Part shown: piece after piece, positions 1-64,000 of the stretch
How the letters are laid out: each line of letters opens with the position of its first letter
How positions within the stretch are numbered: the first letter of the stretch is position 1
Source of the DNA: Escherichia coli
GTDB taxonomy: Bacteria; Pseudomonadota; Gammaproteobacteria; Enterobacterales; Enterobacteriaceae
Strand: one strand, 5' to 3'
Assembly: GCF_044324785.1 (NCBI RefSeq)
Contig: NZ_CP172127.1
Length of the DNA: 64,000 nucleotides
The notes under the pieces: generated by a model
Told to the model about the DNA's origin: nothing
Seen by the model: the letters and a program-made list of their open reading frames with translations, nothing else
Databases searched by the model: none
Translations under genes and position numbers: made by a program

Positions 1-78
1 CCGAAGAATGCTCCGGGATGTTTATCCACGCCCGGTCGTGCTACCTTTTATGTCCTCACAACAAAAAAGGATATTTTC

Positions 79-297
79 ATGTCAGAGATAGCCGAACTTA
101 AAGAAGAATTAGCTAAAGTTAGAGCTGAATTACATACCCACAAGGCATTGCTCTTAACCATTCTTCGTGATCTTCCTCCTCAAAAAGATAAATTTCTCTT
201 GAGAATTGGAGCGTCCGTTAACGATCTGAACCGCCCAGATATTCAGGAGTTAGGCACACTCATTCAATTTTTGCGGTTGCTAAATAACCGCAAATAG
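79..297 (+). CDS. hypothetical small protein (72 aa)
   Basis: ORF only; weak RBS; convergent and overlapping with 260..634; no recognisable motif. Confidence 0.3.
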   Translation: MSEIAELKEELAKVRAELHTHKALLLTILRDLPPQKDKFLLRIGASVNDLNRPDIQELGTLIQFLRLLNNRK

Positions 298-634
298 CAT
301 CAACATTAAGCCGGGTGCCGTCATGTTTATTGGCGGCATCAGTAGCTATTTGTAATATTTTTCTGACGTCATCAATACTTGTTCCCCGGGTTGTTTCGCA
401 CAGACTTTTGTCAATTGCGCAGAAAACTTCAAAAACTCCCGTAGCCAATTTTTCCCGTTCATCTGCTTTCAGAGTGATGACCGGAGAATATAGCGTAGTA
501 AAGGCTTCTCTGATTTCCTGCGCCATAGCTACTGGTGATTTTGTTTCGCAAAGCTGGGTGCTGAACTGCATCCGGTCACTCAGTAGATGAGCGGCGATCA
601 CCTGAATTTGTTGCGGTAAAGATTTAAATTCCAT
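260..634 (-). CDS. hypothetical early-leftward phage protein (about 125 aa from internal ATG)
   Basis: AGGAG RBS precedes internal Met (MEFKSLPQQ...); sits leftward of the repressor as in lambdoid PL operons. Confidence 0.5.
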   Translation of the reverse strand: MEFKSLPQQIQVIAAHLLSDRMQFSTQLCETKSPVAMAQEIREAFTTLYSPVITLKADEREKLATGVFEVFCAIDKSLCETTRGTSIDDVRKILQIATDAANKHDGTRLNVDAICGYLATAKIE

Positions 635-741
635 CGTTTGGTACTCCTGACACACTGGTCTGGGTTGCCCTTATCGCCGGGTAGCGGAACGTGTTTCTGA
701 ACAACTGCCGCTGGGTAAGCGTTGTTGATGAAAGCGACTTT

Positions 742-790
742 ACAATTTGTATTTGTAATGGTCAATGTATTTTTAAAAAATAATTTGTAG
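742..790. promoter_or_regulatory. putative left operator cluster (repeated TTGTAA / ATTTGTA half-sites)
   Basis: acaatttgtatttgtaat and aatttgtag repeats left of the repressor gene, same half-site as the right operator region. Confidence 0.35.
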
Positions 791-884
791 TTAGGGGCAA
801 AAAAATATTCACTGTGTAAAGGTGTTTTTGTGTTAGGGGGAAAGTTGCATGCCAGCAGCGGCTGGCCTGGAAATTTGAACTGAA

Positions 885-1313
885 CTATTTTGTCTGGTTT
901 TTGGCTTCAAGTAGTTCTTTTAGCAGTAGATCGAAGTGCTCTCTTTTTTCTTTTAGCTCATTGATTAGTTTATTTTTTTCGCTCTCAGGCAGTCCTCTGA
1001 ATAGTTGCAGTAGAGCCTGTTCTTGTGGGGTTAGTTCTTGATTGTAATTACCGGGGTGTAGCGTGGATTCATCCAAATATTCTCCTTCATTCATGAAGAA
1101 AAAATGAACAGGGTATCCGGTCACTTTTGCTAGCTTGTCTAATTTATCTTTTCTTGGCGTTACCCCATTACACCATGCCTGAACTGATTGAGCTGTAACC
1201 CCAATATGGCGAGCTAACTCAGATTGAGACCAGCCTAAGTCTTTTAGAATCCGTTGTAGTCGGCTAGCAAAAGCCATGTTTTTCGTTTTTGTGTTCATAC
1301 CGTAAGGATACAA
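885..1313 (-). CDS. phage repressor, XRE-family HTH (CI-like, short form without S24 peptidase domain)
   Basis: HTH segment SQSELARHIGVTAQSVQAWCNG; divergent from a Cro-like gene; true start probably internal Met (1298 or 1277), possibly leaderless. Confidence 0.7.
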   Translation of the reverse strand: MYPYGMNTKTKNMAFASRLQRILKDLGWSQSELARHIGVTAQSVQAWCNGVTPRKDKLDKLAKVTGYPVHFFFMNEGEYLDESTLHPGNYNQELTPQEQALLQLFRGLPESEKNKLINELKEKREHFDLLLKELLEAKNQTK

Positions 1314-1318
1314 GGTTT

Positions 1319-1376
1319 AATTGTAGGGAGCATTGCAAATATAATTTGTAATTACAGTTATGATTTGTAATGATGG
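1319..1376. promoter_or_regulatory. putative right operator / divergent promoter region
   Basis: near-palindrome ttgtaattacag plus ttgcaat and atttgtaat repeats between divergent repressor and cro-like genes. Confidence 0.45.
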
Positions 1377-1396
1377 CGCGGACACAAGGAGTCCAT

Positions 1397-1627
1397 ATGG
1401 ATAAACAACTGCAAGACAAAATTCTTTCCGTAATGAGTCAATCAGAGTTAGGTCGGCGATTAGGGAAAAAACCACAAACTGTGAGCCTCTGGTTCAAAGG
1501 ACGGGTTCCCGGTGAAGAGGTTTTGCGCACATCTGAAGCTCTTGAATGGCGCGTGACCCCTCATGATCTTAGACCGGATCTTTACCCAAACCCAGATGAC
1601 AGCTTGCCTAAAACGGAAGCAGCTTAA
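1397..1627 (+). CDS. Cro/YdaS-like HTH regulator
   Basis: AGGAG RBS then ATG at 1397; MDKQLQDKILSVMSQSELGRRLGKKPQTVSLWFKG resembles YdaS/Cro family; first rightward gene. Confidence 0.65.
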   Translation: MDKQLQDKILSVMSQSELGRRLGKKPQTVSLWFKGRVPGEEVLRTSEALEWRVTPHDLRPDLYPNPDDSLPKTEAA

Positions 1628-1685
1628 CTGTTGGTGAGCCCCAAATCTGATTAAGCGTAATCAATTTTTAGCGACAGGAGACGCT

Positions 1686-2162
1686 ATGGAAAACCCAGAG
1701 GAATTACAAAAAGAGATTTTGACCTGGGCGGCAAGGGCAGGGCAGGAACTCGTCACGATTGAAATCTGCCGGGCCTGGTTCAGTCAGGGACGCAATGATG
1801 AGTTGAGACTACATGAATTTGAGGACGCGGACGGCAACGTGGACTGGAGAGCCATCAACAACAATCGGCAGAAAATCTTTCGCTGGTTACGTGGCGAGAC
1901 AACGGCGGCGCGCCGAAAAACTCAGGTGCTGGCCAGTGTGATGAAAGCCGTGCTACCCGCAGAACGGCGTGCGCGTCTGGAGTCGCCGGGCGATCCTGTT
2001 TTGCTGGCAACGCTGGCGGCAAAAGAAGGGGTGGAAGCGATTAACGCTGTACATCTCCACTTCGCGCCAGAGATAACTATTCAGGAAATTGACGAAGCAA
2101 TAGCGGCGCTGGTAGCGACGCGAGGGGCAGTGATAAGCACTGCGCAAGGCCATCATGCATGA
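1686..2162 (+). CDS. YdaT-family (CII-like) regulator
   Basis: follows cro-like gene as in Rac ydaS-ydaT; family assignment by recollection of the sequence pattern. Confidence 0.5.
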   Translation: MENPEELQKEILTWAARAGQELVTIEICRAWFSQGRNDELRLHEFEDADGNVDWRAINNNRQKIFRWLRGETTAARRKTQVLASVMKAVLPAERRARLESPGDPVLLATLAAKEGVEAINAVHLHFAPEITIQEIDEAIAALVATRGAVISTAQGHHA

Positions 2163-2163
2163 G

Positions 2164-2204
2164 CGCCTGACCAGCGTTTAACTTATACCGAGGAAAGACC
2201 GATG
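2164..2204 (+). repeat. conserved ~40-bp intergenic motif, copy 1 (cgcctgaccagcgt..accgaggaaagacc.atg)
   Basis: near-identical to 4599..4636; each copy lies between a stop codon and the next ATG. Confidence 0.55.
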
Positions 2205-2426
2205 TTAAGACATATTGACCGCATTACCTGGCGTAACGGCTGGCACCTGAATGGACGCCCGGCACATGTTGCAGAGATCCGCCCCATATTCGATGGCCGC
2301 GTCGCAGCTGCACGTTCTGTATGGGAAAAGTACGAAGAAGAAAAAGCGAAACTGCGTGAGCAAAATCTCTCTGGCGCTGCCTATGAGGCTGGCTGTCGCG
2401 TTCTCTCAGAGGCTTTGGGCATATGA
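2202..2426 (+). CDS. hypothetical protein (74 aa)
   Basis: ORF preceded by GAGGAAAG RBS inside the conserved motif. Confidence 0.4.
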   Translation: MLRHIDRITWRNGWHLNGRPAHVAEIRPIFDGRVAAARSVWEKYEEEKAKLREQNLSGAAYEAGCRVLSEALGI

Positions 2427-3190
2427 ACATCCTCCCGTTACTTGATAGACCCATAGCCTTCCAGAGAAGTTTTATCCGTCTTGAAATTGGCGTGACTGCC
2501 GCATTGTTTCTGTCGCAGTTGACGTACTGGACAAACAGAACAACTGACGACGGCTGGGTGTATAAAACCCAGGATGAGTGGGAAGAGGAAACAGGGCTTT
2601 CACGATACGAGCAGGAGGGCGCCCGCAAAAAACTACGTGGTCTCGGCGTCTTGCTGGAACGTAAACAGGGCTTGCCTGCCAGGCTGTACTACAAAATCGA
2701 TAATGATGTGTTGTGCCAGCTACTTACGTCCGCATACAAGGATGCGGAAAAACCACATACAGGTGAGGGGAAAACCACCAGGCCTGTACGTGGAAAACCA
2801 ACAAACATTCTTACAGAGAATACAACAGAGATTACTACAGAGATTATTACTGATGGTGAATCGGCTGACGCCGACACCCAACAACCTGCCGACCAGAGAA
2901 TAAATTATCAGGTGATACTCGATACCTATCACGAGATTTTGCCAGAGATGCCACCAGTGAAAATCCTCACTGACGGCAGAAAAAAACACCTTCGCACTTT
3001 CTGGAAAAAATTCAATTTCAATGAGTCCCGTTGGCGGGCCTATCTGGAATTTATCGGTGGCAATTGTCGCTGGATGCTGGAGGACAGGCCAAATGGCAGG
3101 GGAGGATTCTGGCGGCGTAAAAATCTTGATTATCTGATTACCGAACGCTGCTACGTTTCGGTTAAGGAAGAACGCGCAAATGATAAATAA
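2423..3190 (+). CDS. phage replication initiation / replisome organizer protein
   Basis: position immediately upstream of and overlapping DnaB-like helicase; N-terminal region resembles replication organizer proteins. Confidence 0.5.
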   Translation: MNILPLLDRPIAFQRSFIRLEIGVTAALFLSQLTYWTNRTTDDGWVYKTQDEWEEETGLSRYEQEGARKKLRGLGVLLERKQGLPARLYYKIDNDVLCQLLTSAYKDAEKPHTGEGKTTRPVRGKPTNILTENTTEITTEIITDGESADADTQQPADQRINYQVILDTYHEILPEMPPVKILTDGRKKHLRTFWKKFNFNESRWRAYLEFIGGNCRWMLEDRPNGRGGFWRRKNLDYLITERCYVSVKEERANDK

Positions 3191-4595
3191 CGCGATTGCA
3201 CTGTACAGCGTTGACGCAGAACAGGCTGTTCTGGGCTGTCTGATGCTGAATACCGACCACGACAGAACCAATGCGGTATTTGCGTTACTGAAACCGGAAA
3301 CGTTTTATATCAATGCGCATCAGGTTATCTACCGGGAGATCAAAGGATTATTTCAAGCTGATAAACCAACTGACCTGATAACACTGACCGAACTGATGGA
3401 ATCGAAGGGGCTGTATGAGCGCGTGGGGGGATTCGCATACCTGGCTGAAATGAGTAAGGCGGCGATACCGGCCTCAATGGTCAACTACGCGAAAATTGTA
3501 CGTGAAAAAGCCATTCTTCGTTACGCCGTGGAAAAGTTGAATTCTTGTCTGGAGATTATGACCCAGCCTGCAGATATGACTGCTACTGACAGGATCAGCA
3601 CCGTTCAGCAAGTGATTGGACAGGTAGCTGAACATGCCCGTACCGGGCATAAGGGCGGTTTGCGTCCGGCAAGTGAAGTCGTCGATGACTGGATAGATGA
3701 CCTTGATCGCCGTTTCAATGATCCAGCACATGCAGCCGGACTAACGCTCGGAATCGAAAGCCTTGATCGCTTAATGGCACCAAAGCAGGCGTTAAGAGGC
3801 TCATTGGTCGTTATTGGTGCCCGGCCAAAAATGGGCAAGACAGCCGCGTTTAATAAAATTGCGGTGCATTTTGCTCTGAATCATCGTTTGCCGACGCTGG
3901 TATTTAGCCTGGAAATGACTGACAGAAGTCTCATTGAACGCATGGTTGCGCAGGAAGCAAAGGTCAATTCGGAGATTTTTTATCTTGGCCCTAACGATGA
4001 ATCTGAATTGAGTCTCGCAATAGCAAAGGCGGGGGAGATTGCCGAATCCAACATGATGATTGACAGCACGGCAGGCGTAACCCTTGCGCATATTGTCGCT
4101 GAATGCCGAAAGGTTAAGCGGATGCATGGCTCGGTTGGCCTGGTGGCAATTGACTATTTGACGCTGATGAAAACCGAAGCGGCAGAACGTCGGGATATTG
4201 CGTATGGCGATATCACAACCGGTTTGAAGAACCTGGCAAAAGAGCTGGATTGTGTTGTGGTCCTGCTGACGCAACTCAACCGAAAACTTGAAGAACGAGC
4301 AGATAAGCGGCCTAACCCGAGCGACAGTAAAGATACCGGGCAGATCGAACAAGATTGCGATGTCTGGATTGGCCTCTATCGTGATGCTGTTTATAACGAA
4401 AATGCCGACCCAAATCTCATGGAAATGTTGCTACGTCTGAACCGCGAAGGACCATCGGGAACAGCCTACGCCCTGATGAAAAATGGCTCAGTTATTGATA
4501 TCAGCGATGAGGAGGTTTATCGCCGTACCAACTACCGCTCAGAAAAAAATAAACGTTATTCCCGTAGCGATAATTCTCGCACAAATGAATTTTAA
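3180..4595 (+). CDS. replicative DNA helicase, DnaB family
   Basis: Walker A GARPKMGKTAA, DnaB-like N-terminal domain, 471 aa. Confidence 0.85.
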   Translation: MINNAIALYSVDAEQAVLGCLMLNTDHDRTNAVFALLKPETFYINAHQVIYREIKGLFQADKPTDLITLTELMESKGLYERVGGFAYLAEMSKAAIPASMVNYAKIVREKAILRYAVEKLNSCLEIMTQPADMTATDRISTVQQVIGQVAEHARTGHKGGLRPASEVVDDWIDDLDRRFNDPAHAAGLTLGIESLDRLMAPKQALRGSLVVIGARPKMGKTAAFNKIAVHFALNHRLPTLVFSLEMTDRSLIERMVAQEAKVNSEIFYLGPNDESELSLAIAKAGEIAESNMMIDSTAGVTLAHIVAECRKVKRMHGSVGLVAIDYLTLMKTEAAERRDIAYGDITTGLKNLAKELDCVVVLLTQLNRKLEERADKRPNPSDSKDTGQIEQDCDVWIGLYRDAVYNENADPNLMEMLLRLNREGPSGTAYALMKNGSVIDISDEEVYRRTNYRSEKNKRYSRSDNSRTNEF

Positions 4596-4598
4596 CCA

Positions 4599-4636
4599 CG
4601 CCTGACCAGCGTGAAATAACCGAGGAAAGACCAATG
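4599..4636 (+). repeat. conserved ~40-bp intergenic motif, copy 2
   Basis: matches 2164..2204 with a shorter internal spacer. Confidence 0.55.
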
Positions 4637-5044
4637 ACCACCACTCCAGGCAAATTAGAGTACCCGTCGGACAAAGGACACATAGACGACGGTAAAAACT
4701 ATCTCGACGTCATTTTGTGGAATATGAACGTCGGGCCACGTGCGCGCACTCGCGCGGTTTTTGTGCCAAGACCTAAAGCAGGCAATTTTTCAACCCCTGC
4801 TAAGCCTGCCCGTCAGGCATCCGTAGCCGCAGCGCCAGCAGTGAAACGTAAGGGCAAAACGCACACCGGGATCGCGATTCGCAGAAATGGTGAGCGGCAA
4901 GTAAAACTCCACGAAACAGCGACAACCTGGTGTGCTTCACCGCATGAAACTTACGACAAGATAACCGGGCAGCGCATTGGTGCGCCTGGTCGCTGTCGCC
5001 TGCTGTTGAGTTCCATCACTCCGATAGCAAAGAAAGGGGCGTGA
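4634..5044 (+). CDS. hypothetical protein (136 aa), basic C-terminal half
   Basis: ORF with RBS in conserved motif. Confidence 0.45.
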   Translation: MTTTPGKLEYPSDKGHIDDGKNYLDVILWNMNVGPRARTRAVFVPRPKAGNFSTPAKPARQASVAAAPAVKRKGKTHTGIAIRRNGERQVKLHETATTWCASPHETYDKITGQRIGAPGRCRLLLSSITPIAKKGA

Positions 5045-5045
5045 T

Positions 5046-5282
5046 ATGGCCGGGCAATCAGATTACCTGCCGCCCGGCTTACCACACAACCGCGCCAAAT
5101 GGCCCCAGGAATACCAGCTTAAAGAGCACTACGACATGCGAGCGGCGACGCTGATCCGCCAACTCTTTGAGAAACGTATTCCGAGGGGAAGCGTGATTGA
5201 GCAAATCGGAATGACGCCGGATACGTACCGGGAATTTTTCAGAGAGCGTCTGAACTACTGGAGAGGGGTGATGGAGCAATGA
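5046..5282 (+). CDS. hypothetical protein (78 aa)
   Basis: tightly packed with neighbours in same orientation. Confidence 0.4.
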   Translation: MAGQSDYLPPGLPHNRAKWPQEYQLKEHYDMRAATLIRQLFEKRIPRGSVIEQIGMTPDTYREFFRERLNYWRGVMEQ

Positions 5283-5590
5283 AATACAAACGGTGGGTGC
5301 GTGCGGAAGTCGTAATCATCAAACAATGTGCGGGCAGCATGACAGTTGAACGTATAGGGCAGCTTATTGGAAGAACCGGTGCAGCGGTACGCACAAAAGC
5401 GCGCGAGCTGAAAATCTGTATGTATCTGCGGGGTAATTATCACCAGTCAGCAAAATACTGCCAGGAGGATATCGAGCTGGCAAGGGAATTACATCAGTCG
5501 GGTATTAATCGCCAGGATATCGCAGAAAAACTCGAAATGCCGATCGGAGCGGTGAATCAGTTTGTTTATTTTGAGCGGAGGATTTCATGA
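5279..5590 (+). CDS. hypothetical protein, possible HTH DNA-binding (103 aa)
   Basis: overlapping start/stop with neighbours; two HTH-like segments. Confidence 0.4.
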   Translation: MKYKRWVRAEVVIIKQCAGSMTVERIGQLIGRTGAAVRTKARELKICMYLRGNYHQSAKYCQEDIELARELHQSGINRQDIAEKLEMPIGAVNQFVYFERRIS

Positions 5591-5811
5591 AAGAACTTTT
5601 TCTGGCATTTGTGCCCCGGTTTATTAATGACCAGATCGCACTGACTGATAATGGTGAACAATATGAAATTGCCTGCAGCATGGTGGATGTGAATCCGGGC
5701 GAACGGTATGACGCGATGTGTGACCTGAAAATATTCACCTGGCTGGGTTGGGCCATTCCGTGTGGAGAACCAACAAATATTCGCCCGTTTGAGGGCAGGG
5801 AGGCTGTATGA
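5587..5811 (+). CDS. hypothetical protein (74 aa)
   Basis: ORF; stop overlaps a further 38-aa Cys-containing small ORF starting at about 5808. Confidence 0.4.
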   Translation: MKELFLAFVPRFINDQIALTDNGEQYEIACSMVDVNPGERYDAMCDLKIFTWLGWAIPCGEPTNIRPFEGREAV

Positions 5812-5998
5812 GTGAATTGAAAATACGTCGCAAGGCAATAGCACGCGTTAAAAATCCATTACCAGTGCCCGCCGAATGCCATTTTTGTGGTGGGAATGTA
5901 CGGATTGGTACGTATGTATGGTGATTGCGGAGTGACGTAAAACGAATCGTTGTGGGTGTAATATCGTCAATATCATTGGTTTCCCGGAGGGAAAGGAC

Positions 5999-6220
5999 AT
6001 GTTTGGCGATAAACTGGAGTTACCACGGAACGGGCGGATAGTGCTCTATATTTCAGATTACAAAGTAACCAGGGCTGAGGTGTTGGAACCGGAAAAACAT
6101 CTGGTCACGTTACCGGACATTATTGAGTTGTATAAGCGGGTCGGATATGTGGACTTGCATCGCGATGATGTTCCCGTTGAGTGTATGGAATGTGAACACC
6201 GGAGGTTTGAAGTTGATTGA
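5999..6220 (+). CDS. hypothetical protein (73 aa)
   Basis: ORF with GGAGG RBS. Confidence 0.4.
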   Translation: MFGDKLELPRNGRIVLYISDYKVTRAEVLEPEKHLVTLPDIIELYKRVGYVDLHRDDVPVECMECEHRRFEVD

Positions 6221-6312
6221 ATTGACTTAGAAAAAGCCCGGGGCTATAGTTTCCGCGCAGCCGCAAAATCGGTTGCCGGGATTGGCGTCCCGGATATCTA
6301 AGTGACGCATAG

Positions 6313-6331
6313 CCGCGTTAGCGGTTTTTTT
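6313..6331 (+). terminator. putative intrinsic terminator
   Basis: ccgcgttagcgg hairpin followed by a T7 run. Confidence 0.45.
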
Positions 6332-6444
6332 ATGTGTTAGGCACGGCCACATTCGCATTATGGTGGGCTGTGTGGGGGCTTCTGCGGAAGCGCCGGGTTC
6401 ACTTAGCCGGTTACGCCAACCCTGCACAGTTCACCACCAGATGA

Positions 6445-7137
6445 TTGGCGTCGCTGGTGGTGATGAAAAAAACACTAAGTGAGGCCACTGCGATGACAAT
6501 CCAAATATCTGCGGAATCCCTTTCTCCGCTACATCATAACCAACTTCCCGTCATCACTACTGAATTGCTTGCCAGTTTGTATGGCACGGAAGTAAATGGT
6601 ATCCAGCAAAACTTCAAGCGCAACATCGCCAGATTTGTCGTAGGAAAGCATTTTTTTAAGCTGGAAGGTAATGAATTACGCGACTTCAAAAACAGACTGA
6701 CAGATAGTCAGTCAGTTGCTAAACATACCCGATCCCTCATTCTCTGGACAGAACGCGGCGCAGCTCGCCATGCCAAAATGCTGGAAACAGAACAGGCCTG
6801 GGAAGTTTTCGAAAAGCTGGAAGATTGTTATTTTAGCCAGCGTCCAGAGAGGCGGAGTACAACTACCGATGACCGTACTCCCTTACGTGATGCCGTTAAT
6901 ATGCTGGTCGGTAAGAAAGGCATGATGTATCCCGATGCCTACACCATGATTCATCAACGCTTCGCCGTCTCTCACATAGAACAACTGTCACAGACGCAAA
7001 TGTTAGAGGCGATTGAATACATCCACTGCCTGCTACTCGATGAAAATCAACCAACCATTCCAGATCACCACTATCAAAAATGGAAAAGTGACCAGAATGC
7101 GCCATGTTGCCAAAGGCGAACATCTGATGACCTTTGA
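6445..7137 (+). CDS. antirepressor-like protein with ORF6N-type N-terminal domain
   Basis: ELLASLYGTEVNGIQQNFKRNIARFVVGKHFFKLEGNELRDF pattern; C-terminal 30 aa look unnatural, possible frameshift into 7013..7270. Confidence 0.5.
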   Translation: MASLVVMKKTLSEATAMTIQISAESLSPLHHNQLPVITTELLASLYGTEVNGIQQNFKRNIARFVVGKHFFKLEGNELRDFKNRLTDSQSVAKHTRSLILWTERGAARHAKMLETEQAWEVFEKLEDCYFSQRPERRSTTTDDRTPLRDAVNMLVGKKGMMYPDAYTMIHQRFAVSHIEQLSQTQMLEAIEYIHCLLLDENQPTIPDHHYQKWKSDQNAPCCQRRTSDDL

Positions 7138-7270
7138 CGCTTTCAAAGAGATCGCTGAGCGGGCAGGGTATCTGGTGATCCACAGCGACAATCTGCGAAG
7201 TATGACACTGGATAAATTGATGGTAATGGGGAAAAAGTCTGCTGTATCCGTTGCTGATTCAGCATTTTGA
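7013..7270 (+). CDS. possible C-terminal continuation of antirepressor in +1 frame, or separate small gene
   Basis: protein-like ORF overlapping the 3' end of 6445..7137 in another frame. Confidence 0.3.
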   Translation: MNTSTACYSMKINQPFQITTIKNGKVTRMRHVAKGEHLMTFDAFKEIAERAGYLVIHSDNLRSMTLDKLMVMGKKSAVSVADSAF

Positions 7271-7300
7271 CAGGTTGAATGTTTGGCGCGGTTATACTCT

Positions 7301-7377
7301 ATTTGCGCTTAAAAAGGTATTTAGTCACAACCAGCACGAGGCCGAATACTCTGTCAAAGTACCGCCCATGTAAAACT
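7301..7377. repeat. direct repeat copy A (~77 bp), degenerate copy of the 3' end of gene 10899..11504
   Basis: about 92 percent identical to 10901..10978 with a 1-nt indel. Confidence 0.8.
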
Positions 7378-7447
7378 GTAACGTATGTACTTGATGACTA
7401 AGCTGGCACCAGGTTAACACCAGGCGCCAGCTTGAAGGAAACTTCAG

Positions 7448-8371
7448 TTATTGGTTTCTGAGGAAAGCGATTCTTGAAAGGGTCATTTGCGTCTGGCAGT
7501 CGACCATTTTCTTGACTTCAGCATCTGTTCCCTGCATTGAAACTTTACCGCACATAGCATCCTTAGTTTTGATCCACTGACGCTGAGAAGGCAGCAAATC
7601 TTTTTTCTTCGCCGGGGTTAACTTGCTCCAGACGGTACTCAAATCAGAGTCGGCATTCGCAAATGCCATTCGGGACTGATCAAGGCTGTCAGCTTTTTGT
7701 GGCTGAAGTTGTGCCTGTCTCTCTATTTGCTTCTCCGCCTCATACTTAGCCTGTTCCTGCGCCCTGAGTTGCACCTGTTGTTCCGCTTCAATTTGGCTCT
7801 GTTGGGCATCCTTAGCCTGCTGGATTTTCTGCTGCTCAACGATCGGGTTGATAATAGAAAGTGATGTCAGTAAAGCGGCGCCCACTGATATCGGATTATC
7901 AGAAGAGGTTTTTACAAAAACGTTTTTCTGATCGTCGGTCGCCTGCACGGTGTAGGTGATACGTTTGGAAAAGGCGTTTGCGTTGTTCTCCAAAAACAGG
8001 CTTTCCATTTGCTTGTCGAGATTACGATTAAAATTCTTTCTGTAATCATCAGAAAGCTGGACGTATTCGTTCGCAGGTAGAGTCATCGTCACGGTCCCTT
8101 CACAAGTTTTCATTGTGCTGCCCGTGTCACTTGATGTTGTGGAGATTTCAGAGATGGCTAGTTTGATCTTGTCCAATGTGCTTCGTTTGGTCTGATTAGT
8201 GACATCAGGGTATTTATCGACCTGTTCAGAGAGTCCTTCATAAGCAGATTTTTTTAATAAATCCATAAGCGCTGACTGGGTTATTTCCGAAGAACAACCG
8301 ATCACATCTTTTTTGTTATCACAGCCTGTAAGGGCAATGGCGAGTAAGAGTACTGAGTATTTTAATCTCAT
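7448..8371 (-). CDS. lipoprotein with C-terminal DUF1311 (LprI-like) domain
   Basis: lipobox LTGC after signal peptide; Gln-rich coiled coil; C-terminal QRQWIKTKDAMCG...DCQTQMTLSRIAFL pattern. Confidence 0.55.
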   Translation of the reverse strand: MRLKYSVLLLAIALTGCDNKKDVIGCSSEITQSALMDLLKKSAYEGLSEQVDKYPDVTNQTKRSTLDKIKLAISEISTTSSDTGSTMKTCEGTVTMTLPANEYVQLSDDYRKNFNRNLDKQMESLFLENNANAFSKRITYTVQATDDQKNVFVKTSSDNPISVGAALLTSLSIINPIVEQQKIQQAKDAQQSQIEAEQQVQLRAQEQAKYEAEKQIERQAQLQPQKADSLDQSRMAFANADSDLSTVWSKLTPAKKKDLLPSQRQWIKTKDAMCGKVSMQGTDAEVKKMVDCQTQMTLSRIAFLRNQ

Positions 8372-8996
8372 GAATTCCCTTTAGAGTAAGGATTGGTTTT
8401 TAAGACGCGGTCTGTAATCAGTTCCGAGAGCTACAGTAAACAACGCTGAGCACTGAACGCATCACAGGCAAGGTAAAGGCGATATCGGCAAAGGCTGTGA
8501 AACCTTTAATTCAACAGATGGAAACGGTATGCGCAGGATCCTGTAACGACGCTCCCAAAACCGGAAACCTGTAAGGCATGTTTTCGCTGCTGAACTTAAT
8601 ATACGAACCTGCACTATCATGAACATATTTTATATCGTTATACCCCGAGTGATTGTGCCCGGCAATGGATAGTGTCCTGGAGGAACTATTTCTACTGTAA
8701 AAGGTAGACATTTAATTTCAGTGTGGAATTATTCCCTGCTGTTAATAACCATGGCTCTATATGGCACCGAGCGGACTAGTTAACTTGCCTGAAAGCCGCT
8801 ATGAGTGAGGAGCGAATATTGGCACGAGAGGATACCTGAACCATTTTTTGGACATGCGCTAAAAGCGAATGATTAGTTTTATCGGAATATTTACAGTATA
8901 CTTACAAGGCAAGCTTGGCGTGCCGTCTTGGGCGAGATTGCTTAAATTATTTTGTGGATATATCATTCAAACAAAAGATAATAAAATGAGGTTGTT

Positions 8997-9194
8997 ATGT
9001 CATATATTCGCGTAGAGAAAGATGGCCTTCAGTATGAAGCAGAATACTTCCGTAAAGAGGATATGGTCACAGTCTTTGGGGTTAGAGGAGGGCATTCCAG
9101 CGTGGTTCTAAATGGAATGACAGAAGTCGCGGCTGCTCGTACTGCGTTACGAAATCTTATTAGAGAAAATCAGGTTGATCCTCTAACTGATTAA
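8997..9194 (+). CDS. hypothetical small protein (65 aa)
   Basis: ORF in AT-rich island, GAGG RBS. Confidence 0.4.
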   Translation: MSYIRVEKDGLQYEAEYFRKEDMVTVFGVRGGHSSVVLNGMTEVAAARTALRNLIRENQVDPLTD

Positions 9195-9398
9195 AAATAA
9201 GCCATCTTAACTGAGAGCATATTTTGATATAATTTAGATTAAATCTATTTTGAAGGTTAGTTTGGGATGAGAAGATTACATCAAAACCGTTATTACTAGC
9301 AATAAGTTGTGTAAATCAAATAATACATAATCATGTGGTAACATATACTAAGCGTAGTAAAGTTTTTATATATTCCTGTAACTTTGTGAGAAACTTCC

Positions 9399-10064
9399 AT
9401 GAAAGCCGACAACTTAAGAATTATAGAGAATGGCAAATATGTTTTCGATATGTTCTTGGATACTGGTGAATTTTACTATACAAGTCATGCCTTTGACACG
9501 AGAGAAGATGCAAAAAGCTGGATGGAAGAATGGCAGATTTGGGCAAATAATGTATCGAGTGGGAAAGTAAGTAGTATTTATTATATTTTACAAGTGCCTG
9601 ATACTTGGGCCGGTTCTTCAGATAAAAATAACCCTTACTCGGGACTTTATGTGAAAATAGGGCGTTCCAATAATGTGCTAAAAAGGTTGTCTAACCTGCA
9701 GACAGGTGCATTTGGTCAATTAATATTACACGCTTTGGAACCTGGTGGTTCAGAAAAAGAAAACTATCTTCATGAAAAATTTAGCAACGAAAGACGTCAA
9801 GGTGAATGGTTTGTTTGTACTAAGGAACTTACCAAGCATATATTTACAACATGGTTTAAAAACAAAATGCTCCCACCAGAACATCAAATAAAAATAATGC
9901 AGCTCGCAGAAAGAATAGGTATTTATTCGCATGTTCATACACTAATGGGGGGGAAGCCAGACTTAGTAAACCCATCTATTAGTGAACCTTGGGAATGCGA
10001 AAAATATGTTTTGGTTGATATGATTTATAGCTCTTTAGCAAAGCAAGTTAATCATAAAAAATAA
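9399..10064 (+). CDS. T5orf172 (MUG113, GIY-YIG-like) domain protein
   Basis: YVKIGRSNNVLKRLSNLQTG ... LHEKFSNERRQGEWF matches the T5orf172 signature; unknown flanking regions. Confidence 0.6.
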   Translation: MKADNLRIIENGKYVFDMFLDTGEFYYTSHAFDTREDAKSWMEEWQIWANNVSSGKVSSIYYILQVPDTWAGSSDKNNPYSGLYVKIGRSNNVLKRLSNLQTGAFGQLILHALEPGGSEKENYLHEKFSNERRQGEWFVCTKELTKHIFTTWFKNKMLPPEHQIKIMQLAERIGIYSHVHTLMGGKPDLVNPSISEPWECEKYVLVDMIYSSLAKQVNHKK

Positions 10065-10384
10065 AGTGTTACATTTTAACCATACAATTATTGATTCACT
10101 AATGAAGAGGTGATTTAAACGTATGAAGTTTTAATAAGCTCCAAGAATATTTTGTCATACATGGGTTAAAGAGTTATATAATAATATCTGCTTCTGGAAT
10201 ACAGCAGACAAGCACCTGCAGATAAAGGTCTGCTGAGAGCGAGAAGCGGATCATACGTTGGAAGTTGTTTAGGCAAATACGTTATAAACGTATTTGATTA
10301 AATTTACTTGGATCATAGTCTTCAATAACGCTTTATTATATTGTTTTTCATGCAGCAAACAGGTTTACAGGTAGGTAATAAGCT

Positions 10385-10789
10385 ATGAGTGGATGGAAAG
10401 AGTCTTTTACATTAGCAGAACAGATACAATTAGCATTAAATTTAGGTTATGAGGCTGTACCAGATGAAGAGGCATATACTGGGGCATACTTCATTAAAGG
10501 TGGTAAGAAGTGGATCTTTAACATCATCGGTCTCAAAAAGACATTGAATATATCTTCAGATGATGAACTAAGAGGGCAGGATTATGATGTTGATATGTAT
10601 TTCGAAATTCGCCAAAATTGGGCACAATACCAAGATATGATCTTTGGAAGCGAAGATATCACTCCTTCACCTAAAAATGAACTTACTTCAATTTACCATG
10701 ACCTGCAGGTAACGGATGAACCCAGGGAAATGGTGTATCTTTCTGATGGGATGTGGCTGGATCCCAACGGACGAATTGTACAACGATAG
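10385..10789 (+). CDS. hypothetical protein (134 aa)
   Basis: ORF in AT-rich island with long AT-rich leader. Confidence 0.4.
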   Translation: MSGWKESFTLAEQIQLALNLGYEAVPDEEAYTGAYFIKGGKKWIFNIIGLKKTLNISSDDELRGQDYDVDMYFEIRQNWAQYQDMIFGSEDITPSPKNELTSIYHDLQVTDEPREMVYLSDGMWLDPNGRIVQR

Positions 10790-10898
10790 CACTCGAACAC
10801 ACTCAGTAATCGTCTATAAGGCCAGCACTTGTTACTTGGTCATTTGGGGTTGCTGGTCTTCTCCATTAAATCGACTAAAGTCTGTTCCATAGAGAGAG

Positions 10899-11504
10899 TT
10901 ACTTGCGTTTAAAAAGGTATTTTGTCACGACCAGCACGAGGCCGAATACCTCTGTCAAAGTACCGCCCATGTACAACTGGAGCGTTAAGTCTTTAAATAC
11001 AAGCCATTCAGCACCAGTGGCAAAAAATACACCATTCATTATCAAAAGCTGGCAAGCAAGGATAATAAGGAACCATTTGCCATAGCGTTTTTTTAGATCG
11101 ATTTCAGCTTCAAAATCTTTGTTGTTGAGTTGTTTGCGCTCATGCTCAGTATCAAGTGAATTCACCTGTTTCACAGATGTGAACTCGGTCAAGATTTTAC
11201 TCTCAGTACGGGTGACTTGTTGAGAGGGGGTAGGAATTGGAATTCTTTTGATTGACGCAGCTACAGCCATTTTGCGAGCTTCGGCAGCTCTTTTTCTGGC
11301 TATTCCGTGAATACGGGCAGACGGTTTTTTTGGAGCATGCGAAACCTTTGTCTGAGGTGAAGTTTCGTCAGGAGACTGAACCGGAGTTTCATCCTCCTCC
11401 GGCTCAACCTCTTCTGCTAACTGACGGTGTAGGTTGAGGGAATCCTTCAGTCGGCGTGCAACTTCCTGTTTGAAACGGCTGTTAAAATCGTCATCCGATG
11501 GCAT
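10899..11504 (-). CDS. membrane-anchored protein (charged N-terminal region, two C-terminal TM helices), partner of ImmA-like peptidase
   Basis: start 9 nt after peptidase stop, RBS inside peptidase 3' end; hydrophobic segments WFLIILACQLLIMNGVFFATGA and LVLVVTKYLF. Confidence 0.55.
   Translation of the reverse strand: MPSDDDFNSRFKQEVARRLKDSLNLHRQLAEEVEPEEDETPVQSPDETSPQTKVSHAPKKPSARIHGIARKRAAEARKMAVAASIKRIPIPTPSQQVTRTESKILTEFTSVKQVNSLDTEHERKQLNNKDFEAEIDLKKRYGKWFLIILACQLLIMNGVFFATGAEWLVFKDLTLQLYMGGTLTEVFGLVLVVTKYLFKRK
10901..10978. repeat. direct repeat copy B (~78 bp), coding for the C-terminus of 10899..11504
   Basis: pairs with 7301..7377. Confidence 0.8.
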
Positions 11505-11513
11505 TCTAAAGCG

Positions 11514-12002
11514 TTACCCCAACCTCAAGTTCTTTAAACGATAAGTCATCGCATCGTCAGATACGCCAAAATGATGCGCCATTATATAACTTGGTTGGCC
11601 GTCAGCGTGCAGTTTTCTGACCTCATCTACCGGCATCAGAAGTTCTGCTGCGAACTTGTTCGCAAAAATTTCATCAGGATGCGTTCCGGCGCTTGCGGTT
11701 TCGCCACGTAAATCAACGTACTCATATTCATCGCTATGCGATGCTTGCCGGGCGATGTAATGCCCCAACTCATGCCCACATGAAAAACGTTGACGAACTT
11801 TGTTGTCATCACTGTTTAGAAAGATCGCTGGATCTTGATCTTTTTGTTTAATCAGTGCGCCAGAAACTTTCCCAGGAAGATCGGTAATAAAAACATCTAA
11901 TCCCATGTCGTGAGCAATTTTCGCTGGATCAACAGGGAAACCACGCCCGCACCAGAACGTGTCCAGCACTCGCCGGGCGTGCTCTCTTGGGTTGGTAGCC
12001 AT
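11514..12002 (-). CDS. ImmA/IrrE-family zinc metallopeptidase (DUF955)
   Basis: HELGHY zinc-binding motif and downstream EIFANKFAAELLMP segment. Confidence 0.7.
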   Translation of the reverse strand: MATNPREHARRVLDTFWCGRGFPVDPAKIAHDMGLDVFITDLPGKVSGALIKQKDQDPAIFLNSDDNKVRQRFSCGHELGHYIARQASHSDEYEYVDLRGETASAGTHPDEIFANKFAAELLMPVDEVRKLHADGQPSYIMAHHFGVSDDAMTYRLKNLRLG

Positions 12003-12075
12003 AGCTCCTCCAGTTACTGCATTACGATTATTGGTCGAAATATAGACAACATGTTCCGTACCACATTCCTGTAAA

Positions 12076-12094
12076 AGTGCAAATTCTGCACTTC
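12076..12094. promoter_or_regulatory. palindromic operator-like site upstream of the peptidase operon
   Basis: aagtgca-aattc-tgcactt, perfect 7-bp arms, about 75-90 bp upstream of the peptidase start. Confidence 0.4.
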
Positions 12095-12435
12095 TGGTAC
12101 GATATTAACTGTTAGTAGTAAAGTCTTCCAGATAAATCACTTTAAAATCGTGTGAATTGCTTGCTTTTTACGCTGCATTGTGGATGGCTCAATGTTTCCA
12201 GTAAAAACATACATGATAATCATGACATTAGTGGTTTTTTAGGCGTCCATCTGTTTCTTAAAAAAATGGATGCCACAAGCGCCCGGATGAGAACAGGAAG
12301 GGAAGGCTATTACATGTGTGATTTATTACATCTGTAAAAAAATACAGATCTAACCTGATCTTTTCATTGAAGTTTTTCTTGGTCCTGGATAGGATCTGGA
12401 GGTTGCGAAGATTTTAGAGTCGCATCAAAGGGAAA

Positions 12436-12461
12436 GCCCTGACAGCGCCAACTGTCAGGGC
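12436..12461. other. perfect 10-bp stem hairpin (gccctgacag / ctgtcagggc) in a 567-bp non-coding stretch
   Basis: inverted repeat with 6-nt loop; T-rich flank on minus strand. Confidence 0.5.
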
Positions 12462-12569
12462 CATACAAAAACATCGGTTAATGCTTTCGTTGAGATCTCG
12501 GTTTGGGAGATTACCTCAACCGGGATCCCGTGTAAAGCATTCATTGCCGAAAATGATATAGGTCAATGA

Positions 12570-12848
12570 ATGAAACACATCTGTAAAAAGTCACATCGTC
12601 ACGACAGTATGTTTGATGTTCTTTCCGCAAATCAGGGGAACGTTGGGCGGCACAAATGTTGTGGATGTGCCTATGATAAAGGTATGTGGCACGCATTAAT
12701 TGGCGTTCCACGTGCGGTTGATGACTCTGTTTTAGGTGATTTGCCCGAAAGCCAGGCCGGGCATGTACGTCATAAAGATGCTTTTGAAGCATATAACATG
12801 GGATATGACCATGGGATGCATAAAAAAGCCTACGGCATGGCCTCATAA
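12570..12848 (+). CDS. hypothetical Cys/His-containing protein (92 aa)
   Basis: ORF followed by a clear intrinsic terminator; antisense ORF 12541..12936 judged spurious. Confidence 0.45.
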   Translation: MKHICKKSHRHDSMFDVLSANQGNVGRHKCCGCAYDKGMWHALIGVPRAVDDSVLGDLPESQAGHVRHKDAFEAYNMGYDHGMHKKAYGMAS

Positions 12849-12868
12849 CCAGGTGTAACTTATTAACT

Positions 12869-12896
12869 AACCCGCTTCGGCGGGTTTTCTTTTTTA
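12869..12896 (+). terminator. intrinsic terminator
   Basis: aacccgcttcggcgggtt hairpin followed by ttcttttttat. Confidence 0.7.
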
Positions 12897-12966
12897 TAGA
12901 ACCCTGCGATGTGAAAACGAATAATAAATTGTGCAAATAGTGCAGTTTTTATTATTCGAGGTAATT

Positions 12967-13608
12967 ATGAAAACCTTCTATGAGGGCTGGCCTGAAACTT
13001 TCGTTAGCCGGTTAGATATGTTACGGGCGTTGGATGATCGCGGTTCGACCCGGAGGCTCTATCTTGAGCGGACCGGAGCAATATTTGGCGCTCTGGCAGA
13101 AGAGATACGTACAGCCGTTGCCGGGCATCCTGAAACTGACGCGAGTGAACTTGATATCGGGCCGCTATATCGCTATTACAAACGTGGAGAAAAGGGGGAT
13201 CCGCTGGCTGACTTACTTATTAAATTGGCTCCACCAACCTGTGAACGGGTTCGTATATCTCCTGAAGTGTACACAATCCCGTATCTGTTTTTTGCACTGT
13301 TGATAGCGCAAGGCGCTGACAACGATGCCCGAGATTTTTTCAATATGATGATGCGACCGTTGATCATCGCCTACCGCTTCAAACAACTGGCGCGCTACCT
13401 TGGCACGAAGGGCGGAGGACGACCACAGCACAGATTAAAAAGTGAAGCCATTGAACTGGCTGATCGTTTTTTTACTGAAAACCCGACTGCGCCATTATCG
13501 CGTGGTGTGCAATACATATCCGGTATTTTTGTGGCGAAATACTCCGATCCACCTGCAGCCTCGACGATTAGAAAATGGTTAATTTCAATTTACAGGAGTG
13601 ATAAATAA
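12967..13608 (+). CDS. hypothetical protein (about 213 aa from internal ATG with GAGGT RBS)
   Basis: ORF 12931..13608; better start at MKTFYEGW; no recognisable domain. Confidence 0.45.
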   Translation: MKTFYEGWPETFVSRLDMLRALDDRGSTRRLYLERTGAIFGALAEEIRTAVAGHPETDASELDIGPLYRYYKRGEKGDPLADLLIKLAPPTCERVRISPEVYTIPYLFFALLIAQGADNDARDFFNMMMRPLIIAYRFKQLARYLGTKGGGRPQHRLKSEAIELADRFFTENPTAPLSRGVQYISGIFVAKYSDPPAASTIRKWLISIYRSDK

Positions 13609-13759
13609 TGACCATAAACGGTTTAATCCCCTATAAAACCGTTTAATAAAATTCACGACGTGAATATAATTGTTCATTATTCCCTCATTGTATCTGGCGT
13701 TATGACAAATGCCATAAAATACTGTATAAATGTACAGGCGGTGGCGTTAGGGGGAAGAC

Positions 13760-13939
13760 ATGAATATTCAAGAATCTATAGGCGAACTACCGGAAACATG
13801 CCGGGCTGTTATCAAGCGTAAGGACGGACACATCGTTGGTGTGCGTGTTCTGACTGATGATGAACGGATTGCCAGCCTGATGGCGTTTCTCGAGTTGGCA
13901 GAAATAGCTGGATATACTATTACACCCCCTGACGCGTAA
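13760..13939 (+). CDS. hypothetical small protein (59 aa), below ORF-track threshold
   Basis: GGGGGAAGA RBS then ATG; translation MNIQESIGELPETCRAVIKRKDGHIVGVRVL... Confidence 0.35.
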   Translation: MNIQESIGELPETCRAVIKRKDGHIVGVRVLTDDERIASLMAFLELAEIAGYTITPPDA

Positions 13940-14016
13940 AACACGGTATAATATCGGTGCTGGATTGAACACCCGGCACCATTTTCTGAACACTGCCGCG
14001 CCACCTGGAGTTAACC

Positions 14017-14613
14017 ATGGCGCAGCATTCATTTATCAGGGTATCCGGCGGTTCGCTAATACCCGCGACACCAGACACGCAACGCTGGTTGACTGAACGA
14101 GTCAAACCAGGTGCTGTTGTGTATGCAGATTTCAAACAGGCGCGTAATCCCGCGTTTCATCGTAAATTTTTCTCACTTCTCAACCTGGGCTTTGATTACT
14201 GGCATCTCTCCGGAGGGGCTATTTCTCCTGCAGAGCGCGAACTGGTTCACGGCTACGTTAAGTTACTGGCTTATTACGGTGGGCATGGTGATGTCATGGC
14301 TGAGCTGGCTGATCAGTATCTTCTCGATGAGTCGGAAAAGCGCGCGGGGAATATCAGTGCGGTTAAGTCGTTCGAGGCGTTTCGCGCCTGGGCGACTATG
14401 GAAGCTGGATTTTATGACGTTCATCAGATGCCAGACGGCAGTGTGATGCGCGTACCTCGTTCAATCTCGTTTGCTGCGATGGACGATCTTGAGTTCGGTC
14501 AACTGTATTCAGCCGTTTTAGATGTGCTGTGGAATTATATTTTGTTCCGCACGTTTGCCTCTCAGGAGGCCGCTGAAAATGCCGCCGCGCAGCTGCTGGA
14601 TTACACATCATGA
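14017..14613 (+). CDS. DUF1367-family phage protein (YbcN-like, nin-region type)
   Basis: position upstream of YbcO-like and Q-like genes; sequence pattern recalled from DLP12 ybcN homologues. Confidence 0.5.
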   Translation: MAQHSFIRVSGGSLIPATPDTQRWLTERVKPGAVVYADFKQARNPAFHRKFFSLLNLGFDYWHLSGGAISPAERELVHGYVKLLAYYGGHGDVMAELADQYLLDESEKRAGNISAVKSFEAFRAWATMEAGFYDVHQMPDGSVMRVPRSISFAAMDDLEFGQLYSAVLDVLWNYILFRTFASQEAAENAAAQLLDYTS

Positions 14614-14903
14614 AAAAAATCGACCTGAGAAAAGCTGCACGCGGTCGCGCTTGTACTGTGCGTATCCCCGGTGTGTGCAATCACAATCCTGAAACCAGTG
14701 TACTGGCTCACTACCACCTCGCCGGAACATGCGGAACAGCAATCAAACCACACGATATGCAGGGCGCTATCGCCTGCAGTGCGTGTCACGATGCTATCGA
14801 CGGACGTACAAAAACAGATTACGAGCGTGATTCCTTATTACTGATGCACACAGAGGGCGTTTTAAGGACGTTGGCCATCTGGCGTAACGAGGGATTCATC
14901 TGA
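14610..14903 (+). CDS. DUF1364-family putative nuclease (YbcO-like)
   Basis: LRKAARGR.C.VRIPGVCN.NPETSVLAH ... ACSACHD.ID closely matches YbcO of DLP12 as recalled. Confidence 0.6.
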   Translation: MKKIDLRKAARGRACTVRIPGVCNHNPETSVLAHYHLAGTCGTAIKPHDMQGAIACSACHDAIDGRTKTDYERDSLLLMHTEGVLRTLAIWRNEGFI

Positions 14904-15574
14904 TGAGTAACGAGTATTTGTTGGAATATACCCGCATAAAACTGCGCGCTGCATTGCGGGATTTGTCTGGTGGTTCTAAGGGGCAGCTGGAAGCATTGTG
15001 TGAGCACCCGCCGGCAGACAAAAACGCATATCCACGCAAACATATTCATCGTGTGCAACTGGAGGACCGGACCGTTGATGCTCTGGTTACGCCAGTTTAC
15101 GCCCTGGAAAGTTTCAGCAGACGTCGTCCCGCGCCGCCGATGAATGATTTTGAATTCGCTGATTCATCGTGGCGCCGCGCCGTGAATTCGCTCGACGTTA
15201 GCCAGCAGGCGTGGTTGCGCTATTGCTACGGTGGTCACCTGGCGTTCAAACACCAAACAGCTATTTGTGAGGCTGTCTGGAGTCGCTATAAAGGACACAT
15301 CCCCGCGTCAACTCAGAGAAAAGTAGCTAAGCGCCTGCTTTCGTTGGTGTGGTTGTCCGTGCAGGCGGTTGCAGCAGCAAATAAACGCGAGGATTTTAAG
15401 GAGATGGCTGGATCTGCGCTAGCTGGAATGTTGTCTGTTTCTCGTTCCACCTGGTGCGAAACATACTCCCCGCACTGGGTAGGAATGAAAGAGGCGGTGA
15501 GAGCACTTGATGAAATGGCACTTCTTGCAACTTTGCATCATTATCAAAACCATTTAGACGACGTTTGCGTATAA
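14903..15574 (+). CDS. late-gene antitermination protein Q-like
   Basis: position between nin-like genes and the late promoter/lysis cassette; 223 aa. Confidence 0.5.
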   Translation: MSNEYLLEYTRIKLRAALRDLSGGSKGQLEALCEHPPADKNAYPRKHIHRVQLEDRTVDALVTPVYALESFSRRRPAPPMNDFEFADSSWRRAVNSLDVSQQAWLRYCYGGHLAFKHQTAICEAVWSRYKGHIPASTQRKVAKRLLSLVWLSVQAVAAANKREDFKEMAGSALAGMLSVSRSTWCETYSPHWVGMKEAVRALDEMALLATLHHYQNHLDDVCV

Positions 15575-15577
15575 TGC

Positions 15578-15606
15578 TTGCAAAACCGAACAAAACAGGC
15601 CATATT
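15578..15606 (+). promoter_or_regulatory. putative late promoter (PR'-like)
   Basis: ttgcaa, 17-bp spacer, catatt immediately after Q stop. Confidence 0.35.
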
Positions 15607-15642
15607 AAACGCTAATTTGGTATGTTGCCAAATTTCTAAGAA

Positions 15643-15671
15643 CCTCGCCACGGCGGGGTTTTGTCGTTTCT
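15643..15671 (+). terminator. putative tR'-like terminator downstream of late promoter
   Basis: cctcgcc..ggcgggg hairpin followed by ttttgtcgttt. Confidence 0.45.
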
Positions 15672-15935
15672 GAATCAGGAAAAATCATGTCTGAACCTCT
15701 AACCGCTGGCGTTGCTGCTGGCTCGGCGGGGGTGACGTTTGCTGCGTTATTTCCTGAGGCAACACCTGCAGTGATGATCTGTGCGCTGGCAGGCGCAGCT
15801 CTCTATGTGTTGTCGTCCGGGCAGCATCGATTCTGGAAGCAGGTTAGACTGGCCCCCTGAATCTCCAGACAACCAATATCACTTAAATAAGTGATAGTCT
15901 TAATACTAGTTTTTAGACTAGTCATTGGAGAGCAG

Positions 15936-16301
15936 ATGATTGATGTCTTAGGACCGGAGAAACGCAGACGGCGTACTACACAGGAAAAGATCGCTATTGT
16001 TCAGCAGAGTTTTGAACCGGGAATGACGGTCTCCCTTGTTGCCCGGCAACACGGTGTGGCAGCCAGCCAGTTATTTCTCTGGCGCAAGCAATACCAGGAG
16101 GGAAGTCTTACTGCTGTGGCCGCAGGAGAGCAGGTCGTTCCTGCCTCTGAACTTGCTGCTGCCATGAAGCAGATTAAAGAACTCCAGCGCCTGCTCGGCA
16201 AAAAAACGATGGAAAATGAACTCCTTAAAGAAGCCGTTGAATACGGGCGTGCAAAAAAGTGGATAGCGCACGCGCCCTTATTGCCCGGGGATGGGGAGTA
16301 A
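15936..16301 (+). CDS. insC: IS2 transposase OrfA (InsC)
   Basis: [53 protein letters not shown]. Confidence 0.9.
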
Positions 16302-17164
16302 GCTTAGTCAGCCGTTGTCTCCGGGTGTCGCGTGCGCAGTTGCACGTAATTCTCAGACGAACCGATGACTGGAAAGATGGTCGCCGCAGCCGTCACTCAG
16401 ATGATACGGATGTGCTTCTCCGTATACACCATGTTATCGGAGAGCTGCCCACGTATGGTTATCGTCGGGTATGGGCGCTGCTTCGCAGACAGGCCGAACT
16501 TGATGGTATGCCTGCGATCAATGCCAAACGTGTTTACCGGATCATGCGCCAGAATGCGCTGTTGCTTGAGCGAAAAACCGCTGTACCGCCATCGAAACGG
16601 GCACATACTGGCAAAGTGGCCGTGAAAGAAAGCAATCAACGATGGTGCTCTGACGGGTTCGAGTTCCGCTGTGATAACGGAGAAAAACTGCGAGTCACGT
16701 TCGCGCTGGACTGCTGTGACCGTGAGGCACTGCACTGGGCAGTCACTACGGGCGGCTTCGACAGTGAAACAGTACAGGACGTAATGCTGGGAGCGGTGGA
16801 ACGCCGCTTCGGCAACGAGCTTCCGGCGTCTCCAGTAGAGTGGCTGACGGATAATGGTTCATGCTACCGGGCTAATGAAACACGGCAGTTTGCCCGGATG
16901 TTGGGGCTTGAACCGAAGAACACGGCGGTGCGGAGTCCGGAGAGTAACGGCATAGCAGAGAGCTTCGTGAAAACGATAAAGCGTGACTACATCAGTATCA
17001 TGCCTAAACCAGACGGGTTAACGGCAGCAAAGAACCTTGCAGAGGCGTTCGAGCATTATAACGAATGGCATCCGCATAGTGCACTGGGTTATCGCTCGCC
17101 ACGGGAATATCTGCGGCAGCAGGCCAGTAATGGGTTAAGTGATAACAGGTGTCTGGAAATATAG
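16259..17164 (+). CDS. insD: IS2 transposase OrfB (InsD)
   Basis: 301-aa DDE transposase overlapping insC in -1 frame. Confidence 0.9.
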
Positions 17165-17405
17165 GGGCAAATCCACAGGTTATTTTCGCACTCATTTCGT
17201 TTGTTGGCGGTGTGTATTGCGCTGAGACAGCATCAGCCATCATTACCGGTATTCTGAACGCGGTGCTGAGTCACCTGAACCCTCCCGTAACAGTAAAAGT
17301 CTCTCCCGCCATTGGTGCACTGGTTGCATCAGTAATCAGCGTTACATCACTGTTGCGGATCATGTCACAAGCTCGTTTATGGAAATCAGATAAGGGGATG
17401 AAATA

Positions 17406-17678
17406 ATGACCCTGCACTCTGTCCTCATTAATGCCAATGCAATTATCTGTCTGATGCTGGCACTGCGGTTGATGTTTTTTCAAAAAACAGGCCGCTATCG
17501 TTTTTTCATCTCACTAACTGCTTACCTGGCGATTCTGTCTGCTGCGTGGATAGCCCTACGAATTTTTTATGGGAAATATACGCAGGTTGATCCCGCAGAG
17601 TTCTTTCTCAACCTCACCATCTGTATTGCTGTCTGGCGGGCACGAGGGAATATTTCAAAAATAACAGGAGACAGGTAA
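17406..17678 (+). CDS. small membrane protein, holin/antiholin-like
   Basis: 90 aa with two hydrophobic helices; start overlaps the disrupted holin stop (ATAATGA). Confidence 0.45.
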   Translation: MTLHSVLINANAIICLMLALRLMFFQKTGRYRFFISLTAYLAILSAAWIALRIFYGKYTQVDPAEFFLNLTICIAVWRARGNISKITGDR

Positions 17679-18160
17679 TGACGGATCCTAAATGGCTAAT
17701 TGAGGCTCGAAAAAACCTCGGCATTCGGGAAATGAAAGGGAAGCAACATGCTGCAGAAATTGTGCAGTACTGGAAAGATATCAAACGCGGCGGCATTAAG
17801 GATGACGAAACACCGTGGTGCTCCGCCTTCACAGGAGCAATGCTGGAACGTGCAGGTATTCGCTCAACGCGTTTTGAGTCTGCGAATTCTTATCTCGATT
17901 GGGGTAATGAACTGAAGGAACCCGCCTATGGATGCATTGCTATTCTGTCTCGGTCTGGCGGTGGTCACGTCGGCTTTGTTGTCGGGAAAAATGCCGCCGG
18001 GGATTTAATGATTTTGGGGGGCAACCAGGCAGATGAAGTAAATATCAAAGCTTTTCCGAGCTCACGAGTTACCGGCTATCGCTGGCCTGTTGATGTGCTG
18101 GATGTGCCGTCAACCTTGCCGCTGCTGATGGGAGGTGAATTATCAACTTCGGAGCAGTAA
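17678..18160 (+). CDS. putative endolysin, CHAP/NlpC-P60-like cell-wall peptidase (TIGR02594-type)
   Basis: ETPWCSAF Cys and GGGHVGFVVG His motifs; position after holin genes. Confidence 0.55.
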   Translation: MTDPKWLIEARKNLGIREMKGKQHAAEIVQYWKDIKRGGIKDDETPWCSAFTGAMLERAGIRSTRFESANSYLDWGNELKEPAYGCIAILSRSGGGHVGFVVGKNAAGDLMILGGNQADEVNIKAFPSSRVTGYRWPVDVLDVPSTLPLLMGGELSTSEQ

Positions 18161-18162
18161 CC

Positions 18163-18354
18163 ATGAAAAAGTTCTTTCTACTGGCAGCGTTGGTGCTTGC
18201 GGGTTGCTCAAACACGACGTACACGGAAGCAACGCATCCCAACGGCACGACCGTAAAGCACATTTCTATCGCACCGGGTACGAAGATCACAACCGCAAGT
18301 GGTGGCTGTATCGACTCTGCCGGGGCTGCGGCTTCATGCCCATTGGATCAATGA
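18163..18354 (+). CDS. small lipoprotein, possible spanin component
   Basis: signal peptide with lipobox LAGC; directly follows endolysin. Confidence 0.45.
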   Translation: MKKFFLLAALVLAGCSNTTYTEATHPNGTTVKHISIAPGTKITTASGGCIDSAGAAASCPLDQ

Positions 18355-18552
18355 GGGTAATTGGCATAGGCAATTTAACCGTATAAGTGCGCCTTCACCG
18401 GCTTCCTGCAAATAAGTGCATTTCGTAATTTATAAAGTTCTAAGAAGCAAGTCCATAAGCTTAACATTACAGCACAAACGATCTGTTTTTAGTTCTATGG
18501 GTGTTCTCTTTTTTCGGGAATATATTTTAGTAACCAGAATTAAATTCTAAAA

Positions 18553-18577
18553 GGCCTCGCAACTGCGGGGCTTTTTT
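18553..18577 (+). terminator. intrinsic terminator after lysis cassette
   Basis: gcctcgc-aact-gcggggc hairpin plus tttttt. Confidence 0.55.
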
Positions 18578-18730
18578 ATATCCGTATTTCGCTGCGCACC
18601 GCATGCGCATATCAACCACCGAACCAAACCCTTTGGAATGAGCCGTTGAGGATGTCAGTTAGTGCTGGCGAGCCTCGGTGGGCTGACTTCCTATGCGGCA
18701 ACGGTTCATCTCAAAGAGTAGGTACACGCT

Positions 18731-19228
18731 ATGAAATCATTAACCCTCTTCAATCAACCAATCCGCGTCGGGGATGATGGCATGATCTGCCTCACCGACA
18801 TGTGGAAAGCCAGCGGCAAAAGTGACGCTGAATCGCCGTACCACTATCTGCGAAACAAGCAGACCAAAGAGTTCCTTGTCGAGCTGGAGAAAAACCACGA
18901 ATCTGTGGTTTTCACTGCCCGCGGCGTACACGGCGGAACCTATGGCGGGAAGTTTGTTGCTTACGATTATGCGGCTTGGTTAAACCCAGGGTTCAAGTAT
19001 GCAGCCTATAAAGTACTCGATGACTACTTCACCGGAGAGCTTCGGCATCGTAATAGCTTAAGTGCGCAGCTCAACATGAAGTGTTATGAGTTTGACCAGA
19101 AGAAAGACATGGCGAGCTTCTGTGGGCAAGGACTCGCGGCATGGCGTTATACAAAGCCTGTGCTGATCGCTGAGATGAACACCTTGGCAAACCAACTGCA
19201 GATTACGCTCCCTGGACTTCCTGGATGA
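18731..19228 (+). CDS. KilA-N domain protein
   Basis: N-terminal FNQPIRVGDDGMICLTDMWKASGKSDAESPYHYLRNKQTKEFL. Confidence 0.55.
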   Translation: MKSLTLFNQPIRVGDDGMICLTDMWKASGKSDAESPYHYLRNKQTKEFLVELEKNHESVVFTARGVHGGTYGGKFVAYDYAAWLNPGFKYAAYKVLDDYFTGELRHRNSLSAQLNMKCYEFDQKKDMASFCGQGLAAWRYTKPVLIAEMNTLANQLQITLPGLPG

Positions 19229-19467
19229 GTAATCGCGTCATCGAATGCGCCTCCAGAGCGGGGCGTGACTTCTCAGAGTTCATGAAAGGCGAGAAGGGTA
19301 TGGAGGACGCGCTGTCCTCGGTGAATCAGTTTGGCGAGCAGATTCGACTCAACGGCTGCGTCAATCATCACTTTGTCAGTTACATGATGCGTAACGCGAT
19401 CATGCAGGCATTCATGGACATGGCAAGCACTGAGAAAAAAGAAGAGCGCCGACGTAAACGAGCGTAA
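19225..19467 (+). CDS. hypothetical protein (80 aa)
   Basis: start overlaps stop of KilA-N gene. Confidence 0.4.
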   Translation: MSNRVIECASRAGRDFSEFMKGEKGMEDALSSVNQFGEQIRLNGCVNHHFVSYMMRNAIMQAFMDMASTEKKEERRRKRA

Positions 19468-19617
19468 GCAAAAGCTGAGTAGTCATTCCAAAGCTCATCC
19501 CCGGGCGGGCTTGATAATGGATAGTCATCACAGATTTAAAATGTGGCAATGAAGTCTCTTTAATAAGCCAATTCTTAGCATTATTCTGACCTCTCCAATT
19601 GAAAAGGAGGTTGAGTA

Positions 19618-19809
19618 ATGTCAGATGAAATCCGTCGCTGTAAAATCGTCAGTATGTATGAACAACCCGAGGGAACGTTCATTAAGTTCGCTCCAGTGAA
19701 ATTCTATGACGAAGGCAACAACCCTCATGTCGGCGAGCAAGCAATCGTAGAGATGGATAACGGCAAAGTGATTACCGTAAACCCGGGTGAGATTCACTTT
19801 ATTAAATAG
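19618..19809 (+). CDS. hypothetical protein (63 aa)
   Basis: AAGGAGG RBS; followed by terminator. Confidence 0.45.
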   Translation: MSDEIRRCKIVSMYEQPEGTFIKFAPVKFYDEGNNPHVGEQAIVEMDNGKVITVNPGEIHFIK

Positions 19810-19830
19810 TGACAAAACTGATTGTGATGA

Positions 19831-19853
19831 AACCCACTGCGGTGGGTTTTTTA
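19831..19853 (+). terminator. intrinsic terminator
   Basis: aacccactgcggtgggtt hairpin plus tttttatt. Confidence 0.7.
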
Positions 19854-19883
19854 TTGCCATCACCATGGGCAGACCCATCGTAA

Positions 19884-19913
19884 TGGCAAAAGCAGGGCGA
19901 GGTTATCGCCCTG
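19884..19913 (-). terminator. intrinsic terminator for minus-strand operon 19918..20420
   Basis: cagggcga..tcgccctg hairpin followed on minus strand by cttttg. Confidence 0.5.
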
Positions 19914-19917
19914 TGTC

Positions 19918-20187
19918 TTAACCGCGTGCCTCACGACCCTCCTCGTCCTCAGGTACACGATATCGCCAGTATTTGTCCGGCCTAACCCAAACAACATCCC
20001 CGCCGCTATCAACTCTGAACTTATTTATGACTTTTGTTGAAAGTGCTTGGTTGCCGTCTGCATTTTCCTTCAAATGTTGCTCATTACCAACTTTGACCAA
20101 ATAATCAACGACGTCCTGCTGGTATAAGCATCCATCTTTTTGCAGTGCAGATAACATCCAATTTGATACATCTGCAACATCTAACAC
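19918..20187 (-). CDS. hypothetical protein (89 aa)
   Basis: second gene of minus-strand pair. Confidence 0.4.
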   Translation of the reverse strand: MLDVADVSNWMLSALQKDGCLYQQDVVDYLVKVGNEQHLKENADGNQALSTKVINKFRVDSGGDVVWVRPDKYWRYRVPEDEEGREARG

Positions 20188-20201
20188 AGTGGTTGATTGG
20201 G

Positions 20202-20420
20202 TTATGGCTTTGGGATGAATTTATCTAACGACTCTTCTGGGAAATTACCACTGTCTAATTTCCTTCCTGCAAACCATTGGCAACGGTAGTTACCATTGAA
20301 GGTATCCGATAAGGTAGTAAGTGGTTTTTCAACAGTCATTGCTGGGCCACCTGATTTCAATACGACTAGCTCCCCTTTATTAAATTTTGCAACTGGAGTT
20401 TGTGAAGGTGCTTTAGCCAT
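20202..20420 (-). CDS. DUF2158-family small protein (YodC-like paralog)
   Basis: KGELVVLKSGGPAMTVEK ... YRCQWFAGRKL ... FPEESL parallels host YodC (57562..57744). Confidence 0.55.
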   Translation of the reverse strand: MAKAPSQTPVAKFNKGELVVLKSGGPAMTVEKPLTTLSDTFNGNYRCQWFAGRKLDSGNFPEESLDKFIPKP

Positions 20421-20757
20421 TTTATGTCCTTAAAAGTTAGTGATATGACAATGATTAGATGGCGACAATAGGTATAAATTTCAATAATAACAACTTGACT
20501 TAGCTCACAAAATTTAAAGGAAATCTTATGGCAAAACCGGACTGGGGAGCACTGCAACACCAGTTCCTCGCCGTCCATGCCAAAACGGGTATATCACCGA
20601 AAGAATGGTGTGACGCGTAGGGACTGAGCTTCGCAACAGCCGCCGACGTATAAAAAACAATTGCGCAATGTGCCAAAGAGCTGGTGCCTGATGTAAGAGA
20701 CGTTTTACTTAAACGAGAGGCCGCCTTTTTGTTTTAAGACGGCACACCTTCAACAGG

Positions 20758-21003
20758 TTAAGGTAACCGATTTGACCATTTAGTTGCGCGCCAGTTGTTC
20801 TGAATCATAATCTCCTCGAGTATCTCATCTGAAGGCTCTGCTTCGCCGCTTAACCATTCTCTTAAAGTTGGACAATGCAGGTAAGAGGAGTTCGCACGAT
20901 AAAAAGATACGATGGTTTCCTCTGATAACTTCTCAGGAAATTTTTTGGGGTCAGCTTCTTTTAATATTACGCTCATTAAGGCTTCGATTTTTTCTTTGTT
21001 CAT
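20758..21003 (-). CDS. hypothetical protein (81 aa)
   Basis: ORF only. Confidence 0.35.
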   Translation of the reverse strand: MNKEKIEALMSVILKEADPKKFPEKLSEETIVSFYRANSSYLHCPTLREWLSGEAEPSDEILEEIMIQNNWRATKWSNRLP

Positions 21004-21374
21004 TTTTTTGTGTGCTCATGGTTGTTGCTTTTCTGTAAGAATATCAATAATTTCAAGATATATACACATAGGGAAAACTTTGTTCGGTAGTCTATCGATA
21101 CAGCGCAAAAGGATGGCTCGCTGCCAAAGTGAAAGCTTACGCTGATAATGAGATACACAAAGCTGATGTATGCAAACAAGTACGCCGCGAGGCTACAGTC
21201 GAGTTTGATGAACCTGATGCGAGCCCCCGATTCCTGTCCTGAAAGGGATATAGCCCCCCTGGTCGCGGGTCCTTTCCGAAATTCAAAACACCGAGGGTCG
21301 GTAGACGCGCAAAAACTCACTCGTTTTTAGTATTTTTTCATTTTGGGTATTTCCGGTTCCGGTGAGGATTTTTA

Positions 21375-21941
21375 ATGGCAAGTCAGGCTGAGGTCGCAGC
21401 ACATTTACTGCTATCTGATCGTCGTCTGCGCGATCTTGCAAAACTTCCGGGAGCCCCAGTCCCCCAAGGACGTGGCGATTGGGAACTTGACGCATGGCGC
21501 CATTTTTATATTCGTTATCTCCGGAGCAATAGACGCGACACAACTAGTAATGACGAACCGGAAGCTGGGGACAATTCTCCCGAAAAAAATCGCGAGCAGT
21601 GGTTGAAAAATGAGGAACGGCAGGAGCGAATCCTGATGGCTCGCGTGAAACGCCGCATTCTTGCTAAACGCTACGCGCCAATTGAATTAATCAGCGTATC
21701 TGTATCTCGCGTCGCAGTTGAATTACGTACCCGTGTCGAATCGTGGCCACCACGGTTAAAAAAGGTGTGGCCGGAAATGCCGCAGGAGGCGAGCAGTGTA
21801 TTACGAGAGGAGCTGGCAATAGCCCTGAATGAACTGGCAGACATACGAATCGACTTCAGCGATTACGATGTCAGCGATATCGAACGCGATCTCGACAGGG
21901 TTGAATCCCTTGCGCGTGACGATACCGATGACGGGGGTTGA
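21375..21941 (+). CDS. terminase small subunit
   Basis: position immediately upstream of and overlapping gpA-like large terminase; acidic C-terminus. Confidence 0.55.
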   Translation: MASQAEVAAHLLLSDRRLRDLAKLPGAPVPQGRGDWELDAWRHFYIRYLRSNRRDTTSNDEPEAGDNSPEKNREQWLKNEERQERILMARVKRRILAKRYAPIELISVSVSRVAVELRTRVESWPPRLKKVWPEMPQEASSVLREELAIALNELADIRIDFSDYDVSDIERDLDRVESLARDDTDDGG

Positions 21942-23790
21942 GTGGGCTGATAAACATTTTTATCTTCCCGAAGGCTCAAGCCATATTGCTGGCCACTGGA
22001 CGACTCAGCCGGTCCAGGTAGTGATGTTAAATATGATGACTAACGACGCGATAAAAATCGTGTCTGTTCGCAAATCAGCTCGTCTCGGTTATACAAAAAT
22101 ACTCGTCGCGGCGCTGCTCTATTTCGCTGAGCACAAAAAACGTAGTGCCGTGGTCTATCAGCCTATCGATGACGAATCGGATGGATTTGTCGCCGACGAG
22201 GTTGACCCCGCTATCGCCGAAATGCCGGTGATTCAGAAAATTTTCCCAGACTGGGATAAAAGCAACGAGCGTAACAATCTCCAGCGCAAAGAGATGAGCG
22301 GCGCAATTATTGATTTTCGCGGCGCGAGTACGCCGGGGAATTTTCGTCGACTGACGAAACAGGTTGTCGAAGGTGACGAGGTCGACGGCTGGCCGCTGGA
22401 GGTCGCTAAAAAAGGTAAAGGCGAAGGCTCGCCAATTGAGCTGGCGCTCGTTCGAATTAAGGGCGCAGCATACCCGAAAGCGATTTTTGGTTCGACGCCG
22501 ACCGTTACTGGCAAAAGCCATATAGAAATGTTGGAAGACGCGGCTGATCTGACGTTTCGTTTTTACCTGAAGTGTCCGCATTGTGGCGAGGAGCAGGTCC
22601 TGGTATTTGGTTTCGACGGTATCGAATACGGTCTCAAGTGGGATGACAGCCTGCAGACCAACGAGTCGAAATCGTCGTCCGCGTATTACCAGTGCTGCCA
22701 CTGCCCGGAGCATTTTTACTATCGCGATCTCGAAAAAATGGAGCTCGGGGGGCGCTGGATAGCCGAGGACTGCACCTGGACCCGAGACGGAATCCATTTT
22801 TTTGATCATGACAGTGGCGTCGTTCGCGCGCCGAAACACGCGGCGATCGTGATAAACGCCCTGTATTCACTAAACCTTGATGGATGGGGCGAGATTGTCA
22901 GCGAGTGGCTGAAAGCGAAGGGCGACCCACTCAAAGAAAAAACGTTTCATAACACGACGCTCGGCGAGCTTTGGAGCGACGTGGCCAGCGAGCAGCTGGA
23001 GCACGATATTCTGGTTAATCGCCGGGAAAAATACGCCAGCCAGGTTCCTGACGGTGTTGTTTATATAACCGGCGGCATCGACTCTCAGACGTCCGGGCGC
23101 TACGAGTGTTACGTGTGGGGCTGGGGAGCTGAGGAAGAGTGCTGGCTGATTGATAAAACAATCGTCCTCGGTCGCTACGACGAAGAGGACACGCTGCAGC
23201 GTGTCGACGGAGTGATTCGCAAACAATACCGGCGCAGCGACGGGACCACAATCGGCGTCAGCCGCTGGGCGTGGGATACCGGCGGTATAGATGCGCAGGT
23301 TGTTTATAACCGCTCGCTGAAACTCGGTCCGCTGTGGGTCATTCCAATTAAAGGCGCAAGCTCATACGGCCAGCCAGTCGTAAATATGCCGCGTACACGT
23401 AACGCGAATAAAGTTTATTTGTCGTTAATCGGTACTGACACAGCAAAAGATTTGCTCGCGATGCGCCTGCCACTGGAACCAGACCCAAAATCAGCGACAC
23501 CGGGTGCAATTCATTTTCCAAACGACGACGAAAAATTCGGCACAACAGAGGCAAAACAGCTCGTCTCTGAAGTTCTGATCCCGAAACTCATTAACGGTCG
23601 CGTCGTTTACCGCTGGGACAACCAGGGGCGGCGAAATGAGGCGCTCGACTGCTGGGTATACGGGCTGGCAGCGCTGCGTATCAGTAAAATTCGTTTCCAG
23701 CTCAATCTCGAGACGCTCGCTGAGCAACGGAAAAAATCACAAAACAAACTGTCTCTCGAGGAGATGGCGAGAATGCTCGGAGGGAGCTAA
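21829..23790 (+). CDS. terminase large subunit (lambda gpA family)
   Basis: VEWADKHFYLPEGS, VRKSARLGYTKIL, CPHCGEEQ, ITGGIDSQ, WGWGAEEECWLID, VIPIKGAS, RRNEALDC all parallel lambda A; start may be internal Met near 21928. Confidence 0.9.
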   Translation: MNWQTYESTSAITMSAISNAISTGLNPLRVTIPMTGVEWADKHFYLPEGSSHIAGHWTTQPVQVVMLNMMTNDAIKIVSVRKSARLGYTKILVAALLYFAEHKKRSAVVYQPIDDESDGFVADEVDPAIAEMPVIQKIFPDWDKSNERNNLQRKEMSGAIIDFRGASTPGNFRRLTKQVVEGDEVDGWPLEVAKKGKGEGSPIELALVRIKGAAYPKAIFGSTPTVTGKSHIEMLEDAADLTFRFYLKCPHCGEEQVLVFGFDGIEYGLKWDDSLQTNESKSSSAYYQCCHCPEHFYYRDLEKMELGGRWIAEDCTWTRDGIHFFDHDSGVVRAPKHAAIVINALYSLNLDGWGEIVSEWLKAKGDPLKEKTFHNTTLGELWSDVASEQLEHDILVNRREKYASQVPDGVVYITGGIDSQTSGRYECYVWGWGAEEECWLIDKTIVLGRYDEEDTLQRVDGVIRKQYRRSDGTTIGVSRWAWDTGGIDAQVVYNRSLKLGPLWVIPIKGASSYGQPVVNMPRTRNANKVYLSLIGTDTAKDLLAMRLPLEPDPKSATPGAIHFPNDDEKFGTTEAKQLVSEVLIPKLINGRVVYRWDNQGRRNEALDCWVYGLAALRISKIRFQLNLETLAEQRKKSQNKLSLEEMARMLGGS

Positions 23791-24023
23791 TGACCGCGCG
23801 CGAGGTTTTAACAGAACGGCTGCTGGAAGCGGAAATCGCTCTGCACAAATTATTAACGGGTAAATCGACCGTGTCGCTGTCTCACGGCGATTCAGCGGGA
23901 AATAACCGGAGCTATCAGTACTCCCAGGCGAGTATTGAACAGCTCCGAACGTACATTATCGAGCTGAAATCACAGCTCGGTCTGAGTACGGGACGCCGCC
24001 GTCCCGTGGGAGTTCGATTATGA
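23790..24023 (+). CDS. head-tail joining protein (lambda gpW-like)
   Basis: size and LHKLLTGK...YI.ELK.Q.G pattern as lambda W; follows terminase. Confidence 0.65.
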   Translation: MTAREVLTERLLEAEIALHKLLTGKSTVSLSHGDSAGNNRSYQYSQASIEQLRTYIIELKSQLGLSTGRRRPVGVRL

Positions 24024-25594
24024 CTGCTCCACAGCAGCTGCTCGGGCCTGACGGTAAAACGCCACTACGCCGTTTTGCGGGGTATAACGGCGGCGGTCCC
24101 GGTTTCGGTGGCCAGCTGATTGACTGGAATGCGCCACAGCAAAGCGCCGATGCGGCACTGCTGCCTAATTTTTATCGCGGTAACGCGCGAGCAGACGATC
24201 TCGTTCGCAATAACGGTGTCGCGTCGAACGCCGTGCAGCTGCACCAGGATCATATTGTCGGCAATCTGTTTAAATTGAGTTATCGCCCTAACTGGCGTTA
24301 CCTAGGGATATCTCGCGAGGACGCCAGGGCGCTGGCGCGTGACGTTGAGGTCGCGTGGACTGAATACGCTGAGGACCCTCACTGCACGATTGATATCGAG
24401 CGGAAACGGACGTTCACAATGATGATCCGCGAGGGTGTGGCCACTCACGCGTTTAACGGTGAAACCTGCGTACAACCGGTCTGGGAAAGCAGTACCGGTA
24501 GCGTTTTTCGGACGCGATTCAAAATGGTTTCGCCGAAACGGATTCGAAATCCGGGTTACGCAGCTGACACCCGATTTCGCCGCGCCGGTGTTGATATCGA
24601 TAAAAATGGAGCCGCAGTGGGCTACTGGATAGCCGAGGACACCTATCCACTCGGTGGAATCGGCAAGTGCCGGCGTATACCAGCGCAGCTCAGCAGCGGC
24701 AGACACGCATTCATTCACATATTCGAGCCGCTCGAGGACGGACAGACCCGCGGAGATAACATTTTCTACAGCGTCATGGAGCGCCTGAAAATGCTCGACA
24801 CACTGCAGCAAACACAGCTGCAGAGCGCGATTGTTAAGGCCATGTACGCCGCGACAATCGAATCAGAGCTCGATAGTCAGCAAGCGTTTGAATATATCGC
24901 CGGCGCGGGTACTGATATCGACTCGAACCCACTGAATTCGTTTATTCAGAGTTACGTGACGTACTACAACGGCGCAAATATCAAGCTCGGTGGTGTGAAA
25001 GTTCCTCATCTGCATCCCGGCGACAAACTCAGTTTACAGACCGCTCAGAATGCTGATGCTGGTTTTAGTTCACTGGAAAAATCACTCCTGCGTTACGTTG
25101 CAGCTGGCGTTGGCGCGTCATACGAAGAACTTAGCCGGGACTACAGCCAGGTCAGTTACTCCAGCGCCCGGGCCAGTGCTAACGTCAGCTGGCGATTTTT
25201 CATGGGGCGTCGACGTTTTATCGCCGCGCGACAGGCTTCGCTGATGTTCTGCTGCTGGTTTGAGGAGGCGCTGGCGCGCGGGATTATCACTCTGCCCCGC
25301 TCCGCGGTTCGGTCGTTTTACGAGGCGCGGAACTCCTGGACGAATGCCCTCTGGATCGGCGCTGGACGTATGGCCATCGATGGGCTGAAGGAGGTTCAGG
25401 AGAGCGCCATGAGAATCACGACCGGCCTCAGCACGTATCAGAACGAACTGGCGCTGCAGGGACAGGATTACGAGGAGGTTATGGAGCAACAGGAATACGA
25501 AATTCAGCGCCGGCGTGAAATGGGGCTGAGCGAACCGTCATGGTCTGTATCTCACTCCTCAAATACCAACGATAACGGCTGGGGAGGTAACTGA
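24020..25594 (+). CDS. portal protein (lambda gpB family)
   Basis: 524 aa, gene order and similarity to lambda B. Confidence 0.85.
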   Translation: MTAPQQLLGPDGKTPLRRFAGYNGGGPGFGGQLIDWNAPQQSADAALLPNFYRGNARADDLVRNNGVASNAVQLHQDHIVGNLFKLSYRPNWRYLGISREDARALARDVEVAWTEYAEDPHCTIDIERKRTFTMMIREGVATHAFNGETCVQPVWESSTGSVFRTRFKMVSPKRIRNPGYAADTRFRRAGVDIDKNGAAVGYWIAEDTYPLGGIGKCRRIPAQLSSGRHAFIHIFEPLEDGQTRGDNIFYSVMERLKMLDTLQQTQLQSAIVKAMYAATIESELDSQQAFEYIAGAGTDIDSNPLNSFIQSYVTYYNGANIKLGGVKVPHLHPGDKLSLQTAQNADAGFSSLEKSLLRYVAAGVGASYEELSRDYSQVSYSSARASANVSWRFFMGRRRFIAARQASLMFCCWFEEALARGIITLPRSAVRSFYEARNSWTNALWIGAGRMAIDGLKEVQESAMRITTGLSTYQNELALQGQDYEEVMEQQEYEIQRRREMGLSEPSWSVSHSSNTNDNGWGGN

Positions 25595-26901
25595 TGCCGT
25601 GGAACAATTTTCCGCACCTCGCCGCCAGGGCGTTCAATCAACCGCTTTTGCTGGAGCCCGCCTACGCGCGGGTGTTTTTTTCAGCGCTGAGCGACCGGTT
25701 CGGTACCGGGCGACTGATTGATACAGCGTCCGGAGAGGTAATGAACAGCGACGAAATGAACGCGCTCGCGATGGGGTGGGACAGCAGCGAGCGAACACGC
25801 CAGAAATCGTATCGCGTGGAGCGTGGTATAGCCGTTCTGCCTGTTACCGGGACGCTGGTTCATAAATTGGGTTATATCAATCCGGTCAGCGGGATGAGCG
25901 GTTACGACGGAATCGCAAAACGTCTGCAGCAGGCGATTTCTGATCCCGATGTTAAGGGGGTCTTGCTGGATATTGACTCCCCTGGCGGTGAGGTCGCCGG
26001 CGCGTTTGATACCGCTGATCTAATCGCCCGGGCGCGAGAGCAAAAACCGGTGTGGGCGCTGGCCAGCGATACGGCCTGCAGCGCCGCCTATTTGCTGGCG
26101 TCAGCGTGCTCGCGCAGGCTGATAACGCAGACCGGCACGGTTGGTTCAATCGGTGTCCTGATGGCTCACCGCTGCGTCGAAAAAGCGCTGGAGATTGCTG
26201 GCGTTGACGTGACGCTGATTTACGCCGGTGCACGCAAGGTCGACGGAAATCCTTACTCACAGCTGCCCGACGACGTTCGCGACGAATTCCAGCTGAGTAT
26301 TAACAGCACGCGCGAGCAGTTCGCGCAAAAAGTCTCGGATTATACCGGGCTGAAAAAATCCAGGGTGCTGGCCACTGAGGCCGCAGTATTTATCGGCGCG
26401 GACGCGATTAAATCTGGTCTCGCTGATCAACTCGTTAATTACGCGGACGCTATTGCAGTGATGGCCGACGCACTGAAACCAAAAATGGAGCGATTTATGC
26501 CAGGTACAGAAACCACGGCGGAGACCACGACCACAGAACAAACCGCGGCCACGACTACGGTCGCGCAGATTGAGTTCAACGAGAAACAGATTCGCGCTGA
26601 CGCTGTGTCGAGCGAACTGGCGCGCGTGATGGCCATCATCAATTGTCCCGAGGCCGTCGGGCGCGAGGCGCAGGCAAAAGCGCTCGCCGGCGTCCCCGGG
26701 ATGACCGTCGAGCAGGCGCAGCTGGTCCTCGCGGCAGCACCGCAAACGGCGCAGGCGCGGACAGAAACGGCGCTCGATACACTAATGAGCACTGAATCAC
26801 CGGCGACTATTCAGGATGCCGGCAGCATTACGGCAACAGGAACAACCGCAAACGTCTCGATGCTTGTCGCGGCAGGGCGTTCAATTTTAGGGGATGAATG
26901 A
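25594..26901 (+). CDS. head maturation protease / scaffold (lambda gpC-like, S49 ClpP-like)
   Basis: S49 peptidase core plus Ala/Thr-rich scaffold-like C-terminus. Confidence 0.8.
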   Translation: MPWNNFPHLAARAFNQPLLLEPAYARVFFSALSDRFGTGRLIDTASGEVMNSDEMNALAMGWDSSERTRQKSYRVERGIAVLPVTGTLVHKLGYINPVSGMSGYDGIAKRLQQAISDPDVKGVLLDIDSPGGEVAGAFDTADLIARAREQKPVWALASDTACSAAYLLASACSRRLITQTGTVGSIGVLMAHRCVEKALEIAGVDVTLIYAGARKVDGNPYSQLPDDVRDEFQLSINSTREQFAQKVSDYTGLKKSRVLATEAAVFIGADAIKSGLADQLVNYADAIAVMADALKPKMERFMPGTETTAETTTTEQTAATTTVAQIEFNEKQIRADAVSSELARVMAIINCPEAVGREAQAKALAGVPGMTVEQAQLVLAAAPQTAQARTETALDTLMSTESPATIQDAGSITATGTTANVSMLVAAGRSILGDE

Positions 26902-27230
26902 TGACCACAGAAACGTATAGCCCGGATGATTTTATTCTGGGACCTGATCTCGTTGTGACGACCGTCGGTCATTTTCAGGGTGGGATCAACGTACCCCGGC
27001 TGACACCGATTATGCTAGACGCTACCGCCGGCACGTTTAAAGTCTGGGACGGTTCAGTCGGTAAGGCCATTGGCCTCACAGCCACCGCAGTTAATACGGG
27101 TTCCAGTTCTGCAGACTGCTCGTACTACAAATCAGGCTCGTTCCGTTACACGGCGATCAATTGGGGTACGGTTACCGACGTAGCTAAACGCAAATCAGCG
27201 TTTGCTGGTACGCCAGTCAGCGTCGGCTGA
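26898..27230 (+). CDS. head decoration protein (lambda gpD-like)
   Basis: PLMLD...W.G...YKSG.FRY...W......KR.AFAGT pattern as lambda D. Confidence 0.75.
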   Translation: MMTTETYSPDDFILGPDLVVTTVGHFQGGINVPRLTPIMLDATAGTFKVWDGSVGKAIGLTATAVNTGSSSADCSYYKSGSFRYTAINWGTVTDVAKRKSAFAGTPVSVG

Positions 27231-27251
27231 TGGCAAAAAAACTCAAAACAA

Positions 27252-27277
27252 GCCGCCTCCGGGCGGTTTTTTTATAC
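27252..27277 (+). terminator. intrinsic terminator / attenuator before major capsid gene
   Basis: ccgcc-tccg-ggcgg hairpin plus ttttttt. Confidence 0.6.
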
Positions 27278-27288
27278 AGGATATCTAA

Positions 27289-28323
27289 ATGAGCGATTCG
27301 TTTACTACGTCAGAACTCATTACCGCGACACAGCAGGTATTTAAGTTCAATCCGTTATTTTTAAGACTTTTTTTTCGTGAGACATACACGTTTACGAGCG
27401 AAGAGGTTTTTCTGGATAAAATCCCGGGAAAAGTGAACATGGCCGTGTACTGCGCGCCGATGATCACCGGCAAAGTTGACCGCACTCGCGGCTATTCAAC
27501 GAACCATTTCAAACCGGGTTACACGAAGCCGAAACACACGATCAATCCGAATATGAGCATCAAGCGCGCCGCAGGTGAGCAGATTGGCCAGCCGGAAACG
27601 CCGGTCGAACGTCGTGCAAAAATTATCATGCAGAACCTGCTCGACGAGGAGCTCAGCATCAGTCAGCTCGAAGAGTTCCAGGCAGTGCAGGCGGTTCTGT
27701 ACGGTAAATACACCGTCTCTGGCAGCAATATCGAGACCTATGAGATCGATATGAGCCGCAGCGCGACGAATAACGTCACTCAGTCCGGTTCGACAGCTTG
27801 GTCGACTCAGGACGCAGAAACGTATGACCCGAGCGACGATATCGAATCCTATGCGGACCTCGCCTCCGGTGCTGTTAACGTGATAATTATGGACGGTAAA
27901 GCCTGGAAGCAGTTGAAGCGCTTTAAAAAATTCTGGACGACACTGGATACGCGCCGTGGCTCAAACAGCCAGCTCGAAGTCGCGCTGAAAAACCTGGGCG
28001 ATGTCGTTAGCTTTAAGGGCTATTACGGCGACACGGCGCTGTTCGTTTACAAGGGGCAATATATTGACCCTGTAACAGGCACTGAAACGCGTTATATGCC
28101 GGATAACACGATGATCCTGGGCAACACAAAAAATCGCGGACTCCGCACCTATGGCGCGATCCAGGACGAGGACGCGCTGAAAGAGGGTATCTGCGAGGCC
28201 ACGCGTTATCCAAAAGTCTGGACTACGACCGGCGATCCGGCAGTGACGCAGACAATGACCCAATCCGCGCCAGCGATGGTCCTCACCGACGCCGACGCGT
28301 TTGTCGTCGTAAAAATCGCGTAA
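27289..28323 (+). CDS. major capsid protein (lambda gpE family)
   Basis: FKFNPLFLRLFFRE, IPGKVNMA, RRAKIIMQNLLDEEL, TRRGSNS, NTKNRGLRTYG parallel lambda E. Confidence 0.9.
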   Translation: MSDSFTTSELITATQQVFKFNPLFLRLFFRETYTFTSEEVFLDKIPGKVNMAVYCAPMITGKVDRTRGYSTNHFKPGYTKPKHTINPNMSIKRAAGEQIGQPETPVERRAKIIMQNLLDEELSISQLEEFQAVQAVLYGKYTVSGSNIETYEIDMSRSATNNVTQSGSTAWSTQDAETYDPSDDIESYADLASGAVNVIIMDGKAWKQLKRFKKFWTTLDTRRGSNSQLEVALKNLGDVVSFKGYYGDTALFVYKGQYIDPVTGTETRYMPDNTMILGNTKNRGLRTYGAIQDEDALKEGICEATRYPKVWTTTGDPAVTQTMTQSAPAMVLTDADAFVVVKIA

Positions 28324-28346
28324 GAGCCGAAAGGCTCTTTTTTTAG
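28324..28346 (+). terminator. intrinsic terminator after major capsid gene
   Basis: agagcc-gaaa-ggctct hairpin plus ttttttt. Confidence 0.7.
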
Positions 28347-28355
28347 GGAATTAGC

Positions 28356-28769
28356 ATGAGCACAAAAACAGAATTGCTGGCGCGCATTGACGATTTGAGC
28401 GCCCAGCTCGGTCGCGAATTGCCGCGCAGCGGGACTATTGCTGAACTGGAATCAATCGTCGCTGGCGCTGAGTCAGAGCTCGATATTCTGAACGAGCAAT
28501 CCGGTGACGCGAGTGATGCCAACATTAATGCGAACGCATCAGATGAAACTGATGATGACAGCGCAGAACAACCGTCAATCGCGAGCACGACGTCACAACC
28601 AGAACTGTCTCCCGCTACGCGCCGCGTTAAGCTGCGTAACACGCTGGATGTATATCACTACGTGAACGGGCGTCGCGTTCGCGAGATTGTTGCCGCTGGC
28701 CGTGAAATTGTTGTTGATTCACCAGAGGTTGCAGACCTCATCGCAGCTGATCACGTTTACGCTCTATGA
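28356..28769 (+). CDS. DNA packaging protein (lambda gpFI-like)
   Basis: N-terminus MSTKTELLARIDDLSAQLGRELPRSGTIAELESIVA resembles lambda FI. Confidence 0.55.
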   Translation: MSTKTELLARIDDLSAQLGRELPRSGTIAELESIVAGAESELDILNEQSGDASDANINANASDETDDDSAEQPSIASTTSQPELSPATRRVKLRNTLDVYHYVNGRRVREIVAAGREIVVDSPEVADLIAADHVYAL

Positions 28770-29146
28770 GCTACTACGATGACCTCCGGGCCGGCGATGA
28801 GGAGATGATTCTGGAGTGGGGACGGCCCGTTAAATTACGCGGTAAAACCGCCCCCATTATCGCTATTTTCAACGAGCCTTACGCGCGCGTTGACGTTCCT
28901 CACGCTGGTTTTATTACCGGTACAGTAACGAGCCTGACGGCGCTCTCAGACGACGTCGCTGGCATTGTTGCGCGTGACGTCGTCCAGGTTCCAAAGCAGC
29001 GCAGTATCGCTGATGACGGCTCAGTTACCTGGTCTTGTTGGACCGATTACGTTGTTAAAGAGCCTCAACCTGATGGCACAGGGCTCACGAATATTTTTTT
29101 AGAGCCTCACACGTCCAGCGAAAACAGCGAGTATTCAAAATACTAA
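28766..29146 (+). CDS. head completion / head-tail connector protein (FII-position)
   Basis: position after FI-like gene. Confidence 0.4.
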   Translation: MSYYDDLRAGDEEMILEWGRPVKLRGKTAPIIAIFNEPYARVDVPHAGFITGTVTSLTALSDDVAGIVARDVVQVPKQRSIADDGSVTWSCWTDYVVKEPQPDGTGLTNIFLEPHTSSENSEYSKY

Positions 29147-29167
29147 GTGGGACCGCGGTCCCACTTA
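29144..29167. other. 24-bp perfect palindrome (taagtgggaccgcggtcccactta) at head/tail module junction
   Basis: perfect inverted repeat overlapping the stop codon; no T-run. Confidence 0.6.
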
Positions 29168-29177
29168 AGGGGGAACC

Positions 29178-29858
29178 GTGGCCGATTTACGTAGTAACGC
29201 GCAGATGTTCGATATCGATGTTTCGGCGCTGGAGCAGCTCAGAGTCGAAATCAGCGCGACGCAACATCAGATGCTGATGGCATACAACAGAGCGCTGAAC
29301 CGAACTGCAAAGCATATGCACCGAATTTCAGCAGGAATTATTTTGACTGCACTGGCAGCTAAAAATCATAAGGCCGTAAATAAACGAATCAAACCGTTCA
29401 TTAAGCGCCGCAATTTTACGAAAGAAGGGGCAGGAGATCTGAGTAGCGTAAAACTCTGGTACGGCCTGAACGATTTCCGTGTATCTGAGCTAAAGGGGCG
29501 ATTACAAAATCCCAGGAAGCAGAAGCAGCCTCGCAATCCAGAGACCGGTCAATTTTTGAAAACAAAAAAAGGCGCTCGAGGGGCAACTTTTACGCCCAAA
29601 AGTGCAGGGCTGGCGATGATTAGTTGGCCAGATTCATTCGTAGCGAAACGCTACGGTGCGAAAAGCGTCTGGATTCGACTGGCTCGCGGAGGAATCGAAG
29701 AGGCTCGCGTACCTGTGCACGACGCGCTTGAGGATGCTATCGATGATTATATTTTTGAAAACATTGGCCCTGTTTTCATGGACTTTTTTGAGAAAGATTT
29801 GCGCGGTCGAGTGAAAGGACGCGTTCACGTAGACCCTAAAACAGGTAAACGATTATGA
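29178..29858 (+). CDS. hypothetical virion morphogenesis / tail completion protein
   Basis: GTG start with GGGGGAA RBS; first gene of tail module. Confidence 0.4.
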   Translation: MADLRSNAQMFDIDVSALEQLRVEISATQHQMLMAYNRALNRTAKHMHRISAGIILTALAAKNHKAVNKRIKPFIKRRNFTKEGAGDLSSVKLWYGLNDFRVSELKGRLQNPRKQKQPRNPETGQFLKTKKGARGATFTPKSAGLAMISWPDSFVAKRYGAKSVWIRLARGGIEEARVPVHDALEDAIDDYIFENIGPVFMDFFEKDLRGRVKGRVHVDPKTGKRL

Positions 29859-30391
29859 GCGGACTGGATGCATTTGACGAATATCTTGATCGCGTTAAAG
29901 GCGCGGTTTTACAAATACCGTTCATCAAAACATTCGGAATTTATCCAGAAATTCCGGCAGGATTTGAAACGCCAGCTCTGTTCCTGGAAATCAGCAACTG
30001 GTCACAGAGTGACGAATCGGTTCCAGGCTCAATTCAGTCAGTCGAGCTGTCGTGTAATTTGTATTTGCTGCGTGAGTTTGCTGCGGATCGGTACGGACTG
30101 AAATCGCAGAATGCAGCGCTCTATATGACGAGCTGGATTAATGGGCGAATGTTTGGTGCCGGAACTAAACCAGCAAAATTCAGCGACGCGGAACCGTGTG
30201 ACTGGATTAAAAACGGGCAGTCAGTCGGCTCGCATTCAGTTCAGTGCGTGTCGTTCACGCAGGTTGTCGGCGTTGGTCCCGATATTTTCGATTATCCCTC
30301 ACAGGGAACACTGAAAAATATATACGTCGGAATAGCGCCAGATATCGGCGCAGAACACGAGAGCGACTACTATGGCCCAATCGGACGATGA
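29855..30391 (+). CDS. hypothetical tail-associated protein
   Basis: coupled to neighbours in tail operon. Confidence 0.4.
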   Translation: MSGLDAFDEYLDRVKGAVLQIPFIKTFGIYPEIPAGFETPALFLEISNWSQSDESVPGSIQSVELSCNLYLLREFAADRYGLKSQNAALYMTSWINGRMFGAGTKPAKFSDAEPCDWIKNGQSVGSHSVQCVSFTQVVGVGPDIFDYPSQGTLKNIYVGIAPDIGAEHESDYYGPIGR

Positions 30392-31277
30392 TGAGTATGC
30401 GGCAGCGGAGAACGCGCGCCGGCTGCGTGACGCAGTTAAACGCGGCACTATAGCTGCAGTTAAAATGAATCCTCCTCGCTGCCGCGTCTCATTTGGCGGC
30501 GAGCACCAGTCAGGCTGGCTGCAGTGGTTCACGCACGCGACATCGGAACGAGTGGACTGGAGCGCTCCATCAGTGGGTGATCCCGTTACCGTTGTTTCTG
30601 AGGGCGGGGACACGCGAAATGGGGTTGTCATGCTCGGATTACATATTGACAACAAAGCACCGCCCAGCACTGACCCTCACGACCACGTCACCGCATACTG
30701 TGACGGCGCAACGCTAACCTATAACACAGAAAACCACACGCTCATCTGGCAAGGAGTACCGGACGGCGTAGTAAAAATACTCGGTGAGTCTGAAATAGAA
30801 ATATTCGGACGTGCAGACGTTACTATTAATAGCGAAAACGTTGTCAATATTCACGGTGGAAAATTAATTAACGCAGACGCTGACATTATTAATGTGACAG
30901 CAACAGACACAATTAACGCACATGCTGATTTAGTGAACGTTATAGCAACGAGTTCTGTTAGTGTTACTGCTGCGAACAGAATATCGCTGACAGCTCAAAC
31001 AATCAGTGCGTGGGCTCCGGGTGGGATAACACTAGCTGGTCCAACGCATATCACCGAGACATTAATTGTAGATAAATTAGCGACATTCCGTAACGATATT
31101 TCTGTCACTGGAGATAACGGTGGAACAGGTAATATCACAACTCGCGGTAGTGTGTTAGCAGGACAAGAGGTGCAGGATCGGCAAGGCACAATAACTGAAG
31201 TCCGCACAACGTATAACGGACACACTCATACATACCCGGACGGGGAAACACAACAACCGAACCAACCGATGGCGTAA
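30372..31277 (+). CDS. baseplate central spike protein (P2 gpV / Mu gp45-like)
   Basis: position before W-J-I; beta-helix-like repeats; C-terminal YNGHTHTYPDG motif. Confidence 0.65.
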   Translation: MAQSDDDEYAAAENARRLRDAVKRGTIAAVKMNPPRCRVSFGGEHQSGWLQWFTHATSERVDWSAPSVGDPVTVVSEGGDTRNGVVMLGLHIDNKAPPSTDPHDHVTAYCDGATLTYNTENHTLIWQGVPDGVVKILGESEIEIFGRADVTINSENVVNIHGGKLINADADIINVTATDTINAHADLVNVIATSSVSVTAANRISLTAQTISAWAPGGITLAGPTHITETLIVDKLATFRNDISVTGDNGGTGNITTRGSVLAGQEVQDRQGTITEVRTTYNGHTHTYPDGETQQPNQPMA

Positions 31278-31279
31278 AT

Positions 31280-31621
31280 ATGCTTGGAATGGACCGTAAC
31301 ACTGGTAAACCTTTATCCGGGGTTGACCATATTCGTCAGTCTATCGTTGATATTTTAACGACTCCGCTGGGAACACGTGTAATGCTGCCGGAATATGGAA
31401 GCAAATTATTTGACCTCGTTGATAATCCCACAGATCCATCGCTTGCTATGCGAATAATTATGGAAAGCGCTGGCGCAATAGCACGCTGGGAGCCACGCGT
31501 CAGAATTGACAGAATAAATGTGTTAGCAGTGGATATCGGGAAAATAACAATATTAATTATCGCAACAGATATCGAAACACAACAGCGATTAGAGTTTAAT
31601 AATATGGAGCTGATATTTTGA
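31280..31621 (+). CDS. baseplate assembly protein W (GPW/gp25 family)
   Basis: 113 aa; SIVDILTTPLGTRVMLPEYGSKL pattern. Confidence 0.75.
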   Translation: MLGMDRNTGKPLSGVDHIRQSIVDILTTPLGTRVMLPEYGSKLFDLVDNPTDPSLAMRIIMESAGAIARWEPRVRIDRINVLAVDIGKITILIIATDIETQQRLEFNNMELIF

Positions 31622-32538
31622 TAACATCAACAGTTCAGAATTCGATAGTGAAAACTATTGATATGAGTCTGCTGCCGCCGCCAGCATTCGTTAAAACCCC
31701 GTTATTTTCAGATGTTAAATCTAAGCTACTGTCAGATCTGCAGATATTATATCCACAATTTAACGCACTCCTGGAGTCAGACCCGGCAGTTAAACTGCTG
31801 GAAATAGTTGCATACAGAGAAATCATTATTACAGCTCGGGTAAATCAGGGGATGTTCGCGGTGTTACTCGCGTTTGCAAAAGGGAGTGACCTCGACCAGA
31901 TTGGCGCTAATTTTGACTGTCTGCGGCTGTTGATAACGCCAGCTAATCCTGACGCAATCCCCCCGACTGAGGCGGTTTACGAGAGTGACGACGAGTATCG
32001 TCATCGCATACAGCTATCATGGTATGCGCGGAATACTGCTGGCAGTACGAACGCGTATAACTATTTCGCGCTATCGAGTGATCCAGACGTTTTGTCTGCT
32101 CAGGCATACGGCCCCCCCGTGACCCAACCTGGATACGTCGATATGTATGTCCTGTCGCGAACCGGCGACGGCACTCCGCCTCAATCACTACTGAATACAG
32201 TTAATGCAGCGCTGTCTCCTGATGACACCCGACCGCTAACCGATTTCGTTACAGTAAAACCTGCGTCGAACCTGAATTACCGGGTTGAGGCCGTTATCGT
32301 AGCGGGGCTCGGTCCCGACCAGAACGTGTTGCTCGACGGTGCTCAGAGCGATTTAGCTATATACGTGGCTACACAACATAAAATCGGGGCGACGGCAGCT
32401 CTGTCGGGAATTTACGATGCGATACACCGTGACGGCACTGAGCGTGTGATTCTGATATCGCCAACAGAGGATGTGATCGCTGGCGTCGGACAGGCCCCGC
32501 ACTGCACAGAAATCAAACTCAGCGTGCAAATGGGGTAG
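31618..32538 (+). CDS. baseplate protein J
   Basis: size and order as P2 J. Confidence 0.75.
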   Translation: MITSTVQNSIVKTIDMSLLPPPAFVKTPLFSDVKSKLLSDLQILYPQFNALLESDPAVKLLEIVAYREIIITARVNQGMFAVLLAFAKGSDLDQIGANFDCLRLLITPANPDAIPPTEAVYESDDEYRHRIQLSWYARNTAGSTNAYNYFALSSDPDVLSAQAYGPPVTQPGYVDMYVLSRTGDGTPPQSLLNTVNAALSPDDTRPLTDFVTVKPASNLNYRVEAVIVAGLGPDQNVLLDGAQSDLAIYVATQHKIGATAALSGIYDAIHRDGTERVILISPTEDVIAGVGQAPHCTEIKLSVQMG

Positions 32539-32540
32539 CC

Positions 32541-33167
32541 ATGACAAGTCAAAGCGTACTGCCTCCGAACGCAATAACCCCCGAGAGAGCGCTGGAATCT
32601 GTTTTATCTCACGTTGGCGATCTGCCTGGCGATATTCGAATTATTAAAAATCCCGATTTGTGTCCTGCAAATCTGTTGCCGTGGCTGGCGTGGGAATACG
32701 CCGTCACCTACTGGAACCCCGACTGGAGCGAGCAGCAAAAACGCGAAATTATTAAAGCAGCTGCGTGGCAGAACAAGCACCGCGGAACGCGTGGAGCTGT
32801 TGAACGAGCGTTATTAACAGTTGGATTTGAGAGCAAAATGAGAGAGTGGTTTGAAGCCACGCCGAGGGACGACCCGTATACATTCGCAATTAAAATATAT
32901 CTGCTAAAAAGTATAGGGTTAGATTTAGAGCTATTGAATACATTTATAGCGCAAATATTTGATGCAAAAAATTGTCGTTCATTATTAAAGGAAATAAATT
33001 TCGAAACGGGTGTCGATGGTGAGTTTTTTATAGCCGGTACACCTTACGCGAAAATAGACGTAAACGTCCCAGCAGACGGCGACGGCGGTGTAAAAATTAA
33101 CGGCGGGCTATATATATCGGGCTCACCAATTGTTAGTTTAAATGTGGAGATAGGGCCAAATGGCTGA
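32541..33167 (+). CDS. tail protein I (baseplate)
   Basis: size and order as P2 I. Confidence 0.7.
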   Translation: MTSQSVLPPNAITPERALESVLSHVGDLPGDIRIIKNPDLCPANLLPWLAWEYAVTYWNPDWSEQQKREIIKAAAWQNKHRGTRGAVERALLTVGFESKMREWFEATPRDDPYTFAIKIYLLKSIGLDLELLNTFIAQIFDAKNCRSLLKEINFETGVDGEFFIAGTPYAKIDVNVPADGDGGVKINGGLYISGSPIVSLNVEIGPNG

Positions 33168-34284
33168 AAATAAAATTTACGCAGTACTGACAGACCGTGG
33201 CGCACAACTCGAGGCCGCTGCCCTGGCGTCAGGCGTTCCAGTGGTGCTGAACAAATTTGTTATCGGTGACGCGAACGGAAACGACGATGTAACACCAGAC
33301 CCTGCACGAACAGCATTAATTCACGAGACGTATCGCGGTGATATTAAATCGTCAGAAAATAGCGGTAATCAGGTTATTTTTACGCTATACGTACCACCGG
33401 AAACCGGCGGCTATACTATCCGCGAAGTGGGAATACTGACAGATAAAGGTGAACTGTACTCTGTAGCGCGTTCGCCGGATATTTTAAAACCCACGGACAG
33501 TAACGGCGCGCTGATTTCAATCACGTATAAATACACTCTCGCGGTGTCCAGCACCTCTACAGTTAATGTTGTAGTATATGACAACTACGTAACTCCCGAA
33601 GCAGCTGACAAAAAATATTTGCAGATAAGTAAAAACTTATCTGAAATTTCCGCAAATGGTGAAACTGCTCAGCAGGCTGCGCGGAAAAATATTGGTATAG
33701 ATGGGGATGTTGCATATAGAGATAAGAGTAATACATTTACAACTCAAAACACTTTCAAAGACGATGTTTTTTTTGAAGATATTTTGATTTCTAAAAAACA
33801 AATAAATATAAATAAACCAGATACCAACTTGACATTATTTTCGCTTGCGGGCTGGTCAGATGTGAGCGGTGATTATTTAGAAGTGTCGACGCGGGGGGGA
33901 AATAATCAAAACGTTTTTTATAGATTACGCGGAATTCACTATGACGGCCTGGTGTTACTGTGCGGCGGGCAGACGTATAAATATTGGAATGAGGGAAATC
34001 TTAAACCGGTTAAAACGATTAACGGGAAGTCCCCAGACGCTAACGGGAACGTCGCAATAACAGTAAGTAGCTCAGGGATACAGAACGTCCAGCTTGGCGC
34101 AGAGGTTGCTCACACACCGGCGAGTAATGAGGTTACGTGGGACTTTAAATGTCCGACCGGCTGTGTTCTTACTGGGATATATGTTCAGGAAACCGGCGAC
34201 AGCTCAGCTGATAATATCGGCGGTGTTTATTATAAACCGATCCAAAAATACATTAATAATGTATGGACTACGATTTCCGGATGA
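33160..34284 (+). CDS. tail fiber protein
   Basis: conserved N-terminal fiber domain, AT-rich variable C-terminal half. Confidence 0.7.
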   Translation: MAENKIYAVLTDRGAQLEAAALASGVPVVLNKFVIGDANGNDDVTPDPARTALIHETYRGDIKSSENSGNQVIFTLYVPPETGGYTIREVGILTDKGELYSVARSPDILKPTDSNGALISITYKYTLAVSSTSTVNVVVYDNYVTPEAADKKYLQISKNLSEISANGETAQQAARKNIGIDGDVAYRDKSNTFTTQNTFKDDVFFEDILISKKQININKPDTNLTLFSLAGWSDVSGDYLEVSTRGGNNQNVFYRLRGIHYDGLVLLCGGQTYKYWNEGNLKPVKTINGKSPDANGNVAITVSSSGIQNVQLGAEVAHTPASNEVTWDFKCPTGCVLTGIYVQETGDSSADNIGGVYYKPIQKYINNVWTTISG

Positions 34285-34287
34285 GTT

Positions 34288-34866
34288 ATGCAAAATTTAA
34301 AATCATTTAAGCTTGTAAAACCTAAAACGAAATTACTTAAACTTAGCGAGTCTGACGGACAAAATGTTTTGTATCTTCAGTCCGAAGACGGCCTGGATTG
34401 GTATGAATGCCAGTCACTGTATCGCGATGACACAGTAAAAATAATGTACGACAAAGAAAACATTATTCGATCAGTTGTTGATCGCCCGGTCCCGGAGCGA
34501 GGAAATACCTATTCTGTGAGCATGTTTTTCCCGATTGATATGAGTGTTACGGAGGTTGAGTTGAGCACATATCCTTCTGAGCTAACTCTCGACGGATCGT
34601 GGAAATTTGTTGACGGTGATGTATATCAAGATGAGCTCATTGTAAATGAGCGTATTTACAAAGAAAACTCCAAAAAAATTAATGAATTAGTCCGAGAGGC
34701 TCAGTCAGCAATTCTAAATTTACAAACGGCCATAGAGATTGATATTTCATCAGATGGTGATGAGGAAAAATTAATAGAATGGCGACGGTACCTGTGCGCG
34801 CTGAATAAAATAACAGCCACGGATCTGAGTCAGTCCCCACTTAACACGCCTTTACGACCAGCATAA
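34288..34866 (+). CDS. tail fiber assembly chaperone
   Basis: immediately downstream of fiber gene. Confidence 0.5.
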   Translation: MQNLKSFKLVKPKTKLLKLSESDGQNVLYLQSEDGLDWYECQSLYRDDTVKIMYDKENIIRSVVDRPVPERGNTYSVSMFFPIDMSVTEVELSTYPSELTLDGSWKFVDGDVYQDELIVNERIYKENSKKINELVREAQSAILNLQTAIEIDISSDGDEEKLIEWRRYLCALNKITATDLSQSPLNTPLRPA

Positions 34867-34878
34867 ATAGGGTACCTA

Positions 34879-36384
34879 ATGAGCACTAATTTTTTACACG
34901 GTATTCGCACGCTCGAATACGACGACGGCACAAAAGAGATTAGCACGGTAGATATTTCAGTTATCGGGATTGTTGGTACTGCACCGGATTCCGCGCAATC
35001 AACCAGTTCCGAGTTAATAACAGGGAGTGCTATTTTAAAAAACCGCCTGAAATTCACGGCGACGGGACAGGGGGTGAACGGCAATTCATGGAGCGTAGAG
35101 ATTCTCGAAACCGATCCGGACGGCTGCACGGCACTGTGGAGTGATATGCCCGACGGGAGTCGACGTTTATCAATATCAGTCGCACCGGCATCCGGCTCGC
35201 ACGGATACACCCCAGCAGAAATCGTGCAGGCAGTCACAATAGCAAACCCGCCTCCGGACCAATTATTTTTAACAATTACGGCAGTAGATGTCGAGGAGGA
35301 CGCGGGAAATGTGACTGCCTCACCGTTGCAATATTTAAGCGGCGGCAGTGATGAGGCGTTCCCAATTAATACCCCCGTACTTGTTGCCGGGAGTCCAAAA
35401 AAATCCGCTTTACTGGGTGAGCGCGGCACGTTGCCGAAAGATATTGCCGATATTTTCAATCAGGACAACGCCTTGCTTGTTGTTGTACGAGTAAAAGATG
35501 ACAAAGACACAACAAAACAACAGCAAAATATTATCGACGGTGTCAAGCAGCTGGAAAAATCGAAACAGTTAACCGAAGTCACACCGCGTATTATTATTGC
35601 ACCAGATTTTAGCGCAATTGATGCGATAGCCGCTCAGCTTGAGGTGGCCGCAAATAAACTCCGGGGGGTGTGTTATATAGACTCTCCGCGCGCTGCTACC
35701 CCTGCAGACGTTGTGAATCGCCGGCAAAAACTCGGCGGACGTGCTGAGTTGTTGCGTCCCCGTGTTTATTCAACTAGCGACGTCGGGGGGCAATCAAGAC
35801 CGTATTCTGCCATCGCTGCTGGTTTACGAGCCAGAATTGATAATGAAAAAGGGTTTTGGTGGAGTAAGTCGAATCAAAATATTTATGGAATAACAGGGCT
35901 TGAGCAGGTTGATGATTTCATTATTGGCGAGACAAACTGCACAGCGAACCTGCTGAACGCTAGTCAGGTCAGCACCATCATTCGCTATGACGGATTCCGA
36001 CATTGGGGTAACTATCTGTGCAGCCTGGATCCGCAATGGTCGTTTGAATGCGTTCGTCGAACAGCTGACGTAATTGAGGATTCTATAGCCCGGGCAATGA
36101 TGACCGATTTTATTGATCGCCCGATAGACCTGCATCTCGGAACAGACGTTGTCGAGTCGATAAACGCGTATCTGCATAAATTAGAGGAGCAGGGTGCGAT
36201 TAACGGAGGGCGTGCGTGGTTAGACGGTGAGCTGAATACAAAAGAAAGTCTGGCCGCTGGCAATCTTTATATTAATGTTGATTTTGGTCCGAAATCTCCG
36301 GCACAAACAATTACGTTAATGTACCGCATTAATAATGACTATACAGTTGAAGCACTAGCCTCACTTTTTAAAGAAACAGCCTGA
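34879..36384 (+). CDS. contractile tail sheath protein
   Basis: N-terminus MSTNFLHGIRTLEYDDGTKEISTVD resembles P2 FI / Mu L. Confidence 0.85.
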   Translation: MSTNFLHGIRTLEYDDGTKEISTVDISVIGIVGTAPDSAQSTSSELITGSAILKNRLKFTATGQGVNGNSWSVEILETDPDGCTALWSDMPDGSRRLSISVAPASGSHGYTPAEIVQAVTIANPPPDQLFLTITAVDVEEDAGNVTASPLQYLSGGSDEAFPINTPVLVAGSPKKSALLGERGTLPKDIADIFNQDNALLVVVRVKDDKDTTKQQQNIIDGVKQLEKSKQLTEVTPRIIIAPDFSAIDAIAAQLEVAANKLRGVCYIDSPRAATPADVVNRRQKLGGRAELLRPRVYSTSDVGGQSRPYSAIAAGLRARIDNEKGFWWSKSNQNIYGITGLEQVDDFIIGETNCTANLLNASQVSTIIRYDGFRHWGNYLCSLDPQWSFECVRRTADVIEDSIARAMMTDFIDRPIDLHLGTDVVESINAYLHKLEEQGAINGGRAWLDGELNTKESLAAGNLYINVDFGPKSPAQTITLMYRINNDYTVEALASLFKETA

Positions 36385-36401
36385 TAATTCGGAGAGTAAA
36401 T

Positions 36402-36914
36402 ATGTCAGACAGCAACGCTTACCGCGCGTTTGCGCTATTCGTGCAGGGCGAACGGGTTTTAAATTGTACTGAATATACTCCTGTCGATATGAAAATAATC
36501 GAGGACGAGTTTAAAACAGGCGCGATGGATACAGCTATCACATTAGATGGCGGTATGGAGAAAATGTCAGCCAGTTTTAAAGTTTCGGGTTCTGATTCTG
36601 GTGTTATGAGCTATTTCGGGTTAATACCGGGAGTCAAGACGCGGTTTGAAATTCGTAGTGCGTACACAGACTCCTATGGAATAAATTTTGAGCGTATTGA
36701 TACCTACGAGGGACTTATTACGGCAATCACTGATGACGCTCAGGGGACTGATTCAAAATCGTCAGTGGGGCAATCAGTAACGATTGCGCCGAGCTATTAT
36801 AAACGAGTTCAAAATGGACGAATTATTTACGAAATTCATCCTGCAAAAATGAAACGCGTTATCAACGGTGTTGATGTTCTTGCGGGCGTCGCTCGAATCC
36901 TTCATGTATATTAA
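36402..36914 (+). CDS. tail tube protein
   Basis: 170 aa following sheath. Confidence 0.8.
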   Translation: MSDSNAYRAFALFVQGERVLNCTEYTPVDMKIIEDEFKTGAMDTAITLDGGMEKMSASFKVSGSDSGVMSYFGLIPGVKTRFEIRSAYTDSYGINFERIDTYEGLITAITDDAQGTDSKSSVGQSVTIAPSYYKRVQNGRIIYEIHPAKMKRVINGVDVLAGVARILHVY

Positions 36915-36926
36915 AAGGTAAGTAAA

Positions 36927-37208
36927 ATGGAATCCTTATTAGACAGTATGACTATTACGCTCTCTCGACCGTTTATTATTAAGGGCGAGAGCTGCGATAC
37001 AATTACTATTCGCGAACCCAAATTACGCGACCGCATTATGTTCAGTAACGATAAAAGCAGTCTTGAAGAGCGGACAGCGACAATGCTGGCGCGCCTGGCA
37101 AATCTGGAAAGAGAGGATTTATATGCGCTCCCCGCGTGCGATTACGATCAACTGGAGGCCGCGTTTAACGAACTGGTAAAGCACCCGAAAGACCGACATC
37201 AGATATAG
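36927..37208 (+). CDS. tail assembly chaperone (P2 gpE-like)
   Basis: 93 aa between tube and tape measure; -1 frame open for about 55 codons from 37169 to 37335. Confidence 0.6.
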   Translation: MESLLDSMTITLSRPFIIKGESCDTITIREPKLRDRIMFSNDKSSLEERTATMLARLANLEREDLYALPACDYDQLEAAFNELVKHPKDRHQI

Positions 37209-37316
37209 TTATTCTGATTCCGTTTATTGCGAAAAAACTTGCCATCCCGCCTGATACGCAAATGGACCTGCCGTATCGGGTTTTTAATTTCTATGTAGAC
37301 GAGGTCATGAAAACCG

Positions 37317-38957
37317 ATGGCTATTTCTCAAAACTTTAAAACGCAGGTTGTATTCGGGGGGCGAATAGACCCGTCGTTTCGGCGCGGTACAACAGAACTC
37401 AACGACGCCATTCGGCAGACGTCGTCTACTGTCGGAAAATTAACGAAAAGCCAGGATAAATTAAAAGACAAAATCGCAGCAATGAAACTGGCAGGTAAAG
37501 ATGTCTCTGATTTATCTGCTCAATATCAAAAGCTGGACCGTCGGATAAAGGCGACAACGCAGGACCAGGAGGCGCTGAATACCCAGCTTGCTAAAAAACA
37601 GCGGCTGGAGAAGTGGACGGGGCGCGCAAAAGGTGCTGCAAAATGGGGCGGACGAGCCGCCGCAGGTGCGGTGAGGGCCACGGGACGGGGTATCAAATGG
37701 GGGACGCTGGGGGCCGTGGGTCTGCTCGGCGGCGCGGCTGCTGGCGCGCTGGCAATGAATGCAGAGACGTCAGAAAAACTCGGTCTGGCGAAGTCCTACG
37801 GTGTTGGCATCGAAAAATACGCTGCGTGGGAAAATATTGGTAAAGCTGCGGGCCTGAACGGCGAAAATGTTGGTGACCTGTCAGAAGAACTTACAAATAA
37901 AATCGGCGAAATCGGAAACGAAAAAAACCTGAACCCCATGTTGTTTCAAATTGGCTTGACAAAAAAACGGATGGCTAAATGGGATCGAGAAAAACAGTTC
38001 AATGAAGTTATGCGGCGTATCTCTGAAATGAAGGATGATCAACAGGCGGCGAGTCTGGCTGATCAGCTAATGGGGGGAGAGGCTAATAAAATAATGACCT
38101 ATATGCGGGCGACTGGTAAAAGCTGGGAGCAGACTATGTCGGACGCTCAAAAATCAAACCTGCTAACGAAAGAAGGGGCTGAGGGTGCAGCGCGCGCGCA
38201 CGTATCCGTCACGAATCTGTGGGGGGCAATCACATCGGGGCTGGCAGATACTCTCGGCAAAATCGGAGGGGAACTCGCGCCGACGTTTGACGCTATGCGA
38301 GACGGGCTGGCATCCTGGTTTAAAGAGAATCAAGGGGGGGTTGTTGATAGTATTAAAGAATGGGTTAAGCCAGAAAATATGAAAAAACTTTGGGAGGGGA
38401 TAGTCAGTTTTGGCGAGGCGTGCGTTAAATTCGGAAAAATAATTTGGGCAGTCGTAAAAAAACTGGAGTGGTTAATCCCGGACGAGAAAACAGACGAGGA
38501 ACAGCGCGTATATAACGAAGAATATAATAAAGCGTATCAGGAATTCATGGATAGTGGTGGTAAATATTCACCGAACCCAGGACTGGCAGCAGATAATGTA
38601 GCAAAAGCAAAAGCCGACGAAGCCGTGGATAATATGCGACACCCTGAACGTCTTGCTCGTGCAAAATCACAGGCTGAATCAATGCTCTCGTTTGCTAACC
38701 CGTTTACTGGATTAATAAATAAAGACTCAACGCCTGAATCACAAAACTCAGCAACGTTGAATATTGACGCGCTGAGACAGGCAGTCGCAACTCCAGCGCC
38801 AGAGCAAAACAATAAAATTGAAATCAATATTATCGGAGCAGCAGATCCACAATCAACACAGCAGGCTGCCGCATCGGGTGTGCTCGACGGGCTGAGACAG
38901 GTTGCGAGTTCGTACAATCGTGGTGCAATGTTTGATAAACCAGCGGCGGCGGGGTGA
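37317..38957 (+). CDS. tail tape measure protein
   Basis: 546 aa, coiled-coil and Gly/Ala-rich segments. Confidence 0.7.
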   Translation: MAISQNFKTQVVFGGRIDPSFRRGTTELNDAIRQTSSTVGKLTKSQDKLKDKIAAMKLAGKDVSDLSAQYQKLDRRIKATTQDQEALNTQLAKKQRLEKWTGRAKGAAKWGGRAAAGAVRATGRGIKWGTLGAVGLLGGAAAGALAMNAETSEKLGLAKSYGVGIEKYAAWENIGKAAGLNGENVGDLSEELTNKIGEIGNEKNLNPMLFQIGLTKKRMAKWDREKQFNEVMRRISEMKDDQQAASLADQLMGGEANKIMTYMRATGKSWEQTMSDAQKSNLLTKEGAEGAARAHVSVTNLWGAITSGLADTLGKIGGELAPTFDAMRDGLASWFKENQGGVVDSIKEWVKPENMKKLWEGIVSFGEACVKFGKIIWAVVKKLEWLIPDEKTDEEQRVYNEEYNKAYQEFMDSGGKYSPNPGLAADNVAKAKADEAVDNMRHPERLARAKSQAESMLSFANPFTGLINKDSTPESQNSATLNIDALRQAVATPAPEQNNKIEINIIGAADPQSTQQAAASGVLDGLRQVASSYNRGAMFDKPAAAG

Positions 38958-39382
38958 CAATGAGTGATGCAATAAACGGTGCTGAGGATATCATGCTCGG
39001 TTTGGGTGATTTCATTTTTGCTATATCAACAGTAGCGTACAACAAACTGCAACGTAGTGACGCCTGGCGCTGGGCTCAGCAAACACGATTCGGGAAAAAC
39101 GACGCATTGCAGATAACCGGACGACCGAACCCCACAATCACGATCGATGGGAAAATAAACGCGTTATTCCTTGATGGGTGCGGCATTGGCTTGTTAACAG
39201 ATTTGCGGGCACTGGGGAACTCGGGAGAACCCCAGCAACTGGTGCTGGGGACCGGGGAGGTGAAGGGGTACTGGGTTATCAGGGAGTTAACAGAAACGCA
39301 AAACAGTTTTCTGAAAGGAGGGACCCCAAAATCGCAGGACTTTTCACTCACGCTCGAATATTATGGAGCTTCGCTAGATTAA
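38954..39382 (+). CDS. tail protein U
   Basis: pattern matches P2 gpU family. Confidence 0.7.
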   Translation: MTMSDAINGAEDIMLGLGDFIFAISTVAYNKLQRSDAWRWAQQTRFGKNDALQITGRPNPTITIDGKINALFLDGCGIGLLTDLRALGNSGEPQQLVLGTGEVKGYWVIRELTETQNSFLKGGTPKSQDFSLTLEYYGASLD

Positions 39383-39544
39383 TACAAAATCAAGCGCTAC
39401 CAGAGCACTTAACAAGTATAAAAATAATAAAAAAAACTACGAGCATAAATGTAAAACAACCTGATGGTATTTTTTTTTGACGCCGAAATACTAATACCTC
39501 TCCGACTACTAAAATTAATTCTCATTATGAAATCCTTTTAATTA

Positions 39545-39769
39545 ATGGGGCCCCAAATGATTACATACACTACACGGGACGGTGACCGTCTCGATCAGAT
39601 CTGCCTTGCTGTCTACGGGAGAACAGCAAAAACGACAGAAACCGTGTTATATCAGGTTTTAAATTACGGCGTAACGGATATGTGTGCCGTGTTTCGTGCA
39701 GGAGAAAAAATTGTTTTACCAGAAATCGACCCCGAACCGGCTAAAAAAGAAACGCAATTATGGGATTGA
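39545..39769 (+). CDS. tail protein X (LysM-like)
   Basis: DRLDQICLAVYGRT ... ETVL pattern as P2 gpX. Confidence 0.7.
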   Translation: MGPQMITYTTRDGDRLDQICLAVYGRTAKTTETVLYQVLNYGVTDMCAVFRAGEKIVLPEIDPEPAKKETQLWD

Positions 39770-39772
39770 TGA

Positions 39773-40816
39773 ATGAGTGATTACGTAAATACTGGCGTGG
39801 AAGCATGGAAGCCCAATTTTTATATATCTGCTGATAATGAAAACATCACGGATAAAATAAGAAAAGGTTTGATCAATATCACGCTCACAGATTATGGTGG
39901 TTCGAGTAAACAGACAGACGAATTACGCGTAGCAATCGTTTCTGAAACTCTGAAAATTCCGGCCCGCGGAGTAAAAATCAGTATTGGGCTCGGTTTCGGT
40001 AATCAGATAATTGATAAGGGTGTATACATCGTTGATGGTGCGAGCAGTGGCGGTGAACCCCGGGTAGTTGATTTCACAGCAAAAGCAGCTCCGATGAACG
40101 CATCAAAAGGCTCTCCGACAGTTCAGAGCAAAAAAACTCGCTCCTGGAGCGACGTCACTGTCAGCAATATCGTTGCAACAATAGCGAGCGATAACGGGCT
40201 AAAACCTCGCGTATCAAAGCGGTTTGCAGACAACATTATCACGCAGCTCGATCAAGTCGGCGAGTCAGATATGCACCTGATGTCGCGGCTCGCAACGAGA
40301 TTCGATGCGGTGAGTAAACCCGCGGGCGGGTACTGGATATTCCTGCCGCGCGGCGCGGGCGAATCTGTTAGCGGAGCACCGCTTCAGCACTACACGCTCA
40401 CGCGTCGTGATAACTCAAGCTGGGGTTATTCGAGAAATGGACAAAACGGTGATAGTGGCGGAGGTGGCGAAAATGCGGAGCCAACGTATTTGATCAAATA
40501 TCACGATACAGCAACGGGGCAGATCAAAGAATTGCGTACGGGCAGTGGCGGCGATCCTGTAATCGAGTGGCCGGCAGTGGAGCCGTCGCTTGATGCAGCG
40601 AAAGAAGCTGCGCCAGGACTCAAGGGCGGTGCAGCTAAAAAAGAGTTCTCCATGACTTACACGACGCCCGCGACGCTCGATTTAGTATCGCTGACTGCAG
40701 AATGCAAAGTCACAACACAAGGATTCGGGACAGAGGAGGACCGAGACTGGACAATCAATACGTTGACGCTGACGCTGGCTGAAAACGGATTCTCTGCGCG
40801 ACTGTCGCTGGAGTAA
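39773..40816 (+). CDS. tail protein D (late control D family)
   Basis: 347 aa, last gene of P2-like tail order. Confidence 0.8.
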   Translation: MSDYVNTGVEAWKPNFYISADNENITDKIRKGLINITLTDYGGSSKQTDELRVAIVSETLKIPARGVKISIGLGFGNQIIDKGVYIVDGASSGGEPRVVDFTAKAAPMNASKGSPTVQSKKTRSWSDVTVSNIVATIASDNGLKPRVSKRFADNIITQLDQVGESDMHLMSRLATRFDAVSKPAGGYWIFLPRGAGESVSGAPLQHYTLTRRDNSSWGYSRNGQNGDSGGGGENAEPTYLIKYHDTATGQIKELRTGSGGDPVIEWPAVEPSLDAAKEAAPGLKGGAAKKEFSMTYTTPATLDLVSLTAECKVTTQGFGTEEDRDWTINTLTLTLAENGFSARLSLE

Positions 40817-40821
40817 ATGAA

Positions 40822-42648
40822 ATGGCAATAATATCGGGTGTATACGCAAATGGGGTCGGCGAGCCCGTTGTCGGCGTTCAGTTAGTATTAACAGCACGGG
40901 TCACGAGTTCACGCGTAGTAATGACCACTGTTGTAGAGCAAGAAACAGGCGCGGCGGGTGAGTACAAATTTGATATGAAGCCCGGAGTTTACGTTGTCAC
41001 TGCTAGTGCGGCATATCTCGGCGTGATTAACGTTAACCCGGACAGTGTTGACGGCACGTTAAACGACTATTTGACTAATTTTAGCGCAGACGAACTGACG
41101 CCAGCTGCGTTGGCGGAGATCCAGGAACTCGTTGCCACAGCACAAGCCGCTGCCAGTGTTGCCAGCGCCGCCGCAACGGAGGCCAGGCAGAATGCCGCCG
41201 CCGCCGCTGCTGCTGCGCAGATTTCGACGGCAGCGGCAGGGAGCGCCAGATTTGAGAATTTTGACGAAATTATCAATGTCAATACAACAGCAATGCTGGA
41301 GCTGGAAAAACCGGAGGTGTTAGATCCGGATATTGCAATAACTATCACAGAGACGATTAATTATAACTATATTGGCCCGGTAAACGGATTTTGCGACGTT
41401 ACTAGCCCGCTTGAATATAAAATTCAAATGTACGCCTACACAACAGGCGAATATTTTAACGGCGAAACAAATTTAACAGCGGACGGGAAGTTTTCTTTTA
41501 AACGTTCCTGGGCTGGTGCAAAACAATTCAGATTGGTGCGCGTAGCAGATAGTAAATGGATCACTACGCTGGAATACCCGCTGTGTATTCGCAGTTACTG
41601 GATGCCCGCTGACGCCGATCCCGAGGTAGTCAGCGTCATGAAAGACCGTTGCTACACATATGATCAGGCGTGCGCGGCGCTGGCTCTCATGGCGCAGAAT
41701 CACGAGGCGGTAGAGCGTTATGTTACGGGTCTGTGCGCCCTGGTGGGTGAAAACGGCGGCATTAAATTTTTTGTTAACCGGCTGTCCGCACAGTCCTCCC
41801 GCGAATATTACCGCACGGGTAACGCGGCGTGGGTGTTGTACGCCCTGGCATTCTATCTGAGCAAATACCCTACCGGCAGTAACGCTGAGTTAGCGCGCGC
41901 GAAATTAAACGCCGGGCTAACCTGGCTGGACGGTCTGAAGGTTGACGCCAGCGGCGACCCGCGCCACGGCTTATACATGGGCGGCAACGGTAAATATCTG
42001 GAGGACGGATCATTTGATCCGAATTATGTTGCGACCTGGTGCGCGCTCGAGCACAACGTTGATATTTATTTTTTATTCGAACTCGTTGGACGGTTAACCG
42101 ATTTTACCGGATACGAACTGCGAGCCACCACGCTGGCTGCAAATATCGTGGAAAAATTCTGGATTGAGAGCGAGGGGCGATTCCGGCAGGGCGTGCACAT
42201 TGACGGCCCGGACAACGCCGCAGCGCTGGATCAATCGAGTTGGGGCGGGATATTCGCAGTAAAAGCCGCGCCGGAGTTGGCGGAAAAATGCCGCCGTTAT
42301 ATGGAAAGATTCCGGTTCGGCACACTGGAGAGCACCGGTTATACACCGTATCACCCGGACTACGGATACAGCGGCCATAGCCGTGGCGTGTGGACCGAGG
42401 GTACAGCGGGTGTAGCACTATTCGAACGTGCGCTAGGGAACGAGCAGAGAGCTACCGATCTGATCGCGGGATTAAAACCACTGCGTAATGAATACGGCTA
42501 TCGCGACTCATGCGACGATAAAAAATACGACACACTGCCGGACTGGCCGTCGACTACAAACACCGCTTGGGTTATTTTAACATGCAAGCCGGCGGGGTTT
42601 TGGTGCGTAGATTTCCCGGTATTGGACGTTGGTATCGTCAGGTACTGA
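40822..42648 (+). CDS. side-tail-fibre-like N-terminal domain fused to putative (alpha/alpha)6 glycoside-hydrolase-like domain
   Basis: N-terminal ~100 aa parallel lambda Stf N-terminus; Ala-rich linker; ~400-aa C-terminal domain with glycosidase-like character. Confidence 0.5.
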   Translation: MAIISGVYANGVGEPVVGVQLVLTARVTSSRVVMTTVVEQETGAAGEYKFDMKPGVYVVTASAAYLGVINVNPDSVDGTLNDYLTNFSADELTPAALAEIQELVATAQAAASVASAAATEARQNAAAAAAAAQISTAAAGSARFENFDEIINVNTTAMLELEKPEVLDPDIAITITETINYNYIGPVNGFCDVTSPLEYKIQMYAYTTGEYFNGETNLTADGKFSFKRSWAGAKQFRLVRVADSKWITTLEYPLCIRSYWMPADADPEVVSVMKDRCYTYDQACAALALMAQNHEAVERYVTGLCALVGENGGIKFFVNRLSAQSSREYYRTGNAAWVLYALAFYLSKYPTGSNAELARAKLNAGLTWLDGLKVDASGDPRHGLYMGGNGKYLEDGSFDPNYVATWCALEHNVDIYFLFELVGRLTDFTGYELRATTLAANIVEKFWIESEGRFRQGVHIDGPDNAAALDQSSWGGIFAVKAAPELAEKCRRYMERFRFGTLESTGYTPYHPDYGYSGHSRGVWTEGTAGVALFERALGNEQRATDLIAGLKPLRNEYGYRDSCDDKKYDTLPDWPSTTNTAWVILTCKPAGFWCVDFPVLDVGIVRY

Positions 42649-42676
42649 CAATTATAATTTTTGGAGTTTTTTATAC

Positions 42677-43096
42677 ATGGTCGTTAAAAATATTCTTGCC
42701 TTTGGGATTATGTGTGCGCTTGCTGGTTGTGCAACCAAGCCAGTCTCAAACGAGCAGGCTACTCCCGTTCCAGAAAAACAGGTAATCAATAGCGCAATAC
42801 TCGAAAAAAGAGATGGGACAGGAGAGGTGATCATCAAGCGTGATTCGGGTTTCTTTGGGAGCGCGTGCTTTTCCCGTGTTTATGTTGATGGTAAAGAGGT
42901 GGCAGATTTAGGTACAGCTCAGAAAGTCGTTGTATACCCAACGATTGGTGATCATGTCTTCAGCGCGTGGCCAAAAGGAGTATGTGGTGGTGGCATGAGT
43001 GAGCAGGCGGGCAAGGTGACAACAGATCGTACTTTGATGTATCGCATAGGTTACGGTTCAAACGGTGAATATGGCATTCACCCAACTGCGTTTTAA
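42677..43096 (+). CDS. lipoprotein (about 139 aa from internal ATG), prophage-end cargo
   Basis: GGAG RBS then MVVKNILAFGIMCALAGCATK with lipobox; last gene before att. Confidence 0.5.
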   Translation: MVVKNILAFGIMCALAGCATKPVSNEQATPVPEKQVINSAILEKRDGTGEVIIKRDSGFFGSACFSRVYVDGKEVADLGTAQKVVVYPTIGDHVFSAWPKGVCGGGMSEQAGKVTTDRTLMYRIGYGSNGEYGIHPTAF

Positions 43097-43253
43097 CTGT
43101 GTTGGGTATGCGATTTTATTCGCATACCCCTTAGGGCAATTGACGATACTTCCAAATGACCATTATTTTACGTGTGGCCTCGATGTTGCGCACATGAGAG
43201 TTCTATATTCTTTCAAACAGGATTATCCCATTGATTTAATTATACTTTCGTAT

Positions 43254-43314
43254 GGTCTCGAAAACCGGAGTAGGGGCAACTCTACCGGGGGTTCAAATCC
43301 CCCTCTCTCCGCCA
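43254..43314 (+). other. 3' fragment of tRNA-Ser (anticodon CGA; anticodon loop to CCA), putative prophage attachment-site remnant
   Basis: ggtctcgaaaaccggagtaggggcaactctaccgggggttcaaatccccctctctccgcca matches the 3' part of a serU-type tRNA-Ser; 5' acceptor/D-arm absent. Confidence 0.6.
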
Positions 43315-43983
43315 CTTTATCAATGACTTATCTCCCGACTTCCCGCCTTGCTTTTCCTAAACAGAACAATCGTAGAATATTCTTGAAGGGTTAGATCGTC
43401 ACTGTTTTCTGTTCGATACTGTGACATTCAGCACTTGATTCGCTATGGATCTGACAGGAAGGTTTCGAGCGAAAATCTGCAGTTATTCAGTCGTTTTCTT
43501 ATCGCTCACCATTATTCTTTTAGACATTCATCCTATGAAACTGCCGCAAAGTTGGTGGTGGGAACTGAAGTTGCGTAGAGAAGGGGGCAATAATTGAGCC
43601 AAAAAAGGAACGCGGCCGTCAGATTAAAGCCGCGGGACAAAGTCCATAATTTCCAAGAGTTGTTGAATTTCCCAGCTTTTTTGAAAGCCTTTGTATCATA
43701 CTAACAAGTAAAAAAGGTTTAAATACCAAAATTAACCTATATTTCTGGTTAGCTTTACCATGACAGATGACTTGCTTCTGGAGACATTGGCGCTGCCAGT
43801 CTGTATTGGTGAGTTGTGTATTTATTGTTCGCCGCTTTCTCGGTTTTTTTCTACAGACATAATAAAAAAGACACGTCTCAAGCATGAGCGTGTCTGAGTT
43901 TGTTTTATTTATTTGTCTTGGTAAATTATTGTCGTTACTACCAGGCACTGTTCTGTTAAATAATTGAAGTCAGCGCAAAAAAA

Positions 43984-44634
43984 TCAATGAGACATCATCT
44001 CCTCGACCACTTCTTCGCTACTCAACTGATAGGGATAATACGTTGGCCAGTTTTCCATTTCATTTAATAAAGATTGCTGTGAATCATTACCCATAAAAAT
44101 GTGAAAATGAGATGATTTTCGTGGTGCAATTATATGATCGCTAAATTGAATATATTTAGGGGCTTTGCTTTCAGGATCTTTACATTCGAATAAGTAACGA
44201 ACGCCTTTCTTGCCTGATTTATAGGTGAGTATTTTGTATCCATCATAATCATATTTACAGGATGTTGTTTCATTATTTCTATGGAATTCAACAATGCCGT
44301 CCTCAATGCCAATCATCTCGATATCTGTCACATAACCTTTGCGATAATAATCTTTAATTTCAGCAAATGTTTTAGTTTTATCTGCATCCGCTTTCTTCTG
44401 AAAGACGGGGTCAAGTTTGCCACTTTGCAGTAAAGGATAAACGGATTGCCAGACTCCATCCCAGTCACTGAGCGTTCGGTTTTGTACATTGGCATCATCA
44501 AAAACACCATTAGCAGCTTTTTGTTCGACCTCTGTTAAGGGTTTGCCGTGTGAGTGATGACCATGCGAAAAGGCAGGAGCGCTAACAATAAAGACACCTA
44601 AAGCAACAGCCAGTTTATGAAGACGAATCGCCAA
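43984..44634 (-). CDS. zinT: zinc/cadmium-binding periplasmic protein ZinT
   Basis: 216 aa; signal peptide then HGHHSHG. Confidence 0.85.
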
Positions 44635-44670
44635 AACAGTTTCCTCCAGAGTTAATGTATATGATGTGTA

Positions 44671-44687
44671 ATGTTATATTGTAACAT
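44671..44687. promoter_or_regulatory. putative Zur box in zinT promoter
   Basis: atgtta-tattg-taacat imperfect palindrome about 40 bp upstream of zinT. Confidence 0.45.
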
Positions 44688-44821
44688 ATAACAAAATGCA
44701 ACAACTCTTAGGAGACAAGAGAATAGTTATCTCAGGTGTGCTTATCTATCTTATTGAAATAAAATAAATTATGTCGATGATTTGAGGTTGATGACAAACG
44801 AAACATAACTTGATGTGATCT

Positions 44822-44858
44822 GCGTAGGCCGGATAGGGCGCTCGCGCCGCATCCGGCA
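44822..44858. repeat. REP (repetitive extragenic palindromic) element
   Basis: gcgtaggccggatagggcgctcgcgccgcatccggca. Confidence 0.6.
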
Positions 44859-44890
44859 GGGATAACGCGTACTTTGTCGGCAATATGAAG

Positions 44891-45526
44891 TTATACAGAT
44901 AATTTGTTGTGAACCTGCTTGCGTAACCGGTTAAAAAGGGAACGCAACTTCTTATACCGTAAGGCTAAAAGCAGTACAGCCAGCCCAGCGTAGATGAGTG
45001 GCTGCGGTGAAATAATCTTCACTGACCACAGATAATGTACTGGGGCAAGGATCGCGACAAGATAGACGAAGTTATGCAACTGTTGCCAGTTTTTGCCGAG
45101 TTTTCGCTGCATCGCCTGGGTTGAAGTGAACGCTAAAGCAAGCAAAATTATCCAGCTGATAATACCTAACGTTAAATAAGGCCGGGTAATTAACTCCTTG
45201 CCTAATAACGCCAGATTATTCACGCCCAGCTCCAGTAATGCGTAACTGGTTAAATGCAGTGTCGCCCAGGCAAAGCACCATAAGCCTAACAGGCGGCGAG
45301 TGCGTATCAATAACGGCTGTTTTGCGTAGCGTGCCAGAGGTGTGATTAACAAGGTCGCCAGCAAAAATTTCAGTGCAGTGCGACCAGTAAAATGCTGAAT
45401 ATCTTTCACCGGATCGGCACCCAATCCACCGTGATTAATCGCCCAGACCAGCCAGAGAAACGGCAACAATCCGGCAAGATGCAGGCAAACTTTCAGCCAT
45501 GTCACCTGTTTTGCTGTCAGACGCAT
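44891..45526 (-). CDS. msrQ: methionine sulfoxide reductase heme-binding subunit MsrQ
   Basis: 211-aa polytopic membrane protein adjacent to msrP. Confidence 0.9.
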
Positions 45527-46537
<1,011 letters not shown>

Positions 46538-46639
46538 TCACACTTTTTTGTCTTTAGCCAGCAAGAGCCGTTTACTGTTAATCTGTCAGGGAGTCACCTC
46601 CCTAACAGTAGCAGAGATCTGCTTTTACATATTTATGCA

Positions 46640-47053
46640 TTAACTGCCACGATAGGTTGAATACCCATATTGGCTAAGTAATAAAGGCACATGATAATGC
46701 TCGTTCACTTTATTAATATGAAATTCAACGGGGATCTCAGGGAAGAAACTTTCAAGATTTTGTTTCTTGAAATAGTCCCCGGTTTTAAATACGACACGGT
46801 AATCGCCCGTAGTTGCAGTTTGCTCGGGCCACAGTGCCTTAATTCGTCCATCCTTATCTGTTTTGGCGGTATTAAGTTGTAACCAGCCGTTATCCGCTTT
46901 CTTTTCAAGAGTGACTGTCACGTCGGCAGCGGGTTTTCCTGTTTGCTGGTTCAAAATGTGCACGCTAAGAATGTTTTGTTGTGCAGCATAGACCAAAGAA
47001 GGTAATGAAAATGCAGCCGTTACTACGGAGAGTACTAAATAACGCTTTAACAT
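46640..47053 (-). CDS. hiuH: 5-hydroxyisourate hydrolase (transthyretin-like)
   Basis: 137 aa; C-terminal YRGS. Confidence 0.85.
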
Positions 47054-47185
47054 GTTTATATCCTTGTCATGTGAATGAGTTTTGAGGATAGCGAAAAAGC
47101 GTCCAGGGTAACCTTACAGAAGCATTACAATTTTGTAATGAACCAGGCTGTTTCTATAACATATGATTTATGGCATATTATTTTC

Positions 47186-47857
47186 ATGAAGATTCTACTT
47201 ATTGAAGATAATCAAAGGACCCAGGAATGGGTAACGCAGGGGCTTTCCGAAGCGGGTTATGTCATTGATGCCGTTACTGATGGCAGAGATGGGCTTTATC
47301 TTGCGCTGAAGGATGATTATGCATTGATCATTCTGGATATTATGCTTCCGGGTATGGATGGCTGGCAGATCTTACAAACGTTAAGAACGGCAAAGCAAAC
47401 TCCTGTTATTTGCCTTACTGCAAGAGATTCTGTCGATGACAGAGTCAGAGGGCTGGACAGTGGGGCAAATGATTATCTGGTAAAACCTTTTTCATTTTCT
47501 GAGTTGCTGGCAAGGGTTCGGGCACAATTAAGGCAACATCACGCTTTGAATTCAACATTAGAAATCAGCGGCTTAAGAATGGACTCTGTTAGTCAAAGTG
47601 TGAGCAGGGACAATATCAGTATTACACTGACGCGCAAGGAGTTTCAGTTACTTTGGCTACTGGCCTCCAGAGCTGGCGAAATTATACCCAGAACGGTTAT
47701 TGCGAGTGAAATTTGGGGAATCAACTTTGATAGTGATACCAATACGGTGGATGTCGCCATTCGCAGGCTCCGCGCAAAAGTTGATGATCCTTTTCCTGAA
47801 AAGCTAATCGCCACAATCCGGGGGATGGGCTATTCATTCGTAGCGGTAAAAAAATAA
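47186..47857 (+). CDS. hprR: two-component response regulator HprR
   Basis: OmpR-family receiver plus winged helix; start taken at MKILLIEDN. Confidence 0.85.
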   Translation: MKILLIEDNQRTQEWVTQGLSEAGYVIDAVTDGRDGLYLALKDDYALIILDIMLPGMDGWQILQTLRTAKQTPVICLTARDSVDDRVRGLDSGANDYLVKPFSFSELLARVRAQLRQHHALNSTLEISGLRMDSVSQSVSRDNISITLTRKEFQLLWLLASRAGEIIPRTVIASEIWGINFDSDTNTVDVAIRRLRAKVDDPFPEKLIATIRGMGYSFVAVKK

Positions 47858-49215
47858 TGAAAAGATTATCTATAACCGTCCGTTTAACCTTGCTTTTTAT
47901 ATTGCTGCTGTCTGTTGCTGGCGCTGGAATTGTCTGGACTCTCTATAATGGCCTGGCAAGTGAGTTGAAATGGCGCGATGATACAACACTCATTAACCGG
48001 ACAGCGCAGATCAAGCAGTTGTTAATTGATGGGGTAAATCCAGATACGTTACCTGTGTACTTTAACCGGATGATGGATGTTAGTCAGGATATCTTGATCA
48101 TTCATGGTGATGGCATCAATAAAATTGTTAACCGGACGAATGTCAGTGATGACATGTTAAATAACATACCTGCTACTGAGACAATCAGCGCAGCTGGCAT
48201 TTACAGAAGCATTATTAATGACACTGAGATAGATGCTTTACGAATTAATATTGATGAAGTTTCGCCATCATTAACGGTTACTGTGGCTAAATTGGCTTCA
48301 GCCAGACATAACATGCTTGAACAGTATAAAATTAATAGCATTATAATTTGCATTGTCGCCATTATACTGTGCTCAGTATTAAGTCCGTTGTTAATCAGAA
48401 CGGGGTTACGAGAGATCAAAAAGTTGAGTGGTGTAACGGAAGCGCTGAATTATAACGATAGCCGAGAGCCTGTTGAGGTTAGCGCATTACCGAGAGAACT
48501 AAAACCTCTTGGGCAGGCGTTGAATAAAATGCACCAAGCCTTAGTCAAAGATTTTGAACGCCTAAGTCAATTTGCTGACGATCTCGCTCATGAACTTAGA
48601 ACGCCAATTAATGCATTACTGGGTCAGAATCAGGTTACGCTCAGTCAAACCAGAAGTATCGCTGAATATCAAAAAACAATTGCCGGAAACATTGAAGAGC
48701 TGGAAAATATTTCGCGGTTAACAGAGAACATACTGTTTCTTGCCAGGGCAGATAAAAACAATGTTTTGGTGAAACTGGATTCGCTTTCTCTCAATAAGGA
48801 AGTCGAAAATTTGTTGGACTATCTTGAATACCTTTCAGACGAGAAAGAGATTTGCTTTAAGGTCGAGTGCAATCAGCAAATCTTTGCGGATAAAATTTTA
48901 CTGCAACGAATGTTATCGAATCTTATTGTTAACGCTATTCGATATTCACCAGAAAAATCGCGCATTCAGATAACCAGTTTTCTTGATGCCAACGGCTCTC
49001 TTAATATTGATATCGCCAGCCCTGGAACGATAATTAATGAGCCTGAAAAACTCTTCCGTAGATTTTGGCGGGGAGATAATTCGCGTCATTCCGTAGGTCA
49101 GGGACTTGGTCTTTCTTTAGTCAAAGCGATTGCCGAATTGCATGGGGGAAGTGCTACGTATCACTATCTCAATAAGCATAACGTGTTCCGAATTACGTTA
49201 CCGCAAAGAAATTAA
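47857..49215 (+). CDS. hprS: sensor histidine kinase HprS
   Basis: two TM helices, H-box ELRTPIN, ATPase motifs; overlaps hprR stop. Confidence 0.85.
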   Translation: MKRLSITVRLTLLFILLLSVAGAGIVWTLYNGLASELKWRDDTTLINRTAQIKQLLIDGVNPDTLPVYFNRMMDVSQDILIIHGDGINKIVNRTNVSDDMLNNIPATETISAAGIYRSIINDTEIDALRINIDEVSPSLTVTVAKLASARHNMLEQYKINSIIICIVAIILCSVLSPLLIRTGLREIKKLSGVTEALNYNDSREPVEVSALPRELKPLGQALNKMHQALVKDFERLSQFADDLAHELRTPINALLGQNQVTLSQTRSIAEYQKTIAGNIEELENISRLTENILFLARADKNNVLVKLDSLSLNKEVENLLDYLEYLSDEKEICFKVECNQQIFADKILLQRMLSNLIVNAIRYSPEKSRIQITSFLDANGSLNIDIASPGTIINEPEKLFRRFWRGDNSRHSVGQGLGLSLVKAIAELHGGSATYHYLNKHNVFRITLPQRN

Positions 49216-49322
49216 TATATGTCTTCAGTACGCCTTAAATTAACCATGAAAAAACGCAGCTACGTCGTGAGTATTAACGTGGCTGCGATTGATTATGCGC
49301 TTACATTACAATGTAACAGGGA

Positions 49323-50174
49323 TTAACTCGAGTAAGCGGCCAGCATTTCCTGCGCCGCCAGTTTACCCAACGCATTCGCTGCGAAAGGACTGTCGCCGGT
49401 GAGAACTTTACGGTCCTTATGTACTCGTCCGGTGATGTCGTCATTAATGATGTTCATGCCCATTTTCTTCAGCTCTTCGCCGAAGTACCAGGTGAGATGA
49501 CCCGGCATATAGCCTATCTCTGGCGTTTGTTTGTCTGCGGCGTCTGGGAATGCGCAAATGGAATAACCATTCAGTGGGTTATCGCCGTGGCGAAGCGCCA
49601 GAAAAGCCGCCGGGCCGTGGCAAAGGGAGATAACAAAACGGTCATTTTTGATTGCCCACTGTAAAGCGGCAGCTACGTCCTGGCTTTCAGGTAAACCAAT
49701 AAGTGCGCCATGACCACCAGGAACAAAGATTGCTGCATATTCGCTGTCAGCGTTGAGGCTGGCGACAACATCCGCGAGTTTCTTCGGATTGCGGAACAAC
49801 GATTTATGCTGCTCAAAGAATGGCATTACTTTTTCATCTTTGTGCGGCATAGCCCAGTATTCAAACTTGGTCATCAGACCGGAAATGGTCGCCACTTCGA
49901 ATTCGAAACCTGCAGCATGGAGATGATACAACGGCAGCAACGTTTCAATCGGATGGTTACCGGTCGAGAACAGTTTTCCGTTATCGGTCGGCAAATAACG
50001 TTCGTCCGCGGCGATCACCAGAATTTTATGTTTACCGCGATACGGTTTTGGATAGTCCACGCCATCAAGATCAGAGACAGGACTGGTATATTGGCTAAGC
50101 GAATATTCTGAAGGGAAGAATGCATTATCTTCAGCAATATCGACCTGCGGATTTTTACTTGTTTGAACAGTCAT
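49323..50174 (-). CDS. hchA: Hsp31 glyoxalase/chaperone HchA
   Basis: 283 aa DJ-1/PfpI family. Confidence 0.9.
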   Translation of the reverse strand: MTVQTSKNPQVDIAEDNAFFPSEYSLSQYTSPVSDLDGVDYPKPYRGKHKILVIAADERYLPTDNGKLFSTGNHPIETLLPLYHLHAAGFEFEVATISGLMTKFEYWAMPHKDEKVMPFFEQHKSLFRNPKKLADVVASLNADSEYAAIFVPGGHGALIGLPESQDVAAALQWAIKNDRFVISLCHGPAAFLALRHGDNPLNGYSICAFPDAADKQTPEIGYMPGHLTWYFGEELKKMGMNIINDDITGRVHKDRKVLTGDSPFAANALGKLAAQEMLAAYSS

Positions 50175-50765
50175 AGTGTATTCCTTATTGTTGCTTAGTT
50201 AGGGTAGTCACTATATTTGCGACTGAGCTGGTCGCTATTTTTAACCAGGCTGGAAAATTGAGTCAATATATCGAAAGCGGTAGTCGGCGGGTGTAAGTAT
50301 GTAATGATGATGCTGCACTGGTGTTGAATATTATTCACGCCAAATTTTCCTTATTGAGCTACGTCGTCGCAAGTGGCCTCAATGATTTTAGACCATTATC
50401 AAAGGTACGGGGCGGCGGGGAGAGATTTAGTTATGTGGAATATTATGGTACTGATGAATATTTATATCCCGGATTGGCAGAGAAAAAGCTTTTTTCATGC
50501 ACTATTTTTGCAAATATTTCTATATGGGAGGCGGTTTTGTTGCGGATTAATTCATAAAGAAATGCATTTGGGTGTTGGCTGGAAGAGACGCTAGTAGATT
50601 TTATTGAGCCAGGAGGGGCGGGGTAATGTGCTGTATCGATATGCTTTGGCAATTGCGTGTGCCGCAGATGGAGATGAAATGCCAATAAAAAAGCCTGAGT
50701 TCGATGAGGGACGAACTCAGGCTATTGTTATGTTTTACAGTAACACGCCGCAGCGCGTTGGCTGA

Positions 50766-51881
50766 TTAGAACTGGTAGACGATACCAACTGCAAACTGGT
50801 CATCAGCTGCTGCGCCAGTAATGGCGGCGTCATCTTTATCCAGCATGTTGAATTTGTATGCAGTATAAACGTTCATGTTCTTATTGAAGTAGTACCAGGT
50901 ACCAACTTCAATGTAGTTCACACGGTCAGCGTCAACATATCTATGTCCAGGTACACCTTTGATATCTTTACCTTTAGAATACACATAACCTAAGGACGGA
51001 CGCAGACCAAAGTCGAATTGATACTGAACAACCGCTTCAAAGTTCTGGGTTTCATTGATAAGTTGATCACGCATTATTGTATTGCCTTCTCGATCGGCAA
51101 CACCTGTATCAATAGAACCCGGAGTCATATTACGAGTTTCACCGTACATTACAGCTGCGTAGACATTGTTCGCGTCATACTTTGCAGCCAATGACCACAG
51201 TTCAGCATTTGAACCGTTTCCATCGGCAACTTGATCGTTGGTGCGATCAGATTTGCTATATGCACCAACGATACCAAAACCATTGATGTTATAGTCTACA
51301 GACAACGCATAGCCGTCACCATTTTGTTTCTTAGTGCTACGGTTGCTGTTTTTGCCTTGGTACTGAATCGCAAAATCAAGACCATCAACCAGGCCAAAGA
51401 AATCATAGTTACGGTAGGTTGCAACACCGTTGGTACGACCATTCATGAAGTTGTCAGCGGAAGCCCAGGAATCGCCACCCCATTCAACTAACATATCGGT
51501 ATAAGCTGCGGCATCATAAGCAACACCGTAGTTACGGCCATAGTCAAATGATCCTAACTCGTTATATTTCAAACCGGCGAAGGTTAAACGGGTTTTTTCC
51601 TGGTTTTCACCTTCAGGTTTGCTGGCGTCGAGGTTGTATTCAAACTGACCGAAACCAGTCAGTTCGCTGGTGATTTGGGTTTCACCTTTAACACCGAAAC
51701 GAGCATAGGAGGTATCTTCGTTTTCGCTGTTATTATCATCAGTATTTGACCAGATGCGTTCGCCAACCATCTTGCCGTAGAAATCAACTTTATTGCCATC
51801 TTTATTATAAATTTCAGCCGCATTTGCTGCGCCAGCAACTAATAACGCCGGGACCAGCATTGCCAGAACTTTTCTTTTCAT
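50766..51881 (-). CDS. yedS: OmpC-family outer membrane porin (yedS-like, apparently intact)
   Basis: signal peptide [22 protein letters not shown]-terminal VGIVYQF; uninterrupted ORF. Confidence 0.75.
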
Positions 51882-52447
51882 TATGTATTCCCTTGTGATT
51901 ATAATCTTCATGAATATATCAATAAGTGCCGTTATCCAAAAAAAAGCACATTTGGATACTATTCTATGAAGTTCATTTTATTTTAAGGATTACATGTAAC
52001 AAATGTATTTAAAAGATTTCAAAATGTTTCTAATCTATTTAATATAATTCAGAATTATGAATTCTAGATATAAATATTCATGATAATTATGAATATATAT
52101 CAATATGTTATGAGTTGATTGGAAAGATAGGAAGTATCAATGATTGCGGCGCTAAACGGCTGATGTGATCACGCGCACATTAATGAAGGCATAAAAAAAA
52201 GCCGGCATCATGCCGGCCCAAAAAATATAAACAAGACGATAAAAGGCTAATAACGGGGTTATCATGACACAGAAATCAAAAAAGGTATAATTGAATTCGC
52301 TGCTAATATATTGTTTAGGTGAATTAATAAAACCATTACCATAGATAATAATAAATCTTCATTGCTGTTTTTCCGGTAATTATTGCCGTTGCGCAAAAAT
52401 TATCTATTTGTTCAAAAAATGATTGAGTCTTGACTGGCTCATCCAAT

Positions 52448-52813
52448 GTGGAAAAATGTGACTTTTATCACATAATAGTACTAAGTCTGAATTTTCCGGG
52501 TTATCTCAAAATGGAATACGGTTCGACAAAGATGGAAGAGAGACTCTCTCGCAGCCCTGGCGGCAAATTGGCTTTGTGGGCTTTCTATACATGGTGTGGC
52601 TATTTTGTCTGGGCAATGGCGCGTTACATCTGGGTGATGAGCCGGATCCCCGAAGCCCCCGTGTCGGGATTTGAAAGCGATTTAGGCTCTACCGCGGGAA
52701 AGTGGTTAGGGGCACTGGTCGGCTTTTTATTTATGGCACTGGTCGGGGCATTGTTAGGCAGCATTGCCTGGTACACCCGACCTCGTCCCGCACGTAGCAG
52801 ACGCTATGAATAA
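52448..52813 (+). CDS. yedR: inner membrane protein YedR
   Basis: small two-TM protein; GTG start assumed (121 aa). Confidence 0.6.
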   Translation: MEKCDFYHIIVLSLNFPGYLKMEYGSTKMEERLSRSPGGKLALWAFYTWCGYFVWAMARYIWVMSRIPEAPVSGFESDLGSTAGKWLGALVGFLFMALVGALLGSIAWYTRPRPARSRRYE

Positions 52814-52852
52814 AAACTGCTAAGGTTGCGACTCTTTGGCAACGGAGCGCGT

Positions 52853-53548
52853 ATGGACGTACAACACTGGCAGGCACAGTTCGAAAACTGGTTGAAAAAC
52901 CATCATCAGCACCAGGACGCGGCCCATGACGTATGTCATTTTCGCCGTGTCTGGGCTACGGCACAGAAGCTGGCGGCAGATGACGATGTCGATATGCTGG
53001 TGATTTTAACCGCCTGTTATTTTCACGATATTGTGATCCTGGCGAAAAATCATCCACAACGGCAGCGTTCTTCAATCCTGGCGGCAGAAGAAACGCGTCG
53101 CCTGCTCCGTGAAGAGTTCGTGCAATTTCCGGCGGAGAAAATTGAGGCCGTTTGTCATGCCATTGCCGCGCACAGTTTCAGCGCGCAAATCGCCCCCTTA
53201 ACAACGGAAGCTAAAATCGTCCAGGATGCGGATCGGCTGGAAGCCCTGGGGGCGATTGGCCTGGCGCGCGTGTTTGCCGTTTCAGGGGCATTGGGCGTGG
53301 CGCTGTTTGATGGCGAAGATCCGTTCGCACAGCATCGCCCGCTGGATGATAAACGCTACGCGCTGGATCATTTCCAGACTAAGTTGCTGAAGCTACCGCA
53401 AACCATGCAAACCGCAAGAGGCAAGCAGCTGGCGCAGCACAACGCGCAATTTTTAGTCGAGTTTATGGCGAAGCTCAGTGCCGAACTGGCGGGGGAGAAT
53501 GAAGGTGTCGATCACAAGGTGATAGATACGTTTTCACCCGTGGGCTGA
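52853..53548 (+). CDS. yedJ: HD-domain phosphohydrolase YedJ
   Basis: HD motif; ATG with GGAG RBS. Confidence 0.75.
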
Positions 53549-53614
53549 GCGCGTGGCCCTAAATGGCTGTAATTATGTTAACCTGTCGGCCATCTCAGAT
53601 GGCCGGTTAAATCT

Positions 53615-55033
53615 ATGCAGGAAAATATATCAGTAACCGATTCATACAGCACCGGGAATGCCGCACAGGCAATGCTGGAGAAACTGCTGCAAATTTATGA
53701 TGTTAAAACGCTGGTGGCGCAGCTTAATGGTGTGGGTGAGAATCACTGGAGCGCGGCAATTTTAAAACGTGCGCTGGCGAATGACTCGGCATGGCACCGT
53801 TTAAGTGAGAAAGAGTTCGCCCATCTGCAAACGTTGTTACCCAAACCACCGGCACATCATCCGCATTATGCGTTTCGCTTTATCGATCTATTTGCCGGAA
53901 TTGGCGGCATCCGTCGCGGTTTTGAATCGATTGGCGGACAGTGCGTCTTTACCAGCGAATGGAACAAACATGCGGTTCGCACTTATAAAGCCAACCATTA
54001 TTGCGATCCGGCGACGCATCATTTTAATGAAGATATCCGCGACATCACCCTCAGCCATAAAGACGGCGTGAGTGATGAGTCGGCGGCAGAACATATTCGT
54101 CAACACATTCCTGAACACGATGTATTACTGGCCGGTTTTCCTTGTCAGCCATTTTCGCTGGCTGGCGTATCGAAAAAGAACTCGCTCGGGCGGGCGCACG
54201 GTTTTGCCTGCGATACCCAGGGCACGCTGTTCTTTGATGTGGTGCGCATTATCGACGCGCGTCGTCCGGCGATGTTTGTGCTCGAAAACGTCAAAAACCT
54301 GAAAAGTCACGATAAAGGAAAAACGTTCCGCATCATCATGCAGACGCTGGACGAACTGGGCTATGACGTGGCTGATGCAGAAGATAACGGGCCAGACGAT
54401 CCGAAAATCATCGACGGCAAACATTTTCTGCCGCAGCACCGTGAACGCATCGTGCTGGTGGGTTTTCGTCGCGATCTGAATCTGAAAGCCGATTTTACCC
54501 TGCGTGATATCAGCGAATGTTTTCCTGCGCAGCGAGTGACGCTGGCCCAGCTGCTGGACCCGATGGTCGAGGCGAAATATATCCTGACGCCGGTGCTGTG
54601 GAAGTACCTCTATCGATATGCGAAAAAACATCAGGCGCGCGGTAACGGCTTCGGTTATGGAATGGTTTATCCGAACAATCCGCAAAGCGTCACGCGTACG
54701 TTGTCTGCGCGTTATTACAAAGATGGCGCAGAAATTTTAATCGATCGCGGCTGGGATATGGCAACGGGTGAGAAAGACTTTGACGATCCGCTGAATCAGC
54801 AACATCGCCCACGTCGGTTAACGCCTCGGGAATGCGCGCGTTTAATGGGGTTTGAAGCGCCGGGAGAAGCGAAATTCCGCATTCCGGTTTCGGACACTCA
54901 GGCCTATCGCCAGTTCGGTAACTCGGTGGTCGTACCGGTCTTTGCCGCGGTGGCAAAACTGCTTGAGCCAAAAATCAAACAGGCGGTGGCGTTGCGTCAG
55001 CAAGAGGCACAACATGGCCGACGTTCACGATAA
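53615..55033 (+). CDS. dcm: DNA-cytosine methyltransferase Dcm
   Basis: 472 aa; FAGIGG and PCQ motifs. Confidence 0.9.
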
Positions 55034-55484
55034 GGCCACACGCAGCAAAAATATGCGCGCGATTGCCACGCGTGATACGGCGATTGAGAAGCGCCTCGCC
55101 AGTTTGTTAACCGGGCAGGGACTGGCGTTTCGCGTTCAGGACGCGGATCTCCCCGGACGCCCGGATTTTGTCGTTGATGAATATCGCTGCGTGATATTTA
55201 CCCACGGCTGCTTCTGGCACCATCATCACTGCTATCTGTTTAAAGTGCCTGCGACTCGAACCGGGTTCTGGCTGGAGAAGATAGGTAAAAATGTTGAGCG
55301 CGATCGCCGCGATATCAGTCGCTTGCAGGAACTCGGCTGGCGCGTATTGATTGTCTGGGAGTGTGCGTTACGTGGGCGCGAGAAGCTGACGGATGAAGCG
55401 CTTAGCGAGCGTCTGGAAGAGTGGATCTGCGGCGAAGGAGCCAGCGCGCAGATCGACACGCAGGGGATTCATTTACTCGCTTGA
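55014..55484 (+). CDS. vsr: very-short-patch repair endonuclease Vsr
   Basis: [28 protein letters not shown]; starts inside the 3' end of dcm in another frame. Confidence 0.9.
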
Positions 55485-56393
55485 TGCGTCCTGAATAACG
55501 GGCGCAACTACGGGTTTGGCCGGGAAGAGATATTTTCCCAACGTGACCAGTACCACCGCGAAGACAATCACGCCGAGCGCCAGCCATTCAATCTTCGACA
55601 GCGTCTCTCCGCCCAGTCCCGTACCCAGCAAGACCGCGACCACAGGGTTAACGTAGGCGTAGCTGGTGGCGAGAGCCGGACTGACGTTGCGGATTAAATA
55701 CATATAAGCGTTAATGGCGATAATCGAACCAAACAGCGCCAGATAGCCGACCGCAAGGAAGCCTGAAAGGGAAGGGAGCGCCGTCAGTTTTTCACCCGCA
55801 ATCATCGACGCGATCATTAACACCACGCCTGCCGCAAGCATCTCAATCGCACCCGCCATCATCCCTACAGGTAAGGTAATGCGCGAGCCATAAACTGAGC
55901 CAAACGCCCAGCTAATCGAGCCGATTAAAATCAGAATCGCGCCCCACGGATTGCCGCTTAAATTTCCACCGCTATTGAGCATGATGATTCCGGCAAGTCC
56001 AATGGCGATACCCACCCATTCCAGTTTGCGCGTTTTAATGCCAAACAGGCGGCTGAAGCACAGGGTAAAGAGGGGCACGGTTGCAACCACTACGGCGGCG
56101 ATGCCGGAAGGAACATTTTGATGTTCGGCAACCGTTACCATGCCATTACCGACAGCCAGCAATAACAGGCCAATCAGCGCGGCATTGAGCAGCGGACGTA
56201 GCGGGGGGAGCTTGTGTCCGCGCAGTAGCAAAAATGCCAGCAATAAAATACCGGCTGCCAGGAATCGCACGCCCGCCATCATTAACGGCGGCCAGCTTTC
56301 CACGCCAATCCGAATGACAAAATAGGTTGAGCCCCAAATGATATACAACGCAAACAGCGCGCCAAAAAGCGGTAACAACTGGCGGAAACGCAT
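55473..56393 (-). CDS. yedA: EamA-family (DMT) transporter YedA
   Basis: 306-aa 10-TM protein. Confidence 0.8.
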   Translation of the reverse strand: MRFRQLLPLFGALFALYIIWGSTYFVIRIGVESWPPLMMAGVRFLAAGILLLAFLLLRGHKLPPLRPLLNAALIGLLLLAVGNGMVTVAEHQNVPSGIAAVVVATVPLFTLCFSRLFGIKTRKLEWVGIAIGLAGIIMLNSGGNLSGNPWGAILILIGSISWAFGSVYGSRITLPVGMMAGAIEMLAAGVVLMIASMIAGEKLTALPSLSGFLAVGYLALFGSIIAINAYMYLIRNVSPALATSYAYVNPVVAVLLGTGLGGETLSKIEWLALGVIVFAVVLVTLGKYLFPAKPVVAPVIQDASSE

Positions 56394-56565
56394 AATCCCT
56401 CACGGTGGAAATAAAAAGGTGGTTCATAGTAAACGTGAAAATCATTCTGCTGGCGAGAGATATAATTGCACTTGATTGTTAAAAAAATGTTGACCTGTGA
56501 AGCAAGTATCAGAGCTGCCGTTTTTGCTTCATACTTACACCCTTCAACAATAAAAATGAGAGGGA

Positions 56566-57483
56566 ATGCTTTTGGCCGGGAGTAGTTTACTGACGTTGCT
56601 CGATGATATCGCCACACTGCTGGACGATATTTCCGTGATGGGCAAACTGGCGGCGAAGAAAACCGCCGGTGTATTAGGGGATGACTTATCGCTCAATGCG
56701 CAACAAGTTTCAGGCGTGCGGGCCAACCGGGAACTTCCCGTGGTCTGGGGCGTGGCGAAAGGATCGCTGATCAATAAAGTGATTCTGGTGCCGCTGGCGC
56801 TGATCATCAGTGCGTTTATCCCGTGGGCGATTACGCCACTGTTGATGATTGGCGGCGCGTTTCTCTGCTTTGAAGGGGTAGAGAAAGTGCTGCATATGCT
56901 GGAGGCGCGTAAACATAAAGAAGATCCGGCGCAGAGTCAGCAGCGTCTGGAGAAGCTGGCGGCGCAGGATCCGCTGAAGTTTGAAAAGGACAAAATAAAA
57001 GGGGCGATTCGTACCGATTTTATATTGTCTGCGGAAATCGTCGCCATCACGCTGGGGATTGTGGCAGAAGCGCCGTTGCTTAATCAGGTGCTGGTGCTTT
57101 CAGGCATCGCGCTGGTAGTGACCGTGGGCGTCTACGGTCTGGTAGGGGTTATCGTTAAGATTGATGACCTGGGGTATTGGTTGGCGGAAAAATCCAGCGC
57201 GCTGATGCAGGCATTAGGTAAAGGGTTATTGATTATCGCGCCCTGGTTGATGAAAGCGTTATCGATTGTCGGCACGCTGGCGATGTTCCTCGTCGGCGGC
57301 GGGATTGTGGTACATGGTATTGCGCCGCTGCATCACGCCATTGAACATTTCGCCGGGCAGCAAAGTGCAGTGGTGGCGATGATATTACCGACTGTTTTAA
57401 ATCTGATTCTTGGATTTATCATCGGCGGCATCGTGGTGCTGGGAGTGAAAGCAGTAGCGAAAATGCGCGGTCAGGCACATTAA
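56566..57483 (+). CDS. yedI: inner membrane protein YedI (DUF808)
   Basis: 305 aa. Confidence 0.75.
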
Positions 57484-57561
57484 TACTCGCACTGGCTATT
57501 ATGCAAAATTCGCCATCTTCAACTAAGGTGAACAAGTTTCACTCGAAAAAAGGAGGCGAGT

Positions 57562-57744
57562 ATGAGCTTTATGGTTAGTGAGGAAGTTACGGTTAAAGAG
57601 GGCGGCCCGCGGATGATTGTCACCGGATACTCCAGCGGTATGGTTGAGTGTCGTTGGTATGACGGTTACGGGGTCAAGCGGGAAGCTTTTCATGAAACCG
57701 AGCTTGTTCCAGGGGAGGGGAGTCGTCCTGCGGAAGAAGTTTGA
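57562..57744 (+). CDS. yodC: DUF2158 small protein YodC
   Basis: 60 aa MSFMVSEEVTVKEGGPRMIVTGYSSGMVECRWYDGYGVKREAFHETELVPG. Confidence 0.8.
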   Translation: MSFMVSEEVTVKEGGPRMIVTGYSSGMVECRWYDGYGVKREAFHETELVPGEGSRPAEEV

Positions 57745-57914
57745 AAGGGTATCATTAACACCAGGCCGGATCACATCCGGCCTGGTGTGCCAATGCCTGC
57801 AATGAATGATAGTCGCGTCTTATCATGCCACCATTATAAAATTATCGCTGTTTTGCGGTACGTTATCGCCGGGTTATGCCAGAATCATAAAAAAGCAGGT
57901 TGGGAGTCGTCAGG

Positions 57915-60439
<2,525 letters not shown>

Positions 60440-60618
60440 TTACCAGGATGATTCTCAAAACAGCACAAATTATCAAAGATGATTTTTTCGGGAGCGATCC
60501 CGTTGACGCCAGAGCCACCAAGGGGTGACGCGCGTCACATTTCTATTCATAAGTAGCGTTAATCATTCATATCACGAATATTTTCTTGTCAGCGAAAAAA
60601 ATTGCGGATAAGGTGATG

Positions 60619-60705
60619 AACACATCAGATTTCCTGGTGTAACGAATTTTTTAAGTGCTTCTTGCTTAAGCAAGTTTCATCCCGACCCCCTCAGGGTCGG
60701 GATTT
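60619..60705 (+). ncRNA. dsrA: small regulatory RNA DsrA
   Basis: aacacatcagatttcctggtgtaacgaattttttaagtgcttcttgcttaagcaagtttcatcccgaccccctcagggtcgggattt matches DsrA including its terminator hairpin. Confidence 0.9.
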
Positions 60706-60718
60706 TTTTATTGTGCAT

Positions 60719-60946
60719 TCAACGATTCACTTCAGAGACGCTGAAGTCATGAATATCCAGTTCGAAGGCATCCGCCAATTCACGCCATGTATGATATTCA
60801 CGTCCATCGACGCTAACGTGTTCAGAATCGTTCTGGCTGCGATGAACTTCGCTTTCGCTAATTTCATTGATCGCCGCCAGCAGGGCATCGACATCGACGC
60901 TGACCTCACGTTTTGCGGTATCGCTGTACTCTTTTGCGGTTTTCAT
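60719..60946 (-). CDS. yodD: small protein YodD
   Basis: 75 aa from MKTAKEYSDTAKREVSVD. Confidence 0.7.
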   Translation of the reverse strand: MKTAKEYSDTAKREVSVDVDALLAAINEISESEVHRSQNDSEHVSVDGREYHTWRELADAFELDIHDFSVSEVNR

Positions 60947-61018
60947 CATCTTTCCTCGCAACCGTTACTCTGTTGTTGCCGCCAGTCGTTAAGTCCGCCT
61001 GGCATCTCTTAAGTATAG

Positions 61019-61297
<279 letters not shown>

Positions 61298-61340
61298 TCT
61301 AATTCAGCCTGACTGGTGGGAAACCACCAGTCAGAATGTG

Positions 61341-61964
61341 TTAGCGCATGTTGACAAAAATACCATTAGTCACATTATCCGTCAGTCGGACGACATGGTA
61401 GATAACCTGTTTATTATGCGTTTTGATCTTACGTTTAATATTACCTTTATGCGATGAAACGGTCTTGGCTTTGATATTCATTTGGTCGGAGATTTGAATG
61501 GTACCCTGACCTGCCATCCACATTCGCAACATACTCGATTCGGTTCGGCTCAATGATAACGTCGGCATATTTAAAAACGAGGTTATCGTTGTCTCTTTTT
61601 TCAGAATATCGCCAAGGATATCGTCGAGAGATTCCGGTTTAATCGATTTAGAACTGATCAATAAATTTTTTCTGACCAATAGATATTCATCAAAATGAAC
61701 ATTGGCTATTGCCATAAAAACGATAAATAACGTATTGGGATGTTGATTAATGATGAGCTTGATACGCTGACTGTTAGAAGCATCGTGGATGAAACAGTCC
61801 TCATTAATAAACACCACTGAAGGGCGCTGTGAATCACAAGCTATGGCAAGGTCATCAACGGTTTCAATGTCGTTGATTTCTCTTTTTTTAACCCCTCTAC
61901 TCAACAGATACCCGGTTAAACCTAGTCGGGTGTAACTACATAAATCCATAATAATCGTTGACAT
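61341..61964 (-). CDS. rcsA: capsule synthesis regulator RcsA (LuxR-type)
   Basis: 207 aa with C-terminal LuxR HTH. Confidence 0.9.
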
Positions 61965-62253
61965 GGCATACCCTCACTCAATGCGTAACGATAATTCCCC
62001 TTACCTGAATATTTCATCATGACTAAACGGAACAACATGGGTCACCTAATGCGCCACTCTCGCGATTTTTCAGGCGGACTTACTATCCCGTAAAGTGTTG
62101 TATAATTTGCCTGGAATTGTCTTAAAGTAAAGTAAATGTTGCGATATGTGAGTGAGCTTAAAACAAATATTTCGCCGCAGGAGTATCCTGGAAGATGTTC
62201 GTAGGTATTATTTTTCGGATAATCCTTAGGATAACATGATAAACGTTACGGAA

Positions 62254-63039
62254 TTATATTAATGGCAATTCACTAATAATATCAGCCAGCAAATTAAACA
62301 TCTCACTGAATAAATGTTCGCAAAAAGGCGCAATTAACGGCATTAATGCCGCCATTAAAGAGATACCGACAGTCAGAGTTAATGGAAATCCAATAACAAA
62401 AATGGATAATTGCGGAGCCATACGATTAAGTAAACCTAATGCCAGATTCAGGGTCAGCAGCAGAGTAATGAGCGGTAACGCCAGCATCAGCCCGTTAAGG
62501 AAAATCAAACTCCCTGCTTTGGTGAGTGCCAGAAACGCATTGCTGTTCAACGGTTCGCCACCAATTGGCAGGGTGTGAAAGGTATCGACCAGCAGTGAAA
62601 TCAACCATAAATGACCGTTAAATGTCAGGAACAGCAGTAACGCCAGCATATCCATGATACGCGCTAAAACGGGCATATTGAGATGGCTGGCCGGATCGAC
62701 AAACGTCGCAAATGACAGCCCCATTTGCAGACCGATAATTTCACCAGCGGTTCGCACAGCGGCAAAGGCAAATTGCATGGTAAAACCAAGCGCAATGCCG
62801 ATCAGGATCTGCTGCACGGCCAGCCACAGAGCAAAGAACGAAAAAACAGGAACATCGTTGGCAGGTAATGATGGGGCAATAGCGAACGTGATCATCATTG
62901 CCAGACCCAGTTTTACCCGTTTCGGCACGCTGCGTTCGCTCAGAATTGGCGCGGTAGAAATGAGCGCCAGCACGCGCAGTAACGGCCAGAAGTACAGACT
63001 TAGCCAGGAAAGCCATTGATCGCTTGTCACCTGCAACAT
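62254..63039 (-). CDS. fliR: flagellar export apparatus protein FliR
   Basis: 261-aa polytopic membrane protein. Confidence 0.9.
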
Positions 63040-63047
63040 TGTACGGG

Positions 63048-63317
63048 CTACCCGATGATATACGGCAGGTTAGTGAACAAGGTGCGGACGTAATCCAGCA
63101 ACAGATTGAGCATCCACGGTCCGGCAATAATAATGGCGATAAATACGGCGATGATTTTCGGAATAAACGACAGCGTCATTTCGTTGATCTGCGTGGCGGC
63201 CTGCAAAATACTGATGATAAGGCCCGTGACCAGCGCCACCAGCAACAGTGGGGCAGCCAGTGCCAGCGCGACTTTCATCGCTTCAGTCCCCATCATCATG
63301 ACCGATTCAGGTGTCAT
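63048..63317 (-). CDS. fliQ: flagellar export apparatus protein FliQ
   Basis: 89 aa. Confidence 0.9.
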
Positions 63318-63326
63318 TTTGCCTCT

Positions 63327-64000
63327 CTAGCTGTAAAAGCTCTGCGCCAGCGAACCGACCAGCAATTGCCAGCCATCCACCAGTACAAACAGCATCAGTT
63401 TAAAGGGCAGAGCAATGGTGGCTGGGGGAACCATCATCATCCCCAATGCCATCAACACGCTGGCAATCACCAGGTCGATAATCAAAAACGGAATGAAGAT
63501 CGTGAAGCCTATCTGAAATGCGGTTTTCAACTCGCTGGTCACGTAGGCTGGGAGCAAAATGCGCATCGGCACGGCTTCAGGTCCCTGCAACGGGCCGGTA
63601 TTCGCTAGTCTGGCAAACAACCCTAAATCCGCCTCACGGGTCTGACGCAGCATAAACTCACGTAGCGGCTGCGCCCCTTTTTCCAGCGCCTCCTGCATTG
63701 AGATTTTCTCTTCGCTGAATGGCTGGTACGCATCGACATAAATTTTGTCGATCACCGGTGACATAATAAAAAAGGTCAAAAACAGTGCCAGCCCCAGCAA
63801 TACCTGGTTAGGTGGCGCGGAGGGCGTTCCCAGCGCGTTACGCAATAAACCAAAAACAATGATGATGCGGGTGAAACTGGTCATCATCAGTAAAATTGCC
63901 GGAATAAACGTCAACGAGGTGATGAACACCAGCGTCTGCACCGGGAGCGACCAGCTTTGTCCACCGCCAGGCAGCGGCTGGCTGGTGATACCCGGCAGTT
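63327..64000 (-). CDS. fliP: flagellar export apparatus protein FliP (5' end cut by window edge)
   Basis: ORF continues upstream of first in-window Met; last in-window codons encode the FliP signal region. Confidence 0.85.

Follow-up and report, generated by a model that had tools for sequence, protein, structure and literature searches.

How can a prophage be induced if its repressor lacks a domain for self-cleavage? This question is raised by a short repressor gene in a 64,000-nt stretch of Escherichia coli DNA (the window). We think it probable (roughly 60%) that this gene encodes the CI equivalent of a lambdoid-type prophage, that the repressor belongs to the DicA/GfoR/GtgR family, and that the prophage is induced by a LexA-controlled, Rem-like antirepressor of 59 amino acids.

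The repressor and its gene

885..1298 (- strand): lysogeny repressor, DicA/GfoR/GtgR family; probably 137 aa from ATG 1298, with an alternative ATG at 1277

The open reading frame that a mechanical search reports (885..1313, - strand) begins with TTG and encodes 142 aa. This agrees with an earlier note on this DNA, which gave at most 142 aa with an XRE-type helix-turn-helix (HTH). TTG 1313 is unlikely to be the true start because it falls within an operator-like site (1308..1326). In the PGAP annotation, an identical protein starts at ATG 1277 (130 aa), and NCBI also has a 137-aa form (P0001) that starts at ATG 1298. We favor ATG 1298 because a Salmonella homolog that is 87% identical reads MNTKNKNLAFAS and does not have the second methionine. 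Judged by this comparison, the repressor is probably translated from ATG 1298 as a protein of 137 aa. Reading the sequence directly, we found no Shine-Dalgarno motif upstream of ATG 1298 or ATG 1277; the lack of a good ribosome binding site at the internal methionines had been noticed before. By eye, there are two candidate -10 elements: TACAAT (1325-1320), which would give a leader of ~15 nt, and TATCCT (at -12 to -7 relative to ATG 1298), which would give a leaderless mRNA. Both lack a good -35 element, and neither is among the sites listed by our promoter scan.

The only Pfam domains in the repressor are XRE-type HTH families (HTH_3, residues 19–70, E = 1.9e-12). Peptidase_S24 had no match at E ≤ 0.01, and the sequence contains no Ala-Gly or Cys-Gly dipeptide. 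Pfam, NCBIfam, PHROGs, AlphaFold2, and Foldseek identified no second domain beyond the HTH. The AlphaFold2 model comprises a five-helix HTH (residues 3–68), a disordered, low-confidence linker (69–90), and two further helices (91–101 and 105–135), and the Foldseek matches to this model are confined to the HTH. The N-terminal domain is similar to that of the 434 repressor (E = 4.5e-5). Because there is neither an S24 domain nor an Ala-Gly site, RecA-stimulated self-cleavage of the repressor is not expected.

Next, what kind of repressor is it? The NCBIfam model for DicA aligns with it over the full length (131 of 135 positions; E = 3e-20), but because the score of 72 bits is under the cut-off of 101, we consider the repressor to be a relative of DicA and not an ortholog. 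It is 31% identical to DicA from E. coli K-12 from end to end (residues 1–129 of 130; E = 1e-15), and an end-to-end alignment with GtgR from Gifsy-2 has 33% identity. A C-terminal motif, LLxLFxxLPExE, is common to 42 relatives of 123–187 aa (nearly all of them 123–153 aa). With 130–137 aa, an N-terminal XRE/434-like HTH, and no LexA/CI-type autocleavage module, the repressor resembles the other members of this family, which are about 125–155 aa. Since it aligns from end to end with both DicA and GtgR, including the C-terminal LLxLFxxLPExE helices, we place it in the non-cleavable Gifsy/DicA family. For GfoR, GfhR, and GtgR of the Gifsy phages, non-cleavage and antirepressor-mediated induction were shown experimentally (Lemire, Figueroa-Bossi, and Bossi 2011, PMC3121763), and antirepressor-mediated induction was also shown experimentally for DicA and Rem of the Qin prophage of E. 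coli K-12 (Ragunathan et al. 2023, PMC10448788). By homology, then, there is nothing unusual about the repressor: it falls in a known class of short, antirepressor-controlled prophage repressors. The earlier note had argued that the protein has no room for an S24 domain and is unlikely to undergo RecA-stimulated self-cleavage; the domain search and the experiments on the family (PMC3121763) bear out both statements.

Operators and immunity region

740..790: OL, two operator-like palindromes (740-758, perfect; 772-790, with 3 mismatches)
1308..1370: OR, three 19-bp operator-like palindromes (1308-1326, 1333-1351, and 1352-1370) between the repressor and the cro-like gene
1397..1627 (+ strand): cro-like gene, YdaS family (Pfam YdaS_toxin, E = 7.7e-9; phrog_35)
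1686..2162 (+ strand): CII-like activator, YdaT family (Pfam YdaT_toxin, E = 2e-15; phrog_163, CII-like, E = 5e-42)

TTGTAA-type repeats had been described on both sides of the repressor gene, and we found that palindromes occur there, at OL and OR. With up to one mismatch, TTACAA-N7-TTGTAA occurs at just three sites in the 64 kb (740-758, 1333-1351, and 1352-1370), versus 0.19 expected, and none of 100 shuffles reached three; this pattern was derived post hoc from the sites themselves. Weaker copies are present at 1308-1326 and 772-790. From reading the sequence, we infer a rightward promoter, PR, that overlaps OR (TTGTAA 1346-1351, 17 nt, TGt-AATGAT 1366-1374). The OR palindromes also overlap the region just 5' of the repressor start. 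OL overlaps a leftward promoter-like site (TTGACC-17-TAAAGT; 765..737, - strand) that is directed into the gene at 634..260. The cro-like gene points away from the repressor gene, and a good Shine-Dalgarno sequence (AAGGAG) precedes it. A Megablast comparison with a phage collection gave no match to the immunity region.

A predicted LexA box upstream of a Rem-like gene

5999..6220 (+ strand): second Rem-like ORF, 73 aa (phrog_340, E = 3.5e-21), conserved in relatives
13702..13739 (+ strand): candidate SOS promoter (ATGACA 13702-13707, 17 nt, TATAAA 13725-13730), with an overlapping LexA box
13760..13939 (+ strand): Rem-like small protein of 59 aa (phrog_340, E = 1.6e-20), the proposed LexA-controlled antirepressor
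14017..14613 (+ strand): DUF1367/NinB-like gene, homolog of STM1020 from Gifsy-2 (56% identity, E = 2e-81; phrog_319)

The best predicted LexA box in the window is TACTGTATAAATGTACAGGC, at 13720-13739. Because the number of CTGT-N8-ACAG sites in the window (2 observed versus 0.65 expected) is not significant by itself, we scored the 20-mer instead. No other 20-mer in the window has so few mismatches to the LexA consensus (4), and 0.02 sites at this level are expected per window. Every close relative with upstream DNA has kept the box, even one with a protein of just 75% identity, and the box persists where its flanks have diverged. We picked the promoter hexamers there by eye, and a stricter promoter-scan rule did not list them. 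The site lies about 9 kb beyond the helicase gene, which is outside the immunity region and downstream of the replication genes.

The LexA box ends 20 nt before the ATG of the 59-aa ORF, whose product is labeled only as “hypothetical” everywhere. Rem matches phrog_340 (E = 4.4e-21) over the same region of the profile as the 59-aa protein does, and GfoA-like proteins match it as well (E = 1.2e-9). BLASTP gave no alignment between the 59-aa protein and Rem; the link between them rests on the common PHROG profile and a hand-checked alignment. The AlphaFold2 model of the 59-aa protein is a beta-hairpin plus a helix (pLDDT 84.7). We found no solved structures by sequence and no significant fold match.

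The DUF1367/NinB-like gene is directly downstream of the 59-aa ORF, and its homolog STM1020, the “irsA homologue,” comes after gftA in Gifsy-2. The order here is thus LexA box, 59-aa ORF, and STM1020 homolog, while in Gifsy-2 it is LexA box, dinI, gftA, and irsA homolog (PMC3121763); there is no dinI homolog as the first gene of the operon here. Rem, to which the small protein is related, is a tested antirepressor of DicA (PMC10448788). We found no LexA box near rem in K-12, and Rem-like genes are not always SOS-controlled. The second Rem-like ORF (5999..6220) closes the early rightward gene string, and as no LexA box precedes it, derepression is presumably needed for its expression. Overall, the likeliest induction switch is the 59-aa ORF, which the earlier note had overlooked. 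The specificity of antirepressors is broad and poorly predictable (PMC3121763), and the repressor could in fact be partnered by the product of 5999..6220 or by an antirepressor that another prophage supplies.

Distribution and related loci

The immunity region is present in 448 of 5426 complete E. coli genomes (about 8%), the LexA/Rem-like segment in 443, and an M78 peptidase gene of the same prophage in 446. Because the whole prophage backbone travels together, these counts cannot separate the candidates for the effector. Wherever an accession is listed for both the immunity region and the LexA/Rem-like segment, the two are about 11–16 kb apart.

We therefore turn to diverged loci from IMG/VR, which we searched with 8 closer repressor sequences as seeds; the repressors at these loci are 38–66% identical. 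Among the 46 loci with at least 9 kb of DNA on the cro side, 27 have a Rem/GfoA-like ORF on the cro strand. Such an ORF is found at 29 of the 70 loci with diverged repressors, nearly always (27 of 29) with a perfect-core LexA box upstream. One locus whose repressor is 66% identical (L045) has the same dinI-less layout as the window. In a third lineage (L016–L033), the Rem-like ORF is 1.2 kb from a DicA-like repressor.

Alternative explanations

6244..6441 (+ strand): RNA leader of the ORF6N gene (a1/b1 targets, 6244-6296; isrK, 6257-6331; C4-type antisense RNA, 6356-6441)
6493..7270 (+ strand): ORF6N antirepressor gene, AnrP type, disrupted (an 11-bp deletion near 7065 shifts the frame)

The earlier note had proposed that induction depends on an ORF6N antirepressor or on an ImmA-like peptidase. 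Induction by antirepression, without self-cleavage, fits our results, but as the effector, the 59-aa Rem-like ORF is a better candidate than either of these. The ORF6N protein might be an inducing antirepressor that is released by an isrK/C4-type RNA switch and not by LexA. Over the N-terminal 116 residues, it shares 67% identity with the AnrP homolog of Gifsy-1 (STM2616); the central region matches a segment of P22 Ant with 54% identity, and the C terminus of its intact homologs is Rem-like (phrog_340, E = 3e-13). On this homology, it is a genuine antirepressor-type gene, as the note had supposed, and an ortholog of AnrP from Gifsy-1. The isrK, C4, and a1/b1 elements directly 5' of the gene, which are all above the Rfam gathering scores, precede STM2616 in Gifsy-1 in the same arrangement, and conservation of the leader among the window, C41, and Gifsy-1 is ~80% (as mean column identity). 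By all appearances, the ORF6N gene is controlled by this isrK/C4-type leader and not by LexA. Furthermore, expression of AnrP induces Gifsy-1 (Hershko-Shalev et al. 2016, PMC4825925), and in the strain used for that study, SL1344, the Gifsy-1 repressor is identical to the short repressor GfhR (PMC3121763). However, relative to C41 and to intact relatives (262–264 aa), the 11-bp deletion removes the last ~70 residues from this copy: frame 1 ends at 7137, which leaves the Rem-like C-terminal domain to another frame, in 7040..7270. Our scan of the window found no LexA box near the ORF6N gene, and because of this, the gene would not explain SOS induction. In the Gifsy phages, it is the small, LexA-controlled antirepressors that were shown to be required for SOS induction (PMC3121763). 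Finally, only 1 of the 70 loci with diverged repressors of the DicA/GfoR/GtgR family has an ORF6N homolog. We consider it unlikely that the ORF6N protein is what induces this prophage.

ImmA cleaves ImmR, IrrE cleaves DdrO, and CapP cleaves CapH. The ImmA/IrrE/CapP-like (M78) peptidase of the prophage (11514..12002, - strand) has an intact HEXXH motif and clear profile matches (Pfam Peptidase_M78, E = 1.4e-17; best PADLOC match capP, E = 1.6e-25). According to its AlphaFold2 model, the repressor has the architecture of the known substrates of such peptidases, which are short XRE repressors with a C-terminal dimerization region (bioRxiv 10.1101/2022.04.27.489752; PMC12828697). Even so, we think it very improbable that the peptidase cuts the repressor between the HTH and the C-terminal helices after DNA damage. 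The peptidase gene lacks the trait that defines such pairs, a neighboring XRE repressor gene that is co-transcribed or divergent, and lies 10 kb from the repressor; its operon partner is a membrane protein (10899..11504), and the 570-bp gap upstream (12003-12569) contains no HTH ORF. Since the peptidase covers only positions 3–151 of the 242 positions in the CapP profile, it does not have the C-terminal GAF sensor part of CapP and IrrE. None of the 70 loci with 38–66%-identical repressors has a homolog of the peptidase within 10 kb, although remote homologs could be missed by this single-sequence phmmer search, which has limited sensitivity. Gifsy repressors of the same family are not cleaved upon induction (PMC3121763). 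A weak LexA-like core (12332-12347) lies 330 bp upstream of the peptidase gene, but by direct reading it is 7 mismatches away from the 20-mer, and just 2 of the fetched loci have it, so we set it aside.

It could also be that the module is a remnant in a decaying prophage, so that the repressor only silences the early genes and no functional induction is left. An IS2 element is inserted in the first holin-like (lysis) gene after Q, and the ORF6N gene is frameshifted; because of these two lesions, this copy of the prophage may no longer complete induction at all. There is also a precedent: DicA and Rem persist in the cryptic prophage Qin without SOS control (PMC10448788). On the other hand, this copy has an intact repressor, intact operators, and an intact cro-like gene, LexA box, and 59-aa ORF, and all of these are 98–99% identical in the best-matching genomes. 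The phage record vB_EcoM-705R4 has an identical 59-aa gene and an identical late region, which argues that the prophage family is not generally dead. Decay of the whole module is, in our judgment, improbable.

A model for induction

We propose that a LexA-controlled antirepressor induces the prophage, as follows. The 434-like N-terminal HTH of the repressor would bind 19-bp palindromes of the type TTACAA-N7-TTGTAA, of which OR has three and OL has two, and the two C-terminal helices would hold a dimer or oligomer together. Once bound, the repressor would shut both the rightward promoter (for the cro-like, cII-like, and replication genes) and the leftward promoter. As the repressor is not expected to cleave itself, induction would proceed by antirepression. 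DNA damage would lead to self-cleavage of the host's LexA, and the promoter at 13702-13739 would open. The 59-aa Rem-like protein would then be made, bind the repressor, and take it off the DNA. The AnrP-type ORF6N antirepressor behind the isrK/C4 RNA switch would be a second input, a route that the prophage family has but that carries a frameshift in this copy. We infer the binding of the repressor to DNA, the binding of LexA to its box, and the interaction of repressor and antirepressor from sequence comparisons.

Placing the repressor in the Gifsy/DicA family predicts that induction depends on the cleavage of LexA and is reversible, instead of requiring the destruction of the repressor, and that antirepressors from co-resident prophages could cross-induce this one. 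It also points to an annotation gap: in 448 of 5426 genomes, the repressor is labeled “helix-turn-helix domain-containing protein” and the probable antirepressor “hypothetical protein.” Conceptually, these results add nothing to the findings of 2011–2023.

This prophage family has three carriers of Rem-like sequence: the free-standing, putatively LexA-controlled gene (13760..13939), the free-standing gene at 5999..6220, and the C-terminal domain of the RNA-switch-controlled ORF6N antirepressor.

In related loci, a Rem-like module is fused to a Rha domain (L068) or, with the central part missing, to an ORF6N domain (L024). A modestly new point is that the module exists as a gene of its own and also at the C terminus of larger antirepressors. 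A speculative reading, which we hold only tentatively, is that the Rem-like fold, in which a beta-hairpin is joined by a helix that ends in AGY, is a portable repressor-binding module that this prophage family carries three times. If so, then “large” antirepressors of the Ant/AnrP type and “small” antirepressors of the Gifsy/Rem type would have one effector domain in common, and three inputs would converge on one short repressor: SOS, an RNA switch, and positive feedback or cross-talk.

Comparison with known systems

The immunity region has the same layout as those of lambda (CI), P22 (C2), and 434: a leftward operator and promoter, the repressor, a rightward operator and promoter, and cro. 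The DNA-binding domain is like that of the 434 repressor, but the repressor here has no S24 C-terminal domain and no Ala-Gly site. With ImmR/ImmA, DdrO/IrrE, and CapH/CapP, the prophage shares a short XRE repressor, a C-terminal oligomerization region, and an M78 peptidase in the same element; it differs from them in that the two genes are apart, the peptidase has no sensor domain, and the phmmer search of 70 loci found no co-occurrence of the pair across the family.

As in the isrK-orf45-anrP locus of Gifsy-1 (PMC4825925) and the immI c4-ant locus of P1 and P7, the RNA leader is directly 5' of the ORF6N gene. The gene exceeds anrP in length, with a central part like that of P22 Ant and a C-terminal part like Rem, and the 11-bp deletion inactivates it. 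It comes after a Rem-like ORF, whereas the anrP locus of Gifsy-1 comes after the Q gene.

Qin (PMC10448788) has a repressor, DicA, that aligns from end to end (31% identity) and a small protein, Rem, in the same PHROG, and in both prophages the rem-like gene is just upstream of the nin/Q region. However, rem in Qin has no LexA box and Qin is not inducible by mitomycin C, whereas the box here is of consensus grade. Also, Rem has 83 aa with an extra internal hairpin segment, versus 59 aa here.

Induction of the Gifsy phages through GfoR, GfhR, and GtgR (PMC3121763) offers many parallels. Their repressors are also short (about 137 aa), with an HTH, C-terminal LPExE helices, and no cleavage site, and a cro-like gene is divergent. 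Their antirepressor genes, like the one proposed here, are outside the immunity region and downstream of the replication genes; a palindrome and then a LexA box precede the gene, and an STM1020-type (irsA-homolog) gene comes after it. The Gifsy antirepressors are GfoA, GfhA, and GftA, which are LexA-controlled; here there is no dinI between the LexA box and the small ORF, and the small protein is of the Rem type (phrog_340), while GftA belongs to phrog_4847 and GfoA-like proteins to phrog_1813. The repressor here is only 33% identical to GtgR, and its operators are different.

The repressor and its operators

The open reading frame that the earlier note reported at 885-1313 is present on the minus strand and encodes 142 amino acids from a TTG start. 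Since an operator-like palindrome (1308-1326) spans this TTG (1313), translation probably starts elsewhere. For the identical protein in E. coli C41, PGAP chose the ATG at 1277 (130 amino acids); a 137-amino-acid form that starts at the ATG at 1298 is also in NCBI (P0001); and a Salmonella homologue that is 87% identical begins with MNTKNKNLAFAS and lacks the second Met. Weighing these three lines of evidence, we favor ATG 1298 as the putative start, for a protein of 137 amino acids. Neither ATG is preceded by a Shine-Dalgarno sequence, which agrees with the claim that the internal Met candidates lack a good ribosome-binding site.

In Pfam, the repressor matches XRE-type helix-turn-helix (HTH) families only (HTH_3, E = 1.9e-12), and there is no match to Peptidase_S24, as had been proposed. 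Nor does its sequence contain Ala-Gly or Cys-Gly. An AlphaFold2 model (42 relatives as input, mean pLDDT of 74.5) has a five-helix domain (residues 3-68), a low-confidence linker (69-90), and two further helices (91-101 and 105-135). When this model was searched with Foldseek, the similarities were to the HTH only (434 repressor and Cro, C.BclI, SinR, the N-terminal domain of CapH, and DdrO). The full-length match to NCBIfam's DicA model (E = 3e-20) scores 72 bits, short of the model's cut-off (101), which makes the repressor a relative of DicA and not an orthologue. It is 31% identical end to end to DicA of K-12 (BLASTP, E = 1e-15) and 33% identical to the Gifsy-2 repressor GtgR (tblastn). 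Among 1.8 billion representative proteins, its full-length relatives have 123-153 amino acids, and their alignment shows conservation of the motif LLxLFxxLPExE at the C-terminus, with a long helix after it. Upon induction, Gifsy repressors remain uncleaved; small antirepressors inactivate them, and DicA and RacR were placed in the same group (Lemire et al., PMC3121763). DicA has an antirepressor, Rem (Ragunathan et al., PMC10448788).

The TTGTAA-type repeats do lie on both sides of the repressor gene, as 19-bp palindromes (TTACAA-N7-TTGTAA). With up to one mismatch, there are three in 64 kb (740-758, 1333-1351, and 1352-1370), all of them flanking the repressor gene; 0.19 are expected and none of 100 shuffles reached three, although the pattern was derived post hoc from these same sites. 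Weaker operator-like palindromes are at 772-790 and 1308-1326, and the two flanking intergenic regions have repeats of 18-24 nt in common. The surrounding features are:

765..737, leftward promoter-like site, overlapping the left palindrome cluster
1346-1374, rightward extended -10 promoter (by eye), overlapping the right palindrome cluster
1397..1627, cro-like gene (YdaS family), right of the repressor
1686..2162, CII-like gene (YdaT family), right of the repressor
also right of the repressor, O-like initiator gene and DnaB-type helicase gene

This is the classical lambdoid arrangement of leftward operator/promoter, repressor, rightward operator/promoter, and cro. Given the homology and the layout, the repressor would be expected to bind these operators. 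The left arm of the window (1..686), which contains the first leftward gene (634..260), is absent from about 450 E. coli prophages that share the immunity region. Their matches begin at 665-687, so there is a mosaic junction directly left of the left operator cluster.

A putative LexA-controlled antirepressor

Two exact copies of the core CTGT-N8-ACAG are in the window, and one of them, TACTGTATAAATGTACAGGC (13720-13739), is the window's only 20-mer with at most four mismatches to the LexA consensus (0.02 expected per window). This putative LexA box overlaps a plausible -10 (ATGACA, 17 nt, TATAAA; assigned by eye). Starting 20 nt past its end is an open reading frame for 59 amino acids (13760..13939) with a good ribosome-binding site. 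The predicted protein belongs to phrog_340 (E = 1.6e-20), as does Rem (E = 4.4e-21, same region of the profile); GfoA-like proteins (similar to a Gifsy antirepressor; phrog_1813) also match phrog_340 (E = 1.2e-9). BLASTP found no pairwise match between the 59-aa protein and Rem, so the link is at the profile level. Their alignment has a common hairpin-helix core with AGY at its end. The AlphaFold2 model of the 59-aa protein is a beta-hairpin and one helix (pLDDT of 84.7), and we found no solved structure that resembles it. The gene that follows (14017..14613) shares 56% identity with STM1020 of Gifsy-2, the "irsA homologue" downstream of gftA; therefore, the unit sits where the LexA operon sits in Gifsy prophages, but dinI is missing. 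From homology and layout, we infer that LexA binds at 13720-13739 and that the 59-aa protein, which is likely the antirepressor, forms a complex with the repressor.

The LexA box is retained in all close IMG/VR relatives whose upstream DNA is covered, including one in which the 59-aa homologue is only 75% identical and the flanks have diverged. We also retrieved 80 loci that encode repressor relatives and scanned them using a profile HMM built from the Rem-like core. Of the 46 loci that have repressors 38-66% identical and at least 9 kb of cro-side DNA, 27 have a Rem/GfoA-like open reading frame on the cro strand. A perfect-core LexA box lies upstream of 27 of the 29 Rem/GfoA-like matches, either 180-320 nt away, a distance that roughly matches the length of dinI, or directly in front of the open frame. 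The second layout is that of L045, a locus whose repressor is 66% identical and where an STM1020-like gene is 45 nt downstream. In a third lineage (loci L016-L033), a DicA-like repressor and a 42%-identical Rem-like open reading frame are 1.2 kb apart. Of 5426 complete E. coli genomes, 448 carry the immunity region, 443 the LexA/Rem-like segment, and 446 the peptidase segment, counts that show only that the backbone travels together.

Two other proposed effectors

The earlier note named an ImmA-like peptidase or the ORF6N protein as the probable effector. The first of these (gene at 11514..12002, minus strand) is an M78 peptidase (Pfam E = 1.4e-17) with a HEXXH motif. Its match to capP, the best in PADLOC, spans only positions 3-151 of 242; the GAF sensor part is therefore missing from the peptidase. 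In known pairs of repressor and peptidase, the genes are adjacent; this gene is 10 kb from the repressor, has no neighboring HTH gene, and has no homologue by single-sequence phmmer in 70 loci with diverged repressors. Common residence in the prophage is all that ties it to the repressor. The next gene encodes a 201-aa membrane protein (phrog_5346), in an operon with the peptidase (10899..12002, minus strand) that may serve in defence or as an accessory module. At 12332..12347, 330 bp upstream of the peptidase, is a weak LexA-like core (CTGTAAAAAAATACAG) that only two fetched relatives share.

Directly upstream of the ORF6N gene (ATG at 6493), Rfam identifies:

6244-6296, a1/b1 targets
6257-6331, isrK
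6356-6441, C4-type antisense RNA

The same elements precede STM2616, the AnrP homologue of Gifsy-1, which is 67% identical to the window's protein over the ORF6N domain. IsrK activates translation of orf45-anrP, and AnrP expression induces Gifsy-1 (Hershko-Shalev et al., PMC4825925). The ORF6N protein thus represents a genuine type of antirepressor for which there is experimental precedent, but LexA does not control it and the window's copy is damaged: relative to C41 (ATTTTTCTTTT), an 11-bp deletion near 7065 (7060..7070) causes a frameshift. Intact homologues have 262-264 amino acids; the central part of this type shares 54% identity with a segment of P22 Ant, and the C-terminus of the intact homologues is Rem-like (phrog_340, E = 3e-13). 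Of the 70 loci with diverged repressors, one has a homologue of the ORF6N protein by the same phmmer search. The leader (6244..6441) is an RNA switch resembling those of P1 immI and Gifsy-1, and a 40-codon open reading frame (6360..6482) that ends 10 nt before the ATG may be the equivalent of orf45.

The Rem-like module occurs three times in this prophage family, as the 59-aa protein, as the 73-aa protein listed first below, and as the C-terminus of the intact ORF6N protein. In other prophages it is fused to further domains, as in the last two entries:

5999..6220, second free-standing Rem-like open reading frame (73 aa; phrog_340, E = 3.5e-21), last in the series of early rightward genes
1921..2538 (-) in L024, a locus from another prophage, Rem-like C-terminal domain fused to an ORF6N domain, with the central part absent
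13536..14102 (+) in L068, also from another prophage, Rem-like C-terminal domain fused to a Phage_pRha domain

The 73-aa open reading frame has no LexA box. Its position suggests that it may be controlled by the phage repressor, like Fels-1 FsoA, and it could provide positive feedback or cross-talk with other prophages. Three copies in the family, with fusions to ORF6N or Rha elsewhere, hint at one effector domain common to small and large antirepressors. This recurrence is the only modestly novel point.

Prophage surroundings and comparison with known systems

After the Q gene there is a 1.33-kb IS2 copy (15847..17175; 96% identical to the K-12 IS2E remnant), which sits within the first holin-like gene, judging from two other loci (L004 and L010), and probably prevents expression of the late or lysis genes. 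Together with the ORF6N frameshift, this suggests that the window's prophage is decaying. An accessory island separates the replication genes from the nin/Q region; it consists of a GIY-YIG/T5orf172-type nuclease gene (9399..10064), several unknown open reading frames, and an LprI-family lipoprotein gene (7448..8371, minus strand). An antirepressor- or regulator-like KilA-N/ORF11CD3 gene (18731..19228) lies between the lysis genes and the terminase. Relatives of the prophage adjoin tRNA-Ser and mtfA. The window contains the host sRNA genes rseX (52194..52283, minus strand) and dsrA (60619..60705, plus strand), so its right third is E. coli chromosome.

Overall, the short repressor and its repeats are real features of the window. 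The proposal of induction without self-cleavage, by antirepression in principle, stands, but the two named effectors are less likely. The system is of the Gifsy/DicA kind, with a Rem-type LexA module that lacks dinI.

Follow-up and report, generated by a model that had tools for sequence, protein, structure and literature searches.

The window analysed here is a 64,000-nt stretch of Escherichia coli DNA in which the early region of a prophage carries two copies of a short element, A and B, each of which heads a block of closely packed genes (Table 1); measured from the rightward promoter region, they lie at about 0.85 and 3.3 kb. This prophage is present in 415 of 5,426 complete E. coli genomes, and hundreds of ST131 genomes carry it. 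The initial annotation had described a motif of about 40 bp placed directly after the stop codon of one gene and before the start of the next, with unrelated proteins encoded downstream, and all of this was borne out: the element A hairpin begins where the YdaT-family gene ends, at its TGA codon (2160-2162), the element B hairpin begins 2 nt past the TAA stop of the DnaB-family helicase gene (4593-4595), and comparison of the two downstream proteins gave E=5.3. Neither Pfam nor PHROGs assigned a function to orf74, orf136 or the protein of the leftward gene phrog_2479. Among cultured phages, homologues of orf74 are confined to those with the element. The confident AlphaFold model of orf74 (pLDDT 90.6) consists of a short beta element and two helices, with no structural neighbour in the PDB (best E=1.2); orf74, which co-occurs perfectly with the element, was considered as an RNA-binding candidate but was set aside for want of an informative structural neighbour. 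Viral contigs and complete prophages positive for orf74 number roughly 190.

Table 1. Early-region features of the window and the two copies of the element.
Feature	Position	Strand	Details
Leftward early (pL-type) promoter-like site	737..765	-	TTGACC-17-TAAAGT; also present in sister prophage L069
YdaT-family / CII-like gene, 5' of element A	1686..2162	+	Pfam PF06254, E=2e-15; phrog_163, CII-like activator
Hairpin, element A	2160..2180	+	Core stem AGCGC/GCGUU, 2162-2166 with 2174-2178; loop CUGACCA, 2167-2173; from sequence, RNA fold, covariation and covariance model
Start-associated box GAGGAAAGACC, element A	2190..2204	+	Box 2190-2200 with SD GAGG inside; then G; ATG of orf74, 2202-2204
Translationally coupled block behind element A	2202..4595	+	orf74, O-like replication initiator, DnaB-family helicase; internal junctions overlap
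orf74 (74 aa)	2202-2426	+	phrog_2465
O-like replication initiator	2423-3190	+	Block of element A
DnaB-family helicase	3180-4595	+	Block of element A
Hairpin, element B	4597..4613	+	Stem CACGC/GCGUG, 4597-4601 with 4609-4613; loop CUGACCA, 4602-4608
Start-associated box GAGGAAAGACC, element B	4622..4636	+	Box 4622-4632; then A; ATG of orf136, 4634-4636
Block behind element B	4634..5811	+	orf136, theta-like, orf103, orf74b; junctions overlap or are 1 nt apart
orf136 (136 aa)	4634-5044	+	phrog_5148
Theta-like gene	5046-5282	+	Block of element B
orf103	5279-5590	+	Block of element B
orf74b	5587-5811	+	Block of element B

Two exact 14-mers, in collinear order, recur in both copies (2164-2204 and 4599-4636), namely CGCCTGACCAGCGT at 2164-2177 and 4599-4612 and ACCGAGGAAAGACC at 2187-2200 and 4619-4632, separated by 9 nt in element A and 6 nt in element B and followed by the ATG codons at 2202 and 4634, respectively. 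Neither 14-mer recurs elsewhere in the 64 kb with up to two mismatches, save one two-mismatch chance match at 34496. Single 14-mer repeats are common in the window (51 families), and the occurrence of two collinear ones less than 40 nt apart at two gene starts is far above chance, with about 1e-6 expected by our own estimate; independent proof of the element comes from its conservation in other phages.

The first half of the unit, whose nature as a hairpin the initial annotation had missed along with the further junctions in related phages, including those of the leftward operon, is an RNA hairpin with a stem of 4-5 bp and a 7-nt loop, CUGACCA. Structure prediction, which that annotation had suggested, yields the hairpin in both copies, at -6.5 kcal/mol (z=-2.6) for element A, where G-U pairs extend the core stem to 7 bp, and at -6.6 kcal/mol (z=-5.6, with 0 of 200 shuffles folding as well) for element B; the respective covariance model scores are 50.5 and 65.1 bits. 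Stem covariation for the element A hairpin is seen in families A1 and A4. Among 47 copies ascertained through the motif, 93% of cells pair as against 84% in shuffles (0/500), the outer stem pair occurring as GC, CG, AU, UA or UG. For 55 distinct copies from related phages, whose loci were ascertained through protein homology and not through the motif, all five stem pairs show double changes (47 cells, with 14 expected), covariation is 0.49 as against 0.19 (0/500), and shifted stem registers pair only 20-50%, while the loop bases U, A, C and C are invariant. The same hairpin with loop CUGACCA was found, independently of the motif, in 40 of 42 distinct regions upstream of orf74 homologues, down to 51-60% protein identity, on stems that differ by lineage (cgc/gcg, cgg/ccg, cgt/acg); CUAACCA is a loop variant. 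In the window the site A hairpin is noncoding, but in BUCT708-type phages it falls within the final codons of the gene upstream, so that protein coding does not explain its conservation there. Several speculations arise from the sequence alone: the 5-bp stem and 7-nt loop, with U at position 2 and NAC, might mimic an anticodon loop, the loop might mimic the start context (NUGACCA and AUGACCA), or there might be pairing with 16S rRNA.

The second half is the box GAGGAAAGACC, which holds the Shine-Dalgarno (SD) sequence and lies 1-5 nt 5' of an ATG or GTG start codon. Its conservation extends past the 4-nt SD, and it precedes 3-7 early genes in each related genome. Variants of the box are specific to lineages, with all copies altered together, as in ZF40-like phages, where it reads GAGGCAAGACC. 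ZF40 has eight boxes and two hairpins only, which indicates that the halves can work apart; lineages that have lost the hairpin include ZF40, at site A, and L161. From the end of the stem to the start codon the distance is 20-28 nt in 78% of 172 units. The hairpin is not paired with the SD, which is free in the predicted folds, and the start context of orf136, AUGACCA, repeats the core of the loop. Units of hairpin plus box stand at junctions with an intergenic gap, and most other junctions of the operon overlap.

A motif search of related phages, likewise suggested at the outset, recovered further copies in prophages of Escherichia, Citrobacter, Enterobacter, Serratia and Shimwellia and in the cultured phages ZF40 and BUCT708/709. 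The unit occupies up to four junctions across both early operons, with up to 2-4 per operon, and all copies, confined to early regions, are oriented with transcription on both arms. Sister phages in addition carry arrays of hairpin copies lacking start codons in a leftward leader of 700-800 nt behind the pL-type site, where tandem hairpins present one loop on differing stems (ACGC/GCGU, UGAGC/GCUCA, GGGC/GCCC). Leader hairpin loops also display the core of the box (GAAAGA loop), at 14.8% in stems of 4 bp or more, as against 1-5% for control hexamers. The leftward leader of the window shares only about 55 nt with that of the sister prophages and is divergent beyond. Small ORFs in the leftward leader were considered as genes, but they are not conserved between phages and probably are not genes; it may be speculated from the sequence that the leader acts as a CsrA-type GGA sponge.

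Scans for established kinds of element gave no match at either copy. No promoter-like site was found at 2160-2204 or 4597-4636, the terminator scan scored neither window hairpin, and neither has a U-tract 3' of it; no Rfam 15 model matched the elements, whether in the window (gathering threshold) or in sister prophage L069 (E<=1). The element is not a promoter, a terminator, a C4 antisense target or a known Rfam family, and searches for the boxA and the shared arginine-rich protein of an N/nut system, described below, were negative.

What, then, might the element do? Directly observed are the hairpin with its fixed loop, the box, the placement, strand bias and conservation of both, the concerted box variants and the coincidence with mosaic junctions; that some factor binds, and that the effect is exerted on translation, we infer. 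The reading we favour, tentatively and at somewhat less than an even chance, is that the unit is a module, shared by blocks of early genes, that combines a post-transcriptional operator with a ribosome site, and that recombination is a by-product. Each copy would head a series of early genes coupled in translation and would act at the RNA level as a bipartite control unit. The hairpin, ending some 20-25 nt ahead of the start codon, would sit at the 5' edge of the ribosome footprint, and its fixed loop would be where a trans-acting factor docks, be it a phage protein or a conserved component of the host. By setting or switching translation initiation, and perhaps the fate of the mRNA, for several early blocks jointly, this factor would make of them a post-transcriptional regulon, and the hairpin arrays in the leaders of sister phages could serve as loading or titration sites for it. 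Counted against this reading is the spacer between hairpin and box, which ranges from 6 to 24 nt, more variation than a rigid protein site in two parts would lead one to expect. So are the eight boxes and two hairpins of ZF40, the want of an informative structural neighbour for orf74, the absence of ZF40 gp22 from the window phage and the lack of a complementary RNA in the window or L069. Of the two functions offered in the initial annotation, both partly supported, a shared translational or regulatory element is supported in kind by the covarying hairpin, the fixed loop, the SD box, the 20-28 nt to the start codon in 78% of units and the recurrence of the unit at 40 of 42 loci.

A simpler account, unlikely in our judgement, dispenses with any trans factor and takes the unit as a purely cis-acting translation module, in which a strong, context-independent ribosome site is joined to a hairpin that insulates it from the sequence 5' of it or protects a processed mRNA end. 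The SD left free in the predicted folds, the place of the hairpin just beyond the 30S footprint and the preference of units for gapped junctions, where most other junctions of the operon overlap, all suit such a module, and shuffled modules would profit from insulation. Indeed, no trans factor is required where an insulating hairpin accompanies a strong ribosome site, yet the fixed loop is then unexplained, as neither stability nor insulation needs one loop to be kept across lineages with differing stems. The tandem leader arrays without start codons are also left unexplained, as is the part of the box outside the SD, which is conserved and changes in concert.

We give still less credence to a nut-like antitermination site, in which the hairpin would resemble boxB and, through an N-like protein or by direct action on RNA polymerase, carry early transcription past terminators. 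The CUAACCA variant contains the phage phi21 boxB hexaloop CUAACC (PMC12550061), which the main, 7-nt loop CUGACCA also resembles. As with nut sites, these are small GC-rich hairpins in lambdoid-type early transcripts; the early operons are long, and in sister phages the leftward leader has an intrinsic terminator within it, with hairpin arrays around. The loop of phage lambda boxB is purine-rich, and the GAAAGA loop of the second leader hairpin recalls it. Against these points, no boxA (CGCUCUUUA-like, up to 2 mismatches) lies next to the two window hairpins or within the leader cluster of L069, and no terminator adjoins the window copies. Early in the leftward operon no gene was found for a small N-like protein (arginine-rich near its N terminus): the first conserved gene there, phrog_2479, encodes an acidic product, and the leader ORFs are not conserved. 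No small arginine-rich protein is common to all element-bearing phages. A scan for arginine-rich proteins returned mostly out-of-frame artefacts, with ZF40 gp22 as the sole genuine candidate, and gp22 was rejected as an N-like partner, having no homologue in the window phage, L069 or BUCT708. Nor is the placement that of nut sites, which are promoter-proximal, one per operon and independent of start codons, whereas the window copies follow the CII-like gene and the helicase gene, and the element, present several times per operon, is locked each time to a start codon (at 20-28 nt in 78% of units), which a nut site does not need; the loop, moreover, has 7 nt and not 6.

Recombination linkers have been proposed for lambdoid phages and demonstrated in the PeSLs of T4-type phages, and the initial annotation had raised a linker for module exchange as its other option. 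Because the same 11-40 nt are repeated at several junctions, they provide short homologies for gene exchange, and exchange at the elements did come to light. Unique homology endpoints fall inside elements in 9.4% of cases as against 1.45% expected by length, and number 1.22 per junction at elements as against 0.39 at 877 other gene starts (about 3-fold, p=3e-7), counts that are inflated by conserved islands lying between diverged genes. A 313-nt gene cassette (MDIKK) is present or absent with GAGGAAAGACC on both flanks, which places the crossover within the box; identical elements precede differing downstream genes, and the concerted variants of the box would fit gene conversion between copies. 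That the repeats exist primarily at the DNA level, as linkers or mobile regulatory cassettes that promote exchange, is nevertheless improbable. A patch of DNA homology would not preserve pairing by compensatory change together with seven frozen unpaired bases, which a pure DNA linker leaves unexplained; nor would strict co-orientation with transcription and a fixed distance to the start codon be expected of it, and no A x B recombinant was seen in the 5,426 E. coli genomes, 451 of which carry both parts. The linker is supported as an event and not as the reason for the element, and we regard gene gain, loss and exchange at the elements as a by-product.

Least probable by far, and largely refuted for the sequences in hand, is that loop and box are targets of an antisense RNA made by the phage, as in the immunity systems of P1 (C4) and P4 (CI): the prophage does encode a C4-family antisense RNA with a1/b1 targets (Rfam c4-a1b1 match at 6244-6296, away from both elements), and C4-type RNAs act on ribosome sites, but no complement to the loop or box (UGGUCAG, GGUCUUUCC) exists in the window or L069 beyond the opposite strands of the elements themselves, ZF40 has no copy complementary to its own variant box, and the predicted duplex of C4 with element B (-29.9 kcal/mol) is no better than that of shuffles (-30.4 kcal/mol).

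Returning to the shared operator, a broader and more doubtful extension is that an unrecognised post-transcriptional regulon, shared by a widespread group of Enterobacterales temperate phages, has the CUGACCA hairpins and GAGGAAAGACC boxes as its operators. One factor, docking on the loop, would coordinate the replication, recombination and accessory blocks on both early operons, and the leader arrays would form a decoy or loading platform that times the switch. As phage lineages and host genera alike keep the loop frozen, this factor may be a conserved part of the host, for example the ribosome, RNA polymerase or an RNA-binding protein. Early control in lambdoid-type phages is usually accounted for by repressors, promoters and N/Q antitermination, and a hairpin with a frozen loop ahead of several early blocks, in phages without the hallmarks of N/nut, points to an undescribed layer of control. 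The element offers a mutable target of 40 nt in a prophage common in clinical E. coli, and would be a concrete case of a functional regulatory repeat that doubles as a crossover point in mosaic phage evolution.

Precedents can be found for the several aspects of the element, and a literature search with its sequence strings returned only unrelated primers and siRNAs. The T4 RegA regulon consists of translational operators bound by a phage protein, and resembles the present case in that conserved RNA sequences or hairpins lie at ribosome sites, one motif before several genes. Aca2 of phage ZF40 binds hairpins in 5'-UTRs and thereby represses translation, and such motifs also occur intergenically within operons (bioRxiv 10.64898/2026.07.27.740549); these, too, are conserved RNA hairpins at ribosome sites ahead of several genes, including between genes of an operon, but the Aca2 motifs have other sequences, belong to the acr locus and have a known binder. 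The PeSL elements of T4-type phages, mobile regulatory cassettes made of a sigma-70 promoter and a terminator hairpin (Arbiol et al. 2010, PMC2839356), are similarly short, repeated stem-loop cassettes between small early genes where insertions, deletions and replacements occur, and indels here are likewise bounded by the cassette (the MDIKK indel and the roughly 3-fold enrichment of breakpoints over other gene starts, with no A x B recombinant in E. coli); unlike them, the present unit joins a hairpin to a ribosome site, without promoter or U-tract.

The SAS/ESAS motifs of Cluster K mycobacteriophages comprise an asymmetric box with the SD core near start codons, mostly ATG, and the ESAS, 17-bp repeats at a variable spacer, whose variation gave no support for RNA pairing, so that their authors favoured DNA binding (2011, PMC3203893). 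In both systems the box holds the SD core, is conserved past the pairing with rRNA and lies a few bases 5' of starts, and both are restricted to non-structural genes, in one orientation, before unrelated gene families and with a lineage-specific consensus; an inverted repeat upstream of about half of the sites is counted as a further likeness (PMC3203893). The SAS consensus, GGGATAGGAGCCC, differs from GAGGAAAGACC, as do the host phylum and the phage group, and in place of the ESAS there is here a stem of 4-5 bp with compensatory change and a fixed 7-nt loop, along with the leader arrays. Compensatory change in the stem and the fixed loop mark the repeat as an RNA hairpin and not as one of the ESAS type. 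The element is thus an analogue of SAS/ESAS and not a member of that class, and it provides a Gram-negative, genetically tractable counterpart to these mycobacteriophage motifs.

The element lies in a lambdoid-type prophage, in its early rightward operon (see table). At 98.3% identity, this prophage occurs in 415 of 5,426 complete E. coli genomes, many being O25b:H4-ST131. Its first half, a hairpin (CGCCTGACCAGCGT), is followed after 9 nt in the copy at 2164 and 6 nt in that at 4599 by a box (ACCGAGGAAAGACC) that contains the Shine-Dalgarno (SD) sequence GAGG, and a single base then separates the box from the ATG of orf74 (74 aa; element A) or orf136 (136 aa; element B). Reading of the sequence reproduced the positions, spacers and ATG placement of the initial annotation, which had also described the downstream genes as unrelated, and no relationship emerged when the two proteins were compared. 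Over all 64 kb, a covariance model of the element recovers these two copies only (65.1 and 50.5 bits; next-best match, 10.7 bits).

Features of the prophage region and flanking chromosome (window coordinates)
Feature	Position	Strand	Remark
ORF	260-655	minus	131 aa
cI-like repressor	885-1313	minus	
YdaS/Cro-like gene	1397-1627		
cro-cII intergenic sequence	1628-1685		58 nt
YdaT/CII-like gene	1686-2162		
Element A, CGCCTGACCAGCGT	2164 (start)		
Element A, ACCGAGGAAAGACC	2187 (start)		
orf74	2202-2426		
O-like initiator	2423-3190		
Repeat-rich tacagagaatacaacagagattactacagagattattac	2809-2846		inside O-like gene
DnaB-family helicase	3180-4595		
34-nt 'CRISPR' match	4492-4525		helicase gene 3' end
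Element B, CGCCTGACCAGCGT	4599 (start)		
Element B, ACCGAGGAAAGACC	4619 (start)		
orf136	4634-5044		more small genes after
immI-like module	6244-6441	plus	P1-type
c4-a1b1 targets/isrK	6244-6331	plus	Rfam
C4 antisense RNA	6356-6441	plus	Rfam
ORF6N/antirepressor-like gene	6445-7137		
Direct repeat	7300-7384, 10900-10985		86 nt, 92% identity
LprI-family lipoprotein gene	7448-8371	minus	
RseX	52194-52283	minus	host small RNA
DsrA	60619-60705	plus	host small RNA

Elsewhere in the prophage, the immI-like module directly 5' of the ORF6N/antirepressor-like gene gives the prophage a second, RNA-based immunity layer, and the 3.6-kb block between the direct repeats, which holds the lipoprotein gene, has the look of a cargo ('moron') insertion with the repeats at its ends. 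The repeat-rich stretch of the O-like gene matches the O genes of many Stx/lambdoid phages at 93-100%, the rest of the gene having no match to them, and its repeats are probably origin iterons. E. coli NZ_CM137008.1 carries an exact match to the 34-nt stretch at the helicase gene's 3' end, in a feature annotated 'CRISPR' that may be a spacer taken up against phages of this group. RseX and DsrA mark the right-hand ~12 kb as chromosome, so the prophage ends before ~52 kb.

An exact-pattern scan of viral contigs yielded 68 loci, and relaxed scans of these found 165 instances, falling into four site classes, with every copy running with the gene it precedes: site A, after the CII-like gene and before orf74 homologues; site B, after the helicase stop and before differing genes (MTTTPGKLEY, MTTNLNYPKP, MTDLLYAKTT, MTQLINHTS); and two leftward-operon sites, before a ~730-aa exonuclease-family gene and a small 'MDIKK' gene. 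The element is present in the cultured Stenotrophomonas phages BUCT708/709 and Pectobacterium phage ZF40 and, when one genome per species was scanned, in Escherichia whittamii, Citrobacter, Enterobacter, Shimwellia and three Serratia species. Because the first loci were ascertained through the motif, a second sample was drawn by orf74 protein homology alone; here 40 of 42 distinct orf74 upstream regions hold the hairpin, its loop being CUGACCA, once AUGACCA, down to 51-60% protein identity. Motif searching in related phages, suggested with the initial annotation, confirmed that it recurs there; it is a real, widespread and well-defined RNA element. ZF40 also encodes gp22 (14594-14941, plus strand; 115 aa), which has an arginine-rich stretch at its N-terminus (NTKERAAARKRAQRKRQR), a Cys-rich C-terminus and no Pfam match, and whose homologues occur in many element-bearing loci and are absent from the window phage.

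Bases flanking the CGC...GCG core of the hairpin pair, giving stems AGCGC/GCGUU at site A, CACGC/GCGUG at site B of the window and, further, CGCGC/GCGCG, UGCGC/GCGCA and GGCGC/GCGCC. Across 47 distinct copies, 93% of cells are paired versus 84% in shuffles (0/500). Five pair types occur at the outer position, and pairing in slid registers is 10-54%. Among 55 copies from the protein-ascertained loci (stems including cgg/ccg, cgu/acg, agc/gcu, ggc/gcc and cac/gug), all five pairs show two-sided changes (47 cells versus 14 expected) and covariation is 0.49 versus 0.19 (0/500), with loop U, A, C and C invariant; pairing of the inner three pairs was a requirement for collecting this set, which leaves changes of pair identity unaffected. 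Structure prediction, suggested with the initial annotation, folds each window copy into a hairpin of about -6.5 kcal/mol with the SD left free. The site A hairpin is noncoding in the window yet falls within the upstream gene's last six codons in BUCT708-type phages, so its conservation is not accounted for by protein coding. A structure whose loop something reads would be expected to combine a covarying stem with an unchanging loop.

The box (GAGGAAAGACC) ends 1-5 nt upstream of ATG or GTG and is commoner than the hairpin, ZF40 having eight co-oriented boxes before early genes of both arms and a hairpin with only two of them. GAGG alone is able to pair with the 16S rRNA 3' end, so the other seven box bases are conserved for another reason. 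Box sequence varies by lineage, in concert among copies (GGCAAGACC four to seven times and GGAAAGACC never in ZF40-like loci; GGAAAGACC three to six times and GGCAAGACC never in E. coli, Klebsiella-type and Serratia loci), whereas no drift at all is seen in the hairpin loop; the concerted change of the box points to homogenisation between copies or co-evolution with a putative box reader. The stem ends 20-28 nt upstream of the start codon in 78% of 172 distinct hairpin-box-start units, where the 5' edge of the 30S-covered region falls. The window units occupy the two junctions with ~40 nt between genes, and at most of the remaining junctions of these early operons the genes overlap or lie within 1-2 nt of each other, so each element heads a translationally coupled block; one exception, the 58-nt cro-ydaT gap, has no element. 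That intergenic sequence is conserved relative to ZF40 7194-7248 (ggtgag..aaatctgatta..atcaattt..gcgacaggagacgc), protein identity between the two phages elsewhere being ~50%, and may be another regulatory site.

The window stops just to the left of the immunity region, and its left arm departs from the ST131 version of the prophage (L069); that version was therefore analysed too. Its pL-type promoter is followed by an untranslated leader of 700-800 nt carrying an intrinsic terminator and then three tandem hairpins, each with a CUGACCA loop and all with different stems (ACGC/GCGU, UGAGC/GCUCA, GGGC/GCCC), a build that recurs in the BUCT708 leader and in those of other loci. A second hairpin, 5-9 nt after each of these, shows the box core in its loop (CCGG-GAAAGA-CCGG, CCCG-GAAAGA-CGGG, GCGG-GAAAGA-CCGC and others), and 14.8% of all GAAAGA occurrences lie within stems of at least 4 bp, versus 1-5% for control hexamers. 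A third hairpin directly precedes a box (GTAGGG-GACCAA-CCCTAC, CACAAG-UGACCAAA-CUUGUG), and the loops, the box-to-start stretch (AAAGACCAAUG) and many start contexts (AUGACCA) all contain GACCA. The start-less 'closed' copies, which repeat the two-part architecture, look by inference like loading or decoy sites, not ribosome sites. The long leftward leader RNA (minus strand; L069 18600-19470, ZF40 4890-6260, and also L070 and L003) is conserved and combines the terminator and arrays of small hairpins of three types with a tRNA-like T-arm (GGTTCGAYTCCGGGCGC) that both the E. coli prophage and ZF40 conserve; its sole Rfam match is weak, RprA-like and below threshold, and it may encode an undescribed structured RNA. 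Between window 1-700 and L069 18700-19400, the left arm diverges ~55 nt past the pL-type promoter, and a 131-aa ORF replaces the hairpin-rich leader, placing a mosaic junction inside the leader.

Our tentative reading, to which we give somewhat less than even chances, is that early gene blocks share the element as a module of post-transcriptional operator and ribosome site, with the loop as the presumed recognition element; since the loop stays fixed across phage lineages and host genera and the box drifts, the partner of the loop may be a host component. That the module acts purely in cis, as ribosome site and insulator, seems unlikely. Nut-like antitermination, considered because the phi21 boxB loop is CUAACC (PMC12550061), is quite improbable, as boxA is absent, no arginine-rich protein is shared, and position and multiplicity are wrong. 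The recombination linker of the initial annotation fares better as a consequence than as a primary role. Unique blastn homology endpoints fall within the element (+/-10 nt) at 9.4% versus 1.45% expected by length (~70 loci), and at 1.22 per junction versus 0.39 at 877 other gene starts (p=3e-7), counts inflated by conserved islands between diverged genes. In the cleanest case, a 313-nt MDIKK cassette (gene, hairpin, box) present in L007 and missing from L011 has GAGGAAAGACC at both ends, indicating a crossover inside the box, and at site B different genes follow identical elements. Against a primary DNA linker, which we regard as about as improbable as nut-like antitermination, no A x B recombinant exists among 451 E. 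coli genomes holding both parts; recombination at the repeats is favoured as a by-product aiding mosaicism. An antisense RNA target can be virtually dismissed, there being no complementary sequence in the window or L069, and targeting by the C4 antisense RNA of the same prophage was rejected. Promoters and terminators were ruled out at the elements, which match no Rfam family.

The element's nearest anatomical counterpart among described systems is the SAS/ESAS system of Cluster K mycobacteriophages, which still lacks a known function (PMC3203893; PMC12699233); its sequence differs from that of the element, and its inverted repeats lack RNA covariation. On the recombination side, T4-type PeSL cassettes come closest (PMC2839356). 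For a translational operator, the nearest precedent in mechanism is provided by ZF40 Aca2, which binds hairpins in 5' UTRs (bioRxiv 10.64898/2026.07.27.740549).

Follow-up and report, generated by a model that had tools for sequence, protein, structure and literature searches.

The stretch of Escherichia coli DNA analysed here (64,000 nucleotides, referred to as the window) contains two open reading frames on the plus strand that overlap by 125 nt in different frames, 6445..7137 (ORF1, 230 aa when read from TTG) and 7013..7270 (ORF2, 85 aa). An earlier note on this DNA had assigned an ORF6N-type N-terminus to the first and had described the second as protein-like, and both observations hold. 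ORF1 matches PF10543 (ORF6N) in Pfam with E = 6.6e-22 (78 bits, cut-off 27.8). ORF2 is not a chance ORF, since it corresponds to positions 199-268 of phrog_4792, an anti-repressor family (E = 2e-42). The likely start of ORF1 is the ATG at 6493, as annotated in RefSeq relatives. The frame of ORF2 opens at 7013, and translation could begin at TTG 7013, ATG 7040, ATG 7097 or ATG 7127; an example of its peptide sequence is HVAKGEHLMTFDAFK. The last codons of ORF1 read CTT TGA C (7132-7138). The gene, called ant in the following, is made up of these parts:

6493..7065, plus strand: ant, native codons 1-191 (Pfam, phrog_4792, AlphaFold model, RefSeq start)
7064..7065, plus strand: deletion junction (DNA alignments, codon table)
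7066..7137, plus strand: out-of-frame tail of 23 codons (HHYQKWKSDQNAPCCQRRTSDDL; HHYQKW...SDDL), codons 7066..7134 followed by a TGA stop
7064..7270, plus strand: ant native codons I195-F262 and stop, Rem-like module, now in the +1 frame

An 11-bp Deletion Separates the Two Frames

A three-way DNA alignment revealed that the window lacks 11 bp (ATTTTTCTTTT) at 7064/7065 that are present in its relatives. Outside this single gap, the window and two relatives are 98-99% identical at the DNA level. The loss lies in a T-rich tract, in which GATTTTTCTTTTATC of the relatives is reduced to GATC. It takes two nucleotides of codon 191 together with codons F192-S193-F194; the D191 codon is regenerated, and I195-F262 are displaced to the +1 frame. 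Since the dinucleotide AT is found at both ends of the deletion, its position is ambiguous by 2 nt. The product of the deletion allele has 214 aa, of which 191 are native and 23 are non-native.

These results correct two details of the earlier description. The tail of ORF1, which had been given as 30 aa, has 23 non-native residues, and the change of frame, which had been placed at an A-rich stretch (7072-7088), occurs at the deletion 8-10 nt upstream. The A-rich stretch is identical in intact alleles, and slippage or a miscall in the A run was discarded for this reason; resequencing of the A run is not called for. Downstream of the deletion, the window differs from the closest intact allele at four nucleotides, none of which changes an amino acid in the native frame; this suggests that the deletion is a recent event.

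The Gene Is Intact in Relatives and Homologues

In the relatives CFSAN061769 and Z0117EC0036, a gene of 789 bp encodes a protein of 262 aa, with a start at the ATG equivalent to 6493 of the window. A megablast search found the region 6300..7450 at a coverage of at least 80% in 425 of 5,426 complete E. coli genomes, and these 425 always have one gene, annotated as 'ORF6N domain-containing protein'. With an 81-nt probe that spans the junction, 445 complete E. coli genomes were matched, and the 11 bp are present in all of them (445/445). Alignment with full-length homologues, as proposed in the earlier note, gave one protein of about 262 aa across both frames: each of the 26 homologues with near-full coverage (from Escherichia, Salmonella, Klebsiella, Serratia, Dickeya, Photorhabdus, Xenorhabdus and Yersinia) is a single polypeptide. 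A layout with two separate genes here was sought as well, and was found in none of these 26, down to 46% identity. The profile of phrog_4792 ('anti-repressor') spans the intact protein from end to end (E = 3.7e-160; profile positions 6-268 of 268), while the window reaches positions 199-268 solely in the +1 frame. As a continuous frame that is collinear with the whole profile is absent, the window gene is a disrupted member of phrog_4792.

The suggestion of an inactivating frameshift in a single antirepressor of about 270 aa is thus supported, since relatives encode one protein that spans both frames. The suggestion of two overlapping genes does not describe the ancestral state. A functional split is unlikely, although the module encoded by the downstream frame also occurs as a natural stand-alone protein.

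The third reading put forward earlier was a programmed shift. In its +1 form it would fuse ORF1 and ORF2, with the A-rich stretch and CUU UGA C as candidate sites. We take the latter to be the motif used by prfB, and a +1 slip at CTT TGA C would indeed enter the frame of ORF2. We nevertheless consider such recoding highly improbable. The two-frame layout is seen in 0/445 complete E. coli genomes and in 0/26 homologues, and intact alleles read the nucleotides of CTT TGA C as normal codons in frame (T-F-D). There is no Shine-Dalgarno-like stimulator ahead of the CUU, and a shift at this codon would replace native residues 192-218, which form the conserved beta-hairpin of the module, by 23 unrelated residues. 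At the A5 run, the frame reached by a -1 slip would be the wrong one, and a slip of +1 would take place without cognate re-pairing.

Sequenced phages were also searched. At the nucleotide level none contained the full ant gene; the RNA leader upstream of ant (C4/isrK, described below) was matched alone, with 79-86% identity and in many Stx phages. By tblastn, no phage covered at least 80% of the Ant protein. A word-indexed protein search with the 71-aa C-terminus returned six near-identical fragments and nothing more.

Domain Layout of Ant and the Rem-like C-terminal Module

An AlphaFold model built on the homologue alignment (mean pLDDT 72) has ordered parts at residues 1-118, 130-182 and 194-251, separated by linkers of low confidence (119-127 and 186-192); the deletion comes after codon 191. 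Linker length varies among the 26 homologues exactly at the position of the break in the window. From the N-terminus, Ant consists of the ORF6N domain (aa 14-96), a helix, a linker, a helical middle domain (aa 130-182) and the second linker. Intact Ant is thus predicted to combine an ORF6N domain, the helical middle domain and a C-terminal module of about 50 aa, with flexible linkers between them. Foldseek found no match in the PDB for the full model at E<=0.001, and a profile search of PDB sequences with Ant gave none at E<=1, so that the domain functions discussed below rest on sequence families.

Ant residues 197-238 match phrog_340, a family of proteins of about 85 aa, with E = 2.8e-12, and ORF2 matches it with E = 4.3e-13. 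Rem of the Qin prophage falls into the same family (E = 4.4e-21). When a profile of the C-terminal module of Ant was compared with Rem, hhalign gave 90.6% (E = 1.3e-6), and comparison with the C-terminus of Gifsy-1 AnrP gave 90.4% (E = 1.4e-6). The core of phrog_340, about 45 residues with a beta-hairpin followed by a helix with the pattern AF.E.A.KAGY, is present in Ant according to the alignment. Rem was shown experimentally to relieve repression by DicA (PMC10448788). Homology to Rem and AnrP suggests that, within Ant, the Rem-like module is the effector that binds the repressor. The part lost by the deletion is therefore the one most likely to bind the repressor, and the 214-aa truncated product is probably inactive.

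An exhaustive profile search found the module in 185 cluster representatives. Among the best 150 of these, 105 have at most 110 aa, and 31 have 171-320 aa and carry the module at the extreme C-terminus; ten of these long representatives have ORF6N, KilA-N, Bro-N, pRha or P22_AR_N heads. Its presence on such different heads makes the module a candidate for the repressor-binding part of many proteins annotated as 'Ant'. ORF6N-type antirepressors with other or shorter C-termini (187-199 aa) are also on record.

An isrK and C4-type RNA Leader Precedes ant

The region upstream of ant contains the following elements:

6222..6250, plus strand: sigma-70 promoter-like site TTGACT-17-TATAGT just upstream of isrK (10/12 consensus matches)
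6244..6296, plus strand: a1/b1 targets of C4, overlapping isrK (Rfam RF03163, 52.9 bits, gathering cut-off 46.7)
6257..6331, plus strand: isrK-type sRNA (Rfam RF01394, 80.4 bits, cut-off 50)
6356..6441, plus strand: C4-type antisense RNA, equivalent of P1 c4 and Salmonella STnc1160 (Rfam RF01695, 74.5 bits, cut-off 45)
6360..6482, plus strand: upstream ORF of 40 codons, counterpart of Gifsy-1 orf45, that overlaps C4 and ends 10 nt before ATG 6493 (aligns with the Gifsy-1 leader)
6443..6484, plus strand: a2/b2-type C4 targets (GATTGGCGTC at 6443-6452, CTGGTGGTGA at 6454-6463, CTAAGTGA at 6475-6482)

The promoter-like site aligns with the isrK promoter region of Gifsy-1, and a terminator scan detected an intrinsic terminator of isrK, with a stem at 6311-6326 followed by a T run. 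A repeat search identified three C4 segments (TCACTTAG, ACGCCAACCC and TCACCACCAG) that are complementary over 8-10 nt to repeats on both sides. The upstream repeats are GGATTGGCGT at 6279-6288 and CTAAGTGA at 6298-6305, both inside isrK. The downstream targets extend to the GAGG ribosome-binding site of ant (strength -8.2 kcal/mol). The leader as a whole aligns with the isrK-orf45-anrP leader of Gifsy-1 and is identical to that of a relative with intact ant. Judged by its sequence, the control region ahead of the broken gene is intact. By homology with Gifsy-1 isrK-orf45-anrP and with P1 immI, we infer that the leader gates translation of the antirepressor. The family matches and the isrK/C4 RNA leader together provide good support for the designation of ant as an antirepressor gene, in agreement with the earlier annotation.

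The Repressor and a Second Rem-like Gene of the Prophage

Two further loci in the window have to be considered:

888..1277, minus strand: prophage repressor, DicA-like, presumed target of the antirepressors (in Pfam HTH_3 alone, no S24 self-cleavage domain)
13720..13939, plus strand: LexA-box promoter and intact stand-alone Rem-like gene of 59 aa (ORF 13760..13939)

The repressor is 100% identical to a RefSeq protein of 130 aa, and BLASTP gives 31% identity to K-12 DicA over 121 aa (E = 8e-14). As this DicA-like repressor is non-cleavable, induction of the prophage should depend on antirepressors, proteins that turn on the dormant phage. The stand-alone Rem-like gene has a near-consensus LexA box (TACTGTATAAATGTACAG, 13720-13737) that overlaps a TATAAA -10 element and is kept in a relative, and its ribosome-binding site is strong (-9.3 kcal/mol). 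The 59-aa ORF matches phrog_340 with E = 1.6e-20 and the C-terminus of Ant with E = 7e-6 in BLASTP and 96.8% (E = 2.6e-10) in hhalign. Neither AnrP nor Rem was matched to the 59-aa ORF by pairwise BLASTP, and the kinship of both with this ORF is therefore one at the profile level alone. We regard this ORF as a putative SOS-controlled antirepressor. The intact prophage thus appears to have two antirepressors with a common effector fold, one SOS-controlled and one RNA-gated.

Compared to a relative, the structural and lysis genes are full-length with the sole exception of the holin gene, which is broken by an IS2-like element at about 15847..17175. A CapH-like partner was sought beside a CapP-like gene, and none was present there.

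Distribution of the Deletion Allele and a Second Frameshift in the Same Tract

The exact 214-aa truncated product was found on 135 contigs (NCBI, ENA, Logan), and a 57-aa downstream product is recorded on 159 contigs. Four NCBI assemblies (GCA_958309045.1, GCA_044689045.1, GCA_050406725.1 and GCA_044681995.1) contain the junction at 99.98-100% identity, and GCA_958309045.1 is 100% identical to the window over 1..15846 and 17176..18473. The 135 contigs and the four junction-sharing assemblies show that the deletion is real and is inherited within one clone. In sister assemblies that share the ant deletion the holin gene is intact, so the lesion in ant is older than the insertion in the holin gene. 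The allele does not occur in the 445 complete E. coli genomes with the region, and when the 35-nt junction sequence was searched exactly against one representative genome for each species, no match was obtained.

The location of the lesion in a T-rich tract and the lack of the deletion in complete RefSeq genomes could point to an error of sequencing or assembly, with an intact gene in the real genome. This is hardly credible, as a loss of 11 bp is not a homopolymer miscall, the junction is identical in four independently deposited assemblies, and the exact product recurs on as many contigs as stated above.

A second, independent frameshift has hit the same tract. In three samples with a different allelic background, T5 is shortened to T4, which results in a product of 202 aa; the only downstream ORF called in this allele begins at M208 and does not include the conserved beta-hairpin. 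The T5-to-T4 allele occurs in 0/445 complete genomes. Further truncated or internally deleted ant alleles are on record. The 469-aa representative of one product cluster turned out to be an unrelated protein that had been grouped by accident, and was discarded.

An alternative reading is a functional gene fission, by which one protein with the ORF6N and middle domains and one free Rem-like protein of 76-85 aa, from ATG 7040 or TTG 7013, would be made. The break lies exactly at the interdomain linker predicted by AlphaFold, and in the alignment ORF2 holds the whole conserved core of the module when read from 7013 or 7040. The module is mostly a stand-alone protein, as the size distribution given above illustrates, and examples include Rem (83 aa) and the 59-aa paralogue. 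There is also a precedent, since Fels-2 and PSP3 have two genes in place of the single one for the Tum antirepressor of phage 186 (Lemire et al., PMC3121763). The T5-to-T4 allele in three other samples and the persistence of the deletion allele on many contigs with an intact prophage holin would fit a tolerated or useful split.

The start sites of ORF2 argue against this. Their ribosome-binding sites are weak or mis-spaced (-5.8 to +0.3 kcal/mol, compared with -8.2 at ant and -9.3 at the 59-aa gene), ATG 7040 has no Shine-Dalgarno-like element upstream as judged by eye, and the candidate starts sit inside a translated ORF. The downstream ORF of the T5-to-T4 allele from M208 lacks the hairpin of the module. 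There is no sign of positive selection for frameshifted alleles, because they are absent from 445/445 complete genomes. Overall we regard a functional fission as unlikely, and there is equally little chance that the T-rich linker tract (ATTTTTCTTTTAT) is a recurrent breakpoint that frees the Rem-like effector as a protein of 76-85 aa, similar in size to Rem. If true, this would be a natural antirepressor fission that rewires prophage induction, rather than a dead gene.

Probable Inactivation of ant and Its Likely Consequence for Prophage Induction

Our data support with high likelihood the view that 6493..7270 is one prophage antirepressor gene, inactivated by the 11-bp deletion. It is an ordinary inactivating mutation in an antirepressor of known type, and neither an A-run error nor a recoding site. 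The region should be annotated as one frameshifted antirepressor gene, not as two genes and not as a site of recoding.

In the intact prophage, the isrK / C4 antisense RNA / upstream-ORF leader, which is still in place, would gate the translation of Ant, and inactivation of the repressor would be the task of its Rem-like C-terminal module. Loss of the 11 bp in the T-rich tract at the second linker would yield the 214-aa product, and the module, now in the +1 frame, would lack a good ribosome-binding site. The RNA-gated route of induction would then be lost, with the SOS route through the LexA-controlled Rem-like gene kept. This is most likely the situation in the present lineage: RNA-gated induction lost, SOS induction retained. 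The deletion would represent a small, datable step in prophage domestication, by which one of two apparent induction routes is gone. What stays intact is the SOS route and, in sister strains, also the genes for lysis and structure. The assignment of the Rem-like module and the dual-control layout are the only parts of the analysis worth carrying forward.

Comparison with Known Systems

The end of ORF1 has the sequence CUU UGA C in common with the +1 frameshift site of prfB, but the upstream Shine-Dalgarno stimulator is missing here, homologues do not share the two-frame layout, and the native protein would not be regained by a shift.

The second antirepressor candidate of the window follows the same logic as GfoA/GftA of the Gifsy prophages (PMC3121763) and as the Tum protein of 186: a small antirepressor, made from a LexA-box promoter that lies outside the immunity region, would inactivate a short repressor that is not cleavable. 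The LexA-controlled candidate of Gifsy-1 (LT2) belongs to another family (phrog_4847), and is therefore an analogue and not a homologue. Rem of the Qin prophage in E. coli K-12 belongs to phrog_340 like the C-terminal module of Ant and the 59-aa ORF, and the repressor of the prophage in the window is a homologue of DicA. Rem is a free protein of 83 aa, whereas the module of Ant is fused to an ORF6N domain and a helical domain and is under RNA control.

The immI operon of P1 and P7 is arranged as c4 antisense RNA, icd and ant1/ant2, with coupling through icd. The locus in the window resembles it in its RNA elements and layout, with a C4-type antisense RNA, targets on both sides and a short ORF before ant. 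In P1, synthesis of Ant is repressed by the c4 RNA (PMC8546580). The host elements differ: P1 is a plasmid prophage with the repressor C1, while the element here, a lambdoid/P2-tail hybrid, is an integrated prophage whose repressor is DicA-like.

The isrK-orf45-anrP locus of Gifsy-1 from Salmonella has the same order of promoter, isrK with terminator, C4-like RNA with a short ORF, and ORF6N antirepressor. The two leaders can be aligned base for base, AnrP is 73% identical to Ant residues 1-116 (E = 2e-62), and its C-terminus is a remote homologue of the C-terminal module of Ant (hhalign 90.4%). In Gifsy-1 the short IsrK opens a read-through mRNA, orf45 is translated, AnrP is produced by coupling, and prophage induction follows (Hershko-Shalev et al. 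2016, PMC4825925). There are three differences. Ant (262 aa) is longer than AnrP (187 aa) and has the extra helical middle domain at residues ~130-182. The Gifsy-1 locus lies directly downstream of the Q antiterminator, while the locus in the window lies about 7.8 kb upstream of it. Finally, compared to Gifsy-1, the gene in the window is broken by the 11-bp deletion.

Breaks in the ant gene

The prophage antirepressor gene ant is frameshifted by an 11-bp deletion, and the truncated ORF that results is closed by CTT TGA C (7132..7138), which is the same as the +1 frameshift site of prfB. This sequence is a by-product of native T-F-D codons, and a Shine-Dalgarno stimulator of the prfB type is absent upstream of it. 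In three other E. coli samples (L013, L014 and L015), ant has independently lost a single base (T5 to T4) from the T-rich tract that holds the 11-bp deletion, at a site equivalent to position ~7064 of the window; the products of this allele are a 202-aa protein and a downstream 57-aa ORF. Further ant alleles on record are truncated (146–167 aa), and one has a 16-aa in-frame deletion.

Sequences around ant

Directly upstream of ant lies a complete RNA leader:
6244..6484, isrK / C4 antisense RNA unit

C4 is flanked on both sides by target repeats of 8–10 nt, the last of which overlaps the ribosome-binding site of ant. The C4 part (about 6313–6467) shows 79–86% identity to a segment in many Stx-converting and other coliphages. 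Downstream of ant, the accessory stretch with the first two genes listed here varies among related prophages:
7448..8371, minus strand, LprI-family (lysozyme inhibitor) lipoprotein-like gene, convergent
9399..10064, plus strand, T5orf172/GIY-YIG-type nuclease gene
10899..12002, minus strand, capP-like pair region (metallopeptidase and downstream 201-aa protein)
11514..12002, minus strand, 162-aa ImmA/IrrE-type metallopeptidase (Peptidase_M78; PADLOC model capP, E=1.6e-25)

The 201-aa protein, encoded on the same strand directly downstream of the capP-like gene, has no family match, and no CapH-like HTH gene was found adjacent to the capP-like gene (11514..12002). The two genes may form a damage-responsive accessory or defence pair.

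The prophage Phage_holin_8 gene is interrupted by an insertion element, which is missing from otherwise identical assemblies with the same ant deletion:
~15847..17175, IS3-family (IS2-like) element
15891..16301, its orfA
16259..17164, its orfB
15854-15886 and 17135-17167, its terminal inverted repeats

The right end of the prophage is adjoined by zinT (43984..44634), consistent with the E. coli chromosome, and two chromosomal sRNA genes follow to the right:
52194..52283, minus strand, rseX
60619..60705, plus strand, DsrA

A putative antirepressor and the immunity region

13720..13939, near-consensus LexA box, promoter-like site, ribosome-binding site and 59-aa ORF

Here the LexA box overlaps the −10 of the promoter-like site; downstream come a strong ribosome-binding site and the ORF, whose family, phrog_340, is common to the C-terminal domain of Ant and to Rem, the antirepressor of DicA in the Qin prophage of K-12. 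The ORF probably encodes an SOS-controlled antirepressor of the prophage; RefSeq labels its orthologue only as hypothetical protein.

A second CTGT-N8-ACAG palindrome, CTGTAAAAAAATACAG, occupies 12332..12347, in the region that separates the capP-like gene from the ORFs after it. A count of two in 64 kb is only weakly above chance: at least two occurred in 14 of 100 shuffles.

The immunity region comprises:
888..1277, minus strand, DicA-like short repressor without peptidase domain
1397..1627, plus strand, YdaS/Cro-like gene
1686..2162, plus strand, YdaT homologue

The immunity region of this prophage is of the Rac/Qin type and not of the lambda type.

Follow-up and report, generated by a model that had tools for sequence, protein, structure and literature searches.

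Why does a prophage with an otherwise conserved backbone carry a block of AT-rich, unrelated genes bracketed by two imperfect copies of a gene end? We addressed this question in a 64-kb stretch of Escherichia coli DNA (hereafter the window), which holds a prophage whose early region is of lambdoid type and has Rac-like YdaS/YdaT immunity genes. A preliminary description of the locus had proposed that a cassette was inserted at the 3' end of a membrane-protein gene and left a duplicated target behind. Our analysis favours another answer: the interval is probably a hotspot for morons and defence genes that consists of independently exchanging segments, and the 85-bp repeat is a recombination scar that is still recombinogenic.

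Conserved flanks and exchangeable content

The hotspot lies between the C4-controlled antirepressor gene ant and the DUF1367/DUF1364/Q genes (Table 1). ant is intact in relatives (262-264 aa) and is broken in the window by an 11-bp deletion (ATTTTTCTTTT is absent), which results in ORFs 6445-7137 and 7013-7270. Rfam matched isrK, C4 and a1b1 upstream of ant and nothing within the island, and no tRNA was found in the window. On the right, the 225-aa and 59-aa genes lead into DUF1367 (14017-14613), DUF1364 and Q, according to the RefSeq annotation of relatives. The ant side and the 225-aa/59-aa/DUF1367/Q side were both 95-99% identical among L001-L027, and the 225-aa/59-aa region was 95-100% identical in nearly all relatives. 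Accordingly, the variable part of the island outlined earlier (7301-13950) held up, and 12869-13950 turned out to be conserved backbone in almost all relatives. GC content, at 0.45-0.55 in the flanks, fell to 0.39-0.42 over 8000-9250 and to 0.32-0.37 over 9000-10750, which bears out the AT-richness noted between the repeat copies.

Table 1. Features of the variable interval and its flanks (window coordinates)
Feature	Coordinates	Strand	Remarks
ant, ORF6N/KilAC-type antirepressor, left flank	6445..7270	+	phrog_4792 anti-repressor, E=1e-112
Repeat copy A	7300..7384	-	orphan, frameshifted last ~24 codons and stop of the membrane-protein gene
lprI, moron	7402..8599	-	CDS 7448-8371; Pfam LprI; phrog_5094; hairpin downstream, 7399-7433
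AT-rich cargo block, window type only	8771..10867	+	ORFs of 65 aa, 221 aa (T5orf172) and 134 aa
65-aa ORF	8997-9194	+	
T5orf172/GIY-YIG-like gene, 221 aa	9399-10064	+	Pfam T5orf172/MUG113
134-aa ORF	10385-10789	+	
Membrane-protein (2-TM) gene, 201 aa, parent of the repeat	10899..11504	-	phrog_5346; no Pfam family
Repeat copy B	10900..10984	-	functional 3' end of the membrane-protein gene
ImmA/IrrE (Peptidase_M78) metallopeptidase	11514..12002	-	phrog_87; separated by 9 bp from the downstream 2-TM gene
Second variable slot	12259..12868	+	92-aa Cys-rich ORF 12570-12848; phrog_3941
Conserved backbone, 225-aa and 59-aa genes	12931..13939	+	phrog_5215 (225 aa); phrog_340 (59 aa)

Alignment of the relatives (> 400 E. 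coli genomes, mainly of one clone, ST131, and ~14 IMG/VR contigs) confirmed variable cargo in a conserved backbone, the space from ant to the membrane gene being occupied by six or seven different sets of genes or more. L001, L004 and L005 had the same layout as the window, while a 232-aa gene stood in place of 8771-10877 in L002 (ST131). The other sets comprised a 196-aa gene paired with DUF262 (L003, L016 and L025); PD-T4-3 with three other genes, lprI being reduced to 125 nt (L012 and L014); genes for a lipoprotein, an HNH protein, PD-T4-3 and a 455-aa protein (L024 and L019); and SMEK-domain, methyltransferase-like and REase-like genes (L007 and L017). As the preliminary description had expected, defence genes thus occur at the hotspot position in relatives, namely PD-T4-3 (E=1.7e-137), a DUF262 protein resembling NsnA/PD-T4-2_A (4e-41) and a SMEK_N domain (1e-31). 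PD-T4-3, a COG3680 GIY-YIG nuclease for which the title of PDB entry 9u75 reads 5hmC-specific restriction endonuclease, is an experimentally validated defence protein according to PMC9519451.

The commonest breakpoints of these swaps were at ~8770, between copy B and ~250 bp to its left, at 12258 and at 12869. Swaps at ~8770 and near copy B spare lprI and copy A, and the junctions at ~8770, 12258 and 12869 have no repeat; the idea that the repeat marks the boundary of exchange therefore failed for most swaps. The stretch from 12259 to 12868 is a second variable slot, independent of the first. Its 92-aa ORF is flanked by terminator-like hairpins (12435-12462 on the minus strand and 12869-12886 on the plus strand), and in ST131-type relatives the slot holds a 77-aa minus-strand gene instead. 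Several cargo sets showed, by eye, a ~50-nt similarity at their left end, which we did not count as a shared boundary element because its consensus pattern gave no match, owing to indels.

On the hotspot reading, four segments would swap independently through recombination between related phage genomes: lprI, taken from an enterobacterial chromosome along with promoter region and terminator hairpin; a fully replaceable slot, here filled by three unrelated AT-rich single genes; the ImmA/IrrE peptidase and 2-TM operon; and the small second slot. Conserved flanks, differing content and known defence genes among the alternatives are also what characterizes the hotspots that P2-like prophages and P4-like satellites carry (Rousset et al. 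2022, PMC9122126; Vassallo et al. 2022, PMC9519451), where a fixed position likewise holds differing small gene sets, with validated anti-phage systems and many hypothetical genes. The present locus differs from them in phage family and position (ant to DUF1367/Q), in its nested slots, in the internal 85-bp repeat that permits block deletion, and in the still putative role of the window's genes. Of 5426 complete E. coli genomes, 445-448 (~8%) contain this prophage family, the pandemic ST131 clone among them. Its conserved flanks offer a simple handle for mining anti-phage and anti-defence genes, any gene between ant and DUF1367 in a relative being a candidate.

The peptidase gene and its membrane-protein partner

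The 201-aa membrane protein combines a variable hydrophilic N-terminus with a conserved C-terminal 2-TM domain and matched neither Pfam nor an HTH profile; we found no name, family or function for it. The M78 gene product contains an HELGH motif, and its best matches were capP in PADLOC (1.6e-25) and CapP in the PDB (7t5t). In all six other contexts that we inspected, the M78 gene stood directly upstream of a 2-TM gene, and gene order thus indicates that the pairing is conserved across distant mobile elements. A small M78 metallopeptidase with an HExxH motif is also found in ImmA/ImmR and CapP/CapH modules. Unlike in these modules, however, the invariable neighbour here is the 2-TM membrane protein and no HTH repressor adjoins the M78 gene, there being no minus-strand ORF of at least 40 aa between 12003 and 12540. 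Our literature searches returned nothing specific on the M78 and 2-TM module or on the hotspot.

The locus thereby draws attention to this pair. A tentative and rather doubtful extension is that the pair constitutes an undescribed but widespread protease-controlled membrane effector, working in the manner of abortive infection, exclusion or toxin-antitoxin systems, that it anchors the hotspot, and that the T5orf172 and 134-aa proteins are new single-gene defence or counter-defence functions. On this proposal, the M78 peptidase would cleave or restrain the hypervariable cytoplasmic N-terminus of the 2-TM protein upon a cue from infection or DNA damage.

Cargo between the repeat copies

The product of lprI carries the LprI/DUF1311 domain at residues 226-304 (Pfam) and a lipobox (LTGC) in its N-terminus, in agreement with the DUF1311 lipoprotein described before. 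Its region matches a non-phage locus on the Citrobacter freundii chromosome with 87% DNA identity over 1217 bp, and the homology spans the CDS together with 228 bp upstream and 46 bp downstream, hairpin included. The gene is widespread in other Enterobacterales as well; among the related prophages, it is missing or incomplete in L006, L007 and L012. Judging from these comparisons, lprI was evidently captured from a Citrobacter-like chromosome, and its foreign origin, putative own promoter region, terminator hairpin and variable presence mark it as a moron. Lambdoid morons are likewise autonomous genes of foreign composition, with promoter and terminator, between backbone genes (De Paepe et al. 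2014, PMC3945230; Martinsohn et al. 2008, PMC2327257); unlike typical ones, lprI can be traced by DNA to a bacterial chromosomal locus.

The T5orf172 protein listed earlier among the cargo was recovered by Pfam, which places a GIY-YIG/T5orf172 nuclease domain in the 2.1-kb AT-rich block. Homologues of this protein and of the 134-aa protein were found singly in other variable loci, beside an AAA_15 and DUF4435 pair (which we take to be PARIS-like), among the small genes of a Vibrio array that also holds BrnT and ParE toxin genes, beside ApeA and at the end of a P2-like prophage. A three-gene system of the 65-aa, T5orf172 and 134-aa genes was considered and rejected because, outside E. coli, the T5orf172 and 134-aa homologues occur apart. 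Membership of the T5orf172 protein in PD-T4-3/COG3680 was rejected as well, as there was no PADLOC PD-T4-3 match and BLASTP against the L012 PD-T4-3 homologue gave E=1.1. The AlphaFold2 model of the 134-aa protein (pLDDT 53) was too poor for a structure search.

Together with lprI and the M78 and 2-TM pair, these three genes may act in phage exclusion or defence, the evidence for the window-type cargo being its position and the contexts of its homologues. A different view is that the cargo serves chiefly host fitness or lysogenic conversion, for instance through an envelope or lysozyme-related role of the LprI domain, in niche adaptation or neutral turnover. The chromosomal location of lprI in Citrobacter and its wide distribution in other Enterobacterales are in line with such a role, and PADLOC gave no convincing defence match for the 65-aa, T5orf172, 134-aa, LprI-domain and 2-TM proteins, the window's own cargo having no known defence assignment. 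But the same slot holds PD-T4-3, DUF262/NsnA-like, SMEK and HNH proteins in relatives, and the T5orf172 and 134-aa homologues adjoin the AAA_15 and DUF4435 pair and ApeA. We consider this view unlikely as the chief explanation, and it is compatible with the hotspot reading.

Less probable still is that the T5orf172 gene encodes a free-standing homing endonuclease that cuts nearby alleles without cargo or with other cargo and, by break repair, carries the 2.1-kb block and the markers flanking it into related phages. Its nuclease domain would suit such an activity. Alleles without the gene do exist, but they hold other cargo, and cargo was equally variable in relatives without it. Furthermore, the gene is present in one copy per genome, and its full-length homologues, 45-90% identical, occur as solitary genes in contexts that are non-phage or non-essential and untypical of homing, such as the chromosomal islet by AAA_15 and DUF4435, the Vibrio array and a site beside a filamentous prophage.

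Origin and behaviour of the repeat

Alignment of 7281-7400 with 10881-11000 resolved copies A and B as a conserved block of 85 bp that is 90.7% identical over 86 aligned columns, with one 1-nt deletion, in copy A. The direct repeat described earlier (77 bp, ~92% identical, one 1-nt indel) is thus real and slightly longer. It is the sole direct repeat of at least 40 nt in the entire window, and a 33-nt core pattern matched only copies A and B in the window and none of 100 shuffled sequences. Copy B begins with the membrane gene's stop codon and takes in the final 24-26 codons as well, encoding a C-terminus that ends in YMGGTLTEVFGLVLVVTKYLFKRK. Copy A encodes the same peptide divided between two reading frames and is therefore frameshifted; both assignments agree with those made before. 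Copy A is found in most relatives, and orphan copies decay: L003 has many replacements in copy A and an in-frame stop in copy B, and only a 14-nt vestige of copy A is left in L007. Both copies lie at junctions of convergent genes, and both are kept in ETEC1738, which has no membrane gene. In the phage GenBank collection, the repeat was not found, and there was just one partial relative of the region.

The repeat-to-repeat content does behave as a unit in one case. In GPEC172 (L006), the entire A-to-B interval is absent and ant adjoins the membrane gene via a hybrid A/B repeat; this single repeat is an exact hybrid that matches copy A of L002 on the left and copy B of L002 on the right. This layout occurred in 1 of 445 E. 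coli genomes. Since a Campbell-type insertion predicts an identical hybrid, the hybrid repeat alone fits GPEC172 as either the ancestral or the deletion state. In addition, copy A differed by 11.6% between window-type and ST131-type prophages, compared with 2.5-3.9% at neutral sites nearby, which indicates that decay in place is insufficient and that the repeat must have undergone additional conversion or exchange. In ST131, copies A and B differ at 7 nt, of which 4 lie in synonymous codon pairs and 3 in one codon; although the numbers are small, this pattern slightly favours two functional alleles over duplication of a single sequence.

We suggest that an ancestral arrangement, in which ant and the membrane gene converged, was joined to a segment of another phage ~24 codons before the stop of the membrane gene. 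The incoming segment would have brought lprI, cargo and its own membrane-gene end, stranding the old end as copy A. The two copies still lend themselves to homologous recombination, which can delete the 3.4-3.6 kb lying between A and B or, in principle, restore it. Lambdoid mosaics arise by relaxed homologous recombination, and there, too, relatives share junctions and exchange runs through short diverged homologies (De Paepe et al. 2014, PMC3945230; Martinsohn et al. 2008, PMC2327257). Unlike in typical mosaics, one junction here left a recognizable duplicated gene end that still takes part in recombination. The locus offers a clean natural case of how an orphaned gene end can serve as a built-in switch for removing 3.5 kb of cargo. 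A related idea, that the repeat is a patch conserved at the nucleotide level that guides recombination between distant alleles, was ruled out: L054 and L057 keep the same 24 residues, but their DNA is only ~68-69% identical in the C-terminal region.

The discrete mobile cassette proposed at the outset, with its target duplicated as by a transposon or integrative element, could account for direct repeats around a compositionally foreign segment and for the one genome that lacks exactly the repeat-to-repeat interval. However, a target duplication is short and starts out as two identical copies, whereas these copies are 85 bp long and ~9% diverged and, in ST131, may differ as two functional alleles would. 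No transposase or integrase ORF was found in 7300-10984, no terminal inverted repeats were noticed, no integrase gene was found near the locus, and the only IS in the region, IS2 (15847-17175), lies outside the interval. Nor is the cargo one cassette: its interior is a composite of the captured lprI and the 2.1-kb AT-rich block and swaps at other breakpoints as well. An integron-like cassette array does not fit either, with the repeat at two junctions only. We regard an inserted cassette as highly improbable, and a scar left when phage genomes recombined unequally is a better reading of the repeat than a target duplication.

Equally little speaks for a functional cis element (a terminator, small RNA or recombination site) whose two copies are held by selection: in several lineages the repeat survives without being part of an intact gene, and it sits at convergent-gene junctions, but folding of either strand is ordinary (copy B, z -0.65 to -1.3), the one strong hairpin close to copy A falls outside it, and orphan copies gather frameshifts, stops and replacements.

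Separately, copy B contains an exact 32-nt protospacer (10917-10948) with an AAG PAM, which matches a type I-E CRISPR spacer that occurs naturally in E. coli.

Exchangeable cargo between ant and the Q genes

Of 5426 complete E. coli genomes, about 450 carry the region, the majority of them ST131; it was also present in IMG/VR viral contigs. The flanks are 95-99% identical among relatives and the content between them differs, which bears out the preliminary description, where a variable cargo locus in a conserved backbone had been proposed. The window type, with the 2.1-kb block at least 99% identical, occurred in 17 genomes. The ST131 type carries a 232-aa gene in place of 8771-10877 and retains lprI, a lipoprotein gene. 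The ETEC1738 type has a 196-aa gene and a DUF262 protein (PADLOC defence models NsnA, 4e-41, and PD-T4-2_A, 2.5e-19), and other genes stand in for the operon of the peptidase and the two-transmembrane (2-TM) protein. Three further layouts were found in pairs of related loci: PD-T4-3 (1.7e-137) with three further genes and an lprI reduced to 125 nt (L012/L014); a lipoprotein, an HNH protein, PD-T4-3 and a 455-aa gene (L024/L019); and SMEK-domain, methyltransferase-like and restriction-enzyme-like genes adjoining a diverged ant allele (L007/L017). PD-T4-3 is a defence gene validated by experiment, according to PMC9519451, and is called a 5hmC-specific restriction endonuclease in the title of a PDB entry. 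In addition, 12259-12868 forms a second slot that varies independently and has terminator-like hairpins on both sides. The varied content between near-identical flanks, together with the independent second slot, therefore identifies a true hotspot, and this hotspot is a nest of segments that exchange independently. Prophage defence/moron hotspots and mosaic exchange are already known as kinds of feature; the present instance appears to be undescribed.

Gene layout of the cargo region and its flanks
Feature	Coordinates	Strand	Remarks
c4-a1b1 RNA	6244-6296		above Rfam gathering score
isrK RNA	6257-6331		above Rfam gathering score
C4 antisense RNA	6356-6441		above Rfam gathering score
ant, ORF6N/KilAC antirepressor	6445-7270		broken by 11-bp deletion
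lprI, lipoprotein gene	7448-8371	minus	LprI/DUF1311 domain (Pfam)
65-aa ORF		plus	right of lprI
221-aa T5orf172 protein		plus	T5orf172/MUG113 (Pfam); follows 65-aa ORF
134-aa ORF		plus	follows T5orf172 gene
201-aa 2-TM protein gene	10899-11504	minus	3' end is repeat copy B
ImmA/IrrE peptidase gene		minus	9 bp upstream of 2-TM gene
92-aa ORF			right of ImmA/IrrE peptidase gene
225-aa and 59-aa genes			right flank, conserved
DUF1367, DUF1364, Q			right flank, after the 59-aa gene

Insertion sequences were repeatedly observed in the hotspot of relatives: IS3 within lprI in ETEC1738 (3380-4593 of locus L003), ISEc53 in two ST131-type genomes (H45, H51) and IS1A in one window-type genome (H187). 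About 250 bp left-adjoining repeat copy B (7056-7306 of the ST131-type locus L002, and the equivalents in L007 and L012) are common to the ST131-, SMEK- and PD-T4-3-type cargo sets at 96-98% identity; the window-type block is without this piece, which holds no annotated gene. A loosely similar stretch of ~50 nt (...GCGGAC...CCGC..TGAGTGAGGA.CGAA...) opens several otherwise unrelated cargo sets, at ~8771-8820 in the window and at the cargo left ends of L007, L002 and L003, and could be a common boundary or linker sequence. A pattern search with its consensus did not capture this stretch because of indels.

The 85-bp direct repeat

Pairwise alignment of the two repeat stretches gave a conserved block at 7300-7384 (copy A) and 10900-10984 (copy B), 90.7% identical over 86 columns, with one base deleted in copy A. 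This pair was the only direct repeat of at least 40 nt across the 64-kb window, and the 33-nt core matched two sites in the window, both of them the known copies, and 0 of 100 shuffles. Copy B starts with the stop codon of the 2-TM gene, on the minus strand (peptide ...YMGGTLTEVFGLVLVVTKYLFKRK*), and copy A encodes the same peptide split over two reading frames. GC content was 0.32-0.37 at 9000-10750 versus 0.45-0.55 outside. The preliminary description had reported a direct repeat with one 1-nt indel, C-terminal codons of the membrane gene in copy B, a frameshifted copy A and an AT-rich stretch between them, and all four were recovered by alignment, repeat scan, core search, translation and GC profile; its DUF1311 lipoprotein and T5orf172 protein were likewise confirmed by Pfam domains.

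In GPEC172, the one genome of 445 with a single-repeat layout, ant joins the 2-TM gene directly. The left part of its repeat is exactly ST131 copy A and the right part exactly ST131 copy B; the stretch from copy A to copy B therefore acts as a single unit that A x B crossover can remove. The repeat is best read as a recombination scar through which the block can be deleted. The earlier proposal that cassette insertion left a duplicated target fails, since the repeat is 85 bp long and ~9% diverged, the interior is composite, the repeat-to-repeat interval holds no transposase or integrase gene, and most cargo exchanges break elsewhere, at ~8770, at most 250 bp left of copy B, 12258 and 12869. 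Nor is the repeat a general cassette boundary. The underlying observation was real and its core inference right, with the nature of the repeat and the nesting of segments as the two corrections.

In the simplest history, the scar would come from the unequal joining of two related phages, the first arranged as 'ant -> <- membrane gene' and the second as 'lprI-cargo -> <- membrane gene', with the left junction falling 24 codons ahead of the membrane-gene stop. Relaxed homologous recombination between temperate phages is documented as the general mechanism (PMC3945230; PMC2327257). Between ST131 copies A and B, 4/7 differences are synonymous and the other three lie in one codon, a pattern that, in these small numbers, fits two functional alleles. 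Orphan copies decay, by frameshift in the window, by an in-frame stop in copy B of L003 and by many replacements in its copy A, and in L007 the repeat is down to 14 nt. Copy A differs by 11.6% between window and ST131 types versus 2.5-3.9% at neighbouring neutral sites, which makes additional exchange at the repeat likely. Taken together, we consider a hotspot that carries a recombination scar to be a quite probable explanation of the locus.

The peptidase and 2-TM gene pair and the origin of the cargo

The C-terminal 90 residues of the 2-TM protein belong to a large family (313 representative clusters, E <=0.001) for which Pfam has no entry. An M78 (ImmA/IrrE) peptidase gene (160-172 aa) stood directly before the 2-TM gene in 6/6 other contexts examined, where alignment showed 2-TM homologues with identities down to 23% to the window protein, and the elements carrying the pair are prophages or integrase-bearing elements. 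No HTH partner was found beside the pair, and no description of such a module was found in the literature. The two genes form a conserved, apparently undescribed module of putative function. Between alleles, the peptidase gene has 76-78% DNA identity and the N-terminal half of the membrane gene has no detectable DNA identity. The 2-TM gene is 7.3% diverged (~5% at codon positions 1 and 2) between the window and ST131 types (7329-7934 of L002), and the adjacent peptidase gene only 0.6%. This divergence and the undetectable N-terminal DNA similarity in distant alleles indicate that the N-terminus evolves unusually fast.

The segment 7402-8599 shares 87% DNA identity with a Citrobacter freundii locus that is chromosomal and non-phage; the match takes in the lprI coding region together with 228 bp upstream of it and the hairpin downstream. 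Judged by this match, lprI was captured from a host and is a classic moron. Full-length homologues of the T5orf172 protein (45-90% identity) occur as single genes in Enterobacter, Morganella, Klebsiella, Vibrio and others, adjoining an AAA_15 and DUF4435 pair, which we take to be PARIS, adjoining a filamentous prophage, or within an array of small Vibrio genes, among them BrnT and ParE toxin genes. Homologues of the 134-aa protein occur in Proteus, Providencia, Serratia, Citrobacter and Yersinia at prophage ends, one of them two genes from ApeA. The T5orf172 and 134-aa genes were never together outside E. coli among the homologue contexts examined. The window's own cargo may act in phage conflict, a possibility that we rate as at best evenly balanced.

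Control of ant, prophage decay and CRISPR spacers

Compared with all relatives examined, ant lacks 11 bp (ATTTTTCTTTT) at 7065-7075, which splits it into two ORFs, and this prophage probably carries it as a pseudogene. The three RNAs lie directly upstream, and 6244-6441 is an antisense control unit, of the P1 immI / Gifsy-1 IsrK type, for the antirepressor; a ~60-bp query piece common to many Stx phages overlaps the C4 3' end and the ant start. Furthermore, an IS2 (InsC-like and InsD-like ORFs) at 15847-17175 splits a putative holin gene, placed after Q in relatives, and homology to ST131-type prophages ends at 15846 and restarts at 17176. The IS2 insertion and the broken ant suggest a decaying prophage that is induction- or lysis-defective.

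Spacers against this prophage island occur in natural type I-E CRISPR arrays of E. coli. A 32-nt spacer of ECNB21-M121 is identical to copy B at 10917-10948, its protospacer preceded by an AAG PAM, and CRISPR-annotated matches in other genomes fall at the lprI 5' end (~8336-8379) and in immA (~11762-11796).
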